IMG/VR virus record: IMGVR_UViG_3300021085_000038 | Span: 1 to 55,678 of that record | DNA length: 55,678 nt | Direction: 5' to 3' (one strand) | Origin: a virus | Taxonomy: Duplodnaviria; Caudoviricetes | Shown here: one piece after another, positions 1 to 55,678 of the stretch | Layout of the letters: every line of letters begins with the position of its first letter | Numbering within the stretch: position 1 is the first letter of the stretch | The notes under the pieces: model-generated | The model's database searches: none | What the model saw: the letters and a program-made list of their open reading frames with translations, nothing else | What the model was told of the DNA's origin: nothing | Position numbers and translations under genes: made by a program

Positions 1-584
1 GCAGGAGCATTAAGCGCTTGTGCGCCCCCTGCTGTGTTATTGGATGCATGGTAGCCTCCAGCGTGAGATGACTTTATCTCTTTCCAATTCGTACCATTAA
101 ATATAATTGCTTCGTTAACACCGTCTACAAAGCATATATTATTACCAGTACCAAAGTTAAACTGTTGGTGGCGTAATCTATTAACCGTTAATCCGTTTGC
201 AGTCATAGAACGTGTAACACTGTGATCTAAGGTAAACTTACGCCAACCTATAAATGCAGTGTAGTAATAGAAGCTATAAGTACTAGCACCTGCATCTTGT
301 CGTGCAGCTATAACAGTTGTACTTGCGGTTACATCATTCTTAAAAATAGCAATGCCAAGGACTTTACCTTGGCCTGTAGATGCACCTGCTACTGTAACTT
401 CACCATAATCAGGATCGTATTCATCATACCCCTCAATACGTCGATAGCCGCCAAATAAGGATGGCTCAAAGTTCAACATACGTGTAGCTGCGCCTGGACT
501 GTTATCCGATAAATCTAAATGATTTTCATTGGAATTCAGGCCACCGTTACAAACTAATTTGAAAGATTGTATTTGATCAGGCAT
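1..584 (-). CDS. Tail tubular protein B / nozzle, 5' part (allelic copy of 53245-54921, cut by the window edge)
   Basis: ATG at 584 gives MPDQIQSFKLVC..., collinear with the 558-aa ORF. Confidence 0.8.
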   Translation of the reverse strand, partial: MPDQIQSFKLVCNGGLNSNENHLDLSDNSPGAATRMLNFEPSLFGGYRRIEGYDEYDPDYGEVTVAGASTGQGKVLGIAIFKNDVTASTTVIAARQDAGASTYSFYYYTAFIGWRKFTLDHSVTRSMTANGLTVNRLRHQQFNFGTGNNICFVDGVNEAIIFNGTNWKEIKSSHAGGYHASNNTAGGAQALNAP

Positions 585-1273
585 TAATATCTAACTCGTG
601 TGTCACGAATGTATTCGTAATTATTAATGTATAAAGTTTGTAAATCCTTGATACCTTTCTCAAAGGCTATGAACGATGCCTGAGAAGCTTCAAGGTTATC
701 TTTAAACATATACAGGTGATACAAAGCACCATCTACTAAGACTGTATCGTAGCTATCAGGAATTCTAGTAACATCATCCGCTGCCGTAATATCAGAGTAG
801 TTCTGGTAGTATCTAAATTTTAATGTGTAGGCTTTATCTGGCGATGGGCTAACACCGTAGCCATTACCATGCGAAGAGAATACAAAGCGTGGTACACTGA
901 TACCATCTGTACCTGATGCGTAATCATTATCCCTGTGGTTCTTATACCACTCGTCACGATCTATATGCTTCAAGGTCGTGAAACTTACACCTTGTGCTGT
1001 ATCTTCTTGGATTTGAAAGCTGTTCCAATCAGCTATTTTATAAAATGAAGGCCATGTATATTCTTCCTGACCCACAACCAATGTATCTGTTTCTTCAGCG
1101 GCATTGAAAGGCCACTCAAACTCAGCTTGGTTTATTTTAGCTACCGCAGATTTTACAGCATCTTTAACAAGTGCTTGTACTCCAGAAGCAGATGCAAAAT
1201 CACCTTCCACAAGCTCAACTTCGTTTAGTCGGCGTAGTACTTGATTACATAAACTTATATAGGTGCTAGGCAT
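584..1273 (-). CDS. Head-tail adaptor / tail tubular protein A
   Basis: 229 aa directly after the capsid gene. N-terminal LCNQVLRRLNE and EWPF, C-terminal PSPDKAYTLKFRY, typical of podovirus adaptors. Confidence 0.75.
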   Translation of the reverse strand: MPSTYISLCNQVLRRLNEVELVEGDFASASGVQALVKDAVKSAVAKINQAEFEWPFNAAEETDTLVVGQEEYTWPSFYKIADWNSFQIQEDTAQGVSFTTLKHIDRDEWYKNHRDNDYASGTDGISVPRFVFSSHGNGYGVSPSPDKAYTLKFRYYQNYSDITAADDVTRIPDSYDTVLVDGALYHLYMFKDNLEASQASFIAFEKGIKDLQTLYINNYEYIRDTRVRY

Positions 1274-1294
1274 ATTGTACCCTTAGATAGAGGA

Positions 1295-1322
1295 ATGGGG
1301 CTAACAGATTAGCCAGCCCCAT
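1295..1322 (-). terminator. Hairpin (terminator/attenuator) after the major capsid gene
   Basis: ATGGGGCTGGC-TAATCT-GTTAGCCCCAT just after the stop codon; weak U tail. Confidence 0.6.
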
Positions 1323-1329
1323 AAAAAGT

Positions 1330-2651
1330 TTAAGCTGCGTTATATTTCGCAGTAACCAACGCTTCTGGGCGTAGGATTTTTCTACCGTAAAGGTGCATCC
1401 CTCTAACGATGTCTGCAAAGCTATCTGGATCACGGTATGTTTCCGTTTTGTTGATCTGTTCTGCTGTTGCCACCGCTGAGTCATGTCCAGCTACGATAAC
1501 ACCGAAATGGGCGTTGTTATTCGCTGCACCTGAATGCCCTGCACCGTTTCCGACTGCTGGTAGGTTTGATGATGTATATACACGGAAGCCGTGGAAGTTA
1601 TTTAACACCAATCCGTTACGAAGCGCACCTGAGTCACCGTAATCGGCGTTCAAGAAGCGTGAATCTTCGTCAGCTAGTAGTTCCATAAATACTGGATCTA
1701 CACATAACCAACGACCTGCTGAATCAACTTGATTTTGATCCAATAGACGCTTCATACGAGCTACAACCATTGCTGGTGAACATGTAGCTGTAGGTAGTGC
1801 TGTTGCACCTGGTAAACGTGCTGCTAATGGAATCGAATGATCTCCAGCAGAAGTTGTTGTAATGTTACCAAATGAACCTTTGTTTAACTTCATTGAAGCT
1901 AACAATTCGTCAGAACCTGCTGCTGTATCCGCTTTAGAACCATTTACTTGGTCGTTAACTGCGGCTGCATTAGCATGTAAAGCAGACTGCTTATAACCTG
2001 ATAAATAGCCAAGAACTTCTTGGTCATACTGATCAGCTAAACGGTGTGCTGCACGGTCTGTTGCAAGGGACATAAAATTCACATGACTAAACTGGTCCTC
2101 GATATCATCCATCTTGAAAGCAAAGTAGTTAGCTTTGTCGATTGTTAATGAAAAATCGGCATCAGTTAAATCTTGTGCAGCTATGGTCGTGCCACGCTTG
2201 TACTGCGACACAGAAATTTCTGGTTCTTTGATAATTCTGCAATATGTTCAAATAAGATCGTTAGTTCTTATTCCGCTTTTTAAAGCTGCTACATGTCGCC
2301 ATGTAGATCAGACCATATCATCATCCACTGGGGATGCTCTGCGCTTCGAGCCACTTGGCTCTACTTCCTGTCGGAATGGTCGTTGGACGTTCCTATTTCT
2401 AGGCTTCGCTGCTGATTGTCTCGTGGAGATGTCCCAGCAATTCACAGAGTTTTTCGAAGTAGATTGCTCTACTAAGCCGCCAAATTAACGGTATCACCTT
2501 GGGATGCAATTTCCCCAAAGTAATCAGAGTTAGTGATAGCACCCGTAACAGTATTCTTGCGGAATGCGAGTTGGACTTTCTTCGAATAAATTACACTCGA
2601 AAAATTTCCTGAGTTGAGGTTGGTGTACCCCGATGCTTTTGCAATTGCCAT
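1330..2651 (-). CDS. Major capsid protein, spliced: exon 1 2651-2488, exon 2 2239-1330 (357 aa)
   Basis: AGGAG RBS before ATG 2651. Joining the exons gives DYFGEIASQGDTVRIIKEPEISVSQY. C-terminus ...DSFADIVRGMHLYGRKILRPEAL. Lies between scaffold and adaptor genes. Confidence 0.9.
2240..2487 (-). ncRNA. Group I self-splicing intron (IA-like), 248 nt, no homing endonuclease ORF
   Basis: P (AAUUGCUGGGA), Q (AAUCAGCAG), R (GUCCAACGACCA) and S (GAUAUGGUCU) elements. P3 CUCUGUG/CGCAGAG, P7 GACCA/UGGUC, U.G at the 5' splice site, terminal G. Removal restores the reading frame. Confidence 0.92.
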
Positions 2652-2955
2652 TGTATGTACTCCTTGTGAAATGGCTAGGCCGAAGCCTGAACAAAACCGA
2701 AGAGGACAATTAAGTGGCAGTGATAAATAAGGGTGCGAATAACTATGAAGTTGCAACTAAATAGCAGACGGGCCTCAACACACTGGTAGACTAAACGTCG
2801 ATATTCTTCTGTATTATATTAAGACATAGAGGTAGACCGTAAGGTGGCTCTATTCTGTAGTTGAGAAATTTAGCTCTCAGAAGATATGTCTTTAGAAGAC
2901 GTATCATTAAAAAGCTGGGAAGGGGCGAGTCGTATAATCTTCGCCTCTTCACCTT

Positions 2956-2984
2956 TATTATAACATTAGTTAGGTGTCATTGCA
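2956..2984 (-). promoter_or_regulatory. Sigma70-type promoter of the capsid operon
   Basis: TTGCAA-N17-TATAAT; the spacer carries an operator-like TGACACCTAAC. Confidence 0.75.
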
Positions 2985-2989
2985 ACACC

Positions 2990-3769
2990 CTATCTAGCGC
3001 CACCACTTAGATCATAATCAAAGTTACCAGTTTGCATGGCTTCTTCAATTGCTTCTACATTCTTACCAAATTCAATATTACTCATTTGCTGTACTTGGCT
3101 TTCAGAGAACGTAGCTCTTCCTGCGGCTTTAGGTGTAGATGATGATGTTCGACCTACAGAGTGTGCTGCTGATTTAGATTTAGATTTTGTAGTAGATCTA
3201 CTCATATCGTATTTATATAAGTCAATAGCACGAGAAGCGGATCTAGCATCAGAATTGTTTTTATACAGAGCATTTTGAGTATCTATAGTTTGTTCTGCTA
3301 CCCAATCATGAAAACTTTGATCTTGTCGTATTTGATTAAAGTCAGGATGCATTTTAAGAAGTTCTTGTTCAGCTTCCTTTTTGGTAAGCTTAGTTTCTAA
3401 CTGACGTAATCCTTCCATACGCTTTTCGCCCTCTGCAAGTGCTTCATTAGCACGTTTTTGAGCGATGCTATCCACAATCTTTGCTACATCAGGATATTTC
3501 TTAGACCAGACATCAATCTCTTCATCTGTCTTAGGAAACTTAATCTGACCTTTGGCGGCCTGATCTAGTTGAGCTTTCATTTTTTGTAGCTCTTGATCCT
3601 TTTGTTGCATCAACTGCTGCGAGTGTCGTCGGAGATCACCATATCGTTTCTTATATGTTGTATCTTCGCCTTCGACTACTTCAGAATCTTTTGCAGGATT
3701 TTGAGCTTCAAGCTCTTCTGCATAAGATAGTCCATTGTCTTCATCTTCTATTCTTCGATATTTTGCCAT
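2990..3769 (-). CDS. Capsid scaffolding protein
   Basis: Acidic, helical 259-aa protein just upstream of the capsid gene; YKKRYGDLRRH and HPDF motifs. Confidence 0.75.
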   Translation of the reverse strand: MAKYRRIEDEDNGLSYAEELEAQNPAKDSEVVEGEDTTYKKRYGDLRRHSQQLMQQKDQELQKMKAQLDQAAKGQIKFPKTDEEIDVWSKKYPDVAKIVDSIAQKRANEALAEGEKRMEGLRQLETKLTKKEAEQELLKMHPDFNQIRQDQSFHDWVAEQTIDTQNALYKNNSDARSASRAIDLYKYDMSRSTTKSKSKSAAHSVGRTSSSTPKAAGRATFSESQVQQMSNIEFGKNVEAIEEAMQTGNFDYDLSGGAR

Positions 3770-3809
3770 TATTGCCTCACGGGGGTCGCATAAAGCGAGT
3801 AGCCCTTAA

Positions 3810-4910
3810 TTAAGATATAAATGCATAACTCTTTCGTTGCATCACACTTGGTAGGTTTGATGTACGTGGGGAAATCTCCTCAGTTTCCTCATCGTCATCA
3901 AGTTTGTCGTCTACTTCTACAGTAGCGACTTCGACTTCGATGTCCTCTTCAGGAGCATCTGTTTCTGCTGCTTCTACCTCTTCAGGTTCTTCAGCACCTT
4001 CTTCGTCTGTGTACTGGATAAGCCCAGTATCATACATGCTCATCAAGCCCATCTCGGCTTCTGATTGCATATCCATAATATGTTTTAGGCCGTGCCATTT
4101 AACTACGTTGGCAGGGAGAACGTATTCACCTTCAGATATCATTACCTCGATATCATCCCGTACATTTTCTGCACTAGATCCCATTGGTATTTCGTTACCG
4201 CTTTCTGGATCGGACATCATACCGCAAGCCATACCGCCATGAGACATCTCTATAAGCTCGTCATCATCCATAGCTTTTTGTATGGCTTCGCCTGTAGTTT
4301 CTTCATATTTACTTAATTTACCGTCACCATTCTTATCGGCTTTTTTACGGTCTAATTGAAATTTCTTCTTAGCCATATCCTGTCCTTCAACTGTTTTAAT
4401 TCCCTTGTTAGCAACTGCCAGACCGCCCAGCGCAAAGCCTGTTTTTTCATCATCAGAAATGCCAAACACACCATAAACTTTGTCTCTAGCTCCTGCCGCA
4501 AGATCAATCATGTCTTGCTTTCTATCTGCCCAACTGGTGTCAGAACCATCTTGTTTAGAGTACAGGCCTGATTCACCTGCATAGAACTCTTGTTCTGATA
4601 GATCGAAATTAAACATGTTATCTGAACGCCATATAGAATAGGCATCCGCAGTTGTAACATCTTCGAATACAGGTAGCTTTTCACCTGTAAATATATCGTA
4701 AGGGCCATTCTCTTTATAATGTTCGAATAGCTTATCCAAATCGTAAAATTCTCCTGTAGTAGGATCAATTGTAGGTGACACGATTTGACCATCGCCATAT
4801 TCAAATGACATAGATTTTTCAGAGTACGGTTCATCATTCTCGTCGTTAATCCAAACAGGCTTACCGTTACGGGTTTTTGCACCTTTAACTTTTCTAGCAT
4901 TCGTATTCAT
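3810..4910 (-). CDS. Head-module protein with a D-x-x-x-M-I-S-E-G-E-Y-V domain and acidic tail (possible processing peptidase)
   Basis: 366 aa between portal and scaffold; EF-hand-like DKNGDGKLS; xxxGG motifs. Confidence 0.5.
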   Translation of the reverse strand: MNTNARKVKGAKTRNGKPVWINDENDEPYSEKSMSFEYGDGQIVSPTIDPTTGEFYDLDKLFEHYKENGPYDIFTGEKLPVFEDVTTADAYSIWRSDNMFNFDLSEQEFYAGESGLYSKQDGSDTSWADRKQDMIDLAAGARDKVYGVFGISDDEKTGFALGGLAVANKGIKTVEGQDMAKKKFQLDRKKADKNGDGKLSKYEETTGEAIQKAMDDDELIEMSHGGMACGMMSDPESGNEIPMGSSAENVRDDIEVMISEGEYVLPANVVKWHGLKHIMDMQSEAEMGLMSMYDTGLIQYTDEEGAEEPEEVEAAETDAPEEDIEVEVATVEVDDKLDDDEETEEISPRTSNLPSVMQRKSYAFIS

Positions 4911-5125
4911 TATTCAGCTCCCTTAACTACTTCGTCACGAAGTGTTTTAAATCTACGCAACTCAGCAATAGCGCCTTGTATTCTTAGAATGTCGTGGTGA
5001 TCTTTTGAGGCTTCTAGTTGTTTATGGTGCAGTGCGATCTTTGCTTCTGCATATTCCTTTAGAAGTTCCATTGATTTCTTATCGTTCACCAACATAAGCA
5101 GCGCACGATACAGTTGTTTATCCAT
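4910..5125 (-). CDS. Small conserved-type protein downstream of the portal
   Basis: 71-aa helical ORF abutting the next gene. Confidence 0.7.
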   Translation of the reverse strand: MDKQLYRALLMLVNDKKSMELLKEYAEAKIALHHKQLEASKDHHDILRIQGAIAELRRFKTLRDEVVKGAE

Positions 5126-5217
5126 AGGTGTGTTAACCCTATTGTTTAATTATAGTGATGTAGGGGGGGGTAGGTGTTCCAGTGTTCCAGTAAATTGGAA
5201 TACTTAGTGGTTATTTA

Positions 5218-7371
5218 TTATTGTACTGGTGGTTGCTGTGGTGCATTAGCTGGCGCTGGTTCATTACCGCCATTGTCTCCACCACCTGCTCCAGTAAATC
5301 CTGGTGCGCCTGGTTCGGGTGCTGATCCTGGTGCTATATTCCCACCACCATTACCTGTAGGATCACTAGGGTTAGGTGCGCCTTCAGCAGGTGCAGCTTG
5401 CGGTGGAGGTGGTGGCATCATCGCTTGTATCTCAGCCATCATCTTAGCTTGTACGATTGCTTCACGTTGGTCGTTCAAAATCTTATCTTCATCAAGATCC
5501 ATTGAAGCTGCCAGTTCACGAAGTACATAATCATATTTAACAAACGGGGCCATTTGTTGGTTCTGCGTCATTTGCATAAACTGTAGTAGGCGTTGGCTAC
5601 GAATTTCATTCCGCATCAAGCTTTCTGTACCTCTAGCTTTTACTTCAAGATCACCATCAGCAAATTGCTTGTCGAAGTTGAATTGCATGTTAAAGCTAAA
5701 CAATGCCTTGCCTAATGGTGCTAGTAGATAATCATCTACGTTTCTCACCACTGTTTTAATACCTTGAGCCGCAGCACCCATAAGCATAGACATACCTGAA
5801 GCAGTACGACCTACACCTGTGATACCTGTTTGTCCGTGTGAGAAAGACGGTATGCCTGTACTCTCATCTGATAGCTGACGTGCTTTATCAAACATCATCA
5901 GCAACTCATTAGATACGTTCGGAAACTTTGTGCCGAAGATGGCTTGACCAGGCGCTCCAGCTTGTCTGCGAAACACTTTGCCAGGGTACACAGATAAGTC
6001 TTGTCCAGGTACTAGGTTTGTTTCATCAATCTCAATTAACAGGTTGCCTGATAGTGCAGCATTATCCACACTCATTCGCATAAACCCATTCATCAGTAAT
6101 TGTGTGTCAGTCATATTCTCAGCAACACCGATACCAAATAATCCGTAAGGATTTAGCTCGTAAGGTACTGCACAGAATGGAATACGGCTTGGTGTAAATG
6201 GATTTAGGACTAATCGTAGTATTTGACCGTTACAGACCCAGACATTAACTTCCATCTGGTCACGATCTTTAAATTGTTTTGGTATTTTCAGATCAGCTTC
6301 TTCTGCTAACTCTGAATCCATCATACCCCAGTATTCAATTACTTCAAAACGCTCAATAGTGTCTGATTGTGTGTGATCTTCTAGTGCATCTTCCCAGTAC
6401 TCTCTTGTATAGTCAGGGCCATATTCAATAGCTAATTCTATGCTTTCATCACGGAAATGTGGGCGTTTCTTTAGATTTCGTAGCTGTGAACGACTTAAAC
6501 GGTGGCGCTGCACTACATATTCTGCTTCTGCCATGTTTCTAGCGTCAGGATCAGGATACATATCCCAAATACTTACATATTCAAGCTTTGGTATTGTTTC
6601 CATGATAGGATCGTAGTTACCTTCGTCGTCCCAGCGTGGATATTCCTTATCATAGGCAAATGGCCCTTTGATAATACCTGTACCAAACAATGCACACTCA
6701 AATGCAGCAGATCGTAGATGCTTATCGGCGTTGGTTTCTTCCAACTGGTCGTGCATCTTCTTTTCCATCAGTTGTGCAGCACGTTTTGCTGGTTCATACG
6801 TGATAGAACCTGGATTTGTACCCGCACCTGCCTCTAAATCATCTTTAATAGGCTCTAGCTTGTCTTGGTATAGCCCTAAGTCCCGTGCAATCTCTGGACG
6901 GACGATATTTCGTGGTACTTTGTAGTCTACTTGCGTCTTTTCTTTAACTTTTTCATCTGTAAGAGCATTTGGGTCAAAATGTACGCTATCAGCCACATTA
7001 TTTGGGTATCTACGGGCTTCCATGCCAATGGGAAACTTAGATCCTGCAAACAAAACGTCTGTCATCTGTGCATATGCAGCTAAAACCTTAGTCTTGGTGA
7101 TTTTAACGAATGCCTGTGACTTCTCAGTGTCAGTAAACTGTACTTCTGGGCCATAAATGCCTCGATAATTGCGATAAGAGGACAACCAACGGGTTTCATC
7201 TTGCAATCTGTGGTCTTTTGATCGTCTAAATTGATCAGAAACGTACTCGGATAGCCTAGAATACTCTAAGTTCTCTTGTTCAACATCTCCGCTTTCATCC
7301 AAAGATACTACATTGGTAGATTCCATGCTATCTTCAGGGTTCGTATCAGTAGGTTTATCCATTAATGCCAT
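5218..7371 (-). CDS. Portal protein
   Basis: 717 aa after the terminase; CALFGTGIIKGP, PYELNPYGLFGIG and RTASGMSMLM motifs; Pro-rich tail. Confidence 0.9.
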   Translation of the reverse strand: MALMDKPTDTNPEDSMESTNVVSLDESGDVEQENLEYSRLSEYVSDQFRRSKDHRLQDETRWLSSYRNYRGIYGPEVQFTDTEKSQAFVKITKTKVLAAYAQMTDVLFAGSKFPIGMEARRYPNNVADSVHFDPNALTDEKVKEKTQVDYKVPRNIVRPEIARDLGLYQDKLEPIKDDLEAGAGTNPGSITYEPAKRAAQLMEKKMHDQLEETNADKHLRSAAFECALFGTGIIKGPFAYDKEYPRWDDEGNYDPIMETIPKLEYVSIWDMYPDPDARNMAEAEYVVQRHRLSRSQLRNLKKRPHFRDESIELAIEYGPDYTREYWEDALEDHTQSDTIERFEVIEYWGMMDSELAEEADLKIPKQFKDRDQMEVNVWVCNGQILRLVLNPFTPSRIPFCAVPYELNPYGLFGIGVAENMTDTQLLMNGFMRMSVDNAALSGNLLIEIDETNLVPGQDLSVYPGKVFRRQAGAPGQAIFGTKFPNVSNELLMMFDKARQLSDESTGIPSFSHGQTGITGVGRTASGMSMLMGAAAQGIKTVVRNVDDYLLAPLGKALFSFNMQFNFDKQFADGDLEVKARGTESLMRNEIRSQRLLQFMQMTQNQQMAPFVKYDYVLRELAASMDLDEDKILNDQREAIVQAKMMAEIQAMMPPPPPQAAPAEGAPNPSDPTGNGGGNIAPGSAPEPGAPGFTGAGGGDNGGNEPAPANAPQQPPVQ

Positions 7372-7374
7372 ATT

Positions 7375-9225
7375 TTAGTATCCAAATGTTGAATCTGATG
7401 GTTTGTAGTTTCTTTCGGGTACGCCTCTACCCATATCGAATGGTGAAAGAGATCTAGGTCTGCTCATTAAGCCGTAACGTAATGAGTCATACGTGTGATC
7501 TGAGGCATAGCGTTGATCTATATCGTCTGAGCCTTTGGGGCAGGATGGTATGACAGGTAAATCTGCTATGATTTGTCTACATGTGTTAAAGAAAACGATA
7601 CCAGGATGTCCTGTATCTTCGTCTACCTTCAATCTTTCATGCAGTTGGTTCTTACCTGCTACTCTAGCACCTGCGGTACGATCACTTGGTCGCCATCTGC
7701 AACCCATTGTAATCATTTCTTCTGCAATACTTGGGCCTATCTGCCCTCGGTTATGCCAACAGGAGCTATCAAGTATACCAAACTTAATACTGTCACCCAT
7801 TTCTGCATCTAAAACAGCACGACCTAAGTCTTTGCCTGTATGTTTAGATAGGTATAGCTCTCGATAGACAATCAAGGTTTCGAATGCAGGATCAATTGCG
7901 TACCAGTGAACTGCACTCCACGAACTATATCCGTAATCCGCTGATCTAAACCGTACCCAGTTGTGTGGTATATCAAATGGTTCTACTACATGTACGGATT
8001 GTCTAAATTCAGGAAACGCTGCACCGTCTGCAACTGCCCAATCACCTTCTAAAAGCTGTCTGCGCTGGTTCTCTGGTAGAGACAAAAGGTTAGCTTCGTA
8101 TTGCCCACCTTCCATAAGATATGGGTTGTCTGTGAGAGATGCAGGAATAAACCTACGGCTAAATAATGGCTGCCCTGCTTTTGCATGTCCTTCTGGATAT
8201 TCTAAAGGTTCACCACTGTTTAAATCTGTAGCAACAAATGCTTGGTTTGCAGGGGCAGGATCAATAAACATCCTCTTAACCCAACCATGCCCAGCGCCTC
8301 CAGGGTTTGTAGTTGCCCTCATAAATATAGGAAGGTCTGGATCAGTCGTTCTCAAACGTGAGCGCATATAATCCCAAGCAAATGGTGTTGGGTGCTGCGT
8401 TAACTCGTCAAAGGCAATGTAACTAAAAGCCAAACCTTGATAACGTCTAACATCATCTTCACGTTCTAGGTAGGTTAACCAAAGCTTTGCACCACTAGGT
8501 AATGTCCATTGTGATTTCTTCTCTGCCCACTTAGCTCCTGGAAATGCTTTAGGATATAGCTCCTGTGATTTCCAAATTAATTCTCTAAGTTCGTCATTAG
8601 TACGACGAAGTATCAACCCATTAAAGTTAGGGTTATGGAAGTACCGCATTGGGTCAGCTAGTAATCCAAATGACTTACCGCCACCTGCTGCACCGCCATA
8701 TAGTACTTCTTGTTCAGACGCTGCAAGGAACTCTGTCTGTGGCCCAGGATTAGGTGCAAACACCACTTCCCTTTGTACTTCTTCCTTTTCATAAGCTGCG
8801 AAATCTAATGTATCACTAATCTCGTTTTTAGGCTCATGTGCAGCTAACTTCTTAGTCATTAAAGTCTGGATACGTTTAGCATCCGATCTTTTACGCTTTA
8901 CCGCAGCTATTGCTTTTTCTTTTCTAGTTTTAGGCTTACGCTTCTTGTTAGCCTTATCTAGTGCAGCAATACGAGGACTGTCTGGTCTATTCGCTCTCCA
9001 TACAAGTAATACACCTTGGTGTGATATCTTGCGCTGGGCTTTATCTGTTAGCCACTCAGCTACCTTACGAGTACTGTAACCATTATCAAGATAATCCATA
9101 GCCTCTTCAATAAGAGGTACTAAGGTTTCATCAGGTTCTATTACAAGCGGATCATCTTCGTTAGCTTTATAGCCATACTGTATCCGTGCAGTAGCATTTG
9201 GTCTGGTCTTGTTAGCCCACGTCAT
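7375..9225 (-). CDS. terL: Terminase large subunit with N-terminal extra domain
   Basis: Walker A GGAAGGGKS, Walker B IAFDE, ATTNPGG, nuclease motifs ADYGY and DHTYDSLRY. Start taken at MTWANK. Confidence 0.9.
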   Translation of the reverse strand: MTWANKTRPNATARIQYGYKANEDDPLVIEPDETLVPLIEEAMDYLDNGYSTRKVAEWLTDKAQRKISHQGVLLVWRANRPDSPRIAALDKANKKRKPKTRKEKAIAAVKRKRSDAKRIQTLMTKKLAAHEPKNEISDTLDFAAYEKEEVQREVVFAPNPGPQTEFLAASEQEVLYGGAAGGGKSFGLLADPMRYFHNPNFNGLILRRTNDELRELIWKSQELYPKAFPGAKWAEKKSQWTLPSGAKLWLTYLEREDDVRRYQGLAFSYIAFDELTQHPTPFAWDYMRSRLRTTDPDLPIFMRATTNPGGAGHGWVKRMFIDPAPANQAFVATDLNSGEPLEYPEGHAKAGQPLFSRRFIPASLTDNPYLMEGGQYEANLLSLPENQRRQLLEGDWAVADGAAFPEFRQSVHVVEPFDIPHNWVRFRSADYGYSSWSAVHWYAIDPAFETLIVYRELYLSKHTGKDLGRAVLDAEMGDSIKFGILDSSCWHNRGQIGPSIAEEMITMGCRWRPSDRTAGARVAGKNQLHERLKVDEDTGHPGIVFFNTCRQIIADLPVIPSCPKGSDDIDQRYASDHTYDSLRYGLMSRPRSLSPFDMGRGVPERNYKPSDSTFGY

Positions 9226-9595
9226 CAACGGCCTTTGGTGGCAGGATGAATACGCCACCGCCTTTATTGGTGACTTCTACTTGTTCTTTCTTAACCAAGC
9301 CAGTTCGATCTAATATCTCACGAGCCGCAGCTATAGAATTACGTGCGCCCATCGCACTAGGATCATCTAATACATCAACAATACCAAAAGCGGCTTTAGG
9401 AGCATTCATTGCAAGCATTTCACTTGCAGCTTTAATGATCTCTTTGTTTAGACTTCTAACCACTTCACTAATCTTAGTGGTCTTAGCATATCCTGCTATA
9501 TCCATAGCTGTACGGATGTTGCCTTTAGCTTCACCCATTAAAGCATCTAAGAATAAGAGTTGCTTATCAGTATATACTTTAGCTTCATCCATCAT
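9212..9595 (-). CDS. Putative terminase small subunit
   Basis: TDKQ..FL..L...GNI..A..IAGY HTH-like N-terminus, directly upstream of terL. Confidence 0.6.
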   Translation of the reverse strand: MMDEAKVYTDKQLLFLDALMGEAKGNIRTAMDIAGYAKTTKISEVVRSLNKEIIKAASEMLAMNAPKAAFGIVDVLDDPSAMGARNSIAAAREILDRTGLVKKEQVEVTNKGGGVFILPPKAVDDVG

Positions 9596-9729
9596 TTCTT
9601 TTTAGCCTTTTTCTTTTTAGGCCACCCAGCTTTCATATCCGCATAAGCTTTTGGGCTAACGGTAGACTTTTTCTTGCTACGGCTAGTTCCTGCTTTTTTA
9701 CGGGCGTTCATGTTTTTAACTAAGGACAT
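9592..9729 (-). CDS. Small Lys-rich protein (45 aa; not in the ORF track)
   Basis: MSLVKNMNARKKAGTSRSKKKSTVSPKAYADMKAGWPKKKKAKKK; AGGA upstream; ATGA overlap with the next gene. Confidence 0.7.
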   Translation of the reverse strand: MSLVKNMNARKKAGTSRSKKKSTVSPKAYADMKAGWPKKKKAKKK

Positions 9730-9730
9730 G

Positions 9731-11002
9731 TTATTCTTTCTTATTTTCTACTTGTTGTATTCTTTCGCCAATCCATTTCATCACTGGAACAGCCATTGAA
9801 TTTCCCATCGCCTTGTATCGATGTCCATTGGGGCATTCTTCTGCTTCTTTGCCCCGCCAAGATATTTGCGTATAATCGTCAGGAAAACCCTGTAATCTCT
9901 CACATTCTCTTGGTGTCATTCGTCTTACTGTTGGACTATCAGTAGCTACTAAATCTGTTGCGTCTTTATGATCCCTAGCTTTAATTGTGCTTGCAGTTTC
10001 ATCTTGTATGTAATCACCAAATCCACGCATTCTAGAAGCTACAACTGCATGAACATCTGTGGCAGTCTGGCAGGGGGATAACTCTACAAAGGGTTCTACC
10101 TGATTGCCGCCATTCTCTGGCTTTCTACCAATCCAATTACCAGGAAGTGCATATGTTACTGCTTGTACACCTTTATAGTCAGTAGAGGTTAAAGTTGATG
10201 CAACGTCTTTACCTAAAGTTAGAGCAAGGGATCGTGGTGCAATTGTAATAGCCTGCGGCTCTTTATAATCACTTGCCATAAGTGTGAGTGCAACATCATC
10301 AGCAGTATTAAGTGATACTTGCTTTGAAGCAAAGGCAGTAGTAACTAAAGCATCTGCTTCTACTCTGGCATTTCCTGTGCGACTGTACGGAGCGCCTGTG
10401 CCAACTGTTGGGGCAACTCTTTGCCTCGTTTCTCTGCTCGGCGCAGGATGCCCTGACAAGCTTTCGGACTCAAATAAAACACTTGCGGCACTTCGCCAAT
10501 CTCCAAGACATCCGATAACGAACACACGTCTGCGTCTTTGTGGAACTCCGAAGTATTGAGCGTCCAACACTCTGTAGGCGAACCCATACCCGATTTTCCC
10601 CATCGCTGTGAGGAAGGTTGCAAAATCTCGTCCTCGGTTAGATGACAGGACGCCAGGGACATTTTCCCAAACAAGCCACTTGGGTTTAAGTTGTTCAGCC
10701 ATGCTAAGATAGGTGAGCATGAGGTTGCCTCTTGGGTCCTTGAGGCCACTTCTAAGTCCTGCGACTGAGAAGGACTGACATGGTGTCCCTCCAACGAGAA
10801 GGTCAATTGATTCATTTTTAGGCCATTCCTTAAATTTAGTCATGTCCCCATAGTTAGGTACGTCAGGGTAATGATGTTCCAAAACAGCACTTGGAAATTT
10901 ATCTACTTCACTGAACCACTGAGGCTTCCAACCTAAATCGTGCCAAGCAACCGTTGCTGCCTCTACACCTGAACAAACTGATCCGTATTTTAAATTCTTC
11001 AT
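9731..11002 (-). CDS. dcm: DNA (cytosine-5) methyltransferase, alpha chain
   Basis: SVCSG, catalytic GGTPCQSFS, WENV, QRRRR and C-terminal GNSMAVPV motifs. Confidence 0.92.
   Translation of the reverse strand: MKNLKYGSVCSGVEAATVAWHDLGWKPQWFSEVDKFPSAVLEHHYPDVPNYGDMTKFKEWPKNESIDLLVGGTPCQSFSVAGLRSGLKDPRGNLMLTYLSMAEQLKPKWLVWENVPGVLSSNRGRDFATFLTAMGKIGYGFAYRVLDAQYFGVPQRRRRVFVIGCLGDWRSAASVLFESESLSGHPAPSRETRQRVAPTVGTGAPYSRTGNARVEADALVTTAFASKQVSLNTADDVALTLMASDYKEPQAITIAPRSLALTLGKDVASTLTSTDYKGVQAVTYALPGNWIGRKPENGGNQVEPFVELSPCQTATDVHAVVASRMRGFGDYIQDETASTIKARDHKDATDLVATDSPTVRRMTPRECERLQGFPDDYTQISWRGKEAEECPNGHRYKAMGNSMAVPVMKWIGERIQQVENKKE
10360..10815 (-). CDS. Overprinted ORF, putative methyltransferase beta chain (M.EcoHK31I-like)
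   Basis: 151 aa in another frame on the same strand inside dcm; RWGKSGM..ECWTLNT..CSLSDVLE..YLSPKACQGILRRA; AGGA upstream. Confidence 0.65.
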   Translation of the reverse strand: MNQLTFSLEGHHVSPSQSQDLEVASRTQEATSCSPILAWLNNLNPSGLFGKMSLASCHLTEDEILQPSSQRWGKSGMGSPTECWTLNTSEFHKDADVCSLSDVLEIGEVPQVFYLSPKACQGILRRAEKRGKELPQQLAQALRTVAQEMPE

Positions 11003-11067
11003 ATTAGTACTGCCACTTTATTATGTATTAACTAAGTGGCATAACTAAAGTATTGAGTCAATAAATA

Positions 11068-11310
11068 TCACCAGTTCTTGCATGACCAGTATCTTGCGGT
11101 CAGCTTTGATTTTGCTGTGGAGCATTTATGCCTAGCCCTGAAAGACTTACGCCGTGCAGGGTTAGACTTTTTAATTCGCATGTTGGAATCGCCATAGCGG
11201 ATGATCTTTTCAGTTCCATCCTCACAGGCTTTAACAACAAACTTCTTTGGGCCATCAGGAGTTCGACGAGGCTTATTACAAGCCATCTTATCCTTATTGA
11301 TTTTACCCAT
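11068..11310 (-). CDS. Small basic protein (DUF6321-like)
   Basis: KKFVVKA..KIIRYGD..RRKSFRARHKC..ARYWSCKNW pattern, common in marine phages. Confidence 0.7.
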   Translation of the reverse strand: MGKINKDKMACNKPRRTPDGPKKFVVKACEDGTEKIIRYGDSNMRIKKSNPARRKSFRARHKCSTAKSKLTARYWSCKNW

Positions 11311-11444
11311 TACTTTTTCTTAACAGCCATACCACCGTGACCATACTTAGGCTTTTTAACAGCCATGCCGCCCATCATCATCTTAGGTTTTGATTTCTGT
11401 GTGGCAGGAACAGATGCTCCGCAATTAGCTTTCTTCGTCTTCAT
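11310..11444 (-). CDS. Small Lys-rich protein with two GGMAVKK repeats (44 aa; not in the ORF track)
   Basis: MKTKKANCGASVPATQKSKPKMMMGGMAVKKPKYGHGGMAVKKK; TAATG coupling to the next gene. Confidence 0.7.
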   Translation of the reverse strand: MKTKKANCGASVPATQKSKPKMMMGGMAVKKPKYGHGGMAVKKK

Positions 11445-11667
11445 GGGTAATTTCCCTATCAATAAATGGATTAGGATCTTCTACTTTAGTAGCGGCTTCT
11501 TCAAACTCGAAGTATTCAGAATAACCTCTAAATATTAGATCTCTGTTTTGAGCTTGTGCTTTAGAGATAAGACCTTCTTGAAGCAGGGCTTGTACTACTT
11601 GATCAAGAGATAACTCCTGACCAGTACGTTCTCTAATAGCTGCACGAATGTATATGAGATTTATCAT
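11425..11667 (-). CDS. Hypothetical protein
   Basis: 80-aa ORF, first gene after the promoter at 11724-11695. Confidence 0.65.
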   Translation of the reverse strand: MINLIYIRAAIRERTGQELSLDQVVQALLQEGLISKAQAQNRDLIFRGYSEYFEFEEAATKVEDPNPFIDREITHEDEES

Positions 11668-11694
11668 GAGGGCTTTCTTTACCCTGATACATAT

Positions 11695-11779
11695 ATTGTA
11701 CCATCAGGAGCGGGTTTAGGTCAACCACTTTATTAGGTGGCATTATTAGGATTGACTTTTTCGCCAAACAGTGTATAAT
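11695..11779. promoter_or_regulatory. Divergent sigma70-type promoters flanking a paired operator
   Basis: Minus: TTGACC-N18-TACAAT. Plus: TTGACT-N16-TATAAT. CCACTTTATTAGGTGG lies between them. Confidence 0.6.
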
Positions 11780-11806
11780 TAAGTAACACGCCCCAGCCTA
11801 TAACTA

Positions 11807-11965
11807 CTACTTATATAGCTTTCGGTATAGGTCGCCTCTGTTAATACCCATGTCCTTTAATTGACGATCAGTCATGTTATGTAAGATCCAATGGTTAGCT
11901 CGTCTTTCTTGACTACGCTCTATTGTTTTCCAGATACCATTAAGACCATTAAATAAATGTTTCAT
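11807..11965 (-). CDS. DUF1127 (YjiS-like) small protein (52 aa; not in the ORF track)
   Basis: ...ERRANHWILHNMTDRQLKDMGINRGDLYRKLYK fits the DUF1127 D-R-x-L-K-D-[IM]-G-[IL]-x-R signature; TAAGGAG RBS. Confidence 0.8.
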   Translation of the reverse strand: MKHLFNGLNGIWKTIERSQERRANHWILHNMTDRQLKDMGINRGDLYRKLYK

Positions 11966-12030
11966 TGCAAACTCTCCTTAATATGTGTTGCTAAGTATAT
12001 TATAGCACCACTGAACTAAGGGGAGTTTTG

Positions 12031-12486
12031 TTATTTAGTAATACCCGATATGCAGCCGATGGCTTCTGATACAGGCAACTTAAACCATTCACCTCTACGA
12101 TCCTGAGATATAGCCGCAAGCTTTTGGTGAGCTATAGATTCATCTTCCCTACGATTGGTAGAAGCAAATGAATACTCAACTACATAATCCCTAAACGGAC
12201 TACTGGTCTGGTAATTACAACATCTATCTGCTGCATCGATAGCCATACCAACCTTTACCCACTCAGGCCAAGCAGGATTAGATATTATATAAACATGCCC
12301 TGCCTTAACCTGGTTATACTGTCTAAGTGCAGTCTGGTGTATGCTTAAAGCTAAACGCTTTAGGCGATTGCGTTTCCCCTTCTTGGAATCACAAACACGG
12401 CATATATAATTATTCTTACGGACGTTACCAATAGACCAGTTAATATTATCTAAAAGCACATCACAATGATTGCAGCACTTATTCAT
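12031..12486 (-). CDS. GIY-YIG (T5orf172-like) nuclease with N-terminal Zn finger
   Basis: CNHC..CRVC; GHVYII..WVKVG..R..YQTSSP..E..H..GEWF. Confidence 0.75.
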   Translation of the reverse strand: MNKCCNHCDVLLDNINWSIGNVRKNNYICRVCDSKKGKRNRLKRLALSIHQTALRQYNQVKAGHVYIISNPAWPEWVKVGMAIDAADRCCNYQTSSPFRDYVVEYSFASTNRREDESIAHQKLAAISQDRRGEWFKLPVSEAIGCISGITK

Positions 12487-12799
12487 CTACAATATTAAAC
12501 AGATCATCTACAGCATCTACGCTGTTCTCAATACGCCCTGCCGAAGCTCTAAGCATCTCAGCCATACGGCTAAACTCATGTGCAATCGTATACAGGCGCT
12601 GATAGCCATCAATGTTGCCATAGAAATCACATAGATCCTCAACAACACCTTCAAGGTCTACCTTAACTTCGGTAGCCTCATCTTCTTCTCCTGCGTACAG
12701 GAAGGTAACAATAGAACTAACACCATCAGCATCTACTACAAAATCATGATCTACGTGTATGGGAAATGTGATGGAGGTATCTGAGCCATATCCACTCAT
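12479..12799 (-). CDS. Hypothetical acidic protein
   Basis: 106-aa ORF downstream of a TTGACT-N17-TATGGT promoter. Confidence 0.65.
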   Translation of the reverse strand: MSGYGSDTSITFPIHVDHDFVVDADGVSSIVTFLYAGEEDEATEVKVDLEGVVEDLCDFYGNIDGYQRLYTIAHEFSRMAEMLRASAGRIENSVDAVDDLFNIVDE

Positions 12800-13422
12800 A
12801 ATATTCTCTCTAAAAGAAACAGCCTAAATAAATAGCCTGTACCTTACCATAACTAAGTGGCACTACTAAGTCAAGCTATTTACAACATCCTGATCAAATA
12901 AACCCTGTACCCACACGATGTTGACATAACCACAACATACAATCCTGCTGCTCCCAAGCATGGCCTACTTTACTGTTCCATTTTCCCAATCTCTGGTTGT
13001 GTTTGTATACGGTACGGGTATACCCCCCCATGGCACATGCCCCCTCTAAGCTATTGATATTGTTATATAATATATATGTATACTATTAGGCCACAACTTA
13101 AAAGATATAGGGCTTTAAGCTTTAATTGCCTGTATAATATAAGGATTAATTAAAAAAGTTTTTGTAAAAAGTTAATGTTTTGAAAGCTTACCAGGCTTTT
13201 ATCGATAAAAAATTATTATCTCAAAGCTAATGACGAATCACACAAGCAAGGGCGGAGGTTCATTGCGTGCATGAACTGGTAAGCTTTCAGCTGCATGAAA
13301 ACAAACGCCCTTGCTAACGGCTATATAAGCCACACACAAAGCCATTAGTTAAGGCTTGCTTGTATACCTAGCTAAAAGATATTTAAGGGCGTGTATGGCT
13401 TTTAATAGTTATCAATAGGCAT

Positions 13423-13456
13423 AAAAAAAGCCTTACCAAATGAATGATAAGGCTTT
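13423..13456 (-). terminator. Intrinsic terminator of the AT-rich gene cluster
   Basis: AAAGCCTTA...TAAGGCTTT stem followed by a U run on the minus strand. Confidence 0.75.
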
Positions 13457-13478
13457 CAAAGCTTTATGTTTGTTTTAG

Positions 13479-13829
13479 TTATTCGTTATTATTTACATAG
13501 TTAATTACTTCCTGAAAATCATTTGTAGAAAGTAATGTAATGTCATTGCTAATTACACCATTATAATTATCAGCATATTCTATTGTGAATCTAGACATTA
13601 AATTATCATCTGTTACATCAACACCATCAACAATTTTTCTTTCTTCTGAAATATATAAATCTTTACCAAATATATTTTTAGTGTTTTGTATACGCTGATG
13701 TAAATCGTGGCTATCAATCCAAATATGATAACCATTGAATTGATAACTAGGTAATTCATCATGATGAAAGCTTGTGCATTCCCAATTATCAGGAATATCT
13801 AAATCAGTTATATATGTATCCCAATTCAT
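13479..13829 (-). CDS. Hypothetical protein (AT-rich cluster)
   Basis: 116 aa; AAGGAG RBS; ATGA coupling. Confidence 0.7.
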   Translation of the reverse strand: MNWDTYITDLDIPDNWECTSFHHDELPSYQFNGYHIWIDSHDLHQRIQNTKNIFGKDLYISEERKIVDGVDVTDDNLMSRFTIEYADNYNGVISNDITLLSTNDFQEVINYVNNNE

Positions 13830-14038
13830 TTGCCTGACTCCTTTATTTGCTTTTCAATCTTTTCTTTTATTGCTTTTACTTGATCAATTGTAAGCATATT
13901 AGCAAATTGTTCTGAAAGATTAATAGCACGCTTTTCTTGTTCTTTGCTTGGTGCAAGAATTGCTAGGCATAAAGCATTTTCAAAAGCTTTTGATATTGTC
14001 ATATCTTTTTGATTAAAATCTATATTTTCAAGTTTCAT
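13826..14038 (-). CDS. Hypothetical protein (AT-rich cluster)
   Basis: 70 aa; repeated leader TAAACACAAAAGGAACTGACCAA-ATG. Confidence 0.75.
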   Translation of the reverse strand: MKLENIDFNQKDMTISKAFENALCLAILAPSKEQEKRAINLSEQFANMLTIDQVKAIKEKIEKQIKESGK

Positions 14039-14143
14039 TTGGTCAGTTCCTTTTGTGTTTAATTAATTAATAGTTCAATAAATAGTGAAGCATATATGAT
14101 TCCGAATAGGCAAAGACATGCTATAAAATCGGCAATGAATTCT

Positions 14144-14350
14144 TTAATCATTTGCTTTTCTTTCTATTTCCAATTCATGAATCCGCATTTCATCTTGAAC
14201 TCTTTTTCTTGCCGCACTTATTAACCTTTGTTCAAAGGCTTCATAATATTCAGGATTTCTTAATCGTTTATCATTGCGATAAGCGAAAACAAAAACCGCA
14301 AGAATAGTTGTAATAAGTAACAAGCAAATAATTAATAATAGTGTTTGCAT
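14144..14350 (-). CDS. Small single-pass membrane protein
   Basis: Hydrophobic N-terminal helix then a charged tail; GGAG RBS. Confidence 0.75.
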   Translation of the reverse strand: MQTLLLIICLLLITTILAVFVFAYRNDKRLRNPEYYEAFEQRLISAARKRVQDEMRIHELEIERKAND

Positions 14351-14451
14351 ATTCCAGACTCCGTTTTGTGTTTAAGTTAAGGGCAAAGCTTGCGCCCTTA
14401 ACAATAATTAATGTATTTTTGGTATTTAGTAAAGCCACTCTATTAAATGGC

Positions 14452-14520
14452 TTAAAAGGTTTGGTCTATTATCCAAAGCCAAACAACAACAAAGCCTACA
14501 AAGGCATACAAATAAAGCAT
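14452..14520 (-). CDS. Putative 22-aa hydrophobic peptide
   Basis: MLYLYAFVGFVVVWLWIIDQTF; TAATG coupling to the upstream gene. Confidence 0.4.
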   Translation of the reverse strand: MLYLYAFVGFVVVWLWIIDQTF

Positions 14521-15224
14521 TAGGCAACCGCCCTTAATGCTGTTTCAGGATTGTCTATTATAAACGGACTCTTGCTTGCTTGTATTGCTTTGCCGCCCTT
14601 TAACTTTAAGCCAACAACAACTTTACCTGAATATAAGTTTACTAAGTCTGATTTATCGCCATCAATCACAATTCTATTTAAGTATGTGGAAGGCATACCA
14701 CCACGAAAAACAACAGTTATAGGAAAATCTGTTTCCATTGCTTGCTTAACTTGTGGCTGATACTTTTCAGCGGCGCTATATGAAAACATAAGTTTATAAT
14801 TATCAGGCGTTTTTCCTAATCGTCTTGCTACCTTAGTATAGTCATAGAATAATGAATTTTTGAATAGTTGTGGAATTGCGTATTTTTCCCAAGCAATGTC
14901 AGAAATTGTATTTAAACGAAAAGCGGCTAACTTACCTTTTCTTTCACACTTCAATTCAAAAGCGGCTATTTCTTTTTTTAATTGTTCAAGAAATATTTCT
15001 TTATCTGAATGCCATAAATCCGTTTTGCTTTGTCTTGCTTTTGCTACTGAATGCATTTGACCACGTCCTGAACTTACAAGACATTCATGAACACAATTAG
15101 CCATGTATTGTTGTGGACATATTACAAGGTCAGGCATTAACGACAAACTGGCAATATTATATTCAGTTCCGTTTTGAGTTTTCATTATTTTAGTGTTGGA
15201 TGCATTTGTATTTAATAGTTTCAT
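14520..15224 (-). CDS. Gp88-like protein (Cys triad, possible Fe-S)
   Basis: ICP..ANCVHECL..SGRG, FRLNTISD and FYDYTK motifs. Confidence 0.7.
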   Translation of the reverse strand: MKLLNTNASNTKIMKTQNGTEYNIASLSLMPDLVICPQQYMANCVHECLVSSGRGQMHSVAKARQSKTDLWHSDKEIFLEQLKKEIAAFELKCERKGKLAAFRLNTISDIAWEKYAIPQLFKNSLFYDYTKVARRLGKTPDNYKLMFSYSAAEKYQPQVKQAMETDFPITVVFRGGMPSTYLNRIVIDGDKSDLVNLYSGKVVVGLKLKGGKAIQASKSPFIIDNPETALRAVA

Positions 15225-15456
15225 TTGGTCAGTTCCTTTTGTTTTGTGTTTAGTATCGACCAGGCTTTTTTTTTGTATTGGTTAGATACAAGCCTGATCA
15301 ATGCCACTTTATTAAGCTGCATGAAAATTTTTAACAAGATTATTTTTTTTCAATAATTATTTTTTATATTATTTTTAGTTGCTACCTGGTCTAGGTATTG
15401 TTATGTATGTACTCAGTCTCATCCAGATACCTTATGTATTATCCGTGTATAATGAT

Positions 15457-15691
15457 TTGACGTGCGAGTAGTTTTAATTTTTTAAAAGGAGGCATAATGA
15501 TCATCAACAAAATACAGGCAAGAGAGTTAGGCGAAGCTATCATTGACGCAGCAGAGGCTGTAGAAGTTAGAAAGCAAGACCAACACATTGTTATGGTAGG
15601 CGAGAAAGCAGTAGCTATACCATACCATCCTGCCTATGCAGATGAGTACGAATCAATCGCTATTATTAAGTATTGACGTGCGAGTAGTTTT
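15457..15691 (+). repeat. 19-bp direct repeats TTGACGTGCGAGTAGTTTT (15457-15475, 15673-15691)
   Basis: Exact match; the repeats flank a small ORF. Confidence 0.9.
15497..15676 (+). CDS. Hypothetical protein (59 aa; not in the ORF track)
   Basis: AAGGAGG RBS; MIINKIQARELGEAIIDAAE...IAIIKY. Confidence 0.75.
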   Translation: MIINKIQARELGEAIIDAAEAVEVRKQDQHIVMVGEKAVAIPYHPAYADEYESIAIIKY

Positions 15692-15693
15692 CC

Positions 15694-15766
15694 AAAAAAG
15701 AACCCCCCGATACCGAAATACCGAGGGGCTTAGACTAGGAAGGGTAGCCGAGGGAGAAAGACTACA
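15694..15766 (-). ncRNA. Candidate small RNA with anti-Shine-Dalgarno sequences
   Basis: TTGCTT-N16-TATACT promoter; hairpin GUAGUC-UUUCUCCCUC-GGCUAC; CCCUUCC linker; GC-rich UUCG terminator with U run; no ORF. Confidence 0.6.
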
Positions 15767-15814
15767 CTTGAAGTATAGCAAAGCCACCTAATAAAGCAAG
15801 TATTATTTCATGTA

Positions 15815-15843
15815 TTGACATTACTAATGCCACCTAATAGCTT
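15815..15843 (+). promoter_or_regulatory. Integrase promoter with operator in the spacer
   Basis: TTGACA-N17-TAGCTT overlapping TGCCACCTAAT. Confidence 0.65.
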
Positions 15844-15874
15844 CATGTAAGTTATGAGGCCATGGGAGCTAGTT

Positions 15875-16948
15875 ATGTCAAAGATGAAATACATTTATAC
15901 ACGCACAGTTAAGAACGGCAGCACAAAGTGGGTGGTTAGTCCACCTGCATATGTTAAAGCAGCAGTGCAAGCACAATATATGGTGTTTACCAATCAAGCT
16001 GATGCAACAGAGTATTCCCTGAACATTCAGGATGCATACAACTCTCACCGAAGAGGTATCAAACATAAGAAATACCTTGAGAAGGATACAGTTGAGGCAT
16101 TAATTGATAACTATAAGGGTAGTAAAGAGTGGTCTGAGTTAAGTCAGAACTCAAAGCGTACTTACAATCAGTTACTGGGATGTATGACGGGTGTTAGAGT
16201 AGGTGAATCCCGTAAAGCTTTTCAGAACATGCGTATTTTAAATATAAATAGAACTTACGCTAATAATTTACATCAACAACTACATAAAGATGTAAGCAGA
16301 CATCGTGCAAACCACACTTGTAAAGTTCTTCGTCGCATCTGGTCGGTAGGTGAACTTGCAGAGATAGTTAAAACCAATCCATTTCGCAACATGGGGCTGA
16401 AGAAGACAAAGCAACGTGAAGTAATGTGGACACCTGAACAGGTTCAACAGTTTATGGAAACAGCAGATAACATGGGGTTACCTAGCATGGGTACAATGGC
16501 TCTTATGTGTTACGATCTCTGCCAACGACCAGGTGATATGCGCCAAATGACGTGGGATAAATATAAATCTCAACGGTTCTCGTTTGTACAAGAGAAGAAT
16601 AAATCCGTGGTAGATATCCCTGCATCACCACGCCTTATAGAGCGACTTAGATCAGCCGCTGTTAGTAATCAGCACGATAATATTGTGTATTATGAAACCA
16701 CAGGCAAAACCTATGATCGTAGGCACTACAACAAAGTGTTCTGTCGTGTACGTGATGCTGCCAATCTCCCTTCCCATCTGCAAATGCGTGATTTACGCCG
16801 TACTGGAGCTACAGAGATGGCTGAAGCAGGATGCACCAATACTGAATTACGATCAGTTACAGGACACAAGAGTGTCGATGTTCTGGCAATATATGTACGA
16901 CCAACAGTCAAGCTTGCGGCAGCAGGTATCAACAAAAGATTTGGATAA
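15875..16948 (+). CDS. int: Tyrosine integrase
   Basis: CQRPGD, RDLRRTGATE, TGHKS and catalytic Tyr (IYVRP); GGGAG RBS before MSKMK. Confidence 0.9.
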   Translation: MSKMKYIYTRTVKNGSTKWVVSPPAYVKAAVQAQYMVFTNQADATEYSLNIQDAYNSHRRGIKHKKYLEKDTVEALIDNYKGSKEWSELSQNSKRTYNQLLGCMTGVRVGESRKAFQNMRILNINRTYANNLHQQLHKDVSRHRANHTCKVLRRIWSVGELAEIVKTNPFRNMGLKKTKQREVMWTPEQVQQFMETADNMGLPSMGTMALMCYDLCQRPGDMRQMTWDKYKSQRFSFVQEKNKSVVDIPASPRLIERLRSAAVSNQHDNIVYYETTGKTYDRRHYNKVFCRVRDAANLPSHLQMRDLRRTGATEMAEAGCTNTELRSVTGHKSVDVLAIYVRPTVKLAAAGINKRFG

Positions 16949-16951
16949 ATA

Positions 16952-17581
16952 ATGATTAAAGCAACACTACTAGACTACATGGGTTCAGACTTATCAATTG
17001 TGAACGCAGCACGAGTATCCTTCGGCAACAAGCACGAAGTATTCAACCAGAAGAAAGATGCAAAGCTAATTAAGTTCTTAGCTAAACATAAACACACTTC
17101 ACCATTTGGGCATGTGTTTGCTTCATTCCATGTATCAGCACCTGTGTTTGTAGCACGTCAGCTTGTTAAGCATAAGTTCTTGCGCTGGAATGAAATCTCC
17201 AGACGTTATGTATCCAACAAACCTAAACTGTACGAGCCTACAACATGGCGTGGGAAGGCTCACGATAAGAAGCAAGGATCTTCTGATAGCGTTGTGATCG
17301 AGGGTGTTGAGATAAGAGCTACACAAGCTTACGACATATCTCTGTATGAACACCTATTGGAAATGGGAATCTGTGAAGAGCAAGCACGCATGGTTTTACC
17401 ACACAACCTAATGACCGAGTGGCATTGGTCTGGTAGTTTAGATGCCTTTGCAGATATGTGCATCTTGCGCTGTAATAAAGATACTCAAAACGAAACGAGG
17501 ATCATTGCAGATGATATTAGCAGCATCATGGATAAGTTATATCCTGTGTCTTGGGACGCATTGATGCCACAAATTAAGTAA
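16952..17581 (+). CDS. thyX: Flavin-dependent thymidylate synthase
   Basis: AARVSF, HTSPF, RQLVKH..NEISRRY and EQARMVLP motifs. Confidence 0.92.
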   Translation: MIKATLLDYMGSDLSIVNAARVSFGNKHEVFNQKKDAKLIKFLAKHKHTSPFGHVFASFHVSAPVFVARQLVKHKFLRWNEISRRYVSNKPKLYEPTTWRGKAHDKKQGSSDSVVIEGVEIRATQAYDISLYEHLLEMGICEEQARMVLPHNLMTEWHWSGSLDAFADMCILRCNKDTQNETRIIADDISSIMDKLYPVSWDALMPQIK

Positions 17582-17665
17582 AAATAATTGCAGTTTTCAC
17601 CAAAAACAAAAACATTTATTATCTTTACATTTTTTGAGAAAAAAAATCCAACAATATCAGATAGT

Positions 17666-17705
17666 TGGTTGCGGGAGTAGGATTTGAACCTACGACCTTC
17701 AGGTT
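17666..17705 (-). mobile_element. attP core: 3' half of initiator tRNA-Met
   Basis: AACCTGAAGGTCGTAGGTTCAAATCCTACTCCCGCAACCA runs from the base after the anticodon to CCA. No 5' half. AT-rich, IHF-like flanks. Confidence 0.85.
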
Positions 17706-17766
17706 CTGTGTTTATTCAATGATTTCAATAGGTTATAAATTTAAAATGTAACTGTTCCCATAACTC

Positions 17767-17813
17767 TGCCACTTAATAAAGTGGTTGACTTATTCACAAA
17801 CCACTGTAGCCTA
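17767..17813 (+). promoter_or_regulatory. Replication-operon promoter with paired operator abutting the -35
   Basis: TGCCACTTAATAAAGTGG-TTGACT-N17-TAGCCT. Confidence 0.6.
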
Positions 17814-17855
17814 CGGCAAGCCCGTCTGGGGTTGTATATACCAAGAGTTAATTAA

Positions 17856-18626
17856 ATGACTAATTACCGTGATCAAATTGAATATGTTAAATCAATCATA
17901 CTAAGAGAAGGTGATCGGCATACAGCCGATTGCCCTTTCTGTGGCGGTAAGAACAAATTCACATTAGATAAGTTTGATGGGAAATTAATCTGGAACTGTT
18001 ACCGAGCATCCTGCGGTGTTAAAGGTGCATACTCTGGCAAAAGAGATATCAATGCAGCTAAATCCTATCTTCAAGGTAATGCCACCCAGCGCTTCAAAGC
18101 TAAATATAAAGAAATACCAACCTTAACTACACGAGTTACCAACCATGAACCTGCTGTAAGCTACTTGAAGCATGTTAACAGCTATGACGCTTACCTACGA
18201 GGGGATATAAAGATTAAGTACGCTCCTAAAGAAGACCGTGTACTGTTCTATAACTCTGAAGGAACAGGTGCTGTAGGTAGATCCTTACGCCCTGTTAGAG
18301 CCAAGTGGTGGAGCTATGGTGATCTATCAGAAGGTATACATGTAGGTACTGGTAAACATGCTGTGCTTGTAGAAGATGTTGCATCAGCTTGTAGCGTATC
18401 TAACTGTGTCAATATGACCGCAGTAGCGCTACTAGGTACAAACATTACTAAAAGTATAGCTAAAACACTTAATAAGTACGAAAGAATCACATTAGTTCTT
18501 GACAATGACGCATCTCTTAAAGCAATATCCCTAGCAAGAAAACTAAATATGCATTGTAATGTAAGATTTACGAAACTTGATTTAAAATATCTTACTACAC
18601 AAGCAATTGAACATTTAGTTATGTAG
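17856..18626 (+). CDS. DNA primase (Zn finger + TOPRIM)
   Basis: CPFCG..CYRASC; VLVED, LLGT and LDND motifs. Confidence 0.88.
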   Translation: MTNYRDQIEYVKSIILREGDRHTADCPFCGGKNKFTLDKFDGKLIWNCYRASCGVKGAYSGKRDINAAKSYLQGNATQRFKAKYKEIPTLTTRVTNHEPAVSYLKHVNSYDAYLRGDIKIKYAPKEDRVLFYNSEGTGAVGRSLRPVRAKWWSYGDLSEGIHVGTGKHAVLVEDVASACSVSNCVNMTAVALLGTNITKSIAKTLNKYERITLVLDNDASLKAISLARKLNMHCNVRFTKLDLKYLTTQAIEHLVM

Positions 18627-18663
18627 AAAGCAAACGACTATACGTTTTGCAGAGAGGGAAGCA

Positions 18664-18852
18664 ATGGTACAAACAAGTATTTTCTATTGGAATTATATTA
18701 GGAACAAGGTCATAGGTAGACATAATAGAAACCGTATCAGGGAATATTATTATTCTGACAGAGTCCCTGATGCTATTTGTCATTTGCACATACGTCCTGT
18801 CTCGTCGTGGTGCAACACCACACTAGCTCCACCAACTATCCTGTTGAAATAA
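18664..18852 (+). CDS. Possible hypothetical protein
   Basis: 62-aa ORF with GAGGGA RBS; no recognisable motif. Confidence 0.3.
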   Translation: MVQTSIFYWNYIRNKVIGRHNRNRIREYYYSDRVPDAICHLHIRPVSSWCNTTLAPPTILLK

Positions 18853-18927
18853 ATTTTAAATCAAACTACATGCGTACAAATAGGTGCATGTAATAATTTT
18901 ACATAATTATTTTTATAGGAGATCGAC

Positions 18928-19131
18928 ATGAAGTGTCGTGGAATAGTAGTTATAGACTACGATATAGACGGTGGCTTTTTAGAAGCTGCGGAAGAACAAA
19001 AGAAATTAGAAGATGCGATTGCATCTATCGTAAAAGGCAATAAGCGAGTTGTCTTCCATCAGGTGGATATGAAAGAGCGTCGAGGTGAACAATCACCAGA
19101 TATTAAGAACATGAAATTTAGGAACAGCTAA
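18928..19131 (+). CDS. Hypothetical protein
   Basis: 67 aa; AGGAG RBS; followed by a terminator. Confidence 0.75.
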   Translation: MKCRGIVVIDYDIDGGFLEAAEEQKKLEDAIASIVKGNKRVVFHQVDMKERRGEQSPDIKNMKFRNS

Positions 19132-19160
19132 CTTACTGTTCTAAAACAATAAACAAAGAA

Positions 19161-19194
19161 AAATGCCCTGGTCGAAAGATTGGGGCTTTTTTTA
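19161..19194 (+). terminator. Intrinsic terminator
   Basis: GCCCTGGTC-GAAA-GATTGGGGC followed by a T run. Confidence 0.8.
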
Positions 19195-19252
19195 TTTCTA
19201 CTAATGGTTATTACTAGGGGCATAATAAAATGTCACATGGAAGGGCAGAGCA

Positions 19253-20470
19253 GTGGAAATACAATTAATAAAGACGTTACTGAGTAATGACACTTACTTA
19301 AACACAAAGCATAGATTACGCCAATCAATATTCTCAGATGAACTTGCACAGATTTACACTTTACTGGGTAAAGCTCATACTAAATACGAAACAGATATTA
19401 AGCCTGACGATCTGTATTCTCTTTGGTTAACAGAGAACCCTGTAGCAACAACCGCAGAGATAAATGACTTCAGGGATCTTGTTGATCAGTTAAAGTATGC
19501 AGATAAAATCACAGATACTATAGCTACAGATGTAATCGAAAGCTTATGGCGTAGAGAAATCGGTAGAGACATAGCCAACCTCGGTATCAATATGTCCGAA
19601 GGCGATACAACAGCGATGGGCAACCTTATATCCCTGCTTGAGCGTACCAAAGATTCGTACATGCCTGATGATTTCGGTGAGCCAACCACAGATGATATAT
19701 ACGAGCTTTTGGCTGAAACCTCTAATGATAATAGGTGGCAGTTCAACATAGAAACTCTTAGCCGCAATGTGTATGGTATCGGCCCAGCGGAATTTGGAAT
19801 TATCTTTGCACGACCCGAAACAGGTAAGTCTGCATTAGCTGTAAGCTTTTGTGCAGCACCTGGTGGTTTTGCTCAACAAGGCGCAAAGATATTATATCTT
19901 GGTAATGAAGAGAAAACCACACGCACTAAGCTAAGAGCTATCCAAGCTTGTTCTGGTATGACCCGTGAGCAAATAGCAGACAATCCTGATCTAGCCATGA
20001 GCAAATACCTATCGATCCAAGACAGAATAGTCATGAAGGATGTTCAGGAGTGGGATTTAGATACAATCAATGGATACTGTGAAAAGATCAAACCAGATGT
20101 AATAGTAATAGACCAGGCAGATAAAATTAATATCTCTGGCAATTACAATGCTTCTCATGAACGCATTAGAGAGTTGTATCGAAGCTTACGTGAGTTAGCT
20201 AAGAGACATGACTGTGCATTGTTAGGTATCAGCCAAGCAAGTGCTGACGCAGAAGGTCGTACTCGTATAGATTTCTCGATGCTTGAAGGATCAAAGACAG
20301 GTAAAGCAGCCGAAGCTGATCTTATCATTGGTGTAGGTAAGCATAGTGCTGCTGAAGACGATAATCCTGACCACACAAGGTTTATAAACATAAGCAAGAA
20401 TAAGCTAAGTGGTTATCACGGCTGCGTCATTTGCAATATCGAGCCTGAAGTAAGCAGGTACGTGGTATGA
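19253..20470 (+). CDS. Replicative DNA helicase (DnaB/SF4)
   Basis: ARPETGKS, IVIDQAD, ISQA, EADLIIG and KNKL motifs. Confidence 0.9.
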   Translation: MEIQLIKTLLSNDTYLNTKHRLRQSIFSDELAQIYTLLGKAHTKYETDIKPDDLYSLWLTENPVATTAEINDFRDLVDQLKYADKITDTIATDVIESLWRREIGRDIANLGINMSEGDTTAMGNLISLLERTKDSYMPDDFGEPTTDDIYELLAETSNDNRWQFNIETLSRNVYGIGPAEFGIIFARPETGKSALAVSFCAAPGGFAQQGAKILYLGNEEKTTRTKLRAIQACSGMTREQIADNPDLAMSKYLSIQDRIVMKDVQEWDLDTINGYCEKIKPDVIVIDQADKINISGNYNASHERIRELYRSLRELAKRHDCALLGISQASADAEGRTRIDFSMLEGSKTGKAAEADLIIGVGKHSAAEDDNPDHTRFINISKNKLSGYHGCVICNIEPEVSRYVV

Positions 20471-21264
20471 GCAACACTGGAAAAATAATATCCTGGTGGT
20501 CAGCGGGTGTAACATCTGCCGTAGCCTGTAAATTAGCAATTGATGAATTTGGTGACAGAGTAACTCCCATGTACTTTGCTATAGATAGCAGCCACCCAGA
20601 TAATGATAGGTTCAAAAAACAATGTGAAGAATGGTATGGTGTAGATATTGAAGTTCGAAGGTCAGAAAAATACTTAGATCAATATGATGTCATTGAAAAA
20701 ACAAAATATGTTAATGGGCCTTCTGGGGCAAGGTGTACGCTAGAATTAAAGAAAAAAGTAAGAATGCAGGTAGAGAAAGAGTGTTCTTATGATGGTCAGG
20801 TCTTTGGCTTTGAATACTCTAAGAAAGAAATAAACAGAGCATTACGCTTTAAAGAACAGTACCCCTCTGCTAAACCTCTTTTCCCTTTAATTGAAAAGAA
20901 AATTACAAAACCTGAAACTTTATATTTATTAGAACAGGCAGGTATACCTCGTCCTGAAATGTATAATTTAGGATATAAGAATAATAATTGTATTGGTTGT
21001 GTAAAAGGCGGCACGGGATATTGGAATAAAATACGCATAGATTTTCCAGATCATTTCAATCGGATGGCTGAATTAGAACGTAAGATTGGTAGAAGTTGTA
21101 TAAAAAGTGATTTCTTAGACGAATTAGATCCAAATAAAGGACACAAACAAAAGATAGTTATGCCTGATTGTGGTAACTTCTGTGACATTGAATTTTCAGA
21201 ACTAGAACACCCACAACTAGAACTTTTTACTAACTACCCTGAATTATTGAGGGGAGATAAGTAA
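20467..21264 (+). CDS. PAPS reductase-like / adenine nucleotide alpha-hydrolase protein
   Basis: PP-loop variant WSAGVTS; CTLELKK; NNCIGCVKG; C-terminal CGNFC. Confidence 0.7.
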   Translation: MSNTGKIISWWSAGVTSAVACKLAIDEFGDRVTPMYFAIDSSHPDNDRFKKQCEEWYGVDIEVRRSEKYLDQYDVIEKTKYVNGPSGARCTLELKKKVRMQVEKECSYDGQVFGFEYSKKEINRALRFKEQYPSAKPLFPLIEKKITKPETLYLLEQAGIPRPEMYNLGYKNNNCIGCVKGGTGYWNKIRIDFPDHFNRMAELERKIGRSCIKSDFLDELDPNKGHKQKIVMPDCGNFCDIEFSELEHPQLELFTNYPELLRGDK

Positions 21265-21788
21265 TGGGAAAACGATCAAACTTTGAAAGAAATCCAAGAG
21301 ATTATTATAGAACACCTCGTGAGGCTGTATTTCCTATATGGCCTTACCTGCAAGATCACCAGACCTTCTGTGAACCTTGTGCAGGAGATGGTGCATTAAT
21401 CAGATCACTACAAGAGATTGGACTTACCTGTTCAAGTGCGTGGGACATTGAGCCACAATCTAATGGTATTGATATCCAAGATGCCTGTGATCTTAAAGAA
21501 GAGCATTTATACGATGCTGATCTAATCATTACAAACCCACCGTGGGAGCGGAAGCTTCTGCATCCTATGATAGAACGGTTCTCAGACCTCAGACCTACTT
21601 GGCTGCTGTTTGATGCTGATTGGATACACACCAAGCAATCCATTCCATTCATGCCTCGCCTTAGAAAGATCGTAAGCGTTGGTCGTGTGAAATGGTTCGA
21701 CAAAACCGCAGGTAAAGATAACGCATGTTGGTATTTGTTTGACCGCCACGACGAAACTTATGCAACGAGATTCTATGGGAGAACGTAA
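21264..21788 (+). CDS. Amino (N6A/N4C) DNA methyltransferase
   Basis: YYRTP, EPCAGDG and ITNPPW motifs. Confidence 0.8.
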   Translation: MGKRSNFERNPRDYYRTPREAVFPIWPYLQDHQTFCEPCAGDGALIRSLQEIGLTCSSAWDIEPQSNGIDIQDACDLKEEHLYDADLIITNPPWERKLLHPMIERFSDLRPTWLLFDADWIHTKQSIPFMPRLRKIVSVGRVKWFDKTAGKDNACWYLFDRHDETYATRFYGRT

Positions 21789-23926
21789 TGAACATATTAG
21801 TATTGGATTTAGAAACAACCGTTCAGAAGATAGGTGGAAAGACGGACAACAGCCCGTACCATCCTGATAATAAATGTGTGAGTTCTCATACTTCTCGTGT
21901 CGAGCTAGAAGGCATGTCCAAGGTAAAAAACCTGGTCTTTCATCATAATGAAAAAGATGTTTCTGATAGCCCAGCGCCGCTACAAGACGAACTCAATTGG
22001 GCTACACTTTTGGTATGCCAGAACGCTAAGTTTGATGTTACCTGGTTATTAGAAATGGGCTTTGATATCCCTGACCAGGTCTATTGCACTATGATAGGTG
22101 AATACATCCTATCTAAAGGGCAGAAGCGTCCATTGTCGCTAAAGGCAATAGCTGAACGCAGAGATGTTACACGCAAGAAGTCTGATCTTGTAGATGATCT
22201 ATTTAAAAGCGGTACTGGCTTTGAAGCTATGCCACTTGCTACTGTTATAGAATATGCAGAAGCTGACGTTATATCCTGTGGTGAAATCTATCTGGATCAA
22301 CAGGACGAGTATGCAGCTAAAAGCAATAGATCATTAGCAGAGACAGTAAAGCTGATGAATGAAATGCTTTTATTTCTGGTTGAGATTGAAAGAAACGGCA
22401 TAAAGATAGACCTAGATGTACTTGGGGATATTAAGAACCAGTTCCAACAAGAACAACAGGATCTTAACAAACGCTTAGAAGAAATAGTCGAAGAGGTTAT
22501 GGGCGACACGCCTATTAACTTAGCGTCAGGTGCTGATATGACTAAGGTTGTATACAGTCGTGAAGTATTAGATCGCAATAACCATAAACAAGTATGGAAC
22601 ATAGGTGTTGGGCCGACAGGTAAACCATTATATCCACCACGAATGAACAAGAGTGAGTTTAGAAAAGCTGTTAGGGCAACGACTAAAATCATTCAACGTA
22701 CTGATGTTATATGCTGCGATGCTTGCGATGGGCGTGGTCGTATACAAAAGTTTAAGCAAATCACTCGTACAAAGATGGGTAAGAAGTATCGTGTTCAAGG
22801 TGATCCATACAAAAATCTATCTAAATGCCCTGCTTGTGTAGGTGTTGGGGCTTTCTATAACCCTAATGGTATAACAGCAGGTCTAAAGCTTAATCCTGAA
22901 TCACCGTCTGATGCTTCTATAAACGGATTTAAGACTGATAAAGTTACGATAGAAAGACTGATCTCTCAGGCTGAGAGTAAAGGCAACGAGATAGCTGTAG
23001 AGTTCTTAACAAAAAGTAGCAGATTAAACGCTGTTAATGTTTACCTCGATAGTTTTGTTAAAGGGTTTGAAACTTGGACACGATCAGATGGTATATTGCA
23101 CACACAGTTTACTCAATGTGTTACAGCCACGGGTAGGTTATCCAGTACAGCACCCAACATGCAGAATGCTCCGAAGCGTGGTTTTCCTGTACGCAAGGCT
23201 GTTGTAAGTCGATTTGAAAACGGAACAGTTGTTGAAGCAGATTTTAGTTCTATTGAATTTGTTTTGGCAGGAGAATTGAGTAGAGATACCCAGATTATAG
23301 CTGATGTTATCAACGGCAAAGACTTACATAAACAGACCGCATCAATAATACATCAATGTAGTGAAGATAAAGTGACTAAGGATCTTCGCCAGGGGTCTAA
23401 AAAATTCAGTTTTAGCCCCATTTATGGTGGACGTGGGGTAGGAGAAGCTCCTCACGTACAAAACTATTTTAGTGAGTTCTTTAATATCTATCAGGGTTTA
23501 GGTGCTTATCATGAAAGGCTTGCAAAAGGTGTTTTAAAGAATGGCATTGTGCAAACACCTTCAGGTCGTCAGTTCTTTTGGCCTAACGTAAAAAGGTTAA
23601 AAGGTAATCGTACTACTTTCTATACGCAGATAGTTAATTACCCTGTGCAGTCTAGTGCAGCGGATTTAATGCTCCTATCTTGTGTACGTGCTTTCCGTAG
23701 GTTCAAAGAACTAAAACTGAAATCTCTTTTAGTCCTGACTGTACATGATTCCATAGTCTGTGACGTTTATCCTGGTGAATTAGAGCAAGTAAAAGAAGCT
23801 CTTATCTGGGCAATGGTTGGTGTGACTGAAGAAGCTGCCCAGCGCTGGGACTACACTTTCGCCCTACCCTTAGAAATTGAGATTTCTGGTGGAAAAAACT
23901 GGCTGGAACAAAACGAATACACTTGA
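21788..23926 (+). CDS. polA: Family A DNA polymerase with DnaJ-type Zn-finger insertion
   Basis: Exo DLETT / NAKFD / YAEAD; CDACDGRG and CPACVGVG; ADFSSIE, RQGSKKFSF..IYG and VHDS. Confidence 0.95.
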   Translation: MNILVLDLETTVQKIGGKTDNSPYHPDNKCVSSHTSRVELEGMSKVKNLVFHHNEKDVSDSPAPLQDELNWATLLVCQNAKFDVTWLLEMGFDIPDQVYCTMIGEYILSKGQKRPLSLKAIAERRDVTRKKSDLVDDLFKSGTGFEAMPLATVIEYAEADVISCGEIYLDQQDEYAAKSNRSLAETVKLMNEMLLFLVEIERNGIKIDLDVLGDIKNQFQQEQQDLNKRLEEIVEEVMGDTPINLASGADMTKVVYSREVLDRNNHKQVWNIGVGPTGKPLYPPRMNKSEFRKAVRATTKIIQRTDVICCDACDGRGRIQKFKQITRTKMGKKYRVQGDPYKNLSKCPACVGVGAFYNPNGITAGLKLNPESPSDASINGFKTDKVTIERLISQAESKGNEIAVEFLTKSSRLNAVNVYLDSFVKGFETWTRSDGILHTQFTQCVTATGRLSSTAPNMQNAPKRGFPVRKAVVSRFENGTVVEADFSSIEFVLAGELSRDTQIIADVINGKDLHKQTASIIHQCSEDKVTKDLRQGSKKFSFSPIYGGRGVGEAPHVQNYFSEFFNIYQGLGAYHERLAKGVLKNGIVQTPSGRQFFWPNVKRLKGNRTTFYTQIVNYPVQSSAADLMLLSCVRAFRRFKELKLKSLLVLTVHDSIVCDVYPGELEQVKEALIWAMVGVTEEAAQRWDYTFALPLEIEISGGKNWLEQNEYT

Positions 23927-23981
23927 CTTGTGCCACCTAGTAATGCCATAATATAATACCACATAACAAAAAGGTTCTAAC

Positions 23982-24836
23982 ATGAACGAATTAACACAAA
24001 TCGACAGCAGCGAATTAGCAGAATTGGCTGAAATATTAGGAACAGAAGTACCAACAGGAAGCAATAAATCTGCTTTGGTCAGAGTTCCTGAACTAAAAAT
24101 TAATGCGAAGTCTCGTAATAAAATTACCAAGAAAGCCATACCTGAAGGTAGCTTTTACCTTACAGGCACAGACACTCCTGTTTACTCTGAAACAGTTAGC
24201 TTTCGACCATTGGCTTCACACGTCCAGTACTTCCATTGGGATGAAGTAGATGGCAAGCGTAAATTAGTTAACAAATCCCTTGCAGTTAAAAATCCATACA
24301 AAGATGAAGCCAGAGATTTACTTGGTGGAATTGCTTGCGGTATGCCTTCATGGGATGCACGTAAGGAAATGGAATACGATGAAGCCAAGAAGTGGCGGGC
24401 TATGCAACACCGTGTAATTCGTGGCGTTGTCTCCTACACAGGTAAAACTGAAGATGGTGTAGAAGTCACAGTAGAAAATGAACCATGCATCATGTTCCAC
24501 AAGAACAGCAATTATGGCGGCTTCTATAATGAATTTATCAAGAAGTTACCTCAAGGTTCACAGATTTATAATTACGCTGCTGAACTTACTTCATCATACA
24601 ATGAAAATGGCTCAGTAGTCTGGTATACTTTTGGGTACAAGCCTGACCTAAAAAATGAATTAGGTATGACTAAAGACGTACATGATACCATGTTAGTTTT
24701 TGCTGATGCCATCCGTGCTGAAAACAAGTATGTTGATGAACATTACTTTAAGTCAATCAAAGAAGGTTCAATTGATAGCGCAGCTATCGATGCACTCGGC
24801 GATTCATTAGACGCTGACTTTGAAGACGTAGCGTAA
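23982..24836 (+). CDS. Putative single-stranded DNA-binding protein
   Basis: Follows the polymerase; beta-rich with an acidic C-terminus. Confidence 0.55.
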   Translation: MNELTQIDSSELAELAEILGTEVPTGSNKSALVRVPELKINAKSRNKITKKAIPEGSFYLTGTDTPVYSETVSFRPLASHVQYFHWDEVDGKRKLVNKSLAVKNPYKDEARDLLGGIACGMPSWDARKEMEYDEAKKWRAMQHRVIRGVVSYTGKTEDGVEVTVENEPCIMFHKNSNYGGFYNEFIKKLPQGSQIYNYAAELTSSYNENGSVVWYTFGYKPDLKNELGMTKDVHDTMLVFADAIRAENKYVDEHYFKSIKEGSIDSAAIDALGDSLDADFEDVA

Positions 24837-25618
24837 TGGTAGATAGTAACGCTATAATAAAAGACATGAGCAATGACGTGTACCACTCTTCGGGTGGTAT
24901 ATCGTCATCCGCTGTGAAGACGGTATATAAAAAATCCTTAAAGCATTGGAAGGGTCAAAAGATTACCCAATCGGCTGCTTTTGCTATGGGTAATGCTGTT
25001 CATGCACACTTACTAGAGCCAGAACGTAATTTGGTTATCAAAGGCCCGAAAACAAAATCTAGTGCCGCCTTCAAAGACATGAAGGAAAAACTAACTGATG
25101 ATCAGGTTCTGCTAACTGAAGTTGAGTTTAATGTTGCTAATCGTATTGCCCAGGGAGCATTAGAAAACCCTGTATGCGAAGCGGCATTAAAGCATCCAGA
25201 TAGGATTAATGAGTGTAGTATATTCATAAAAGATCCAGTGTCCTCGTTACTTTTAAAGACCCGCCCAGATTTGTTGATTGAGTCTGAGCGCACTGTCTAT
25301 GATGTTAAGACTACACAGGATGCAAGCCCTCGTGGCTTTTCATTTGAATGCAACAAGTATGCGTACCTGATACAGGCGGCTGTGTATGTTTATATCTGTA
25401 ACTTAGTTGGATTAGACGTTAATAAGTTTGCCTTCATAGCCTGTGAAAAGTCTGCCCCATACGTCAGCCATATGCATTTTGTAAGCCCAGAAGCTTTGGA
25501 ATGGGCAACTACAGAGATGCACAAAACACTCGCTGTAATTGCTGAAGCTGAAGACAAGCAAGATTATGGCACTGGGTGGGGTAATGTATCCATACTTGAG
25601 AAACCGAAATGGCTATAA
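24836..25618 (+). CDS. PD-(D/E)XK exonuclease (RecE/DUF3799-like)
   Basis: YH..ISSS, GNAVH..LLEP, KTRPD, DVKTT and Y..QAAVY motifs. Confidence 0.85.
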   Translation: MVDSNAIIKDMSNDVYHSSGGISSSAVKTVYKKSLKHWKGQKITQSAAFAMGNAVHAHLLEPERNLVIKGPKTKSSAAFKDMKEKLTDDQVLLTEVEFNVANRIAQGALENPVCEAALKHPDRINECSIFIKDPVSSLLLKTRPDLLIESERTVYDVKTTQDASPRGFSFECNKYAYLIQAAVYVYICNLVGLDVNKFAFIACEKSAPYVSHMHFVSPEALEWATTEMHKTLAVIAEAEDKQDYGTGWGNVSILEKPKWL

Positions 25619-25965
25619 GCCCACAGTCTGCAAAGGCAAAGGGGCGGCGCTTTCAGCAATGGGTACGTGATCGTCTGTATCAAACATTTCCCACCTTAGA
25701 GGATGGCGATGTGAGATCAACAAGCAGCGGCGCTGGTGGGGAAGATATTTTACTATCGCCATTAGGACGTAGATTATTTCCCTACTCAGTTGAATGCAAA
25801 AACAACAAAGCCAACGCAATTTATAAAGTTATGGATCAAGCCGTCAGTAACTGTCCAAAAGGCATCACACCACTCGGTATGGTCAAGGCTGATAAACGTA
25901 AACCATTAGCGGTGGTAGATGCAGATCACTTCTTCGAGCTAGTAAAGAAAAATAATGAAAAATAA
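25609..25965 (+). CDS. Putative Holliday junction resolvase (PD-(D/E)XK)
   Basis: KAKGRRFQ..V, GGED and SVECK motifs. Confidence 0.7.
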   Translation: MAISPQSAKAKGRRFQQWVRDRLYQTFPTLEDGDVRSTSSGAGGEDILLSPLGRRLFPYSVECKNNKANAIYKVMDQAVSNCPKGITPLGMVKADKRKPLAVVDADHFFELVKKNNEK

Positions 25966-26263
25966 AAGTATACCAGTTGATACTGTAGCTATCTGTGTAT
26001 CGCTTTCTGAAGATGGCAGCACCCTAACACAAGTAATGGATAATTTTAGTAAGAGCTATCCTATCGTTGAAAAAGAATACTTACATCTACTGCTAAAGGG
26101 TTTGGAATTTATCATCCATACAAACCCTGACTTTGCAGCCACTGTAGGCAATCTCACAGAGCTATTAGAGAGCAAACAAGTAGAGTTCGAAGCCGACGAT
26201 GAACTCAAGGATGCAATCTCTGATGCAAAGGTAGTTCCTATCAATAAAAATAGGATGAACTGA
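25955..26263 (+). CDS. Hypothetical protein
   Basis: 102 aa, overlapping both neighbours in the operon. Confidence 0.7.
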   Translation: MKNKSIPVDTVAICVSLSEDGSTLTQVMDNFSKSYPIVEKEYLHLLLKGLEFIIHTNPDFAATVGNLTELLESKQVEFEADDELKDAISDAKVVPINKNRMN

Positions 26264-26559
26264 TGTCTAACTACTTCAAAAAAACTCCATCTGTAGATGA
26301 AGATATTATAGGCACAGTAGACCGTAAGAAGGTGGCTTCTGATGGCCTCTCAACGTCCTATTACAGCCTCCCTAGCCACGCTACGGAGCTTCGTCATCTT
26401 ATATCTCAAAAAAGCATGAGCAAGAGCCGTGGGGATATATTTAAGGCCTGTTACAGGTTGGGAGAAAAGGACGGAACAGACACTCTGTACGACCTGAATA
26501 AAATGAAATTTTTCATACAAGATTTAATCGAAATGCACGAGAGAGGCGAACACTTATGA
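26263..26559 (+). CDS. Hypothetical protein (possibly DUF3310-related)
   Basis: YY..GDIFKACYR..K..DLNK pattern. Confidence 0.55.
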   Translation: MSNYFKKTPSVDEDIIGTVDRKKVASDGLSTSYYSLPSHATELRHLISQKSMSKSRGDIFKACYRLGEKDGTDTLYDLNKMKFFIQDLIEMHERGEHL

Positions 26560-26882
26560 AGATGCAAGACTACCAGGAACAAGCAGGTAAAACTGCAATA
26601 TATAAAAAAGAAGATGCGGTTATATACCCAGTATTAGGACTTCTTTCAGAAGCAGGAGAAGTAGGCGGTAAAGTTAAGAAAATTATACGTGATCAAAATG
26701 GTAACTTTGAAGACGGAAACCGTACAGAAATTGTTGACGAGTTAGGTGACTGCCTTTGGTATATCCAATGCATCTGCACAGACCTTGATATTGGCCTGGA
26801 AGAAGTAGCCAAGCGAAATTTAGCAAAATTAAACAGCCGATTAGAACGTGGGGTTCTAGGCGGTTCGGGCGATAACAGATAA
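26556..26882 (+). CDS. mazG: MazG-like nucleotide pyrophosphohydrolase
   Basis: LGLLSEAGEV..KK..DELGDCLWY..NLAKL..R..GSGDNR. Confidence 0.9.
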   Translation: MKMQDYQEQAGKTAIYKKEDAVIYPVLGLLSEAGEVGGKVKKIIRDQNGNFEDGNRTEIVDELGDCLWYIQCICTDLDIGLEEVAKRNLAKLNSRLERGVLGGSGDNR

Positions 26883-26901
26883 TATAAAAAGGGAGCAGTT
26901 A

Positions 26902-28644
26902 ATGCTAAGAAATGAATACGGGCCTAAATTACCTATCAGTGAGCAGATACATAAAGAAAAATATCGTAGTGAAGGAGAAACCTTCCACGAGGCAATGACA
27001 AGAGTTGCTGAAGCACTAAAAGATGATGAAATACACTTTGAGCAGTTTAGAAGTATCCTAGATAATCAAAGATTCCTACCAGCAGGTAGAGTACAGTCAG
27101 CGATGGGCGCACCTCGCACTGTTACTCCATACAACTGTTTCGTATCAGGCACTATTGAGGACAGTATGGAAGGAATTATGGACGCAGCAAAAGAAGCTGC
27201 TAAGACCATGCAACTTGGTGGTGGTATAGGATATGACTTCTCTACTCTAAGGCCGCATGGGGCGCTTATTAAGAGCCTAGATAGCCGTTCTAGTGGGCCG
27301 TTAAGCTTCATGGCTATATTCGATAGCGTCTGCCATACAATCGCTTCAGCAGGTCACAGGAGAGGCGCACAAATGGGCGTTTTAAGGGTCGATCATCCTG
27401 ATATCGAGAAGTATATACGTGCTAAAAATAACTCCACTGATCTTACAGGTTTTAACATCTCAGTAGGTGTGACTGATGCCTTTATGGAAGCGGTTAAAAC
27501 AAACAGTCAATTTGATTTGGTCTTTGAAGACCGTGTTTATTCTACAGTGAATGCTCGTGCATTATGGGATGATATCTTACGATCTACATGGGATTGGGCA
27601 GAACCAGGTATCCTGTTTATTGATCGTATTAATAGAAAAAACAATCTACATTACTGTGAAAACATCGTAGCCACCAATCCCTGCGGAGAGCAGCCTTTAC
27701 CCCCTTATGGTGCATGTTTGTTGGGTTCTTTTAACCTAACTAAGTACGTTGTGCAGCACGATGGTAAGTATGTTTTCAACATGAATATGCTCAAGACAGA
27801 TATACCATATGTAGTCAGGGCTATGGACAATGTTGTTGATAGAGCAACATATCCGTTACCGCAGCAAGAGAAGCAAGCAAAAGACACTCGACGCATGGGT
27901 CTTGGGGTAACTGGGGTTGCTAATGCTATTGAAGCGTTAGGCTTTGATTACGGATCAGATGAATTTATTCGTGTGTTTGAAGACATTATGGGTACTATTC
28001 GTGATATCTGCTATGAAACATCTGTTGAACTGGCAAAAGAGAAAGGTGCATTCCCGTTATTTAAGAAAGAATACTTGGATAGTGAATTTGCACAAACCTT
28101 ACCTGCTAAGATTCGCAAGAGTATTGCAAAGCATGGCATTCGTAACTCACACCTATTGTCAGTAGCACCAACAGGTACAATCAGCCTGAGTGCAGACAAC
28201 GTATCATCTGGTATTGAGCCAGTGTTCTCACACTTCTATGATCGTACAATCCAGACGTTTGATGGGCCAACTATAGAGCGTGTAGATGACTATGGGTATC
28301 GTGAGTTTGGTATTAAAGGTAAAACTGCGGATGAACTATCTGTGTTTGACCATGTACGTGTGCTTAATGTTGCATCTCGTTATGTAGACAGTGCCTGTTC
28401 CAAAACATGTAATGTTGGAGATGATGTTACTTGGGAGCAATTCAAGAAAGTCTATATGGATGCCTATGAAGGTGGTTCATCAGGATGTACGACATTCCGT
28501 GCATCAGGAAAACGCTACGGTATCTTAAATGCATCTGCATCCGAAGACGTTGTAGAAGACAAACCAACAGAAAAAGACAACTTCATTGAAGAAGGTGGGG
28601 CTTGTTACTTTGACCCTGCTACTGGTCTTAGGAAGTGTGAATAA
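26902..28644 (+). CDS. nrdJ: Class II (B12-dependent) ribonucleotide reductase
   Basis: FLPAGR, NCFV, RRGAQM, TNPCGEQPL and APTGTIS; no beta-subunit gene present. Confidence 0.9.
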   Translation: MLRNEYGPKLPISEQIHKEKYRSEGETFHEAMTRVAEALKDDEIHFEQFRSILDNQRFLPAGRVQSAMGAPRTVTPYNCFVSGTIEDSMEGIMDAAKEAAKTMQLGGGIGYDFSTLRPHGALIKSLDSRSSGPLSFMAIFDSVCHTIASAGHRRGAQMGVLRVDHPDIEKYIRAKNNSTDLTGFNISVGVTDAFMEAVKTNSQFDLVFEDRVYSTVNARALWDDILRSTWDWAEPGILFIDRINRKNNLHYCENIVATNPCGEQPLPPYGACLLGSFNLTKYVVQHDGKYVFNMNMLKTDIPYVVRAMDNVVDRATYPLPQQEKQAKDTRRMGLGVTGVANAIEALGFDYGSDEFIRVFEDIMGTIRDICYETSVELAKEKGAFPLFKKEYLDSEFAQTLPAKIRKSIAKHGIRNSHLLSVAPTGTISLSADNVSSGIEPVFSHFYDRTIQTFDGPTIERVDDYGYREFGIKGKTADELSVFDHVRVLNVASRYVDSACSKTCNVGDDVTWEQFKKVYMDAYEGGSSGCTTFRASGKRYGILNASASEDVVEDKPTEKDNFIEEGGACYFDPATGLRKCE

Positions 28645-28646
28645 AT

Positions 28647-28826
28647 ATGAAAACCCCTTTTGATCAAGGTTACTTAGCCTTCTTTGAAGGGGATTTTGTA
28701 TGCAAATACAGGCCTCGATCTCATTACAATTTAGAATGGCATCGGGGCTTTAACAAAGCTTATTTTTATAACAGGAAAACATATGTACAAAGTATTCCAA
28801 TCGAAAGACTTCAACAAGTACGATGA
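28647..28826 (+). CDS. Small protein with Rmf/CrpP-like pattern (59 aa; not in the ORF track)
   Basis: FDQGYLAFFEG..CKY..EWHRGFNKAY. Confidence 0.55.
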   Translation: MKTPFDQGYLAFFEGDFVCKYRPRSHYNLEWHRGFNKAYFYNRKTYVQSIPIERLQQVR

Positions 28827-28950
28827 AGCAGCACGTTCCCAGGCTAAATCATTCTGGAGTAGCCAAGGGTATACATGCACTGATCATGAAAACGAGTATG
28901 ATGTAGATCTTGTTGTAGAAAAAGCTGTATTTATTCAAACAATGCAATAA
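28783..28950 (+). pseudogene. 55-aa ORF, possibly a truncated PD-(D/E)XK nuclease
   Basis: AGGA RBS; ..QGY..YDVDLVVEK then an abrupt end with no ExK motif. Confidence 0.35.
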
Positions 28951-29001
28951 AAAACGCCCTCAAGTGCTTGACCTGAAGGCGTAAATTATATAAAAAAATC
29001 T

Positions 29002-29067
29002 AGAAGCTGAACCTTGGTCGGTTCTGTTTTGTGTTTAAGCCCCTGGACTTCGGTTCGGGGGTTTTTT
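29002..29067 (+). ncRNA. Candidate trans-acting antisense sRNA, ending in the terminator between the two arms
   Basis: TTGACC-N17-TAAAAA upstream; 5' hairpin; single-stranded GUUUUGUGUUU; terminator. Complementary to three leaders at 14-15 kb. Confidence 0.65.
29037..29067 (+). terminator. Intrinsic terminator at the convergence of the two arms
   Basis: GCCCCTGGAC-TTCG-GTTCGGGGGT followed by a T run. Confidence 0.85.
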
Positions 29068-32000
29068 ATTGCATACTAAAAAGTTCTAACATGTCACGAT
29101 CCATAGTGCTGTTTTCTTCCTTACCGAAAGCATCTTCCTCTATAACACGTATCTCATATCTACTACCTGCTGCGGTAGCACTTACAGCTTCTAAGGCTAA
29201 TTTATTAGCAACTTTTCTAACAGTTGTACCTTGTCCTTTTGCTAATTCTCTTAGTAGTTCTTCGAACTTAGCAGGTTGTGAAACGATAACGGCTAATACA
29301 TTAGATGCTACTTCTTTCTGTAACTTTTCTGCTTCAGCTATAGGTACACTGGTAATTCTGCGTAGCATAGCGGCTGTGGGGTTCATGTAACCTGCTGTTA
29401 ATAGAATGGCTGTAGATACCGCATCTCGTATGTCTTCGCTACGTGCTGCATTTACTATAGTATCTGATCCTGCCTGAGAAACTTTCAGACGGCTAGGTAG
29501 AGATGTCTGATACATCATGTTAACAACATCAGTAACAGCTTCTGCCATTGCACTGTCATTACCATATACCACATTAATAGACTTAAATAAGTTACTTGTA
29601 TCATCTGCACTTAATTTACTAACTGCACCTATATTTATATTTTTACGTGCTTTTGTACCTGTCTTTAATGCAGTACCTGTAGCACCAAATATCTTTTCTC
29701 CTACCGTGTTCAACGCTACGGCTTGCAAAGCTTCTCTGGCTAACTTCTTTTGAGCATCATCAGGTAACAAATCAATCTTATTTACTAACTCTTGCATCCT
29801 GTTAGCAGAGTTTTTAGATGTCATAATTGATTGTATTACATCTTTAGCACTAGAAGTTACGGTACTTGCTCCCGTACCTGTAGCAGTGGTATCTATAAGT
29901 TGCTTTACCACACCTTCATGAGCTTGCTTAATACTAGCATCTAGCTCTTTAACTAATAAATCATTTGCGGCTTTAACATCCCCAAGACCTGAGTGTGCTG
30001 CGCTAACCTGATCAAAAGCCTTCTGCACACGATTTAATAGGTCTTGATCACCTAATCTCTGTAACTGCTCCCGTACAGGAGCGAATGCATTGAACAGTAC
30101 TTTCTCAGGATCTCCTCCTCCAGCACCAGATGCTAGTACATCTCTAAGACTGTTTGCTGCTTTTGCTACAAACATATCACGGAAAGACCCTTTTAATTCT
30201 TCGGGATTAACTATGTCTTTTGCTGCAAAGATAAGACCGTCCATTAACGTACCTGTTTCATCAGCAATTACTTCATTAACAAACTGACTTCCTGCAAGCA
30301 CTACATCGTCTTGGTTTCTTTGTCCTGGCCCAGGATAATTAGCATCCTCATAATCAAACTTACGCATTTCTTGAAATGTATCAGTTAAACGCCGCATAGG
30401 CTCAGACCTAGCAAACTGTGCTTTAGCTAAAATATACTTATCATCAGCGGCTTTGTAGGCATCGGCTATCGCTGGATTATCTACAGTTCTAAGGACATAT
30501 TCCATTTGTCCGTTTTTGTTATCTGTTATATGGTTTCTAAAAGAAATTAGCTTTTGTTGTACTGACGGCTGATCACTGTAAGCATCTATAACTCGTGCTA
30601 ATCTTGCTTTTAAGGTATACAAATCTTTAAAGTTTAAACCTTCTCCAATGTTTTCCATTACATCATCAACAGGACTATCAAATAGTTCATTGAGAGCGGC
30701 TTTAGTTCTGCCACCTGTATTATCTATTAGGTTAATGCTCTCTGTTACTTCTGCTAATTTAGAGTTGAATAAATCAACATCAATCGGTGCTTCTGGTAGA
30801 TTTTTATATGCCAGATCAACTTCATCCATTACTGCAACAAACTCATCATAAACATCAGTACTAACTAATTCAGTTAATTTCTGACGCATCTCGTTGTTGG
30901 TATTGGTGAATAAATTATCAGTGCCTGTTAAATCACCTACAATGTCTTGCAACACAGGGTTGTCTATAATTACATCTGATTGGGCATTTAGTATTTCATC
31001 AGTCTGTGAATTAAGCTCATTCTTCTGTAGGTTTAAGGCGGCTACTTCATCATCAGCACTTTTTACAACTTGAGATGCAACCGATTGAGCTGCCCCATCC
31101 ACATCTCCACCTATTTCTGCTGCTTCAGTTATAAACTCCCCTATTTGATTAGGTACACTATCAACAGTTGCAGCTACTCTTGAATCACTTAACTGGCTTC
31201 TAAACAAACCAATCATTGACGAAGACATACGAGCAGCTTCAGTATTTACTAACTCTTCGAATGCTTCCGCAGACATTGTATTTTTTAAACCTGCCCGTGT
31301 TTCTCTAATATATGCATCAGAAGACATCATGATAGCATTGGTAGTATCAGCGGTTATTTCACCTGTAACATCGCCCAGCGCAACTTTTATAATTCTATTA
31401 TCATTTAGCTTGTCTGCCAGGGATGAAATTCTAAGCTTTAATTGTGCGGGTTTTAAATTAACAATATCAGGATCAAGGTATTTAAATACTTCTAATATAG
31501 TACCATCTTGTACTGCCTTTTTAAGAGCATTCTTATTAAGTGCTTGTTTACCTGCTGATACTTTACCATAGGCAAAACCAAAGCCTCTTCCTAATAGAGA
31601 TAATGCACCATCCATTACACCATTAAGAGCTAAACCATCAATAAACATTGCTAAGTTTTTAGCATTTTGATCACTGATGTTTGGCAACAAATCATTAACA
31701 GCACTTGGTTTAACAAATAAACCCTCGTCACCCTCTCCTGACATAACCGTTTCAGATACAGCACCACCAAGGGCTACAGCAAGAGCAGTACCTTTTGTAC
31801 CTACATCTCCTGACTTACCTGCGGTAGATGCATACTTTATAAGACCCCCGCCATATTTTAATACTTTAGTTACTGGTAATGTAGGAGCAGCTATAGATAG
31901 GATAGTAGACGCAATCTCTTCGCCTCCTGATAAATCCATATCTGGTCTGGATTCAGCAAACTTGCTTTTACCCATTATAGCGCCTTCAGTAATCAGACCT

Positions 32001-32668
32001 CCAAGTTCTTGGTATATATTTCTACCTGCCTGATCTATCACTCTTCTAAATCCAGAACTATCAAATTCAGGGTTTGGAATTAAAACCTTTTCATAATTAT
32101 ATTTTGTTACATTACCTTCTGCATCTTTTACAGGGATGTAGCGGTCATAAATTTGATTAACACCTTCTGTATAAAAGGCATCACTTTCGTATAAATCCTT
32201 GACTGCCGTAGAATATTTTTCAATCTCTACATTATAAGTATCTCGTGCAACTTGAGATTTCTTTTTTGGTGCGCCTTCTGGATTTACAGCATCATAAAAC
32301 ATTGCGCCAATGCTATCAAACACACTTAGATTTGGCTTTTCTAGCTTATTACCATCTTCAAGAGTTACTTCACCATATAAGTTATCATAAGTGAAAGAAT
32401 CTCTCTTGTCCTTTTCAATAACAGGAGCTTTTACCTTAGATGTTTCATTGCTGTATTTTTCAGCTTCTTGCTGCCATTCATCTTCTGTACCTCCATATAG
32501 TTTTAAGGGTTCTGGTACAGAAAGATTATTTGCATTTAAGAAATCTAACTCTTCATCATTTAGTTCAGTTGAAGTAGTCGTATCCTCTTCCTCAAGAGGT
32601 ACAGGGATTGGTAAGTTGTTATCTTCTAAAAATTTCAACTCTTCTGGAGTTAATGTAGTATCAGCCAT
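29066..32668 (-). CDS. Large internal virion (ejection) protein
   Basis: ~1200-aa helical protein, last gene of the structural arm; AGGAG before MADTT. Confidence 0.7.
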   Translation of the reverse strand: MADTTLTPEELKFLEDNNLPIPVPLEEEDTTTSTELNDEELDFLNANNLSVPEPLKLYGGTEDEWQQEAEKYSNETSKVKAPVIEKDKRDSFTYDNLYGEVTLEDGNKLEKPNLSVFDSIGAMFYDAVNPEGAPKKKSQVARDTYNVEIEKYSTAVKDLYESDAFYTEGVNQIYDRYIPVKDAEGNVTKYNYEKVLIPNPEFDSSGFRRVIDQAGRNIYQELGGLITEGAIMGKSKFAESRPDMDLSGGEEIASTILSIAAPTLPVTKVLKYGGGLIKYASTAGKSGDVGTKGTALAVALGGAVSETVMSGEGDEGLFVKPSAVNDLLPNISDQNAKNLAMFIDGLALNGVMDGALSLLGRGFGFAYGKVSAGKQALNKNALKKAVQDGTILEVFKYLDPDIVNLKPAQLKLRISSLADKLNDNRIIKVALGDVTGEITADTTNAIMMSSDAYIRETRAGLKNTMSAEAFEELVNTEAARMSSSMIGLFRSQLSDSRVAATVDSVPNQIGEFITEAAEIGGDVDGAAQSVASQVVKSADDEVAALNLQKNELNSQTDEILNAQSDVIIDNPVLQDIVGDLTGTDNLFTNTNNEMRQKLTELVSTDVYDEFVAVMDEVDLAYKNLPEAPIDVDLFNSKLAEVTESINLIDNTGGRTKAALNELFDSPVDDVMENIGEGLNFKDLYTLKARLARVIDAYSDQPSVQQKLISFRNHITDNKNGQMEYVLRTVDNPAIADAYKAADDKYILAKAQFARSEPMRRLTDTFQEMRKFDYEDANYPGPGQRNQDDVVLAGSQFVNEVIADETGTLMDGLIFAAKDIVNPEELKGSFRDMFVAKAANSLRDVLASGAGGGDPEKVLFNAFAPVREQLQRLGDQDLLNRVQKAFDQVSAAHSGLGDVKAANDLLVKELDASIKQAHEGVVKQLIDTTATGTGASTVTSSAKDVIQSIMTSKNSANRMQELVNKIDLLPDDAQKKLAREALQAVALNTVGEKIFGATGTALKTGTKARKNINIGAVSKLSADDTSNLFKSINVVYGNDSAMAEAVTDVVNMMYQTSLPSRLKVSQAGSDTIVNAARSEDIRDAVSTAILLTAGYMNPTAAMLRRITSVPIAEAEKLQKEVASNVLAVIVSQPAKFEELLRELAKGQGTTVRKVANKLALEAVSATAAGSRYEIRVIEEDAFGKEENSTMDRDMLELFSMQ

Positions 32669-32672
32669 ATTA

Positions 32673-34985
32673 TTACTCCTGAGTTCCAAATTCTTTTCTA
32701 AGTACATCTACTGGGATGTCGTAGGTCTTAGATAATATATCCAAGTATTTATTGGCTTCGACTTCACCTTGGCTACCAAGAATCCCACTATATGCATCCA
32801 GATTTTGTGCATATGTAGGTGCGTTTTTATAGGTTGAAAGTGCTTGACCAATTGTAGGGGTAATTTCAGATGTATTATTTCCACCGTTACCTGGTGGTGG
32901 GTTTTGTACTGTAGCTTTTGTGGTTGCGTATTCTACAAGATGAGACAACCCACGACCTTCTAGATACTGCTCTACAGACTGTGTATATCCAGAGGATAAG
33001 TTCTTAGATGGATCTAGTTGATCTAGTATTTTAATCTGTGCGCTTGTTCCTACAAGGTCGTTAATTCTACCTTTAACTTTTTCAATACCCTCAAGTGACC
33101 TTGATCTTAGGTTATTACTAAATGTTGTGTAATCCGATCCAGGGCCAACAATCTGTAACGCATTCTTGAAGTCTGTATTAGATAGCCCAGCGCCACGTTG
33201 TTCAAGTGATACTGTTGCATATAAGTATGCATATTTAAGTAGCTCTGCTTCGAACTGAGAAGCTTTAGATGCAACGCCATCTTCACCAACAGACACACTA
33301 TCTATATAGCTGAATACTTCATCATCCGAGCTACCTTTTAAGTACATCTCATTGAGAGCTTTGTATTCATTATCGATGCGTTTAATAAGACGCTGTATAT
33401 CACCGCCGACTGTGGTCAATATTTCAGGAGATCCGCCTTTGCTAGGATCAATGAAGGATTCTAGCTTTTCAGCAGACTGCAACATAGTAGCCATCTCACG
33501 ACGACTTTCTGTTAATGGTACTAGAACCTTATCATTCATCTGAGACACTGTTTGCGCCTGTGCTTGTAGGGTTTTAATAGCTACACTACTTACATTGTTA
33601 TTTGTAGGTACAACTCTTTGCCTATCAATATCAAACAACTGTCCGTTTTTAGTAGGTGCAGTTGTTGCTATTATCGTGTCACCATTTTCGTCTTGATAAG
33701 TAGAGATTAAGAAACCTGCGCTTGTATCTAGTTCGATTTCAGCAGGGACATTTGCACGAGCCTTCTTCAATGACTCTAGCTGAGATTTCATTTGCCCTTT
33801 AGCAGTAGCAATAGCAACATCAAGTGTTGCACCTTTGATAGTATCCCAATCTTTTATATCAAAATCTTCCTTGCGACCTTTAAGTATAGCGTCAGCAGCT
33901 TTCTGCATTTCGGTAGTTTCGAATGGGTTATCTCTAGTACCTTGTAGTCCATTATCGTCTAATTTAGATAACTTTCTACCCATTTCCTTGTACTTTGAAT
34001 CAATAACTTGGTTAAATAGTTTTGCTTGAGCTTCTTCTAAACCTCCTGCCTCTATAGATCCTTCAAGTATTGATAAATCTAATTGATTTACTTCCACTAA
34101 TGTTAAAGGTTTCTTTAAAGATTTTACTAAAACCTCGCCAAGTTCAGTGACTTTCTTAGCTAATTCTTTTCCGTTTTGTAACTGTGTATTATTTTCAAAC
34201 CCAGCCGCTATTTGTATATAATTATCAGCAGTTATGTCTGCATAAGGAATTATCTGTGCTTCCTTATCAAGTATTGCTTGGTTTTCTGTAACCCAGTTAG
34301 TGATTTTTTGTTTATCTTCAGATGACATGGTAGCATCTTTTAATGCAGCAGCTCTACCTGCTTCTCCTAAATCTACTATTTCCTTGGTTGTTATAGCTAC
34401 GGATTGATATCTACTGACAGGTTCTTTATCTTCACCACCTACAGGAGCATTTTCTGTATCTGTTGTAGAAAACACAGTTTCCGTTTCTGTATCTAGAGTA
34501 CTTTCAATACTGTTGTCATCAAGTGCTGCGGCAGTGTCATCATTTTCAGGTACATTGTTTTTAGTAATATCCACTACAGGTGTTGTGTTAATAATAGGCG
34601 AACTACCATATGCAAATTCTGGAGAAAACTGTTTGTTGGGATCGCCGTAATAAGATATAGCGTCCTTACCCATTATTTGTACGTCTTTAAGAATATCTAA
34701 TCGTACACCAGGTACAACTTTTTTAGGATCAAGATTTTGTTCTCTTAGAATAATGCTAACTATTTTTGCATCTTTCTTATCCTGGGCATCTTTGGCCGCC
34801 GCTTTTTCTGCCGCATCAGCGGCTGCTTTAGCATCTGCCTTTTCTTTTTCGTAAGCTATTTCAGCTTCACGCTTATCTTTAGCAATCTTCGCAGGTACAT
34901 ATACACTGGCAAACCCTGTTAAGGCATCGCCGATAGCATTACTCTTAGGTGCATAATCTTGAGGGTTTGTATTACGCCATGCCAT
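32673..34985 (-). CDS. Internal virion (ejection) protein
   Basis: ~770-aa helical protein in the ejection cluster. Confidence 0.65.
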   Translation of the reverse strand: MAWRNTNPQDYAPKSNAIGDALTGFASVYVPAKIAKDKREAEIAYEKEKADAKAAADAAEKAAAKDAQDKKDAKIVSIILREQNLDPKKVVPGVRLDILKDVQIMGKDAISYYGDPNKQFSPEFAYGSSPIINTTPVVDITKNNVPENDDTAAALDDNSIESTLDTETETVFSTTDTENAPVGGEDKEPVSRYQSVAITTKEIVDLGEAGRAAALKDATMSSEDKQKITNWVTENQAILDKEAQIIPYADITADNYIQIAAGFENNTQLQNGKELAKKVTELGEVLVKSLKKPLTLVEVNQLDLSILEGSIEAGGLEEAQAKLFNQVIDSKYKEMGRKLSKLDDNGLQGTRDNPFETTEMQKAADAILKGRKEDFDIKDWDTIKGATLDVAIATAKGQMKSQLESLKKARANVPAEIELDTSAGFLISTYQDENGDTIIATTAPTKNGQLFDIDRQRVVPTNNNVSSVAIKTLQAQAQTVSQMNDKVLVPLTESRREMATMLQSAEKLESFIDPSKGGSPEILTTVGGDIQRLIKRIDNEYKALNEMYLKGSSDDEVFSYIDSVSVGEDGVASKASQFEAELLKYAYLYATVSLEQRGAGLSNTDFKNALQIVGPGSDYTTFSNNLRSRSLEGIEKVKGRINDLVGTSAQIKILDQLDPSKNLSSGYTQSVEQYLEGRGLSHLVEYATTKATVQNPPPGNGGNNTSEITPTIGQALSTYKNAPTYAQNLDAYSGILGSQGEVEANKYLDILSKTYDIPVDVLRKEFGTQE

Positions 34986-35550
34986 CGATGTTTTCCTCTT
35001 CAACTGGTTCTTCGCTATCTGCGTCCATGCCAAGCATTGAGGCTTGTTCTTCCTCACTAGCGGTCATTTTATCTTGATCCATAGGAGCGCCCATTAGACC
35101 TCCTTCAGGAATAGCTGATACTACTTCTTCTGGTGTATCTTCCATTTCCTCATCATCATCATCTTCAACAATGCCCATCGCCATTTTAAGCAATGTAGGT
35201 GTGATCTTAACCCTGTCAGATGTATCTGTACCCATGTCGTACTTGTAGCCATTGGTTTGAGCAAGTACCTCGATGTACCTAGCTACTGGCCCACTAATAA
35301 GTATAGCCAGATCAATTGGTATTTTACCTTTAGCAATTGACTGCATCAAAAGGCCTGAGACAACTGTCGTAACTGTCGTATCAATCTGTAGTAACGAGTA
35401 TACTAACTCTGCTTGTTCTTCTTGGGATATACGAGATATCATATAGCTGACTGCTTCATCGTAATCAGTAATATCAGGCGGTCTGTGCCAAGGGTAATTA
35501 CGGGTGTCGGCTAATAAATTAGCACCAGGAACGGGCGCATCAATCTTCAT
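34972..35550 (-). CDS. Hypothetical virion-module protein
   Basis: DAPVPG..YPWHRPP motif; acidic tail. Confidence 0.65.
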   Translation of the reverse strand: MKIDAPVPGANLLADTRNYPWHRPPDITDYDEAVSYMISRISQEEQAELVYSLLQIDTTVTTVVSGLLMQSIAKGKIPIDLAILISGPVARYIEVLAQTNGYKYDMGTDTSDRVKITPTLLKMAMGIVEDDDDEEMEDTPEEVVSAIPEGGLMGAPMDQDKMTASEEEQASMLGMDADSEEPVEEENIDGMA

Positions 35551-35725
35551 CTGTAGTTTCCTCTACTTCTGGTGCATCCCCTTCTTCTTCCATAGCCTTT
35601 TTAAAGCCATCAAAATATTCAGGAGTGTACTTTACTTCGCCACCACTAACCTCCATGAGGTTCTTAGGCATTTTACCATCCATAAATTGTTTGATGGATT
35701 TCTTTACTGCTTCTTGAAATGTCAT
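35540..35725 (-). CDS. Hypothetical protein
   Basis: 61 aa, overlapping the next gene. Confidence 0.6.
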   Translation of the reverse strand: MTFQEAVKKSIKQFMDGKMPKNLMEVSGGEVKYTPEYFDGFKKAMEEEGDAPEVEETTDED

Positions 35726-35749
35726 TGGATCATCCCGTGTATTTATTAA

Positions 35750-37870
35750 TTATTTACTGATATAAGCAGCACCGATTTGTCCGATAGCATTCCAAATACC
35801 ACTACTTGAACTACTACCCTTTGATGCCCCTGCAATCTCTGCCGCAAGGATCTGTGCTTCTAATGTGGCTTCTGTTTGTGCGCCTTTAAACATATAGTCC
35901 AACAGGCTATCTATACGATCCCAAAGACGGTTCAGTCCCTCTTGGTTCATATCCATAGAGTTCTTGATATCCGCAGAATATGCTTCAAACATCATTTCAG
36001 AGTTGGAAGTTAAAACTTCTTGTCGCCACTTGGCGTTAGCAGTATCTACATTAAATTGCATGTTTGCGTAAAACTGATCACGGCTATCTTGCATTTTAGC
36101 ATTAAACTCAGATGCATCATTAATTTCACCTGCATTGAAACGCTTCATAATATTGATTTGCTCACTATTATGCGTTTGAACTTGTACGCTCATAGTGTCG
36201 TAAAACTTCTGAAACTCGTTAGCATTTTCTGCACCAAAGATACGTGCTGCATTAATAGCTGCCTGATCATTAAAGATAGCATCCATCATTAACTGGGTGT
36301 TTAGCACTTCAGCTTGTTGTTCATTGGTTAGGTTAGCTAAGTCCATCTCTAAGAAGTTACGTGCATTCTGTACCGCAGCTTCTTGTCTTGCATCTAGGTT
36401 AGCTGTTTCAAAGTTAGCTAATACACTTGCTTTATTTATAATTGCTTGTTGTTTATTATCTAAATTCTTTATTGTAATAGTTTGGAAGAATGAAGCTTCT
36501 TTTTCTGCAACTCCTAATACAGCTTCCATAATAGCATTAGACATAGCGGCGGTTTGTGCCGTGCCTGTGATACCACTGAATGCCATAGTACGTGATACAT
36601 CACGAGACAAGCTTTGCGCCCACGGTGGGATAATAGGGTCACCTTTAGAGTTCTTAAACTCCGCAGATATAATTTCCATCTGCCCTAATATTGTAGCCTT
36701 ACTATCTGTGTAATTACCTTCACCTAGCTTTTGTGCAAGTAATTTACCTGCCACAGTAGATGTATCAATAATCGTACTGATATCTTGAGTAGCGAAGTCA
36801 TTAAGAGCATTACCAACAACGCTGGTAGTACCATCAGCATTTACACCAGTAGCAGCACCTACCATATCGATCTGTTCTGCTTCTATCGTAGTGTCTGCAT
36901 CTATTTCGCCTGTAGCAGCGTTAATAGTAGTAGCATCTGTACCCATTAAGTCAGAAGTAGTTGATGCTTCATAGTTAACAGGTGCTGCGGCATCAGGGGC
37001 GGTAACTTCTGCTACATCTGACATCAATGCAGGATCAACTACAGGTGTATCACCCAGCGCATAATTAGGATTATTGGGATCTAGTAATGCTTTAGCATCT
37101 TCAGGATCAATTAAAACACCATTCTCGTTAACAATATCTGCTAAGTTTAAACCTTTGCTTTTTAGATACCCTGCTGGATCTTCTGTAATAGCTTTTAGGT
37201 CTTCATTAGAAGCAAATATTCCTGCCTTCTTAGCCCATGCAAGTACGTTATCCGCATTAAGTTCCATGCCAGAAGTAGAACCAGTACTTGTATTTGAGTT
37301 TTCTATCTCTTCTTGTAGGATCTTGTCAGCCGCATCATTATCGCCATTGGCAATAGCTTCGGCTGCCTTGATTGCATACCCATTAGTGCTTTTGTTATAC
37401 CCTTCTTCACCAGGCACTTTACCTGAAGCATCTATTTTTAATGCATCAACAAGTTTACCATTAACTTCTTTAACTTCGTAAGGAAGCCCTAAGAAATTGT
37501 AAGAGTAAGTAAATCCTGTCTCTTTATTTTTATAGGTCTGGTAGCCATCAACTACTTTACTTTCTTGAGTTTTAGGATCAAGCCCATTAGCCCACCCCGC
37601 AAGTTTACCTATAAAAGGTATGGCAGGAGTTATCGCCCCTGTAATGGCATTAAATACACCACTAGGTGCTTTGCCTTTAACTTCAGCGGGTTCTACTACG
37701 GGTGTGGGTTTGGCTGCACCGTATCCTGGAGGCGTAGCAGTAACAACTACGGGTTTCTTATCATTGTCATCATTGTGGGTTGTAGCATTGTAAGAGCTAT
37801 GCAATGCCCCTGCTGAAGATCCTACCATAGATGCCCCTCCAGCGTTAGCATCCATATTATATTTACCCAT
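35750..37870 (-). CDS. Internal virion (ejection) protein
   Basis: 706 aa; N/Q/A-rich helical C-terminal half ending in a Gly/Ser-rich amphipathic segment. Confidence 0.7.
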   Translation of the reverse strand: MGKYNMDANAGGASMVGSSAGALHSSYNATTHNDDNDKKPVVVTATPPGYGAAKPTPVVEPAEVKGKAPSGVFNAITGAITPAIPFIGKLAGWANGLDPKTQESKVVDGYQTYKNKETGFTYSYNFLGLPYEVKEVNGKLVDALKIDASGKVPGEEGYNKSTNGYAIKAAEAIANGDNDAADKILQEEIENSNTSTGSTSGMELNADNVLAWAKKAGIFASNEDLKAITEDPAGYLKSKGLNLADIVNENGVLIDPEDAKALLDPNNPNYALGDTPVVDPALMSDVAEVTAPDAAAPVNYEASTTSDLMGTDATTINAATGEIDADTTIEAEQIDMVGAATGVNADGTTSVVGNALNDFATQDISTIIDTSTVAGKLLAQKLGEGNYTDSKATILGQMEIISAEFKNSKGDPIIPPWAQSLSRDVSRTMAFSGITGTAQTAAMSNAIMEAVLGVAEKEASFFQTITIKNLDNKQQAIINKASVLANFETANLDARQEAAVQNARNFLEMDLANLTNEQQAEVLNTQLMMDAIFNDQAAINAARIFGAENANEFQKFYDTMSVQVQTHNSEQINIMKRFNAGEINDASEFNAKMQDSRDQFYANMQFNVDTANAKWRQEVLTSNSEMMFEAYSADIKNSMDMNQEGLNRLWDRIDSLLDYMFKGAQTEATLEAQILAAEIAGASKGSSSSSGIWNAIGQIGAAYISK

Positions 37871-37879
37871 TATATATCC

Positions 37880-39853
37880 TTACCTAGTTGTAGCAAACGG
37901 AGAAGCAAACCCAGATACAGGAACTTGACCAGACATAGCAGGAGATAAATTACCTATTGAGGCATTTGCTCCCTGCACGTTTTGCATGTTTTGTAGATCA
38001 GTTAGAGAACGGTTTATGTTAATTACCTTATCTCCAATGGCACGGCCTGTTACATCAAATGATCGTAATAGTAGATTACCCTGCTGATCCATATTGCGAG
38101 TAATTGTGTTACCTTGTGCATCTATACTTGATTTTATTAGAGCGCCTGTATCATCAAAAGCATTACCTAATTGATGGAAGTTTTGCCTCATTCCCATATC
38201 AAGGTCGTTCTGAGTAGATGCTACTTTAGCTAAATCTCTTGCAGCAGTTATCTGCCCAGCGCCTATATTATCAAAGCCTGTATTCATGTTGTTTTGTAGA
38301 GATCTCATGCCAGCAGTAAGCTCTGCATTATTAGCGTTTAAATTATTTGCAAACCCTAAATCGATGTCATTTCGTAAATTATCTATATTATTATTATAAT
38401 CTACATTATTGTTTCTTAATATATCACTAAGATTATTATTTTTTAGTGTCAAATTTCCGTTAATATCGGCAAAGCCACTTGCTGTTGCATTATTAGCATT
38501 TGCAAATTCACGATCAATAGCATCACTAACACCACTTAACTTGTTCTGGTTGTTCTCTGCTTGAGTTAGTACCTGATTAACATTTGTAGAAACTTGATCA
38601 ACTTGTTGTCCTGATGCATCAAACTTACTGGTGATCATGTTACCTTGATCATCCATAGTTCTTGTAAGCGTGTTACCTTGTGCATCGATGCTGTTGGATA
38701 TTAACTGTCCATTTTCATCGAAGCTAGATGATAGGGCTTGGTACTGCGCTCTTGTATTTGCATCTAAGTCTGCACCTGTTTGGTTCAGGAGAGACTTTAG
38801 GTTGTTCATACGATTACCTAGGTTGTTCTGTGTAGCTTCGTAAGTATCTCCTAGAGTATTAAATCCACCTTCTAGAGAACCGCTTATTGCACTGTTTTCT
38901 GCACTAAGATCACTAAACCCACCTTCAACGGCAGAACCTAATGCATTAGTAGAAGCCATAAGTGCATTGCCTAAGTTTTCCGTACCAGCAACACTTGCGT
39001 TAGCATAGTTACCAATATCTTCACGTAACCTTTGGTTTGCATTAGCATTAGCTTTCTGCATATCAGCACGGGTTTGTTGTGCTAGTTCTGTGTCTTCACC
39101 ATAGCGCTCTACATAATCATCAAAGCTAGAAGTAAATCCTTCTTGATTTGAGGCTAGACCTGCTTGGTTCTCTAAGCTTTGTGTAGCATAAATATCAGCA
39201 GTATCTGCCATAGTGTCTAAGCTAGACTGTAGTCCACCTTGACCATTTAAGACATTAGCTTGTGTTTCTGTAAGTGCAGTATTTGCATCATTAAACCCAG
39301 TTGATAATGCATCACTTGCCGCAGAGAATTGATTAGTACGATCATCTTGTGCAGCACCAAACTGTGCAGTTCTATCTGCCTGTGCATCAGAGAAACCTTG
39401 TGCTTGATCAACAAACCCTTGGTCTACAGCATTTTGCATATTAGTATTAGCTGCATCAACAGTATCAAACCGTCTACCAGCTTCATCAAAGCCTCCAGTT
39501 ACACTGGTGTTTAAATCAGAAAGACTATTAGCATTAGCTGTAGCATTATTCGCCATAGATGTAGCGTTGTTGGCTATACCTGTATTAGCGTTTGTAAGCT
39601 GTGTGTTTAAGCTTGTATTATACTTATCCATCAAATCTTGGATATTAGTAAAACCAGTGTTAACAGAAGAACCAACACCTGCAACTGAGCTATCTACATT
39701 ATCAAAACGACCATCAAATGTATCAAAGCGTTTATTAGCTTCTGCTGCTTCATCTGTAATCTGTCCAGATATACCAACCTGGTTGTCAGCTAAGTCTTGG
39801 TACTGGTCGTCTGATAAACCGCCATCGACCGTAGTTGTTCCACCGCCACCCAT
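37880..39853 (-). CDS. Putative ejection protein with MGGGG N-terminus
   Basis: 657 aa; N/Q/D/A-rich heptads; duplicated FD..G.LI..SIDAQGNT.TR.MD.QGN unit. Confidence 0.65.
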   Translation of the reverse strand: MGGGGTTTVDGGLSDDQYQDLADNQVGISGQITDEAAEANKRFDTFDGRFDNVDSSVAGVGSSVNTGFTNIQDLMDKYNTSLNTQLTNANTGIANNATSMANNATANANSLSDLNTSVTGGFDEAGRRFDTVDAANTNMQNAVDQGFVDQAQGFSDAQADRTAQFGAAQDDRTNQFSAASDALSTGFNDANTALTETQANVLNGQGGLQSSLDTMADTADIYATQSLENQAGLASNQEGFTSSFDDYVERYGEDTELAQQTRADMQKANANANQRLREDIGNYANASVAGTENLGNALMASTNALGSAVEGGFSDLSAENSAISGSLEGGFNTLGDTYEATQNNLGNRMNNLKSLLNQTGADLDANTRAQYQALSSSFDENGQLISNSIDAQGNTLTRTMDDQGNMITSKFDASGQQVDQVSTNVNQVLTQAENNQNKLSGVSDAIDREFANANNATASGFADINGNLTLKNNNLSDILRNNNVDYNNNIDNLRNDIDLGFANNLNANNAELTAGMRSLQNNMNTGFDNIGAGQITAARDLAKVASTQNDLDMGMRQNFHQLGNAFDDTGALIKSSIDAQGNTITRNMDQQGNLLLRSFDVTGRAIGDKVININRSLTDLQNMQNVQGANASIGNLSPAMSGQVPVSGFASPFATTR

Positions 39854-39854
39854 A

Positions 39855-40277
39855 TTAAAACTCCTTCGTGTGTTTGATGTCTGGCTGATTAAAGCGCCGC
39901 CAATTGGCAGGAACTCTTCGGCCTAATACTGATTGTGAATGATTCATCATGCCCCGCATAACTTTGATTGTGTCTCCGTATGGAGCTATAAACTCGATGC
40001 CCCAAAGCTCTAAATCTTCGGTTACTACATCAGGTCTACTGTACGTTGTTTCGTCTGGTACAAACTTCTCATCTAGAAATGCCTGACCTTCTTCTTTTGT
40101 AATCCATGCCCAAGAAACAAAACCTATTGGCTTATCATCTTTATAAAATAGTCGGGCTTTTTGGTGGATTAGTGGATATAAACAGTAGTGGTTAAACTCT
40201 ACTAATGTGTATAATCTGTGGTCTGGGGATTGGTTAAATAAGAACAGTGCGTCTAGGACGGCTTTCTGTAATTTCAT
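39855..40277 (-). CDS. HlyC/RtxC-family toxin-activating lysine acyltransferase homologue
   Basis: QSPDH, PIGFVSWA and LWGIEFIAPYG motifs. Confidence 0.8.
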   Translation of the reverse strand: MKLQKAVLDALFLFNQSPDHRLYTLVEFNHYCLYPLIHQKARLFYKDDKPIGFVSWAWITKEEGQAFLDEKFVPDETTYSRPDVVTEDLELWGIEFIAPYGDTIKVMRGMMNHSQSVLGRRVPANWRRFNQPDIKHTKEF

Positions 40278-40305
40278 ATTAGCCTTAAAATTTAACTATA
40301 TGATA

Positions 40306-40334
40306 ATTATACCACTTAGTTAGTGTATTAGCAA
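40306..40334 (-). promoter_or_regulatory. Sigma70-type promoter of the acyltransferase/ejection operon
   Basis: TTGCTA-N17-TATAAT with operator-like CTAAGTGG in the spacer. Confidence 0.7.
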
Positions 40335-40346
40335 GTGTATAATTAA

Positions 40347-41162
40347 TTAAGCAACCAATGCTTTGTACGTCTTTGGCCCTACTAAACCATCCGCAGTAAG
40401 CCCATTTTCTTCCTGCCAAGCCTTAACAGCCTTCTCTGTCATAAGACCAAATACACCATCATCTTCTAACCCTAATGCTGCTTGTGCAAGCTTAACTGCT
40501 TCTCCTGTTGAACCTACCTTTAATAGGATAGGCGATGGGCTAGGATTGTACTGACCGCCTAAGATATCCAAAGCATTCTTGTAGTGATGTTTTCTATCTT
40601 CAAGACCTATTGTGCCACCATTAATTTTCTTCGTGGCTCTAATAATATCATCTGCGTATCTGTTGAGGCCATTCTCTTTCCAGAACCAACAAGCACTTTC
40701 TAATGCACCTGTTTTTGTGCCTAGATACTCAAGTGTACGTTCAAGAGTTTTACCCATTGAGTTAGCGAATGCAGTTTGATTATTCTTACCAGTTAATTGG
40801 ATGATACCAATTCCCTTGTGCGTCCAACCATCTCCGCTTTCAGTTGGCCCATTACCCATGCGATTAGCATAGATCACATTAGCAATCTTCTCAGGATGTC
40901 TGTGATACTCTTCAGCATCACGACCTGCACGTTCAAAATACTTAGGAAAGATTGCATTCAAGGCTTTTGCTGAATAGTTTAGGTTTTCCCTGAGTACCCT
41001 AAAGTTATTACTCTCATGACCGCACTGAGCCATAAACATTGCAATACGTTCAGGAGTATCTATCTCATACATAGGCAACATCTTCTGTAATGGTTCTACC
41101 CAAGATTCCCACTCGCTGTTGCCATGTAATAAGTTATGTACTTGATCAGAAGTTACTTTCAT
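40347..41162 (-). CDS. Endolysin, GH19 with C-terminal peptidoglycan-binding domain
   Basis: FMAQCGHES, ENLNYS, IQLTGKNN and INGG; DGVFG..T..AV..WQ..GLTADG.VGPKT. Confidence 0.9.
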   Translation of the reverse strand: MKVTSDQVHNLLHGNSEWESWVEPLQKMLPMYEIDTPERIAMFMAQCGHESNNFRVLRENLNYSAKALNAIFPKYFERAGRDAEEYHRHPEKIANVIYANRMGNGPTESGDGWTHKGIGIIQLTGKNNQTAFANSMGKTLERTLEYLGTKTGALESACWFWKENGLNRYADDIIRATKKINGGTIGLEDRKHHYKNALDILGGQYNPSPSPILLKVGSTGEAVKLAQAALGLEDDGVFGLMTEKAVKAWQEENGLTADGLVGPKTYKALVA

Positions 41163-41614
41163 TATTTTGCTCCCATGAATTTGTTTACTGAACGCTGACC
41201 AAACCAGAATGCTATGATTGCACTGAATAAAGCTTGTGTTTCGTTATCGAACATCAACGGTACTGCGTCTTTCCAATCCGAACCACTTTCAAGAGCTTTA
41301 AGTAAGATAACGGCTTTGACGGCAAGGAATAAGCCAAAAAAAAGATAAGTAATAACAGGTCGTACAGAAGCGGATAAGCCAGCAGCAAATCCAGACTTTG
41401 GGTTAGCAAATTCATATAATGCCTTTGTTTCTGCGATCTCTGCTTGTTTATCTAATTTTTGGATATCATTCTGAACACCCATCTTTGCGAGTTCGCCTTG
41501 GAGTTTAAGTTCTTCTAAGCGGTTTTTATGATCCTGCTTCTTCTGAAAGAAGCTTAGAACTTGTGGCAAGAAGCTTGTACCAAAACCCAGCGCACTTCCT
41601 AGTAAAGCAATCAT
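41162..41614 (-). CDS. Putative holin
   Basis: SVRPVITY, two TM segments and FWFGQR; adjacent to the endolysin. Confidence 0.7.
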   Translation of the reverse strand: MIALLGSALGFGTSFLPQVLSFFQKKQDHKNRLEELKLQGELAKMGVQNDIQKLDKQAEIAETKALYEFANPKSGFAAGLSASVRPVITYLFFGLFLAVKAVILLKALESGSDWKDAVPLMFDNETQALFSAIIAFWFGQRSVNKFMGAK

Positions 41615-41910
41615 TTCTTAGACTCCATTGCATTGAAGCCAAAGTATGCCGCTACTACACCAGATGCAGCTACAACGTATACAGCAGCGATATCAGCTAT
41701 CAGTCCTGCCGCCCCTGAATGCCCCATGATAGACGATGCCAGGATAACAAACGGATAGAGAAGCATACCTGCACAAGTAGCCACTACGAGCTTACGCTGC
41801 GTGTCTCTCTTAGCATCTGAATCTTCCATCTGTCTGCGGCGATCCTCAAGCATGATCTCACGCTCTTCAGGATCAATTACTCCGTTACCATTTAAATCAT
41901 AATCAGTCAT
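41611..41910 (-). CDS. Membrane protein with EF-hand-like N-terminus and 2 TMs
   Basis: DLNGNGVIDPEE followed by two hydrophobic helices. Confidence 0.7.
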   Translation of the reverse strand: MTDYDLNGNGVIDPEEREIMLEDRRRQMEDSDAKRDTQRKLVVATCAGMLLYPFVILASSIMGHSGAAGLIADIAAVYVVAASGVVAAYFGFNAMESKK

Positions 41911-41919
41911 ATTAATTCC

Positions 41920-42462
41920 TTAATTAGCTAATGGATTATCTAAAGCCCGTTGCAATTTCTTTGTTAAACGAGCTTCTAATTCTTTCATCTCAGCATCTTG
42001 AGAAGTGCGTAATCGATCCCGTTGGCTTTCAAACCTAACATCTGCTGCATCGATTAATGTGCGTATCTTTGCTTCATGTTCTCGTAGTAAAGTATCAACA
42101 TTATCTTCGATTGATCTTACAGTATCTTCAACACGATCTGATTGCTTCTCTATGCCCAGTATATCGTCCCGTAGTCCGTTCTTGATGTCTCTTGTGTACT
42201 CAACACTCTCTTCAACCTTAGTGCTGATACCAGTGACTTTAGCGTCCATAACGTCCATAGCCTGTTGGTATTCTCCTAGATCAAGACCTGCTACTTCTTC
42301 GATCTTCTGGTACATCACAAAGCCGCCGTATAAGCCGCCTACTACAGTGGATAGAAAGGTAATGATTGCGAAGACTGATGCAGGAGTTAGCTTGATGCCC
42401 CCTGCCTTAATTTGCCTGTCTGCAAGCCCATCGATGTTGTCTGCGATCTTGGTTGTGTCCAT
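41920..42462 (-). CDS. Single-pass membrane coiled-coil protein (i-spanin-like topology)
   Basis: One TM, then a long heptad region ending LDNPLAN. Confidence 0.6.
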   Translation of the reverse strand: MDTTKIADNIDGLADRQIKAGGIKLTPASVFAIITFLSTVVGGLYGGFVMYQKIEEVAGLDLGEYQQAMDVMDAKVTGISTKVEESVEYTRDIKNGLRDDILGIEKQSDRVEDTVRSIEDNVDTLLREHEAKIRTLIDAADVRFESQRDRLRTSQDAEMKELEARLTKKLQRALDNPLAN

Positions 42463-42463
42463 C

Positions 42464-42874
42464 TTAGTTCTCGAACTCCATGCCGCCTTTTTGGAGGTCT
42501 TTTAGGGCTTCTAATTCATTACGAAGTTGTTGTATCTCTAACTTGCGCTGCGTAAGTTCTACTTTATATAAATCATCGCAATTAATACGTGATCTTGGTT
42601 TATCTAAAGGAATAACAATACGAGTATAAACTCCTATGTCTTTGCTTTGCCCTTGGCTGTTTATTCCAAACGAGCCACCTACATTGTTTATATTACCCAT
42701 TACACCAAACTCTAGGCTTGTTGCTCCACCTACTGCATTTGAGCATCTTAGATTACCAGAACTAAAGGTATCCGATTGGTAGTTCATAGGTGGGTTTGGT
42801 AGTGTTAGTGCGAGTGAGCTACTATCAGCATATGCAGTACCTGTTACTAATATAAGTGCTAGTGCTAGTTTCAT
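42464..42874 (-). CDS. Secreted protein (Cys-bounded beta segment, coiled-coil tail)
   Basis: Signal peptide MKLALALILVTGTAYA. Confidence 0.7.
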   Translation of the reverse strand: MKLALALILVTGTAYADSSSLALTLPNPPMNYQSDTFSSGNLRCSNAVGGATSLEFGVMGNINNVGGSFGINSQGQSKDIGVYTRIVIPLDKPRSRINCDDLYKVELTQRKLEIQQLRNELEALKDLQKGGMEFEN

Positions 42875-43257
42875 GCTGTACCGCCGTCTATTCTGCTGCA
42901 TATACGAGAAGATACCAAAGTCTTAGAGCTGCGTTGTTTAAGTACTTTAGAGGTTGTGCAGATAAAAACTGCTCTTCTTAGATCACTTTTGCGTAGATAT
43001 ACTTCAAAGTTCTTACGCTCTTTATAATCAAGCTTCATAATCCTGTATGGTGAGGAGAATGGTATATTAATAAAGTTCTTATCGAACACTTCTACCAAGT
43101 AATACTTAATGTCTTCTCTTTGATTTACCAAAGTCATCTGAGCTTTAACTACACCTTTAACGTGGCTTGGTTTTATCTCAGGATATGCTGGTGTCATCTC
43201 ATGAGCAGATACAAAAGACGACACGCATATCAGTAGGGCTGTTAATCTATTTAGCAA
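42871..43257 (-). CDS. Secreted Ig-like protein (fimbrial chaperone-like)
   Basis: Signal peptide ending VSA; HEMTP, TLVNQRE..YYLVEV and ICT..SRIC. Confidence 0.55.
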   Translation of the reverse strand: MLNRLTALLICVSSFVSAHEMTPAYPEIKPSHVKGVVKAQMTLVNQREDIKYYLVEVFDKNFINIPFSSPYRIMKLDYKERKNFEVYLRKSDLRRAVFICTTSKVLKQRSSKTLVSSRICSRIDGGTA

Positions 43258-43735
43258 TACACGTAGCCTGAACTACCGCAACGTAAGTACCTCCAGAAAA
43301 AGGCTTCGAGGCCGCATAGGTCGCAGTCGAACTCGTAGAAAACCAAGTACTACCAGCAACAGTCAAATCAAAAATGGTTGTATTGTTTACTACAGTTTTA
43401 GCTGCGTTGTATCCTGACATCCCTGCATCAGAAGTATTCGTAACAGCCGTTGATCCTGTCCAAGCTACACTGTCAGATAATACAGGAGATGAACTGAATG
43501 AAGTAGGGTGCGTAATGTTAGCTGTGTAGTAATCTGCTAGTGCTACATCAAAACGAACTACGGGTAATACGCCGCCGTCAGAAGGTGCTGTACTAAGAAC
43601 ACTTGCTGAAGGGTTTCCGTATACACCTGATTTATCTGTTTGTATCACGCACTTCGCTGCTACGTTACCTGTAATATTCACATTCGCATAGGCAGGTAAT
43701 GCACATAGCGAAAGTACTGCTAAAGAATATTTCAT
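43247..43735 (-). CDS. Secreted pilin-like subunit
   Basis: Signal peptide ending AYA; VNITGNVAAKCVI N-terminal strand; GGTYVAVVQATC C-terminal strand; S/T-rich. Confidence 0.6.
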   Translation of the reverse strand: MKYSLAVLSLCALPAYANVNITGNVAAKCVIQTDKSGVYGNPSASVLSTAPSDGGVLPVVRFDVALADYYTANITHPTSFSSSPVLSDSVAWTGSTAVTNTSDAGMSGYNAAKTVVNNTTIFDLTVAGSTWFSTSSTATYAASKPFSGGTYVAVVQATCIAK

Positions 43736-43742
43736 ATTTTCC

Positions 43743-44612
43743 TCATTTGTTATACTGCATATCAATCATTTTTTCGTGCAGTAGTTGTTGTGCTAAATTA
43801 TTTCGTAATGCTTTTTTATTATCGGGTAATTGTTCGTCGGCTATTGAATTTACATCTGCATATACGCCGCCATTGATCTTGGTATTGTAGTACATTGCAA
43901 TGTTCGTTTGCTTGTTCATCTGGTCTATAATGCTTGACTGACCTTGTACTTTTAGCATTGTTAATGCGTTCTTAGATGAGGCTAACCCTAGCTCTATTCT
44001 CGAAGGTTTTTCTTCTTCCTCTTCTTCCTCAATACGATTACCGTCCTCGTCGTATTTGAAATCGTCTTCTGTACCCAAGGCATCTACTACAGCGTTGTCT
44101 TCTAGTGCGTTGTAGACTTCTACCTTTGGTATAACTGGCATTGGTTTCTTGTAACCAGGACAAGAAGGATTTAGTTGTGGATCGAAACATTCATCAATCC
44201 GATAATTATAAATAACGTAAGGATTTTTTACCTCGCCCTTGCCTTCTACTTCTATCGATCCTCTACCCCATAATTCGAATGGTATATTATTAAAGGTAAA
44301 GGATTTAGTGATTGTATTGCCTGGTACTCCTGACCAATCATCTGTTTCTCTGAAGGTGTAACCATCCCCATTTGGATTTAGATTACCAACATGTACCTTC
44401 ATAGCATCTTCAGGATTTTTAACTGTAGAGTATCGGTATATTAATCCGTTTATTGATAGCCCTGTTGCGTTTGGAAATACACTTCCCATTCCCCAACTTA
44501 GTCCGTTTGATGCTGCGTTACCTGATGCACCGTAGCTGTATGGATCAGAGTAGGAATAAGAAGAGTAAGCTACCAAACACAGTGCCAATACCAATCTTTG
44601 TATCATTATCAC
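43743..44612 (-). CDS. Secreted protein
   Basis: Signal peptide; beta-rich domain; CFDPQLNPSCPGY; acidic run. Confidence 0.65.
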   Translation of the reverse strand: MIMIQRLVLALCLVAYSSYSYSDPYSYGASGNAASNGLSWGMGSVFPNATGLSINGLIYRYSTVKNPEDAMKVHVGNLNPNGDGYTFRETDDWSGVPGNTITKSFTFNNIPFELWGRGSIEVEGKGEVKNPYVIYNYRIDECFDPQLNPSCPGYKKPMPVIPKVEVYNALEDNAVVDALGTEDDFKYDEDGNRIEEEEEEEKPSRIELGLASSKNALTMLKVQGQSSIIDQMNKQTNIAMYYNTKINGGVYADVNSIADEQLPDNKKALRNNLAQQLLHEKMIDMQYNK

Positions 44613-45102
44613 TGTTGAACAACCTTTTTAATGTTCCGTTGCTTTCTTCTTCAGCTACCTTGTTATCTAGCTCGTAAGCTATCTGTGCAGCATCCCCTAT
44701 CAATGATTTGTAAGGGCAAGGTGTACCTGCATTACTCATGGCTTTTCTAATTACGCCAGTTTCTTCTTCACACATAATACTTACCGCTGCGACTTTCATA
44801 CCCATGTCATACATGGTTTTGGCATTCTTCAGTCTAAGGCAGTTATCTTCAGTAAAAACTTTACCGATACTTAATCCTAGTATCTGTGTCTGTATGCTAC
44901 CTGATGCTGATATTGTGCAGAGATCGCCTGTACCTGTAGTGAGGTTAGGAGATATTGCGCTGGGCGGTGGGCTATTGATTGTAGTTTCCATAGACCCATT
45001 TGATGTAACAGTACTGTTTGTATCTGTTCTTATTACATCGTCATCATCGGCATGTGCAATGCTACCGATTAGTAAGGTAAATAGTATAAGTAAGAGTTTC
45101 AT
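44545..45102 (-). CDS. Secreted, Cys-rich protein with hydrophobic C-terminus
   Basis: Signal peptide ending AHA; PPPSAISP; four Cys; C-terminal IGIGTVFGSLLFLFLL. Confidence 0.7.
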   Translation of the reverse strand: MKLLLILFTLLIGSIAHADDDDVIRTDTNSTVTSNGSMETTINSPPPSAISPNLTTGTGDLCTISASGSIQTQILGLSIGKVFTEDNCLRLKNAKTMYDMGMKVAAVSIMCEEETGVIRKAMSNAGTPCPYKSLIGDAAQIAYELDNKVAEEESNGTLKRLFNSDNDTKIGIGTVFGSLLFLFLL

Positions 45103-45365
45103 TTCTCTGCTTGTTCTGCCATTCTTTCAACAAGGTTACGAATAGCTTTAATGTTTTCGTCAATACGACCTAGAGAAACAGCTTGTGATTGTACTGTCTT
45201 CTCTAGTGTATTAATACGAGTTTCTTGGCGAACTAAATCACGAGCATTATTTTTGACGGCTGAGTCTAGGGAAGACACATACCATACAAGTGATATAGTT
45301 TGTAGTACGATAGCTACGATTAACGTAACTGGTACTGACTTAGAAAGATGCCAACTCTCAGTCAT
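45099..45365 (-). CDS. Small TM + coiled-coil protein
   Basis: N-terminal hydrophobic helix and heptads. Confidence 0.7.
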   Translation of the reverse strand: MTESWHLSKSVPVTLIVAIVLQTISLVWYVSSLDSAVKNNARDLVRQETRINTLEKTVQSQAVSLGRIDENIKAIRNLVERMAEQAEK

Positions 45366-45718
45366 TACTCAGCAGCCCAAGGCATTCCAGTAGCTTCGGC
45401 TGTCTTACGAGCAACTTGTGCAGTAACCTTACCCTGACGGTTTGTTTCGATACGAGTTTTTGCTTCGTCGGCTGTTTCTTCGCCTTCGATTAAGCTGTCA
45501 TATACCCAACCAAGAACTGTAGCTTCTGTTAGGTCAGCATATGCTACAAAGTCAGACGCATCTGGGTCTGGGTCTAAGCGCATCTTGCCACCTTCAACTG
45601 CCGAACAGTCTGTGTGAGTATCGTCGGATACATGACATTCCCAATAGACAGTTTTAACACCGCCTGTTGCATCGTCACGAACCATGTCGTTTATTTTCCA
45701 TGTTGTTGTTTGTGCCAT
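45365..45718 (-). CDS. Tail-fibre-associated hypothetical protein
   Basis: FVAYADLTEATVLGWV..GMPW pattern, commonly found beside marine phage fibres. Confidence 0.7.
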   Translation of the reverse strand: MAQTTTWKINDMVRDDATGGVKTVYWECHVSDDTHTDCSAVEGGKMRLDPDPDASDFVAYADLTEATVLGWVYDSLIEGEETADEAKTRIETNRQGKVTAQVARKTAEATGMPWAAE

Positions 45719-45732
45719 TGTTTGTTTATCCT

Positions 45733-46047
45733 TTATGGTTTTGTAGGCCAAACCACATCGGTTAGGCTGGTGTATGTGTCAGTGATGTCACGAAGGGCTT
45801 GGCGGTATGCTGTTTGTTCAGCGGTCATGGTACGGTCTGAGTTCGCCCACCAATCTGTTTCTGCTAAAAGTTTATCACGTTCAAAACGTAGACAATCTAA
45901 GTTGTTAGCTAATATTTCTTCATCAGATATAGTAAATGTGGGGCCAACCGAAGTTTGACTTTGCGAGGCCACTATCATTTCGTCATAATTTGGATGCCGA
46001 TATTCAATCGTGCCGTCTTCTCTTATAAATTCAACAAAGTTTTCCAT
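45733..46047 (-). CDS. Tail fibre assembly chaperone
   Basis: RFERDKLLAETDW..YRQALRDIT..WPTKP. Confidence 0.8.
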   Translation of the reverse strand: MENFVEFIREDGTIEYRHPNYDEMIVASQSQTSVGPTFTISDEEILANNLDCLRFERDKLLAETDWWANSDRTMTAEQTAYRQALRDITDTYTSLTDVVWPTKP

Positions 46048-46048
46048 C

Positions 46049-46516
46049 TTAGTATCCTGTAGTGTTATTGCTACTGCCTAAATAAGCAAGTACTGCGGCG
46101 TTCATTTGATAGTGCGTTTTTCCAGATTGAAACCAAAGCATGCCGCCCGTGTAATTGTCATTGGTTCTTACAACTATGACCACATAATTATCTGAGGAGT
46201 AATAAACATTATTTATTCCATAAGCCGAGCTACTACCCCAGTTGTTAGTGCGATAATCGTATGGACTGGTAGTACCACCATAAGTGTAAAACGAAGTACT
46301 ACTTTCAATATTCGCCCCACCATAAGCATATCCCGAAAACATAAACTTACACATTATACTACTGCTACCACCTATGTTTGTTTTAATATGTTGGTATGAG
46401 TTAACTCCTGTTGGCCCTGCGAATCCCATGCAAATTAATCCACCTTGATGCATATTAGACACTTGAAACTTTAAATCGTCACTTGTTGTTATACCCGTTG
46501 GCCCAAAACTACTCAT
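46049..46516 (-). CDS. Tail-fibre-associated beta-rich protein
   Basis: 155 aa, G/S/Y-rich, coupled to the fibre gene. Confidence 0.6.
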   Translation of the reverse strand: MSSFGPTGITTSDDLKFQVSNMHQGGLICMGFAGPTGVNSYQHIKTNIGGSSSIMCKFMFSGYAYGGANIESSTSFYTYGGTTSPYDYRTNNWGSSSAYGINNVYYSSDNYVVIVVRTNDNYTGGMLWFQSGKTHYQMNAAVLAYLGSSNNTTGY

Positions 46517-48672
46517 TATATTGCCTCCAATTCTGAGACACGTTGTTTCAGTGCCTTGATTTCGTTTGTTGCTTCTTGCAGAGCCGCTACTAGAACAGGT
46601 GTTATACGCCCGTAGTCCATGCTCATCATCTCTTCGCCACCGTCTTCGCCTGATACAGCTTCTGGGACGATCTCCTGCATTTCCTGTGCGATAAAGCCGT
46701 GTACGGAAGGAGCTTCTGGATCAGCAATCCATGTGTGCGTGACAGGCTTCATAGACATTAGTTTGTCTGTGGCATCTGCTATAGGTTCGATGTTGTCTTT
46801 AAGTCTGCGGTCTGAGGTGGTGTTGTAGGTTGTGCCAGTTGTTGAAACTGAAATGCTACCTCTGCCTCCACCATTTTTTGAGAAGTAAAAGAAGTTAGAG
46901 GTAGTTGCGCCAATTTGTTGCATATTGATCACATGATTACCATCGACGTTATGTTGTAGGTTAATTGCGTCTCCGCCATCAACTACTATGTTAAACGTAC
47001 CCGCACCCGTTGTGCCTTGGTTTGTTCCTGTCCCGAAATACTTGGCCCCATTACTACCATCGACGTAGAAAGCGTGTGTGTTGTTGTCGCTCTCAACACG
47101 GAATTCAGCATTTACGCCTCCTTCATTAAATACGGTGTGTCCCCCTGCCACTGGAGTAGTAGTAAAACGACCCTGATTAGTTAGAGCTAACCGCACATTG
47201 TTTCGTAATGAAAACTCTAAATGAGAATTACCGCTAACCCCCTCTCGCCTAGCTATAATCTCAGCGGTTGGGGTGTATACATCAATGTCTGTAAATTGTA
47301 TCTTACCGCCCTTGCCAGATTGATGTACATTAGAGCCACAATCGAGCCTCAAAAGTTCTACGGTGTTGTCTGCGCCAGAGTTTGTTCTAACATGCAGAGG
47401 AGCTTGTGGACTTGATTCAGCTACACCAACACGATTATTATTAGCATCAACAAACAGCATATGAGAGACATCGTCACTCTCGACACGGAAGTCTTGGTCG
47501 TTGCCGTCTTCATTCACGACGACAGTGCCGTTCCCAATAGACAAATGAGAAGTCATTGTGCCACCAGATGAACTAGACCAGCTATTCCCGTTGCCAAACG
47601 TCGCTCTGCCGTTGCCAACAGAAATAACAAAGGGATTGTTTGCGCCGCCGCTATCTTGGTTGCCTATCAACAGACTTTGCCCACCAGCGTTGTCTGTAAT
47701 AGCAAGAGTACCTGCGACATTGACGCGGGACGGACCACCTATGTAGCCGCCAAAAAACGTTTTTCCGCTACCCTGAATACGCAAATCCCTATCGTTTGAA
47801 ACACCAGCCTCAGTAACTTCAATCTGCATCGATCCGTTACTACCCGAACCCGTGCCATCTTCCACCATGAAGTTAGCGCGGAGGTTGGCGTTGTCTGAGT
47901 CGATCAAAACAAGTTGTGAGTTAGTTTGTGCCGACTGAGATGCTGGGGAACGAGAATAAATCCCAGGGCGCGATCCTGTAGCTATAACATCAAACGTCGC
48001 GGTGGGGTTGCTGTTATTGACACCCACTTTGTTTTGGCCTGCATCAACAAACAGCATATGCGAGTTGCTGTCACTTTCAACACGCAAGTCACCTTCTGCA
48101 TTACCTGTTTCGTTGAGTATAACCTCTCCATCAGGCTTTAACTTCATATGGTTAGTATTATTTGCGTAAAAAGCTAATGTATCATTTGAAGTTGTTCCAA
48201 AATTAAGAATATTACTACCAGCGGATAAAAATCCATTAGTAGTAGAATTATCAACATATAATGTACCTGTAAGTGAAACATTAGAATTAAACGTAGCCGC
48301 ACCCGCCGCTGACATATCAAGGGTGAGGGCTGTAACATCAGAGCCACCATCGTTGCCTATAAACTTTATGTCTTTATCTGAAGTACCTGATTGAAAAACA
48401 AAATCCCCACTTTGATTTCTAATTTGTCCGAAATCAACACCGCCATCTCTAAGTGTAATGTCGCCACCATCAGCATCAAGGATAATGTCTCCTGCAACGT
48501 CTAGTGTTAGGTTGCCAGAAGCATTGGTAATATTACCAGCTACACCTATGTTACCAGTAAAAGTGGGACTAGCCGTGGGTGCAGCACCAACAACTTCCGC
48601 AACAGAAATCTGTCCATCTGCTAGTTCAGCATTGTCAGATATTAAATTTGCTAATGTTCTTGCCTTACTCAT
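46516..48672 (-). CDS. Tail fibre 2 with C-terminal intramolecular chaperone (peptidase S74)
   Basis: Three NE.G...FRVESD..H...VD repeats; TSDRRLKDNI..GFIAQE..PEAV..MDYG. Confidence 0.88.
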   Translation of the reverse strand: MSKARTLANLISDNAELADGQISVAEVVGAAPTASPTFTGNIGVAGNITNASGNLTLDVAGDIILDADGGDITLRDGGVDFGQIRNQSGDFVFQSGTSDKDIKFIGNDGGSDVTALTLDMSAAGAATFNSNVSLTGTLYVDNSTTNGFLSAGSNILNFGTTSNDTLAFYANNTNHMKLKPDGEVILNETGNAEGDLRVESDSNSHMLFVDAGQNKVGVNNSNPTATFDVIATGSRPGIYSRSPASQSAQTNSQLVLIDSDNANLRANFMVEDGTGSGSNGSMQIEVTEAGVSNDRDLRIQGSGKTFFGGYIGGPSRVNVAGTLAITDNAGGQSLLIGNQDSGGANNPFVISVGNGRATFGNGNSWSSSSGGTMTSHLSIGNGTVVVNEDGNDQDFRVESDDVSHMLFVDANNNRVGVAESSPQAPLHVRTNSGADNTVELLRLDCGSNVHQSGKGGKIQFTDIDVYTPTAEIIARREGVSGNSHLEFSLRNNVRLALTNQGRFTTTPVAGGHTVFNEGGVNAEFRVESDNNTHAFYVDGSNGAKYFGTGTNQGTTGAGTFNIVVDGGDAINLQHNVDGNHVINMQQIGATTSNFFYFSKNGGGRGSISVSTTGTTYNTTSDRRLKDNIEPIADATDKLMSMKPVTHTWIADPEAPSVHGFIAQEMQEIVPEAVSGEDGGEEMMSMDYGRITPVLVAALQEATNEIKALKQRVSELEAI

Positions 48673-48697
48673 GTTGGCTAATCCCTCTTATTGTAAT

Positions 48698-48922
48698 TTA
48701 AGCTGCTTCTTCTACTGGCGGTGTTTCCAGTGATGTAGCGAGCATTTTGACGAAAGCTTCTCTACCAATGCCTAGCTGATCTAGGTTAAATTGCGTTGTA
48801 GAAATCTTCCGATCTAAGTCGGTGATATGGTTGATCATAGTCTTTTGCTGATCAGTCATACCTTCAATTTCGTATTCTTTATCATTTACCGTTATAGTTG
48901 GGTTTTTTTCTGTTTTTCCCAT
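48698..48922 (-). CDS. Hypothetical fibre-associated protein
   Basis: 74 aa; AGGAG RBS. Confidence 0.7.
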   Translation of the reverse strand: MGKTEKNPTITVNDKEYEIEGMTDQQKTMINHITDLDRKISTTQFNLDQLGIGREAFVKMLATSLETPPVEEAA

Positions 48923-48945
48923 TATAAACTCCTTTAAGTTTGTGG

Positions 48946-49233
48946 TTAGGGGGTTTCTGAAGCCGCTTCTGCTTCAGCGTTTTGTTGTTCGGCTGTCTTA
49001 GCCCAACCTCTTGTGAAAGCATCTGCTACGATCAACTCTCTTGTTGCTGGTATAGCTACGCCTTCATCTAATGCACGATTGGTATACATTGAGATGATTT
49101 CATCGTTAGCTATTCTTGCTTGATTATGCAGAGCATTGTCAGCAAAATCTTGTGGATTACTTTTGTATTCTAATCCTTTTAGCTGTGTCTCTGTTATTGT
49201 TACTGTTATTGTTGGCATTTTTGTATACTCCAT
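48946..49233 (-). CDS. Hypothetical fibre-associated protein
   Basis: 95 aa directly after the long fibre. Confidence 0.7.
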   Translation of the reverse strand: MEYTKMPTITVTITETQLKGLEYKSNPQDFADNALHNQARIANDEIISMYTNRALDEGVAIPATRELIVADAFTRGWAKTAEQQNAEAEAASETP

Positions 49234-52200
49234 TTAGCCTATTAAAAAGCCTGTAAAATTACTTTCCCCACCTACATGGATGCCAGGTATATTGGCATAA
49301 CACGTTACCCATTCATTCGCATTTAGTTGCACTACAGCACTACCAGAAATTTGAAGATACCCGTAAGCGTGTGTGCTGTTATCATTTACATACGAATATT
49401 GAGCGTGATAGCTGTCATTTTTTCGTATTGAGAAAAATCCTGTGCCATTATAGCTATCATCCCATAAAAGATTATACGCAAAGTAATAGTGTCCCGTCAC
49501 AGGCGCAGTGAACCGTCCATTGGTACTATTGTAATGATTTCCATTATTGAAGGGTTTCGTCGCAAACACTAGGTTTCTAGCAGTGTTTGTACCACCGTCA
49601 TGATAACCACCGTTACTTGGTGAACGGGCTGTGAAAGATGGCTGATACGGCATTGTGACACGGCCTGATGAGTCGATGCGCATACGTTCTGTGTTAGATG
49701 TAGTCCCAGTGAGAAAACTTATCCTCATTGGGACATTACCAGAACTTACCGCACCATCAACAGCCACAGTCATGCTTGCTCGTTGCTGATACGAGCTACC
49801 ATCGTGTCCAGAAAAGTGAATCTGCCCCACTGCTGAATTATTTGTCTTGGCTGTTGGAGACGCAAAAGTTCCGTTAGTGGAGAAGAATCTCATGTCGTTA
49901 CCGCTGTTTCCAGAGCGATATGTGTGAGGCCCTGCTTCTCCTACACTTTTAAGGGTCGTTGTTCCTCCTTCAACAAGCAAACCACCAGCATTTACATTAC
50001 CTGATAGGTGTAGGTCTTTGAAGCGGCCATCACTGTCACCTAAATCTATAGCAGCATCAGTTCTTACGTCATTTTTTACAGGACGAATTACATCATTATT
50101 CTGGAAAGATAGGCCGCTGACTTTACCTATATGTAAATTACCCACTACCGTAGAGATACTACCTGCAATTGAGCCGTCTTTGCGGAACTGCATAATTCCA
50201 CCGTCGTTTCCTATACGATTAGAAACAATCGGTGTAGCCTGATAACGAGAATTGTATATTGAACCGTTTTCACGTAGAGCAATACCAAAACCAGTGGATG
50301 CTGAGTTATCGTAAGGATCAGTATCAGTAGTACCCACCAACAAGTTTCCTGACGAGTCTATGCGCATGGCTTCTGAGCCGTTGGTTTTAAACTTGGTTAA
50401 AGTACCACTTTCTAAGTTTAACTCTGTGGGCTGTGCTGAACCCCCACCAATATATATATTATTACTTGAGGATTGGACAGATATTACGCCGTGACCATTA
50501 AACAACAAGTTGCCATTCTGCTCAAATCTTATTTTTTCCGCACCGCTATCATTGGATATAATTAAATCATTAGTCTTCATCCCAAGGTACATACGATAGT
50601 TGCCAGTGGTTTGTGCAAACCTTAACTGCGGCTGTGTTGTGTGAGCTATATTTATTGCTGCTCCAGTGTTAGAAGCTGTGCTTGTATCTAAAATATCTAA
50701 ATTAAAACTAGGCGAACTCGTACCCAACCCAAGCCGTTCATCAGCCGCATCCCAATGGAACTTAGCAGTTGTGCCTGTGTCTTCGTAGAAGCTGATGTCG
50801 CCTGTGTCATCTATACGCATATGACGTAAAAAGTTAGTTCCGTCCCACGATGCAAACTGTAGGTACGGGGCAAGACCTGTTTGATTGTTAAAACCAATTG
50901 TACTTTCACCAATAGAATTACTTTTGTTCCAGTTGAGGAATAACCCCTTGTCCCCAGAAGGGTTTGCCCCAGCACCATTTGTATTTATGTATACATAGCC
51001 ACTTCCATCCACAGTCAGCCCATCGCTGGTCACTGTGCCAGTTATATCAAGATTACCTGTGTGTGTTGGTTGAACATAACGTGCATCTGATGCAGTTCTT
51101 GTGTAATGATCTGCAAGAGCAAACGTACCATAAGCTACAATATCAACTACATCATTTACTGATGCACCTGATGCTAATGTAATGCTTGTACCATTTGTAG
51201 CTGTGAAGTCTGTGCCAGATAATAATTTGACCCCATTCAAAAATGTATCAATATAGCCAGAATCGTAAGTAGCAGCAAAGACTGTTTGACCTGCCGTAGC
51301 TGTATAAGTCACACGATTTGATGTGCCATTTACTGACGAACCTGCATTTGTCCAACCAGATGAAGAGTAGACTTTCATAGCATTAGCTACTGTATCAAAA
51401 TACAGATCACCAACATCTAAAGCTGACCCATCTGGGTCTTGCGTGGGGGCTGAACTTTGTGCGCCAAGGTATTGATTTTGGAATGTGGATAACGATGTAG
51501 CCGCTGCATTCTTGCTAGTTAAGGCCGCCGCCGCTGAATTACTTGCATTTGTTTCGCTTGTAGCCGCATTGGATTCTGAAGTTGCAGCATTGGAAGCTGA
51601 TGTCGCCGCCGCTGTACTGCTACCAAGGATACCATCTACATACGTTTTATTAGTGACATCAGTACCAGCAGTAGGTGTAGCAAGACCAGTGATCTTATTG
51701 TTACCCATAGCCAATGCGCCAGACATTGTATCGCCTGTCTTAGCTACACGAGTATCTCTCTGTGTATCTGTATATGCTTTTGTAGCTACGTCTTGTGCTG
51801 ATGTAGGATCACCTGCACCTGTAATCTTGTTGGTACTCATTGCGATAGCACCTGTCATAGTGCCACCAGCTTTTGGTAGTTTAGTCGCAATGGAGTTAGT
51901 TACTGTAGTGCTGAAGTCATCATCATCATTAAGAGCATCAGCTAGTTCACCTAGCGTATCAAGCCCTGCCCCTGCATCTCCAATCAACGTAGATATTTCA
52001 TCATCTACATACTTCTTAGTTGCGGCATCAAGATCATTAGTTGGAGCAGTAAGGTTTTGGATAGTAGCTGATGTACCAGCATTCATGTTTAACGTACCAT
52101 CAATAGTTACGTTAGTGAATGTAGATGTACCAGAACCTGCAGTTACATTACCAGTTAGGTTTCCAGTGACGTTACCTGTAACATCTCCTGTTACGTTGCC

Positions 52201-53241
52201 AGTAACATTACCACTTACGTTTCCTGTAAGCGATCCAGTGATACCGCCAGAAGCAGTTAGTGTAGTAAATGCGCCAGTGGATGCAGAGTTAGCACCTATC
52301 GTAGAACCGTCTATAGAGCCACCGTTAATGTCAGCAGTAGCTAGGGTAGCTTGGCCTGTTGTAGACAGCGTTGTGAAGCTACCTGCGGCTCTTGTAGAAG
52401 CACCTATTACCGTACCATCTATGTTACCGCCGTTAATGTCTACAGTAGCAAGAGTTGATGTACCTGATGCACCTAGAGTAGTGAATGCACCTGTGCTTGG
52501 AGTAGTTGCACCTAGTGCAGCACCATCTATCGTACCACCATTAATATCCGCAGTAGCGGCAACTAAGGATGTACTAGCATTAAGTGTAGTAAAAGTACCT
52601 GCCGCTGGTGTAGCTGAACCAATTACAGCATTATCAATAGCACCAGAGTTAAGGTCAACTGATGTAATAGTTGTAGTACCAGTAGCTGATAAATTGGCAA
52701 AAGTAGCAAGACCAGTGAATGCAGATGTACCCGTAGTCGTAAGTGTACCACCGATTGCTACGTTACCTGCTGCCGCAATACCACCACTTAGGAATAAATC
52801 TTGGAAGCGTGTAGAGTTGTTACCTAAGTCTACAGTGTTATTAGATGCAGGAAGTATAGCATTACCGCTATCAACTTGTACTAGCTCACGCCAAACGGCT
52901 GCGCCAGAACTATTACCTACACAGATATATACACGGCCTGTAGCAGAGTTCTCCCAGATAGAACCTGGTGCATACCCATCGCCACTATCATCATTAGCTG
53001 TAGGAACAGAGTTTGTTACGTTGTTACGACCACCAACACCACCATGTACTAATGGGAGATATCCACTGACAGAAGTTGTTAATGGTATCTTAGGAGCATC
53101 TCCTGTACCACCTGTATGTCCGTGTCCTGATGATGCATTAAACGCAGCTAGTAGCTGGTTAAATTCTGCATTAATTGGTGGCGCTGTAATACTAGAACCA
53201 TTTATAATACTAGCAGTTGATTGCCGAGTGTAACCTGCCAT
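49234..53241 (-). CDS. Tail fibre 1 with C1q-like C-terminal domain
   Basis: MAGYTRQ anchor; DINGG, GNVT and DAATKKYVD repeats; MRIDSSG; N.GNHYNSTNGRFTAPVTGHYYF..FTGFLIG. Confidence 0.88.
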   Translation of the reverse strand: MAGYTRQSTASIINGSSITAPPINAEFNQLLAAFNASSGHGHTGGTGDAPKIPLTTSVSGYLPLVHGGVGGRNNVTNSVPTANDDSGDGYAPGSIWENSATGRVYICVGNSSGAAVWRELVQVDSGNAILPASNNTVDLGNNSTRFQDLFLSGGIAAAGNVAIGGTLTTTGTSAFTGLATFANLSATGTTTITSVDLNSGAIDNAVIGSATPAAGTFTTLNASTSLVAATADINGGTIDGAALGATTPSTGAFTTLGASGTSTLATVDINGGNIDGTVIGASTRAAGSFTTLSTTGQATLATADINGGSIDGSTIGANSASTGAFTTLTASGGITGSLTGNVSGNVTGNVTGDVTGNVTGNLTGNVTAGSGTSTFTNVTIDGTLNMNAGTSATIQNLTAPTNDLDAATKKYVDDEISTLIGDAGAGLDTLGELADALNDDDDFSTTVTNSIATKLPKAGGTMTGAIAMSTNKITGAGDPTSAQDVATKAYTDTQRDTRVAKTGDTMSGALAMGNNKITGLATPTAGTDVTNKTYVDGILGSSTAAATSASNAATSESNAATSETNASNSAAAALTSKNAAATSLSTFQNQYLGAQSSAPTQDPDGSALDVGDLYFDTVANAMKVYSSSGWTNAGSSVNGTSNRVTYTATAGQTVFAATYDSGYIDTFLNGVKLLSGTDFTATNGTSITLASGASVNDVVDIVAYGTFALADHYTRTASDARYVQPTHTGNLDITGTVTSDGLTVDGSGYVYINTNGAGANPSGDKGLFLNWNKSNSIGESTIGFNNQTGLAPYLQFASWDGTNFLRHMRIDDTGDISFYEDTGTTAKFHWDAADERLGLGTSSPSFNLDILDTSTASNTGAAINIAHTTQPQLRFAQTTGNYRMYLGMKTNDLIISNDSGAEKIRFEQNGNLLFNGHGVISVQSSSNNIYIGGGSAQPTELNLESGTLTKFKTNGSEAMRIDSSGNLLVGTTDTDPYDNSASTGFGIALRENGSIYNSRYQATPIVSNRIGNDGGIMQFRKDGSIAGSISTVVGNLHIGKVSGLSFQNNDVIRPVKNDVRTDAAIDLGDSDGRFKDLHLSGNVNAGGLLVEGGTTTLKSVGEAGPHTYRSGNSGNDMRFFSTNGTFASPTAKTNNSAVGQIHFSGHDGSSYQQRASMTVAVDGAVSSGNVPMRISFLTGTTSNTERMRIDSSGRVTMPYQPSFTARSPSNGGYHDGGTNTARNLVFATKPFNNGNHYNSTNGRFTAPVTGHYYFAYNLLWDDSYNGTGFFSIRKNDSYHAQYSYVNDNSTHAYGYLQISGSAVVQLNANEWVTCYANIPGIHVGGESNFTGFLIG

Positions 53242-53244
53242 TTT

Positions 53245-54921
53245 TTATCTTCTCCCTGCCGCACTAAATTCGAAGACTAAGCCTTGAATTGAGAATGGTT
53301 CTGATTGTCCGTCTGTCACAAAAGTAGCTCGAACTGAAAAGCCCGAACCTTGAATATCCGATGTCATGATCGGTTTGGATGCACCGCCGTAAATCACGTT
53401 TGCTCCACTATAAGTAATATTACGCCCAGCGTAGATCGTAGGCGCACCAGCAGATGTCTGCGTATATGTAGAAGGTACTGATGTATTGTAATCGCCCCAA
53501 TCATAATCAATAGCGAGGTTCATCTCGAATGGCCCTTCGGCACGTATGAATGTATTTAGTTTTCGAATAACTTTTCGTTGTTCTGTCTCACCGAAATCTA
53601 GATAAGGTGTAGCGTAAACAGATATAATATTAGAGCCGTTAAAGCTCGTTCCATTTTCTTGGCGATAGACTTTACCATCATGATCTCCGTGTAAAATAAG
53701 TTCGTCTGTGCCTACATAATCAGACGTTGCACAGCTTGCTCGTATGCCTAGTAGCTCACCAAATTCCCACTCAATTGAACCTGAAGTGTCAGTCAGTCCA
53801 CCAATGATACCGATAGCATCTGTAGCAGCTACAACAGTCCCACTATTGGTTGTGGTAACAAAGTACCGTACCTGTGACTTAGAACGTATAACAACGCCTG
53901 TTAAAGCGTCCATGTCTTCGTTCTTAATAAGATCAACAAGTGTAGATTGTATTGGCTTAGATAAAGTTTCTAGCTCGATATCGCCAACTCTAGAAGTACC
54001 AGCAACAGGTCTAAACCCATCAGGAGACAGGAACATTAAGTCTCCACCGATCTCTAGTACGCTATCTCTAGCCACGCAGCCGATGTTACTTGTTACGTTC
54101 TCTAATGCAAAAGCATTTGATGCACTAACTGTAATCTTCTTGATATTCTTATTACCAAATACAAATAGATTATCACGGAATGGTTTGATCTGTACGACAT
54201 CAAAGCCAGCCGCTATCTGTCCACCCCCTGCTGCAACTGTCCAGGTATAAGGATCGTTTGGTGCAGAGTGTGCTATAGCCGCCCTACTAGCTTCATGACC
54301 ACCTAAGAACAAATGGTTTTCAAATACATCTACTAGCGCAGGAGCATTAAGCGCTTGTGCGCCCCCTGCTGTGTTATTGGATGCATGATAGCCTCCAGCG
54401 TGAGATGACTTTAGCTCTTTCCAATCTGTACCGTTAAATATAATCGCTTCGTTAACACCATCTACAAAGCATATCTTATTACCAGTACCGAAGTTAAACT
54501 GTTGGTGTCGTAGTCTGTTAACAGTTAGGCCGTTTGCGGTCATAGATCGTGTAACACCGTGATCTAAGGTAAACTTACGCCATCCTATAAAAGCAGTATA
54601 ATAGTAGAAGCTGTAAGTACTAGCACCTGCGTCTTGTCGTGCAGCTATGATAGTTGTGCTGTTGGTAACGTCATTCTTAAAGATGGCAATACCAAGTACT
54701 TTACCTTGACCTGTAGATGCACCTGCTACCGTTACTTCACCATAGTCAGGATCGTATTCATCATAACCCTCTACACGACGATAGCCGCCAAAGAGGCTCG
54801 GCTCAAAGTTCAACATACGTGTAGCTGCGCCTGGACTGTTATCCGATAAATCTAAATGATTTTCATTGGAGTTCAGGCCACCTGCGCATACAAGTTTGAA
54901 GGACTGTATTTGATCTGGCAT
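53245..54921 (-). CDS. Tail tubular protein B / nozzle (beta-propeller)
   Basis: 558 aa after the adaptor; GGLN, IGCVARDS and TPYLDFG..RK motifs. Confidence 0.75.
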   Translation of the reverse strand: MPDQIQSFKLVCAGGLNSNENHLDLSDNSPGAATRMLNFEPSLFGGYRRVEGYDEYDPDYGEVTVAGASTGQGKVLGIAIFKNDVTNSTTIIAARQDAGASTYSFYYYTAFIGWRKFTLDHGVTRSMTANGLTVNRLRHQQFNFGTGNKICFVDGVNEAIIFNGTDWKELKSSHAGGYHASNNTAGGAQALNAPALVDVFENHLFLGGHEASRAAIAHSAPNDPYTWTVAAGGGQIAAGFDVVQIKPFRDNLFVFGNKNIKKITVSASNAFALENVTSNIGCVARDSVLEIGGDLMFLSPDGFRPVAGTSRVGDIELETLSKPIQSTLVDLIKNEDMDALTGVVIRSKSQVRYFVTTTNSGTVVAATDAIGIIGGLTDTSGSIEWEFGELLGIRASCATSDYVGTDELILHGDHDGKVYRQENGTSFNGSNIISVYATPYLDFGETEQRKVIRKLNTFIRAEGPFEMNLAIDYDWGDYNTSVPSTYTQTSAGAPTIYAGRNITYSGANVIYGGASKPIMTSDIQGSGFSVRATFVTDGQSEPFSIQGLVFEFSAAGRR

Positions 54922-55678
54922 TAATACTTAACCCGTGTATCACGAATGTATTCGTAATTATTAATGTATAAGGTTTGTAAGTCTTTGATACCTTTTTCAA
55001 AGGCCATGAACGAAGCCTGAGAAGATTCAAGATTATCTTTAAACATATAGAGATGATATAAAGCACCATCTACTAAGACAGTATCATAGCTATCAGGAAT
55101 ACGTGTAACATCATCTGCTGCTGAGATATCAGAGTAGTTCTGATAATATCTGAATTTTAATGTGTATGCTTTATCAGGCGATGGGCTTACACCGTAGCCA
55201 TTACCATGAGAAGGGAATACAAAGCGTGGAACACTGATACCATCAGTACCTGATGAATAATCATTGTCTCTGTGGTTCTTATACCACTCGTCACGTTCTA
55301 TGTATTTTAGCGTAGTGTAACTTACACCTAGTGCTGTATCTTCTTGGATTTGAAAGCTGTTCCAATCAGCTATTTTATAAAAAGAAGGCCATGAATATTC
55401 TTCCTGACCTACAACCAATGTATCTGTTTCTTCAGCGGCATTAAAAGGCCACTCGAACTCAGCTTGGTTTATCTTAGCAACCGCTGCTTTCACTGCATCC
55501 TTAACCAATGCTTGAACGCCAGTAACTGAATCAAAAGCACCTTCCGCAACTTCAACTTCGTTTAGTCGGCGTAGTACTTGATTACATAAACTTATATAGG
55601 TGCTAGGCATATTGTACCCTTAGATAGAGGAATGGGGCTAACAGATTAGCCAGCCCCATAAAAAGTTTAAGCTGCGTT
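54338..55678. repeat. Terminal overlap, copy 2
   Basis: Collinear with 1-1341. Confidence 0.95.
54921..55610 (-). CDS. Head-tail adaptor / tail tubular protein A (second allele)
   Basis: 229 aa; differs from 584-1273, e.g. VAEGAFDSVT vs LVEGDFASAS. Confidence 0.75.
   Translation of the reverse strand: MPSTYISLCNQVLRRLNEVEVAEGAFDSVTGVQALVKDAVKAAVAKINQAEFEWPFNAAEETDTLVVGQEEYSWPSFYKIADWNSFQIQEDTALGVSYTTLKYIERDEWYKNHRDNDYSSGTDGISVPRFVFPSHGNGYGVSPSPDKAYTLKFRYYQNYSDISAADDVTRIPDSYDTVLVDGALYHLYMFKDNLESSQASFMAFEKGIKDLQTLYINNYEYIRDTRVKY

Follow-up and report, generated by a model that had tools for sequence, protein, structure and literature searches.

The window analysed here is the complete 55.7-kb genome of a marine podovirus of the HMO-2011 type (55,678 bases; record rated 100% complete), and all capsid and intron coordinates below refer to its minus strand. 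The capsid gene starts with an ATG at 2651, a few bases 3' of a Shine-Dalgarno-like AAGGAG; its neighbours are a tail protein gene and a gene of unknown function (PHROG annotation), and 338 nt of spacer (2652-2989) separate it from the gene upstream. It is made up of two exons and one intron:

2651..2488, minus strand: capsid exon 1, beginning with the ATG at 2651; 54 codons plus GT, the first two bases of codon V55
2487..2240, minus strand: ORF-less group I intron of 248 nt; 5' end UAAUUUGG, last base G 2240 (omega-G)
2239..1330, minus strand: capsid exon 2; the third base of codon V55, followed by 301 codons and the stop

Exon 2 matches the Pfam families Phage_capsid_4 (PF25209, 33.7 bits, cut-off 27) and Phage_capsid_2 (PF19821, 26.9 bits, cut-off 25) as well as the PHROG major head protein family phrog_267 (E = 1e-53), and it shows 76% identity to the coat protein of CRP-13; its relatives carry annotations as coat or major capsid proteins. 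Against the P22 coat family PF11651 the gene scored 20.4 bits, under the cut-off of 24. Exon 1 is present at all related loci (tblastn) and aligned with homologues. Judged by its profile matches over cut-off, the interrupted gene encodes a phage major capsid protein of the HK97-fold families. Read from ATG 2651 without splicing, the frame runs to ...GDTV NLAA and then meets a TAG stop, and unspliced RNA would yield only a 59-aa stub, while the spliced product has 357 aa. Since the two exons are in different frames and the stop is reached 5 codons after the start of the intron, capsid production strictly requires splicing, as had been argued when the locus was first read.

The original prediction, made from the sequence alone, had placed an ORF-less group I intron of 248 nt at 2487-2240 and had joined the exons as GT/C (the slash marks the joint) to read GDTVRIIKEPE; the borders were confirmed base for base, and the junction by gap-free alignment with intron-less coat proteins. 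Exon 1 ends with T 2488, the intron begins with T 2487 and exon 2 begins with C 2239, and joining 2488 to 2239 produces the mRNA junction GATACCGT/CAGAATT and, across it, the protein stretch ...QGDTVRIIKEPE... The position of the cut is unique, since with a shift of one base in either direction the exon-end U, the terminal G or the conserved valine is lost. No gap was introduced at the junction when the spliced 357-aa protein was aligned with the coat proteins of Roseobacter phage CRP-13, Caudoviricetes sp. ctYwJ313 and Puniceispirillum phage HMO-2011; at this place CRP-13 has GDTVKIIKEPE uninterrupted, the other cultured CRP phages compared likewise run through the site without a break, and the GenBank relatives are continuous there (4/4), so that intron-less homologues do read the junction contiguously, as the prediction required. 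The largest ORF inside the intron, of 45 aa, overlaps with the core of the ribozyme and matches no PHROG family. HTVC104P, considered as a second intron carrier on account of its two-piece capsid match, was rejected, its annotated capsid gene being continuous and merely without an internal segment.

A covariance-model search, which had been suggested as a check, identified the Rfam group I intron family RF00028 at 2497..2289 (minus strand) with 83.2 bits against a gathering score of 50 (E = 9.9e-20). The match spans the whole model (positions 1-253 of 253) and is the sole Rfam match within the 55,678-base window; a second search gave the same result. Every helix initially claimed (P1, P10, P3, P4, P7, the two hairpins between P7 and P3', P8 and P9 to P9.2) is present, together with the terminal G, and the IA-like character held as well. 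The elements, all on the minus strand, are as follows:

2477..2491: P1 and internal guide sequence; exon CCGU 2491-2488 and intron U 2487 pair with GGCGG 2481-2477, with U.G at the cut
2311..2449: catalytic core, from the Rfam alignment and an explicit structure
2449-2443/2343-2337: P3, core helix
2439-2434/2415-2410: P4, core helix
2429-2426/2422-2419: P5, core helix
2409-2408/2388-2387: P6, core helix
2403-2400/2395-2392: P6a, two pairs with compensatory double changes
2381-2377/2315-2311: P7, GACCA/UGGUC, in pseudoknot with P3; one pair with a compensatory double change
2376-2373/2368-2365: P7.1, three covarying pairs
2361-2357/2352-2348: P7.2, invariant
2336-2332/2326-2322: P8, core helix
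2252..2306: peripheral 3' domain with P9, P9.1 and P9.2
2306-2300/2295-2289: P9, GNRA loop (GCGA or GUGA); one pair with a double change
2286-2283/2278-2275: P9.1, two pairs with double changes
2271-2266/2257-2252: P9.2, two pairs with double changes

Hallmarks of group I introns are a U at the end of exon 1, held in a U.G wobble with the guide sequence, and a G as the last intron base. Here U 2488 pairs with G 2480 and the terminal base is G 2240; both are kept in 11/11 distinct copies of the intron, in all of which P1 is invariant. The exon-end U and the intron-end G are also used as group I criteria in PMC3706429, in the sections drawn on here. P10 can form between UUUG 2484-2481 and CAGA 2239-2236 of exon 2, and in the related contig L101, where UAAA replaces CAGA, pairing with UUUG is retained. 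When the 68 pairs of 14 helices were scored on the 11 distinct copies, 99.7% of 748 pair cells were paired, double-sided (compensatory) changes occurred at 11 pairs against 0-1 in six slid controls, and the covariation score was reached by none of 500 shuffles. P7 reads GACCA/UGGUC in five copies and GACUA/UAGUC in six; P3, P4, P5, P6, P7.2 and P8 never vary among the 11 copies and thus carry no covariation information. Thermodynamic folding alone regained P2 to P9.2 (MFE z = -2.88; 0/200 shuffles fold as well). In the Michel-Westhof classification, subgroup IA is marked by two additional hairpins, P7.1 and P7.2, which follow P7 and precede P3'. The Rfam alignment has a 31-nt insertion between P7 and P3', the place of these two hairpins, from which the intron is assigned to subgroup IA.

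Exact ligation of the two exons was observed in environmental RNA. In 4/4 marine metatranscriptome runs from four studies, contigs span GATACCGT/CAGAATT, the joint anticipated by the original prediction, running from 2239 to 2488 and skipping exactly 248 nt without ambiguity. For instance, record 14 of run X2 crosses the joint with 130+57 nt and no letter different from the window, and record 20 of run X4 crosses it with 120+327 nt. The spliced-joint contigs in the four runs have depths of 51.3, 19.8, 79.2 and 265.3, while unspliced contigs were present in X1 (depth 4.12) and X4 (depth 15.5) only; the spliced form thus predominates in all four runs, with the splicing efficiency indicative only, the data being Logan contigs with depths given per contig. 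RNA libraries can contain DNA, and assembled collections served as the DNA control. The junction 15-mer was found in 0/83 intron-less loci and the junction 24-mer in no viral contig; the two metagenome contigs that hold the 24-mer represent a distant allele, which differs from the window at 57 of the 187 nt that the RNA contig matches perfectly. Being only 64-68% identical to the window exons, these two contigs cannot have given RNA contigs that match the window perfectly, and an intron-less DNA allele was rejected as the source of the joints. No window-like DNA copy of the exon junction was present in the intron-less loci, viral contigs or metagenome contigs searched. A second joint in run X5 (2235 to 2487, with ACG between), considered as alternative splicing, corresponds to an intron-less allele of the type of L006, the nearest relative of the window.

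Among the best 80 related viral contigs, from at least 600 match rows, 79 are without the insertion at this site. L006 has 100% (exon 1) and 98% (exon 2) amino-acid identity to the window; it is near-identical yet without the intron, which indicates that the intron is dispensable. The same insertion is carried at the same base by 17 further viral contigs, all scoring 77-93 bits against RF00028. Sixteen of them have an intron of exactly 248 nt; the 17th, L094, lacks 40 codons and has an aberrant B/D chimeric intron, perhaps through a collapse of the assembly. Although the search left the flank unconstrained, the 3' flank is CAGAATTAT in 15/16 carriers with a whole site-B intron; it is TAAAATTAT in L101, and the L094 chimera has another one. 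Identical introns reside in capsid genes with 66.5-81.7% identity in exon 1 or 73% in exon 2, and in 109/120 pairs the introns are more alike than the second exons. Identical introns in divergent exons point to horizontal spread; alternatively, the intron could have been inherited vertically while the capsid genes around it recombined as mosaics. When the window was compared with L006 from -164 to +47, 4/5 differences fell at -3, 0, +1 and +3 of the junction, and the synonymous differences cluster there.

Related phages have sister introns at four further capsid sites, which gives five sites over the first 107 codons. Codons 55 and 95 are interrupted internally, and the other three sites follow codons 20, 50 and 106. 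Sister introns number from 0 to at least 2 per capsid gene at variable sites; a 31-nt mini-exon forms part of one arrangement, and every copy observed is ORF-less.

We are confident that codon V55 is interrupted by an ORF-less, self-splicing group I intron that belongs to subgroup IA. A selfish mobile element, rather than a regulator, is the best reading of it, because it is optional in near-identical phages, occurs as identical copies in divergent alleles and belongs to a five-site sister family. The capsid gene is transcribed through the intron, and the ribozyme folds from P1 to P9.2 with the P3/P7 pseudoknot. Following the standard group I pathway, free guanosine would attack after U 2488, the freed exon-1 end would attack after G 2240 with exon 2 aligned by P10, and the ligated mRNA encodes the 357-aa capsid protein; the chemistry is probably protein-independent and guanosine-initiated. 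With no endonuclease gene in the intron and none of five families in the genome, spread probably occurs by recombination in co-infected cells, possibly aided by a nuclease supplied in trans. A broader scenario, conceivable though doubtful, is that capsid codons 1-107 of HMO-2011-type phages are an arena in which one endonuclease-less group I family has colonised at least five sites, moving horizontally between alleles. This would imply either an unrecognised trans-acting, capsid-targeting nuclease system in co-infection, with the introns conferring immunity, or introns that transpose ectopically through reverse splicing, and the L094 B/D chimera would then be a real intron-intron recombinant, a cost of having several similar introns.

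[quoted passage not shown] Protection against a homing nuclease had been suggested in the original prediction. Such collaborative homing is documented for the ORF-less psbA intron of cyanophage S-PM2 with its adjacent free-standing nuclease F-CphI, as described in the parts of PMC6083498 used here, and in the relative ctYwJ313 an HNH endonuclease gene is inserted directly upstream of the capsid gene. The clustering of five intron sites in the first 107 codons is expected under nuclease attack; the fixed exon bases flanking the intron in carriers and the synonymous differences from L006 at the junction also favour it, but the pairing needs of P1 and P10 explain the fixed flanks equally well. 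Profiles PF01844, PF13392, PF01541, PF02945 and PF14528 (families HNH, HNH_3, GIY-YIG, Endo VII and LAGLIDADG_3) gave 0 matches each in the 55.7-kb genome, which could encode other or novel homing-endonuclease families. No tblastn match to the ctYwJ313 HNH protein was obtained in the window or the other loci (L001-L102), and 89/93 loci have only a non-coding spacer of 228-342 nt upstream of the capsid gene. A decayed homing-endonuclease gene in the 338-nt upstream spacer was rejected, as the spacer has no match to the ctYwJ313 HNH protein and is the family norm. No copy has the internal endonuclease ORF of a classical homing intron, all 16 whole copies being exactly 248 nt, and the free-standing nuclease in the same genome that characterizes collaborative homing was absent for the five families searched.

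Far less probable is a regulatory gate, also suggested in the original prediction, in which splicing times or throttles capsid synthesis, e.g. coupled to host GTP/Mg2+ state or translation. Capsid production strictly needs splicing and a part of the RNA in X1 and X4 is unspliced, as such a gate would have it, but the intron is missing in L006 and in 79 of the best 80 related contigs, identical copies move between divergent alleles, and the spliced form is dominant in all four RNA runs. The variable number and site of the sister introns fit parasitism, not a conserved control device, and a regulatory role for the intron is unsupported. Finally, an assembly error or decaying relic that leaves the capsid gene broken and the genome defective, a reading to which the possible assembly collapse in L094 might lend itself, is refuted beyond practical doubt by the exact ligation in RNA, the insertion at the same base in 17 further contigs (16 with exactly 248 nt), the compensatory changes that preserve the fold and the completeness of the record.

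The intron described here is an unusually well-supported working ribozyme from an uncultured marine virus, in which fold, covariation and ligation in environmental RNA agree. Gene callers split its host gene into the 59-aa stub and an N-terminally truncated ORF, and capsid-marker surveys of HMO-2011-type phages will mis-annotate or miss intron carriers, including relatives with two introns or the 31-nt mini-exon. While general knowledge of group I introns is unchanged, the finding suggests that small endonuclease-free introns circulate horizontally in wild populations of an abundant group of marine phages and are concentrated in the late gene with the highest expression. These phages thereby offer a natural system in which the movement of ORF-less introns can be studied.

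Group I introns in phage capsid genes are already known, and the rarity implied by the original prediction was overstated. Mycobacteriophage LittleE has an intron in its major capsid gene with splicing shown at the RNA level, the tail gene of BAKA/Optimus has a 265-bp ORF-less intron (Pope et al. 2013, PMC3706429), and lactococcal phage Tuc2009 is cited in that paper for an intron in a capsid-subunit gene; judged from this citing sentence, there, as in the window, the gene for a phage major head protein contains a group I intron. As far as the sections of PMC3706429 used here describe them, the LittleE and BAKA introns resemble the window's: they are of group I type and interrupt a virion structural gene with high expression, a U precedes the cut and a G closes the intron, splicing is seen at the RNA level and presence is optional among close relatives, and the BAKA intron is also ORF-less and of similar size. 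In contrast, the LittleE capsid intron is 819 bp long with a LAGLIDADG-like endonuclease ORF, the hosts of LittleE and BAKA are high-GC Actinobacteria infected by temperate siphoviruses, one site per gene is reported rather than the five of the window's capsid family, and the type is called 'most likely group I', whereas for the window it is settled by covariance model and covariation. The S-PM2 system (PMC6083498, same parts) is similar in that a marine phage has a conserved gene with high expression interrupted by a small group I intron that is ORF-less and whose mobility must be provided from outside; its nuclease is encoded beside the interrupted gene, unlike in the window, which has none of the five families and whose capsid neighbours are structural or of unknown function. 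A capsid intron in HMO-2011-type phages was not reported in the titles and abstracts found, where split capsid genes listed in HMO-2011/CRP supplementary tables might not appear; PMC10580990, in the part used, speculates on a polymerase intron in OM43 phages.

In ribozyme sequence, the nearest relatives among 50,697 phage records are subgroup IA introns in DNA and RNA polymerase genes, with similarity in the conserved core: 74.6% over 213 nt for the DNA polymerase intron of Mosigvirus vB_EcoM_G2285, and 68-77% for others such as those in the DNA polymerase of the N4-like Acinetobacter phage nACB1 and the RNA polymerase beta subunit of a phiKZ-like phage. These introns are located in replication or transcription genes, whereas the window's is in the capsid gene, and that of nACB1 has an HNH ORF inside. 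None of the 40 records listed from 480 matching ones was an isolate phage with this intron in its capsid gene. Twort orf142 reportedly contains three introns. In the portions of the respective papers considered, polymerase genes of Bastillevirinae have 2-3 introns (PMC11878797) and Jug phages have about 18 per genome, validated by metatranscriptomes (PMC12363816). These phages resemble the window's family in having several small group I introns in one phage gene, and in the metatranscriptome support for uncultured phages; their introns occupy polymerase, terminase, ribonucleotide reductase or unnamed genes, whereas here the target is the capsid gene of marine podoviruses of ~55 kb, and all copies are ORF-less.

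The capsid gene lies on the minus strand of a genome estimated by CheckV to be 100% complete (IMG/VR record, 55,678 bases), and its features and neighbours are:

584-1273: tail protein (PHROG)
ATG 2651 to 2488, minus strand: capsid exon 1, 54 codons plus GT; the unspliced frame then reads NLAA-stop
2487..2240, minus strand: group I intron, 248 nt
2239 to stop 1330, minus strand: capsid exon 2, resuming in a second frame
2990-3769: unknown-function gene, possibly a scaffold by position only

Exon 2 matched Phage_capsid_4 (33.7 bits, cut-off 27) and Phage_capsid_2 (26.9 bits, cut-off 25) in Pfam and phrog_267, major head protein (E = 1e-53), in PHROG. Because its identity is 76% to the Roseobacter phage CRP-13 and CRP-1 coat proteins and 67% to that of Puniceispirillum phage HMO-2011, the phage is an HMO-2011-type marine podovirus.

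The interrupted frame and the joining of GT to C, as originally predicted, were borne out: excision of 2487..2240 (248 nt) yielded a 357-aa protein that needs no gap at the junction when aligned with the uninterrupted coat proteins of CRP-13, ctYwJ313 and HMO-2011 (GDTVRIIKEPE in the window versus GDTVKIIKEPE in CRP-13). From the sequence the cut position is unique, since a one-base shift removes the U that precedes the cut, the G that ends the intron or the conserved valine. The Rfam group I intron model RF00028 matched 2497..2289 (-) over its whole length with 83.2 bits (gathering score 50; E = 9.9e-20), the sole Rfam match within the 55,678-base window. The capsid-gene intron is real.

To describe the ribozyme, 11 distinct intron copies were aligned without gaps, and an explicit structure of 68 pairs was drawn from the Rfam alignment and inspection, comprising P1, P2, P3, P4, P5, P6, P6a, P7 (pseudoknot), P7.1, P7.2, P8, P9, P9.1 and P9.2. 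Standard pairs occupied 99.7% of the 748 cells of this alignment, and 11 pairs showed two-sided changes (P6a 2, P7 1, P7.1 3, P9 1, P9.1 2, P9.2 2), compared with 0-1 such pairs and 30-46% pairing in six slid controls; the covariation score was reached by 0 of 500 shuffles. "Further pair types" numbered 15, lower than the shuffled mean of 18.0, the expected outcome where changes are strictly compensatory. P1, P2, P3, P4, P5, P6, P7.2 and P8 were invariant in the 11 copies and are uninformative for covariation either way, while the P9 loop was GNRA throughout (GCGA or GUGA). Thermodynamic folding by itself gave P2 to P9.2, with an MFE of -70.9 kcal/mol and z = -2.88, equalled by 0 of 200 shuffles. 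In the related locus L101 exon 2 starts with UAAA instead of CAGA and pairing with the guide UUUG is kept, which lends P10 weak support. The anatomy in the original prediction was correct. Subgroup IA is recognised by a pair of hairpins between P7 and P3'; since P7.1 and P7.2 lie there, this is a subgroup IA group I intron, ORF-less.

Splicing was sought in metatranscriptomes, RNA libraries making up 21 of the 24 runs listed with part of the locus, and the four best were compared over 1330-2990. Contigs joining 2239 to 2488, skipping 248 nt without positional ambiguity, were present in all four runs, from four studies, at depths of 51.3, 19.8, 79.2 and 265.3, providing the spliced junction anticipated for such data. 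One contig (run X2, record 14) spans the joint with 130 + 57 nt and zero differing letters, and another (X4, record 20) with 120 + 327 nt. Contigs that retain the intron were confined to X1 (depth 4.12) and X4 (depth 15.5; this one is a variant with 5 differing letters). Depth over the intron is therefore only a small part of that over the exons, contrary to the pattern that carried-over DNA would produce; the ratios are indicative only, as the data are contigs rather than reads and RNA libraries can contain DNA. As DNA controls, the junction 15-mer was not found in any of 83 intron-less loci, nor the junction 24-mer in the viral contig collection. The 24-mer was present in two metagenome contigs (L119:2836-2859 and L120:1283-1306) of a distant intron-less capsid lineage with 64-68% nt identity to the window exons. 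Such DNA was ruled out as the source of the RNA joints, since over the 187 nt that the RNA contig matches perfectly the metagenome contigs have 57 mismatches. The intron is shown to be excised from capsid RNA in the sea.

Upstream of its ATG the capsid gene has a non-coding spacer of 338 nt (window 2652-2989, minus strand), which is 98% identical to that of the nearest relative, L006. Its length is conserved: 89 of 93 loci have a spacer of 228-342 nt, and outliers are L065 (424 nt) and HTVC104P (L004; 81 nt), whose coat protein is shorter than the others by about 40 internal residues. At 2985..2957 the spacer holds a promoter-like site, TTGCAA-17-TATAAT with TG upstream. Coverage of the spacer by RNA contigs extends to 2884, and there one contig from X1 enters sequencing adapter; this point may be an RNA 5' end, and a long structured leader is possible.

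Among relatives the site was continuous in 79 of the 80 best related viral contigs, the remaining one (L008) having the same 251-nt gap, and in 4/4 GenBank relatives, in agreement with the proposed comparison with intron-less homologues. L006 has no intron (amino-acid identity 100% in exon 1, 98% in exon 2). A scan with the exon 1/intron boundary matched 17 viral contigs (L086 being the L008 contig), all with RF00028 matches of 77-93 bits; 16 have an intron of exactly 248 nt inserted at the identical base, in capsid alleles 74-100% identical to the window's, and the irregular one is L094.

Identical introns lie in divergent exons (exon 1 66.5% for L090/L095 and 81.7% for L089/L093; exon 2 73% for L098/L100), and in 109 of 120 pairs the introns are more alike than the exon 2 sequences (mean identity 92% vs 81%). 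In the stretch -164 to +47 around the junction only 5 differences separate the window from L006, 4 of them at -3, 0, +1 and +3; the junction differences are all synonymous and create the P1 and P10 partners in the carrier. These patterns are the mark of horizontal movement, accompanied by co-conversion or by constraint from the guide sequence. Run X5 contained the spliced intron-bearing allele together with a joint 2235->2487 with ACG between, the L006-type intron-less allele (transcripts or DNA), so carriers and non-carriers co-occur in one sample, the condition needed for homing. The 24-nt sites of L119 and L120 appear to be natural empty target sites, candidate recipients or products of precise intron loss. 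The capsid intron is best regarded as a selfish element.

The intron might also protect against a homing nuclease, as had been suggested. The largest intron ORF (45 aa) overlaps the core and had no PHROG match, and HNH, HNH_3, GIY-YIG, Endonuclease_7 and LAGLIDADG_3 profiles had no match in the genome. In Caudoviricetes sp. ctYwJ313 (MW202701.1; L002:350-919) a gene for a 189-aa HNH endonuclease, with no tblastn match in the other loci compared, is inserted so that it separates the capsid gene, which has no intron, from the gene upstream. The enzyme is a candidate for a free-standing homing endonuclease, and its target might be within the capsid gene. The suggested regulatory gate found no support.

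The most interesting aspect, beyond the original prediction, is that this capsid family is a hotspot for related ORF-less introns, with five sites. Besides the window's own site inside V55 (site B), boundary scans and mapping placed sister introns, all ORF-less, at four more capsid sites in related HMO-2011-type phages:

after V20: 268 nt; L101, L103, L105, L118
after S50: 283-290 nt; L103, L106, L111, L112, L115
inside F95: 264 nt; L107, L109, L114
after S106: 270 nt; 16 contigs by boundary scan
sister-intron loci: L101:7545-7812, L103:738-1396, L106:3950-4670, L107:2270-2834, L109:2653-3180

The F95 and S106 introns flank a 31-nt mini-exon (KMDDIEEAHS). The L094 and L101 capsid genes each had two introns by Rfam, and all six loci tested gave two RF00028 matches, the 12 scoring 64.5-89 bits. 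Between sites the introns share 63-85% identity; copies at site B form a separate cluster (82-100%). In L094:4838-5390 (minus strand) the first intron is chimeric, its 5' quarter 100% site-B type and its 3' half 97-100% of the type at another capsid site (site D), and the 40 codons that separate the two sites are absent; either the assembly collapsed across two similar introns, or this is a real recombinant whose capsid gene carries a deletion.

Among the matches listed, the ribozyme's closest sequence relatives in phage isolates lie inside DNA polymerase and RNA polymerase genes. In the literature covered, mostly at the level of titles and abstracts, no published report of capsid introns in HMO-2011-type phages was found. 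Mycobacteriophage LittleE is described as having a spliced group I-type capsid intron, documented by RT-PCR and N-terminal sequencing (PMC3706429, which also cites a capsid intron for lactococcal phage Tuc2009 and itself describes an ORF-less 265-bp intron in a phage tail gene); it is 819 bp with an endonuclease ORF, whereas the window's is 248 nt and ORF-less. An ORF-less intron in S-PM2 psbA is reported to be mobilised and protected by the neighbouring free-standing nuclease F-CphI (PMC6083498), and phage genes with multiple introns (PMC11878797) and metatranscriptome validation of introns of uncultured phages (PMC12363816) have been published. Capsid-gene group I introns are an already known kind, of which this is a selfish, ORF-less subgroup IA case, spliced in the sea.

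Follow-up and report, generated by a model that had tools for sequence, protein, structure and literature searches.

In the analyzed phage genome, two convergent operons are separated by 115 bp that very probably contain a small RNA gene, as judged from the signals conserved at this position among related phages. The product would be a transcript of approximately 65 nt, which probably acts in trans as an antisense RNA (sRNA) and blocks the translation of the early gene cluster headed by a GP88-family gene; this reading is based on the complementarity to the leaders of that cluster and on the way in which sRNA and leaders change together between lineages. The window, i.e., the whole stretch of DNA that was analyzed, is a complete-rated IMG/VR virus record with a length of 55,678 bp.

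Genome organization and phage context

The rightward genes are located at 15854-28950, and the leftward genes extend from approximately 15400 to 1 and then across the record ends from 55678 to 29066. The rightward block, the replication operon, encodes a tyrosine integrase, ThyX, a Toprim primase, a DnaB-like helicase, a family A DNA polymerase, a PDDEXK nuclease, MazG and a ribonucleotide reductase (RNR). The leftward block opens with a gene of the Pfam GP88 family (14520-15224) and small ORFs. Further along, DNA methyltransferase-like and terminase-like ORFs were found, which were judged from their translations only, and the last ORF of the block encodes a protein of 1213 aa (29066-32707, minus strand).

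The HMO-2011-type phages are among the most abundant marine phage groups. By its gene content, its size and its roseophage relatives, the window fits this type of marine podovirus. The RNR gene shows 71–72% identity on the DNA level to those of the roseophages CRP-9 and CRP-738. The typical traits are an integrase upstream of a replication module (family A polymerase, ThyX, MazG, RNR) and a genome of about 52–56 kb, with a gene layout that matches the window (PMC9038755, PMC8528129).

No tRNA or tmRNA gene was detected in the window by a tRNA scan. A 35-base fragment of a tRNA 3′ end lies beside the integrase region and matches tRNA genes without a mismatch, most of them from Rhodobacteraceae and Sphingomonadales; it is probably the attP site of an integrating phage. 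When one genome of each prokaryote species was searched for exact copies of the terminator pattern, no prophage copy was revealed, so that the host assignment follows solely from the tRNA-like attP fragment. Among the scanned proteins of the window phage, no recognizable protein repressor was found.

Anatomy of the convergent junction

The 115 bp between the convergent operons contain two interleaved terminators. The following features were located:

28949-28982, minus strand: intrinsic terminator of the leftward operon, hairpin 28954-28982 followed by a T run (the plus-strand A run 28949-28954); terminator scan and fold
28968-28973, plus strand: −35 box TTGACC, in the stem top and loop of the convergent terminator; invariant in the junction alignment
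28989-28996, plus strand: weak −10 region, either TAAAAA at 17 nt (28991-28996) or TATAAA at 15 nt (28989-28994)
29001-29067, plus strand: predicted sRNA of about 64–67 nt, 5′ end placed from the promoter
29009-29024, plus strand: 5′ hairpin GAACC-UUGGUC-GGUUC with the loop UUGGUC at 29014-29019; scan and fold
29025-29039, plus strand: linker with the seed UGUUUUGUGUUUAAG, the complement of the leader box CUUAAACACAAAACA
29040-29067, plus strand: intrinsic terminator of the sRNA, stem 29040-29048/29053-29061 with a UUCG loop and six U at 29062-29067; scan hairpin 29037-29064

The hairpin at 28954-28982 contains two G.U pairs on the minus strand, which would be C.A on the plus strand, and the hairpin at 29040-29061 does not form in the fold of the minus strand. 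Since each terminator hairpin has its G.U pairs on its own strand, leftward transcripts should end at about 28950 and rightward transcripts at about 29067, and both would cross the motif between them. In this model, the 3′ end of the sRNA is defined by an intrinsic terminator on its own strand. The same plus-strand terminator closes the rightward replication operon and has a 2-nt overlap with the stop codon of the 1213-aa ORF.

The predicted sRNA folds with −28.4 kcal/mol (z = −4.06), and the covariance model R1, for which the window itself was a training sequence, matches 29001-29066 with 68.7 bits. In the fold of the minus strand a small hairpin is formed as well, with GACCAA in its loop. 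The −10 region of the window agrees with TATAAT in only 4/6 positions, and a consensus promoter scan called no promoter at the window junction; the closest relative (L006) carries TATAAA at a spacing of 17 nt from the −35 box. The parts of the unit which the initial annotation had listed could thus be recovered as far as the hairpin, the linker, the terminator and the −35 box are concerned, and its candidate promoter is weakened in the window by the −10 region. The seed, described there as exposed, is located in a linker that is single-stranded in the shape shared with related RNAs, but in the MFE fold of the window part of it is paired as a weak extension of the 5′ hairpin.

The motif is not followed by a conserved small ORF at the junction (an ATG frame of 4 codons in the roseophage CRP-235 and none in the window). 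An Rfam cmscan of 28500-29500 against all 4227 families with E up to 10 gave 12 weak matches, none of which attained the gathering score. Metatranscriptome contigs from four RNA-library runs, compared with 27500-30500, cover parts of 28719-29016 and 29058-29265; one assembled, unstranded piece stops at 29016 and another one begins at 29058. These contigs are fragmentary, unstranded and without defined ends, and may be derived from DNA.

Complementarity to three distant leaders

The plus-strand sequence at 29014-29039 reads TTGGTCGGTTCTGTTTTGTGTTTAAG, exactly as quoted in the initial annotation, where it had been proposed to pair with the leaders of three minus-strand genes. All three pairings were found as described:

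15225-15252, minus strand: leader 1, in front of the first gene of the leftward operon (14520-15224, GP88 family); 13 + 11 pairs with a 4-nt bulge, reaching the ATG
14357-14376, minus strand: leader 2, CTTAAACACAAAACGGAGTC, upstream of the 68-aa ORF 14144-14350; 20 contiguous pairs including 3 G.U, with the ATG 7 nt further on
14039-14062, minus strand: leader 3, TTAAACACAAAAGGAACTGACCAA, upstream of the 70-aa ORF 13826-14038; one bulge, reaching the ATG

The seed is complementary to distant mRNAs at their ribosome-binding sites, with 13.8–15 kb between the sRNA locus and the targets. The loop of the 5′ hairpin (29014-29019) is complementary to GACCAA, which adjoins the AUG on its 5′ side in two leaders, those of the genes at 14038 and 15224, and in leader 2 the Shine-Dalgarno sequence GGAG lies inside the duplex. 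The consensus of the leaders is TTAAACACAAAA-GGAACTGACCAA, with lineage variants.

In a genome-wide scan of both strands with G.U pairs allowed, the three leaders were the top non-self matches with scores of 48, 43 and 41, compared to 37 for the next match. Among 400 dinucleotide shuffles of the RNA, a best score of at least 48 was reached in 8, a second score of at least 43 in 1 and a third score of at least 41 in 1. Using ViennaRNA duplexfold over 546 ATG leaders, those of the genes at 15224, 14038 and 14350 were found at ranks 1, 2 and 5. Cofolding, which charges for the opening of the sRNA's own hairpin, resulted in net values of −15.8, −14.4 and −19.3 kcal/mol for the leaders at 15224, 14350 and 14038, and of −0.1 to −4.3 kcal/mol for 8 other leaders of the same operon.

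The motif is present in four copies, all of them on the minus strand. Three abut start codons, and the fourth, at 29014-29039, is not followed by a start codon. As all copies are direct repeats on one DNA strand, the complementarity of the opposite strand follows from the repetition alone and proves nothing by itself. Two of the leaders share 42 nt including the first codons (repeat family D20), which indicates that the DNA itself was duplicated. The leader of the gene at 14350 is preceded by a GC hairpin, as is the junction copy.

The first target protein matches Pfam GP88 with an E-value of 2e-32; its comparison with PDB sequences gave chance-level matches only (E 0.097 or worse). No function could be assigned to the target proteins from NCBIfam or PHROGs, and the two small proteins belong to no family. 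The 68-aa ORF (14144-14350) encodes a hydrophobic N-terminus.

Conservation of the unit in related phages

Using the neighboring 1213-aa protein, 22 related loci with 28–94% identity were identified. The order of the junction was kept in all of the loci examined, i.e., in 11 closer (44–94% identity) and 8 more distant ones. Read in leader sense, it consists of a terminator hairpin, the leader-like motif, the GACCAA-loop hairpin, a TATA-like box, a hairpin containing GGTCAA and a T run.

When IMG/VR was queried with nothing but the right-hand terminator, 32 matches at 26 loci were obtained, and TTGACC was found 70–79 nt upstream in 32/32. For the −10 region, 37 unique units selected by a loose regular expression were analyzed at a spacing of 16–18 nt, six low scorers among them not being units by eye. 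The hexamer was TATAAT in 14, agreed in 5/6 positions in 7 and in 4/6 positions in 5 units, including the window; at least 5/6 positions were thus matched in 21/37 units vs. approximately 4% of shuffles. The −35 and −10 boxes conserved among the relatives argue in silico for a promoter, of which the window itself has a 4/6 variant.

In an alignment of 12 diverse RNAs, 94.4% of the cells were paired, and the covariation score was reached by 0 of 500 shuffles; one misaligned row (G006) was counted as broken structure. In the 5′ stem, 3/6 pairs are changed on both sides, with 90% of the cells paired, and further variants of this stem occur in G006, in the roseophage CRP-212 and in a second RNA type described below. 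The terminator is paired in 97% of the cells. Its U.G pairs, which form on the plus strand only, were identified at columns 52-67 in 9/12 rows and at columns 57-62 in 10/12 rows. All of the six RNAs that were folded show the succession of hairpin, linker and terminator. The independent small transcription unit on the plus strand, as put forward by the initial annotation, thus has counterparts in the relatives, with promoter, 5′ hairpin, seed and terminator conserved.

The unit is also carried at the convergent junction by the cultured roseophages CRP-235 (MZ892989, unit at 14219-14289) and CRP-212 (MZ892988, unit at 13841-13902), where it was detected only by the covariance model. Both phages are classed as HMO-2011-type in PMC9038755. 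In CRP-235, it fills an unannotated gap of 125 nt between gp20 and gp21, and units have so far been found only in unannotated gaps of approximately 110–125 nt. The covariance model R1 gave no match in the other five of the seven cultured relatives searched (CRP-9, -207, -345, -603 and -738), so the unit appears to be dispensable for this type of phage; the junction of CRP-9 has a length of only 34 nt.

A blastn search of the window unit and of the G003b unit against GenBank phages gave no real match, the matches to Vibrio phages being limited to the terminator (E 0.009). With the CRP-235 unit, only the phage itself and Gordonia phage matches at E 0.1 or worse were obtained. In a tblastn search of phages, the last 444 aa (C-terminal part) of the 1213-aa protein had no match.

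Co-variation of seeds and leaders

Besides the window, nine virus records were assembled whole, and G002, G004, CRP-235 and CRP-212 were included later. A GP88 homologue was identified in 7/9 records (G001, G003, G006, G008, G011, G012 and G015) and none was found in G013 or G019. The complementarity, whose loss in relatives had been set beforehand as the finding that would speak against the RNA, is kept in every searched record that holds both loci.

Outside the hairpin, the RNA is lineage-specific. In leader sense, the seed reads CTTAAACACAAAACA in the window, AATCTAAAACGAA in G001/G012, CAATTAAAACCGAAAC in G003/G015/G011, CTTACTAGCTAAAC in G006/G008, AACCAACGAACA in G002, CTAAACTTGAAAGGG in CRP-235 and ATTCTAACTAGA in CRP-212. 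Each lineage seed recurs just upstream of several early-cluster starts in its own genome. The linker seeds were compared with all ATG leaders of five genomes in a matrix of exact matches. Matches in the home genome were 10–16 nt long and found in 3–6 leaders, compared to at most 9–11 nt in at most 1 leader of the foreign genomes. The exception is the G003b seed, of which 9 nt are common to 3 leaders of the related window genome. For the window seed, 14 nt match exactly in 3 home leaders vs. at most 9 nt in at most 1 leader of the four other genomes. Linker seeds that were read backwards as a control showed no home-genome pattern. The type-a seed scores zero at home because its target lies inside the 250 nt excluded around the sRNA genes.

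The leaders of the more distant G002 lineage, in which the neighboring protein is 33% identical, are matched by their own seed as well. Its longest match was 11 nt in G003 vs. 10 nt at home, and the matched leaders numbered 4 at home vs. 1 in G003. In 10/10 sRNA-genome pairs, the leader with the top duplex energy belongs to the GP88 cluster or to a neighboring small gene. The leaders of CRP-212 were found at ranks 2, 3, 4 and 7 of 653 and those of CRP-235 at ranks 2 and 4 of 603, rank 1 being an unrelated ATG in both phages. No matching leader was found in G004, which is 45% complete.

A cross-genome matrix of duplex energies was also considered as evidence for specificity and was discarded in favor of the exact-match matrix, as it proved too noisy. 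For two types, G001/G012 and G006/G008, it lacks a diagonal, and their alignment scores (35–37) equal the genome background.

The initial annotation had further stated that every substitution between sRNA and leaders is compatible with G.U pairing. This is correct for the window, with 4 transitions in symmetric alignments and 2 in the extension of the 14350 leader, and did not extend to the relatives, where 30 unique sRNA-leader pairs contained 18 G.U-compatible and 29 incompatible transitions besides 39 transversions. A G.U bias was therefore rejected as a general proof of RNA pairing. These changes are mostly located in the middle, i.e., in the Shine-Dalgarno sequence (AAGGA) of the leader and the hairpin stem of the RNA. 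By these comparisons, it is the linker block in which seed and targets co-vary; the GACCAA block hardly changes at all, and no co-variation is seen in the middle part.

Proposed mechanism and alternative explanations

From the conserved signals, a host polymerase with a sigma-70-type factor would start at the promoter formed by TTGACC and the TATAAT-like box and stop after approximately 65 nt. The RNA is predicted to fold into a 5′ hairpin that exposes UUGGUC in its loop, followed by a linker, which is U-rich and single-stranded, and by a terminator hairpin with a U tail; this shape is supported by covariation. Presumably, the start of the loop (UUGG) corresponds to the YUNR motif of antisense recognition loops, and we take the U-rich linker and the U tail to resemble an Hfq module. 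The loop would pair with GACCAA 5′ of the AUG and the linker with the conserved box 15–30 nt upstream, after which the duplex could extend over the Shine-Dalgarno region and comprise 20–28 bp in the window. In known sRNAs, a duplex over the Shine-Dalgarno sequence up to the AUG blocks initiation. Here, the 30S site of the first leftward genes (the GP88-family gene, the gene of the small hydrophobic protein and that of the 70-aa protein) would be covered, which may result in a translation block and in mRNA decay.

As early and late genes are located in one co-directional unit, an RNA directed at the leaders could stop the synthesis of the early proteins while late transcription continues. Any transcript that reaches the end of the leftward operon would include a perfect complement to the sRNA and run across the sRNA promoter, and could in this way titrate the sRNA or shut it off. 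Between the lineages, the chassis stays the same and the seed differs, each seed fitting the leaders of its own lineage.

Some weight has to be given to an explanation that we regard as unlikely, in which the function resides in the minus strand. Within the 3′ UTR of the late leftward transcript, the motif would then be a decoy that imitates the early leaders and titrates their binder (S1, the 30S subunit or a protein that represses or activates translation), or the small RNA would mainly act in cis on that 3′ end by RNase III processing or stabilization, the likeness to the leaders being secondary. A minus-strand transcript must indeed traverse the motif before it reaches the terminator at 28954-28982, the junction copy has the sense of the leaders, the GACCAA-loop hairpin forms on that strand, and the central Shine-Dalgarno part has not been kept complementary. 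This explanation does not account, however, for the opposite strand, where TTGACC is invariant and has a TATAAT-like box at a spacing of 17 nt, nor for the U.G pairs that restrict the 29040-29061 hairpin to the plus strand, and no candidate for a leader-binding protein was identified among the scanned proteins.

It is quite unlikely that the motif is a leader-type DNA repeat without a role as RNA, for example the relic of the start of a lost gene or a recombination boundary of a gene cassette, similar to other repeated sequences at gene starts, placed between terminators by chance. The four direct copies on one strand, the 42 nt including first codons common to two leaders and the GC hairpin in front of both the 14350 leader and the junction copy would fit this origin. 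The junction copy was nevertheless found in at least 7 seed lineages, never with a conserved start codon or ORF, always in a hairpin and always flanked by a promoter and a terminator of the opposite strand, and a relic would be expected to decay instead of following the leaders of its own genome.

The RNA may also be real and pair with the leaders, and yet activate or stabilize the early messages or serve the immunity of a lysogen instead of a lytic shut-off, which we consider improbable. The integrase, the probable tRNA attP and the lack of a recognizable repressor among the scanned proteins are in line with immunity, a sigma-70-type promoter as used by the host could be active in lysogens, and the c4 RNA of P1/P7 is a precedent (PMC12197685); against these points, the Shine-Dalgarno sequence lies within the duplex, which extends to the base adjoining the AUG. 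That the junction is a convergent terminator pair only, with complementarity by chance, is hardly credible, since a single best match of this quality did occur in 8/400 shuffles but three matches are located at three start codons (a third one this good in 1/400 shuffles), the promoter is conserved and the lineage-specific seeds fit their own leaders. The translational block of the early cluster by a trans-acting antisense RNA is the probable function.

Comparison with known regulatory RNAs

To our knowledge, antisense RNAs by which a phage controls genes of its own have been described in a few enterobacterial models. Among them, c4 of P1/P7 is processed from the operon that it controls and has one target region. 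Unlike c4, the junction sRNA would have its own promoter at the far genome end and 3–6 targets with a repeated leader box. The two RNAs are alike in the predicted trans action, the target at the ribosome-binding site, the use of loops and the lineage specificity: according to PMC12197685, c4 is a phage RNA of approximately 77 nt with complementary stretches in loops that acts in trans near the ribosome-binding site of an mRNA, and RNA and target differ between related phages, which sets the specificity. No c4 model was among the Rfam matches at E up to 10 in 28500-29500; the junction sRNA is alike in action, shows no homology to c4 in sequence or structure, and was not placed in the c4, sar or OOP families.

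The sar RNA of P22 (68/69 nt) and the OOP RNA of lambda (77 nt) have their own promoters, pair with phage mRNA and lower its expression; sar blocks the translation initiation of ant, and OOP is located at a convergent gene end. Both are cis-encoded and overlap a single, fully complementary target (PMC12197685). In contrast, the targets of the junction sRNA are 14–15 kb away and pair imperfectly in two blocks, and the convergent operon is the sole one with full complementarity, at its 3′ end. By this comparison, the junction sRNA seems less like sar and OOP than like c4. The CI RNA of the satellite phage P4 is an immunity factor that pairs with repeats in the early transcript and co-varies with its targets in relatives; it causes premature transcription termination and is cut from the leader that it controls, whereas the junction sRNA would pair at ribosome-binding sites and be transcribed from its own promoter.

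Trans-acting sRNAs of the Hfq type have their own promoter, a 5′ structure, a single-stranded seed, a U-rich stretch, a U-tailed Rho-independent terminator and several targets at ribosome-binding sites. The junction sRNA differs from these in being encoded by a phage and aimed at the genes of the same phage, and its targets share a duplicated leader, whereas Hfq-type sRNAs use independent short seed matches.

The leaders themselves resemble the start-associated sites (SAS) of cluster K mycobacteriophages in kind. In PMC3203893, SAS is a repeated asymmetric motif with the consensus GGGATAGGAGCCC and a Shine-Dalgarno core, which occurs in one orientation a few bases upstream of start codons and only at non-structural genes. 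There, 93 sites across genomes are described, and it was left open in 2011 whether the binder is an RNA or a protein (PMC3203893). In the phages analyzed here, 3 such leaders were found in the window and 4–6 in G003/G011/G015, ending at or near the ATG; they differ from SAS in their unrelated sequence, in the number of 3–6 sites per genome and in having a candidate partner RNA. We know of no partner RNA described for SAS.

The main texts on these roseophages and HMO-2011-type phages, including PMC9038755, contain no mention of a small RNA, antisense, a promoter or a terminator, and the main text of PMC9038755 does not mention intergenic or noncoding elements. In the literature searched, nothing relevant was found on small RNAs of roseophages, nor on a phage sRNA in connection with early genes and leaders. 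The junction RNA would represent a new family whose kind of regulation is known and whose design is unusual, in that it serves several leaders and can be re-aimed. The findings point to an RNA switch acting on the translation of early genes, of which we know no description in this abundant phage group.

If this is true, one of the most abundant groups of marine phages contains a new RNA family. A repeated, start-associated leader motif would be tied to a candidate partner RNA, a question open for SAS since 2011 (PMC3203893). The results also suggest a post-transcriptional route for the shut-off of early proteins where early and late genes share a co-directional unit, and the lineage-specific seeds predict an RNA-based specificity between co-occurring phages. 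As two carriers of the unit, CRP-235 and CRP-212, are in culture, the idea is open to bench work.

A second predicted RNA on the shared chassis

A second RNA with the same chassis and an unrelated seed was found in G003 (8348-8444), in G011 (29071-29166) and in others, so that the chassis has been re-aimed at least once. A wider proposal is offered tentatively, and we hold it to be possible rather than probable: HMO-2011-type phages would possess a programmable RNA regulator with a fixed chassis, made up of a terminator-nested promoter, a UUGGUC-loop hairpin and a terminator, and with a seed that co-evolves with the start-associated boxes in the leaders of early genes. In combination with the second sRNA of the same chassis upstream of the early operon, which has an anti-Shine-Dalgarno-like loop, it might form a temporal or immunity switch and set the heteroimmunity of co-occurring phages, as c4 does in P1/P7, in a group that has no recognizable protein repressor. 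It would then be the first partner RNA for SAS-like leaders.

The seed of the second RNA matches the leader of a 58-aa gene located between the two RNA genes. In G003, the duplex of the second RNA with the leader of the 58-aa gene amounts to −32.5 kcal/mol, compared to −24.5 kcal/mol for the next leader, and the gap was found to be 8–9 kcal/mol overall.

A second small-RNA-like unit upstream of GP88

15694-15790 (−): second small-RNA-like unit, consisting of a promoter-like site, a hairpin and a terminator

The promoter-like site of this unit is TTGCTT-16-TATACT. It is followed by a GTAGTC/GGCTAC hairpin with the anti-Shine-Dalgarno-like loop UUUCUCCCUC, and by a terminator that is paralogous to the sRNA terminator at 29040-29061. 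The covariance model of the sRNA (R1) scored the unit with 22.2 bits (E 0.033) and also matched the equivalent position in five relatives (L030, L032, L035, L036 and L055). Co-variation in the hairpin stem was found across the related loci L028 to L035, as judged by eye. The top predicted partner, ranked 1 of 541 with −33.6 kcal/mol, was the leader of a large ORF starting at 53241 (−); GGGAGAAGA is present in this leader. The unit lies on the same strand as the GP88 gene, about 470-560 nt upstream of it.

Candidate operators and regulator near the early region

about 15457-15470 and 15670-15683 (−): two copies of the conserved box TACTCGCACGTCAA
about 15300-15318, 15785-15800 and 15830-15845 (−): motif TTAwTArGTGGCA, intergenic
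17767-17792 and 11717-11742: motif TTAwTArGTGGCA, intergenic

The two TACTCGCACGTCAA boxes flank a small ORF of 59 aa on the + strand (15497-15676), for which no match was obtained in Pfam or NCBIfam. This layout of paired boxes around a small ORF was also found in L028 to L035. The boxes and the ORF are candidates for an operator pair and its regulator.

The motif TTAwTArGTGGCA, which is recurrent in the intergenic regions of the window, is partly a palindrome (CCACTTTATTAAGTGG). One copy is located within the spacer of the promoter of the second small-RNA-like unit and another one opposite the integrase promoter-like site. The motif may be an operator or a phage promoter element.

Target leaders and origin of the sRNA gene

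14379-14399 (−): GC hairpin (AAGGGC...GCCCTT), immediately 5′ of the 14350 leader box

The order of hairpin and box in the 14350 leader resembles that of the sRNA gene, where the terminator hairpin precedes the box, and the same hairpin-before-box arrangement was found in the leaders of the cultured roseophage CRP-235. There are thus hints that the sRNA gene was derived from a duplicated hairpin-plus-leader cassette.

L028, whose GP88 protein is the most similar one (96% identity), has a rebuilt leader (L028 about 3960-4000). The box ACACAAAACAGGAACC is retained, but it is separated from the ATG by a different, new Shine-Dalgarno sequence and by an additional 25 nt. The sRNA locus of L028 lies outside this 11.4-kb contig.

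Flanks of the sRNA unit and tandem sRNA genes

28942-28954 and 29061-29073: perfect 13-nt inverted repeat, TGCAATAAAAAAC / GTTTTTTATTGCA, bracketing the sRNA unit
L012 5364-5989, G003 8348-8973 and G011 28534-29166: tandem sRNA genes in some relatives

Since the inverted repeat brackets the unit, both convergent ORFs end in ...MQ-stop. The repeat also occurs in the closest relative (L006, 94%) and is absent from more distant relatives. In one contig of a related strain from an RNA library (run X18), an extra A follows position 29025, the hairpin/linker junction of the sRNA.

In the relatives with two sRNA genes in tandem, a 58-aa gene lies in between, and the seed of the first RNA matches the leader of this gene. 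The junction thus carries an inserted, self-contained module of an RNA and a small gene.

Probable attP and similar ends of the record

17659-17714 (−): tRNA 3′ half (T arm, acceptor stem, CCA)
1-1215 and 54338-55552: similar end segments of the record

The tRNA 3′ half is located near the integrase and is probably the attP core; a tRNA scan of the window identified no full tRNA gene. Exact copies of a 35-mer from this half are present in tRNA genes, which belong mostly to Rhodobacteraceae and Sphingomonadales among the at least 120 matches listed.

In the end segments, the first 300 nt are 92% identical and additional blocks reach 71-100%, as drawn from the repeat families D1, D3, D8-D12 and D18. 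They are either two paralogous genes in tandem across the ends of the record or variants from two strains that were joined as a terminal overlap during assembly. In the latter case, the true genome would be about 1.3 kb shorter.
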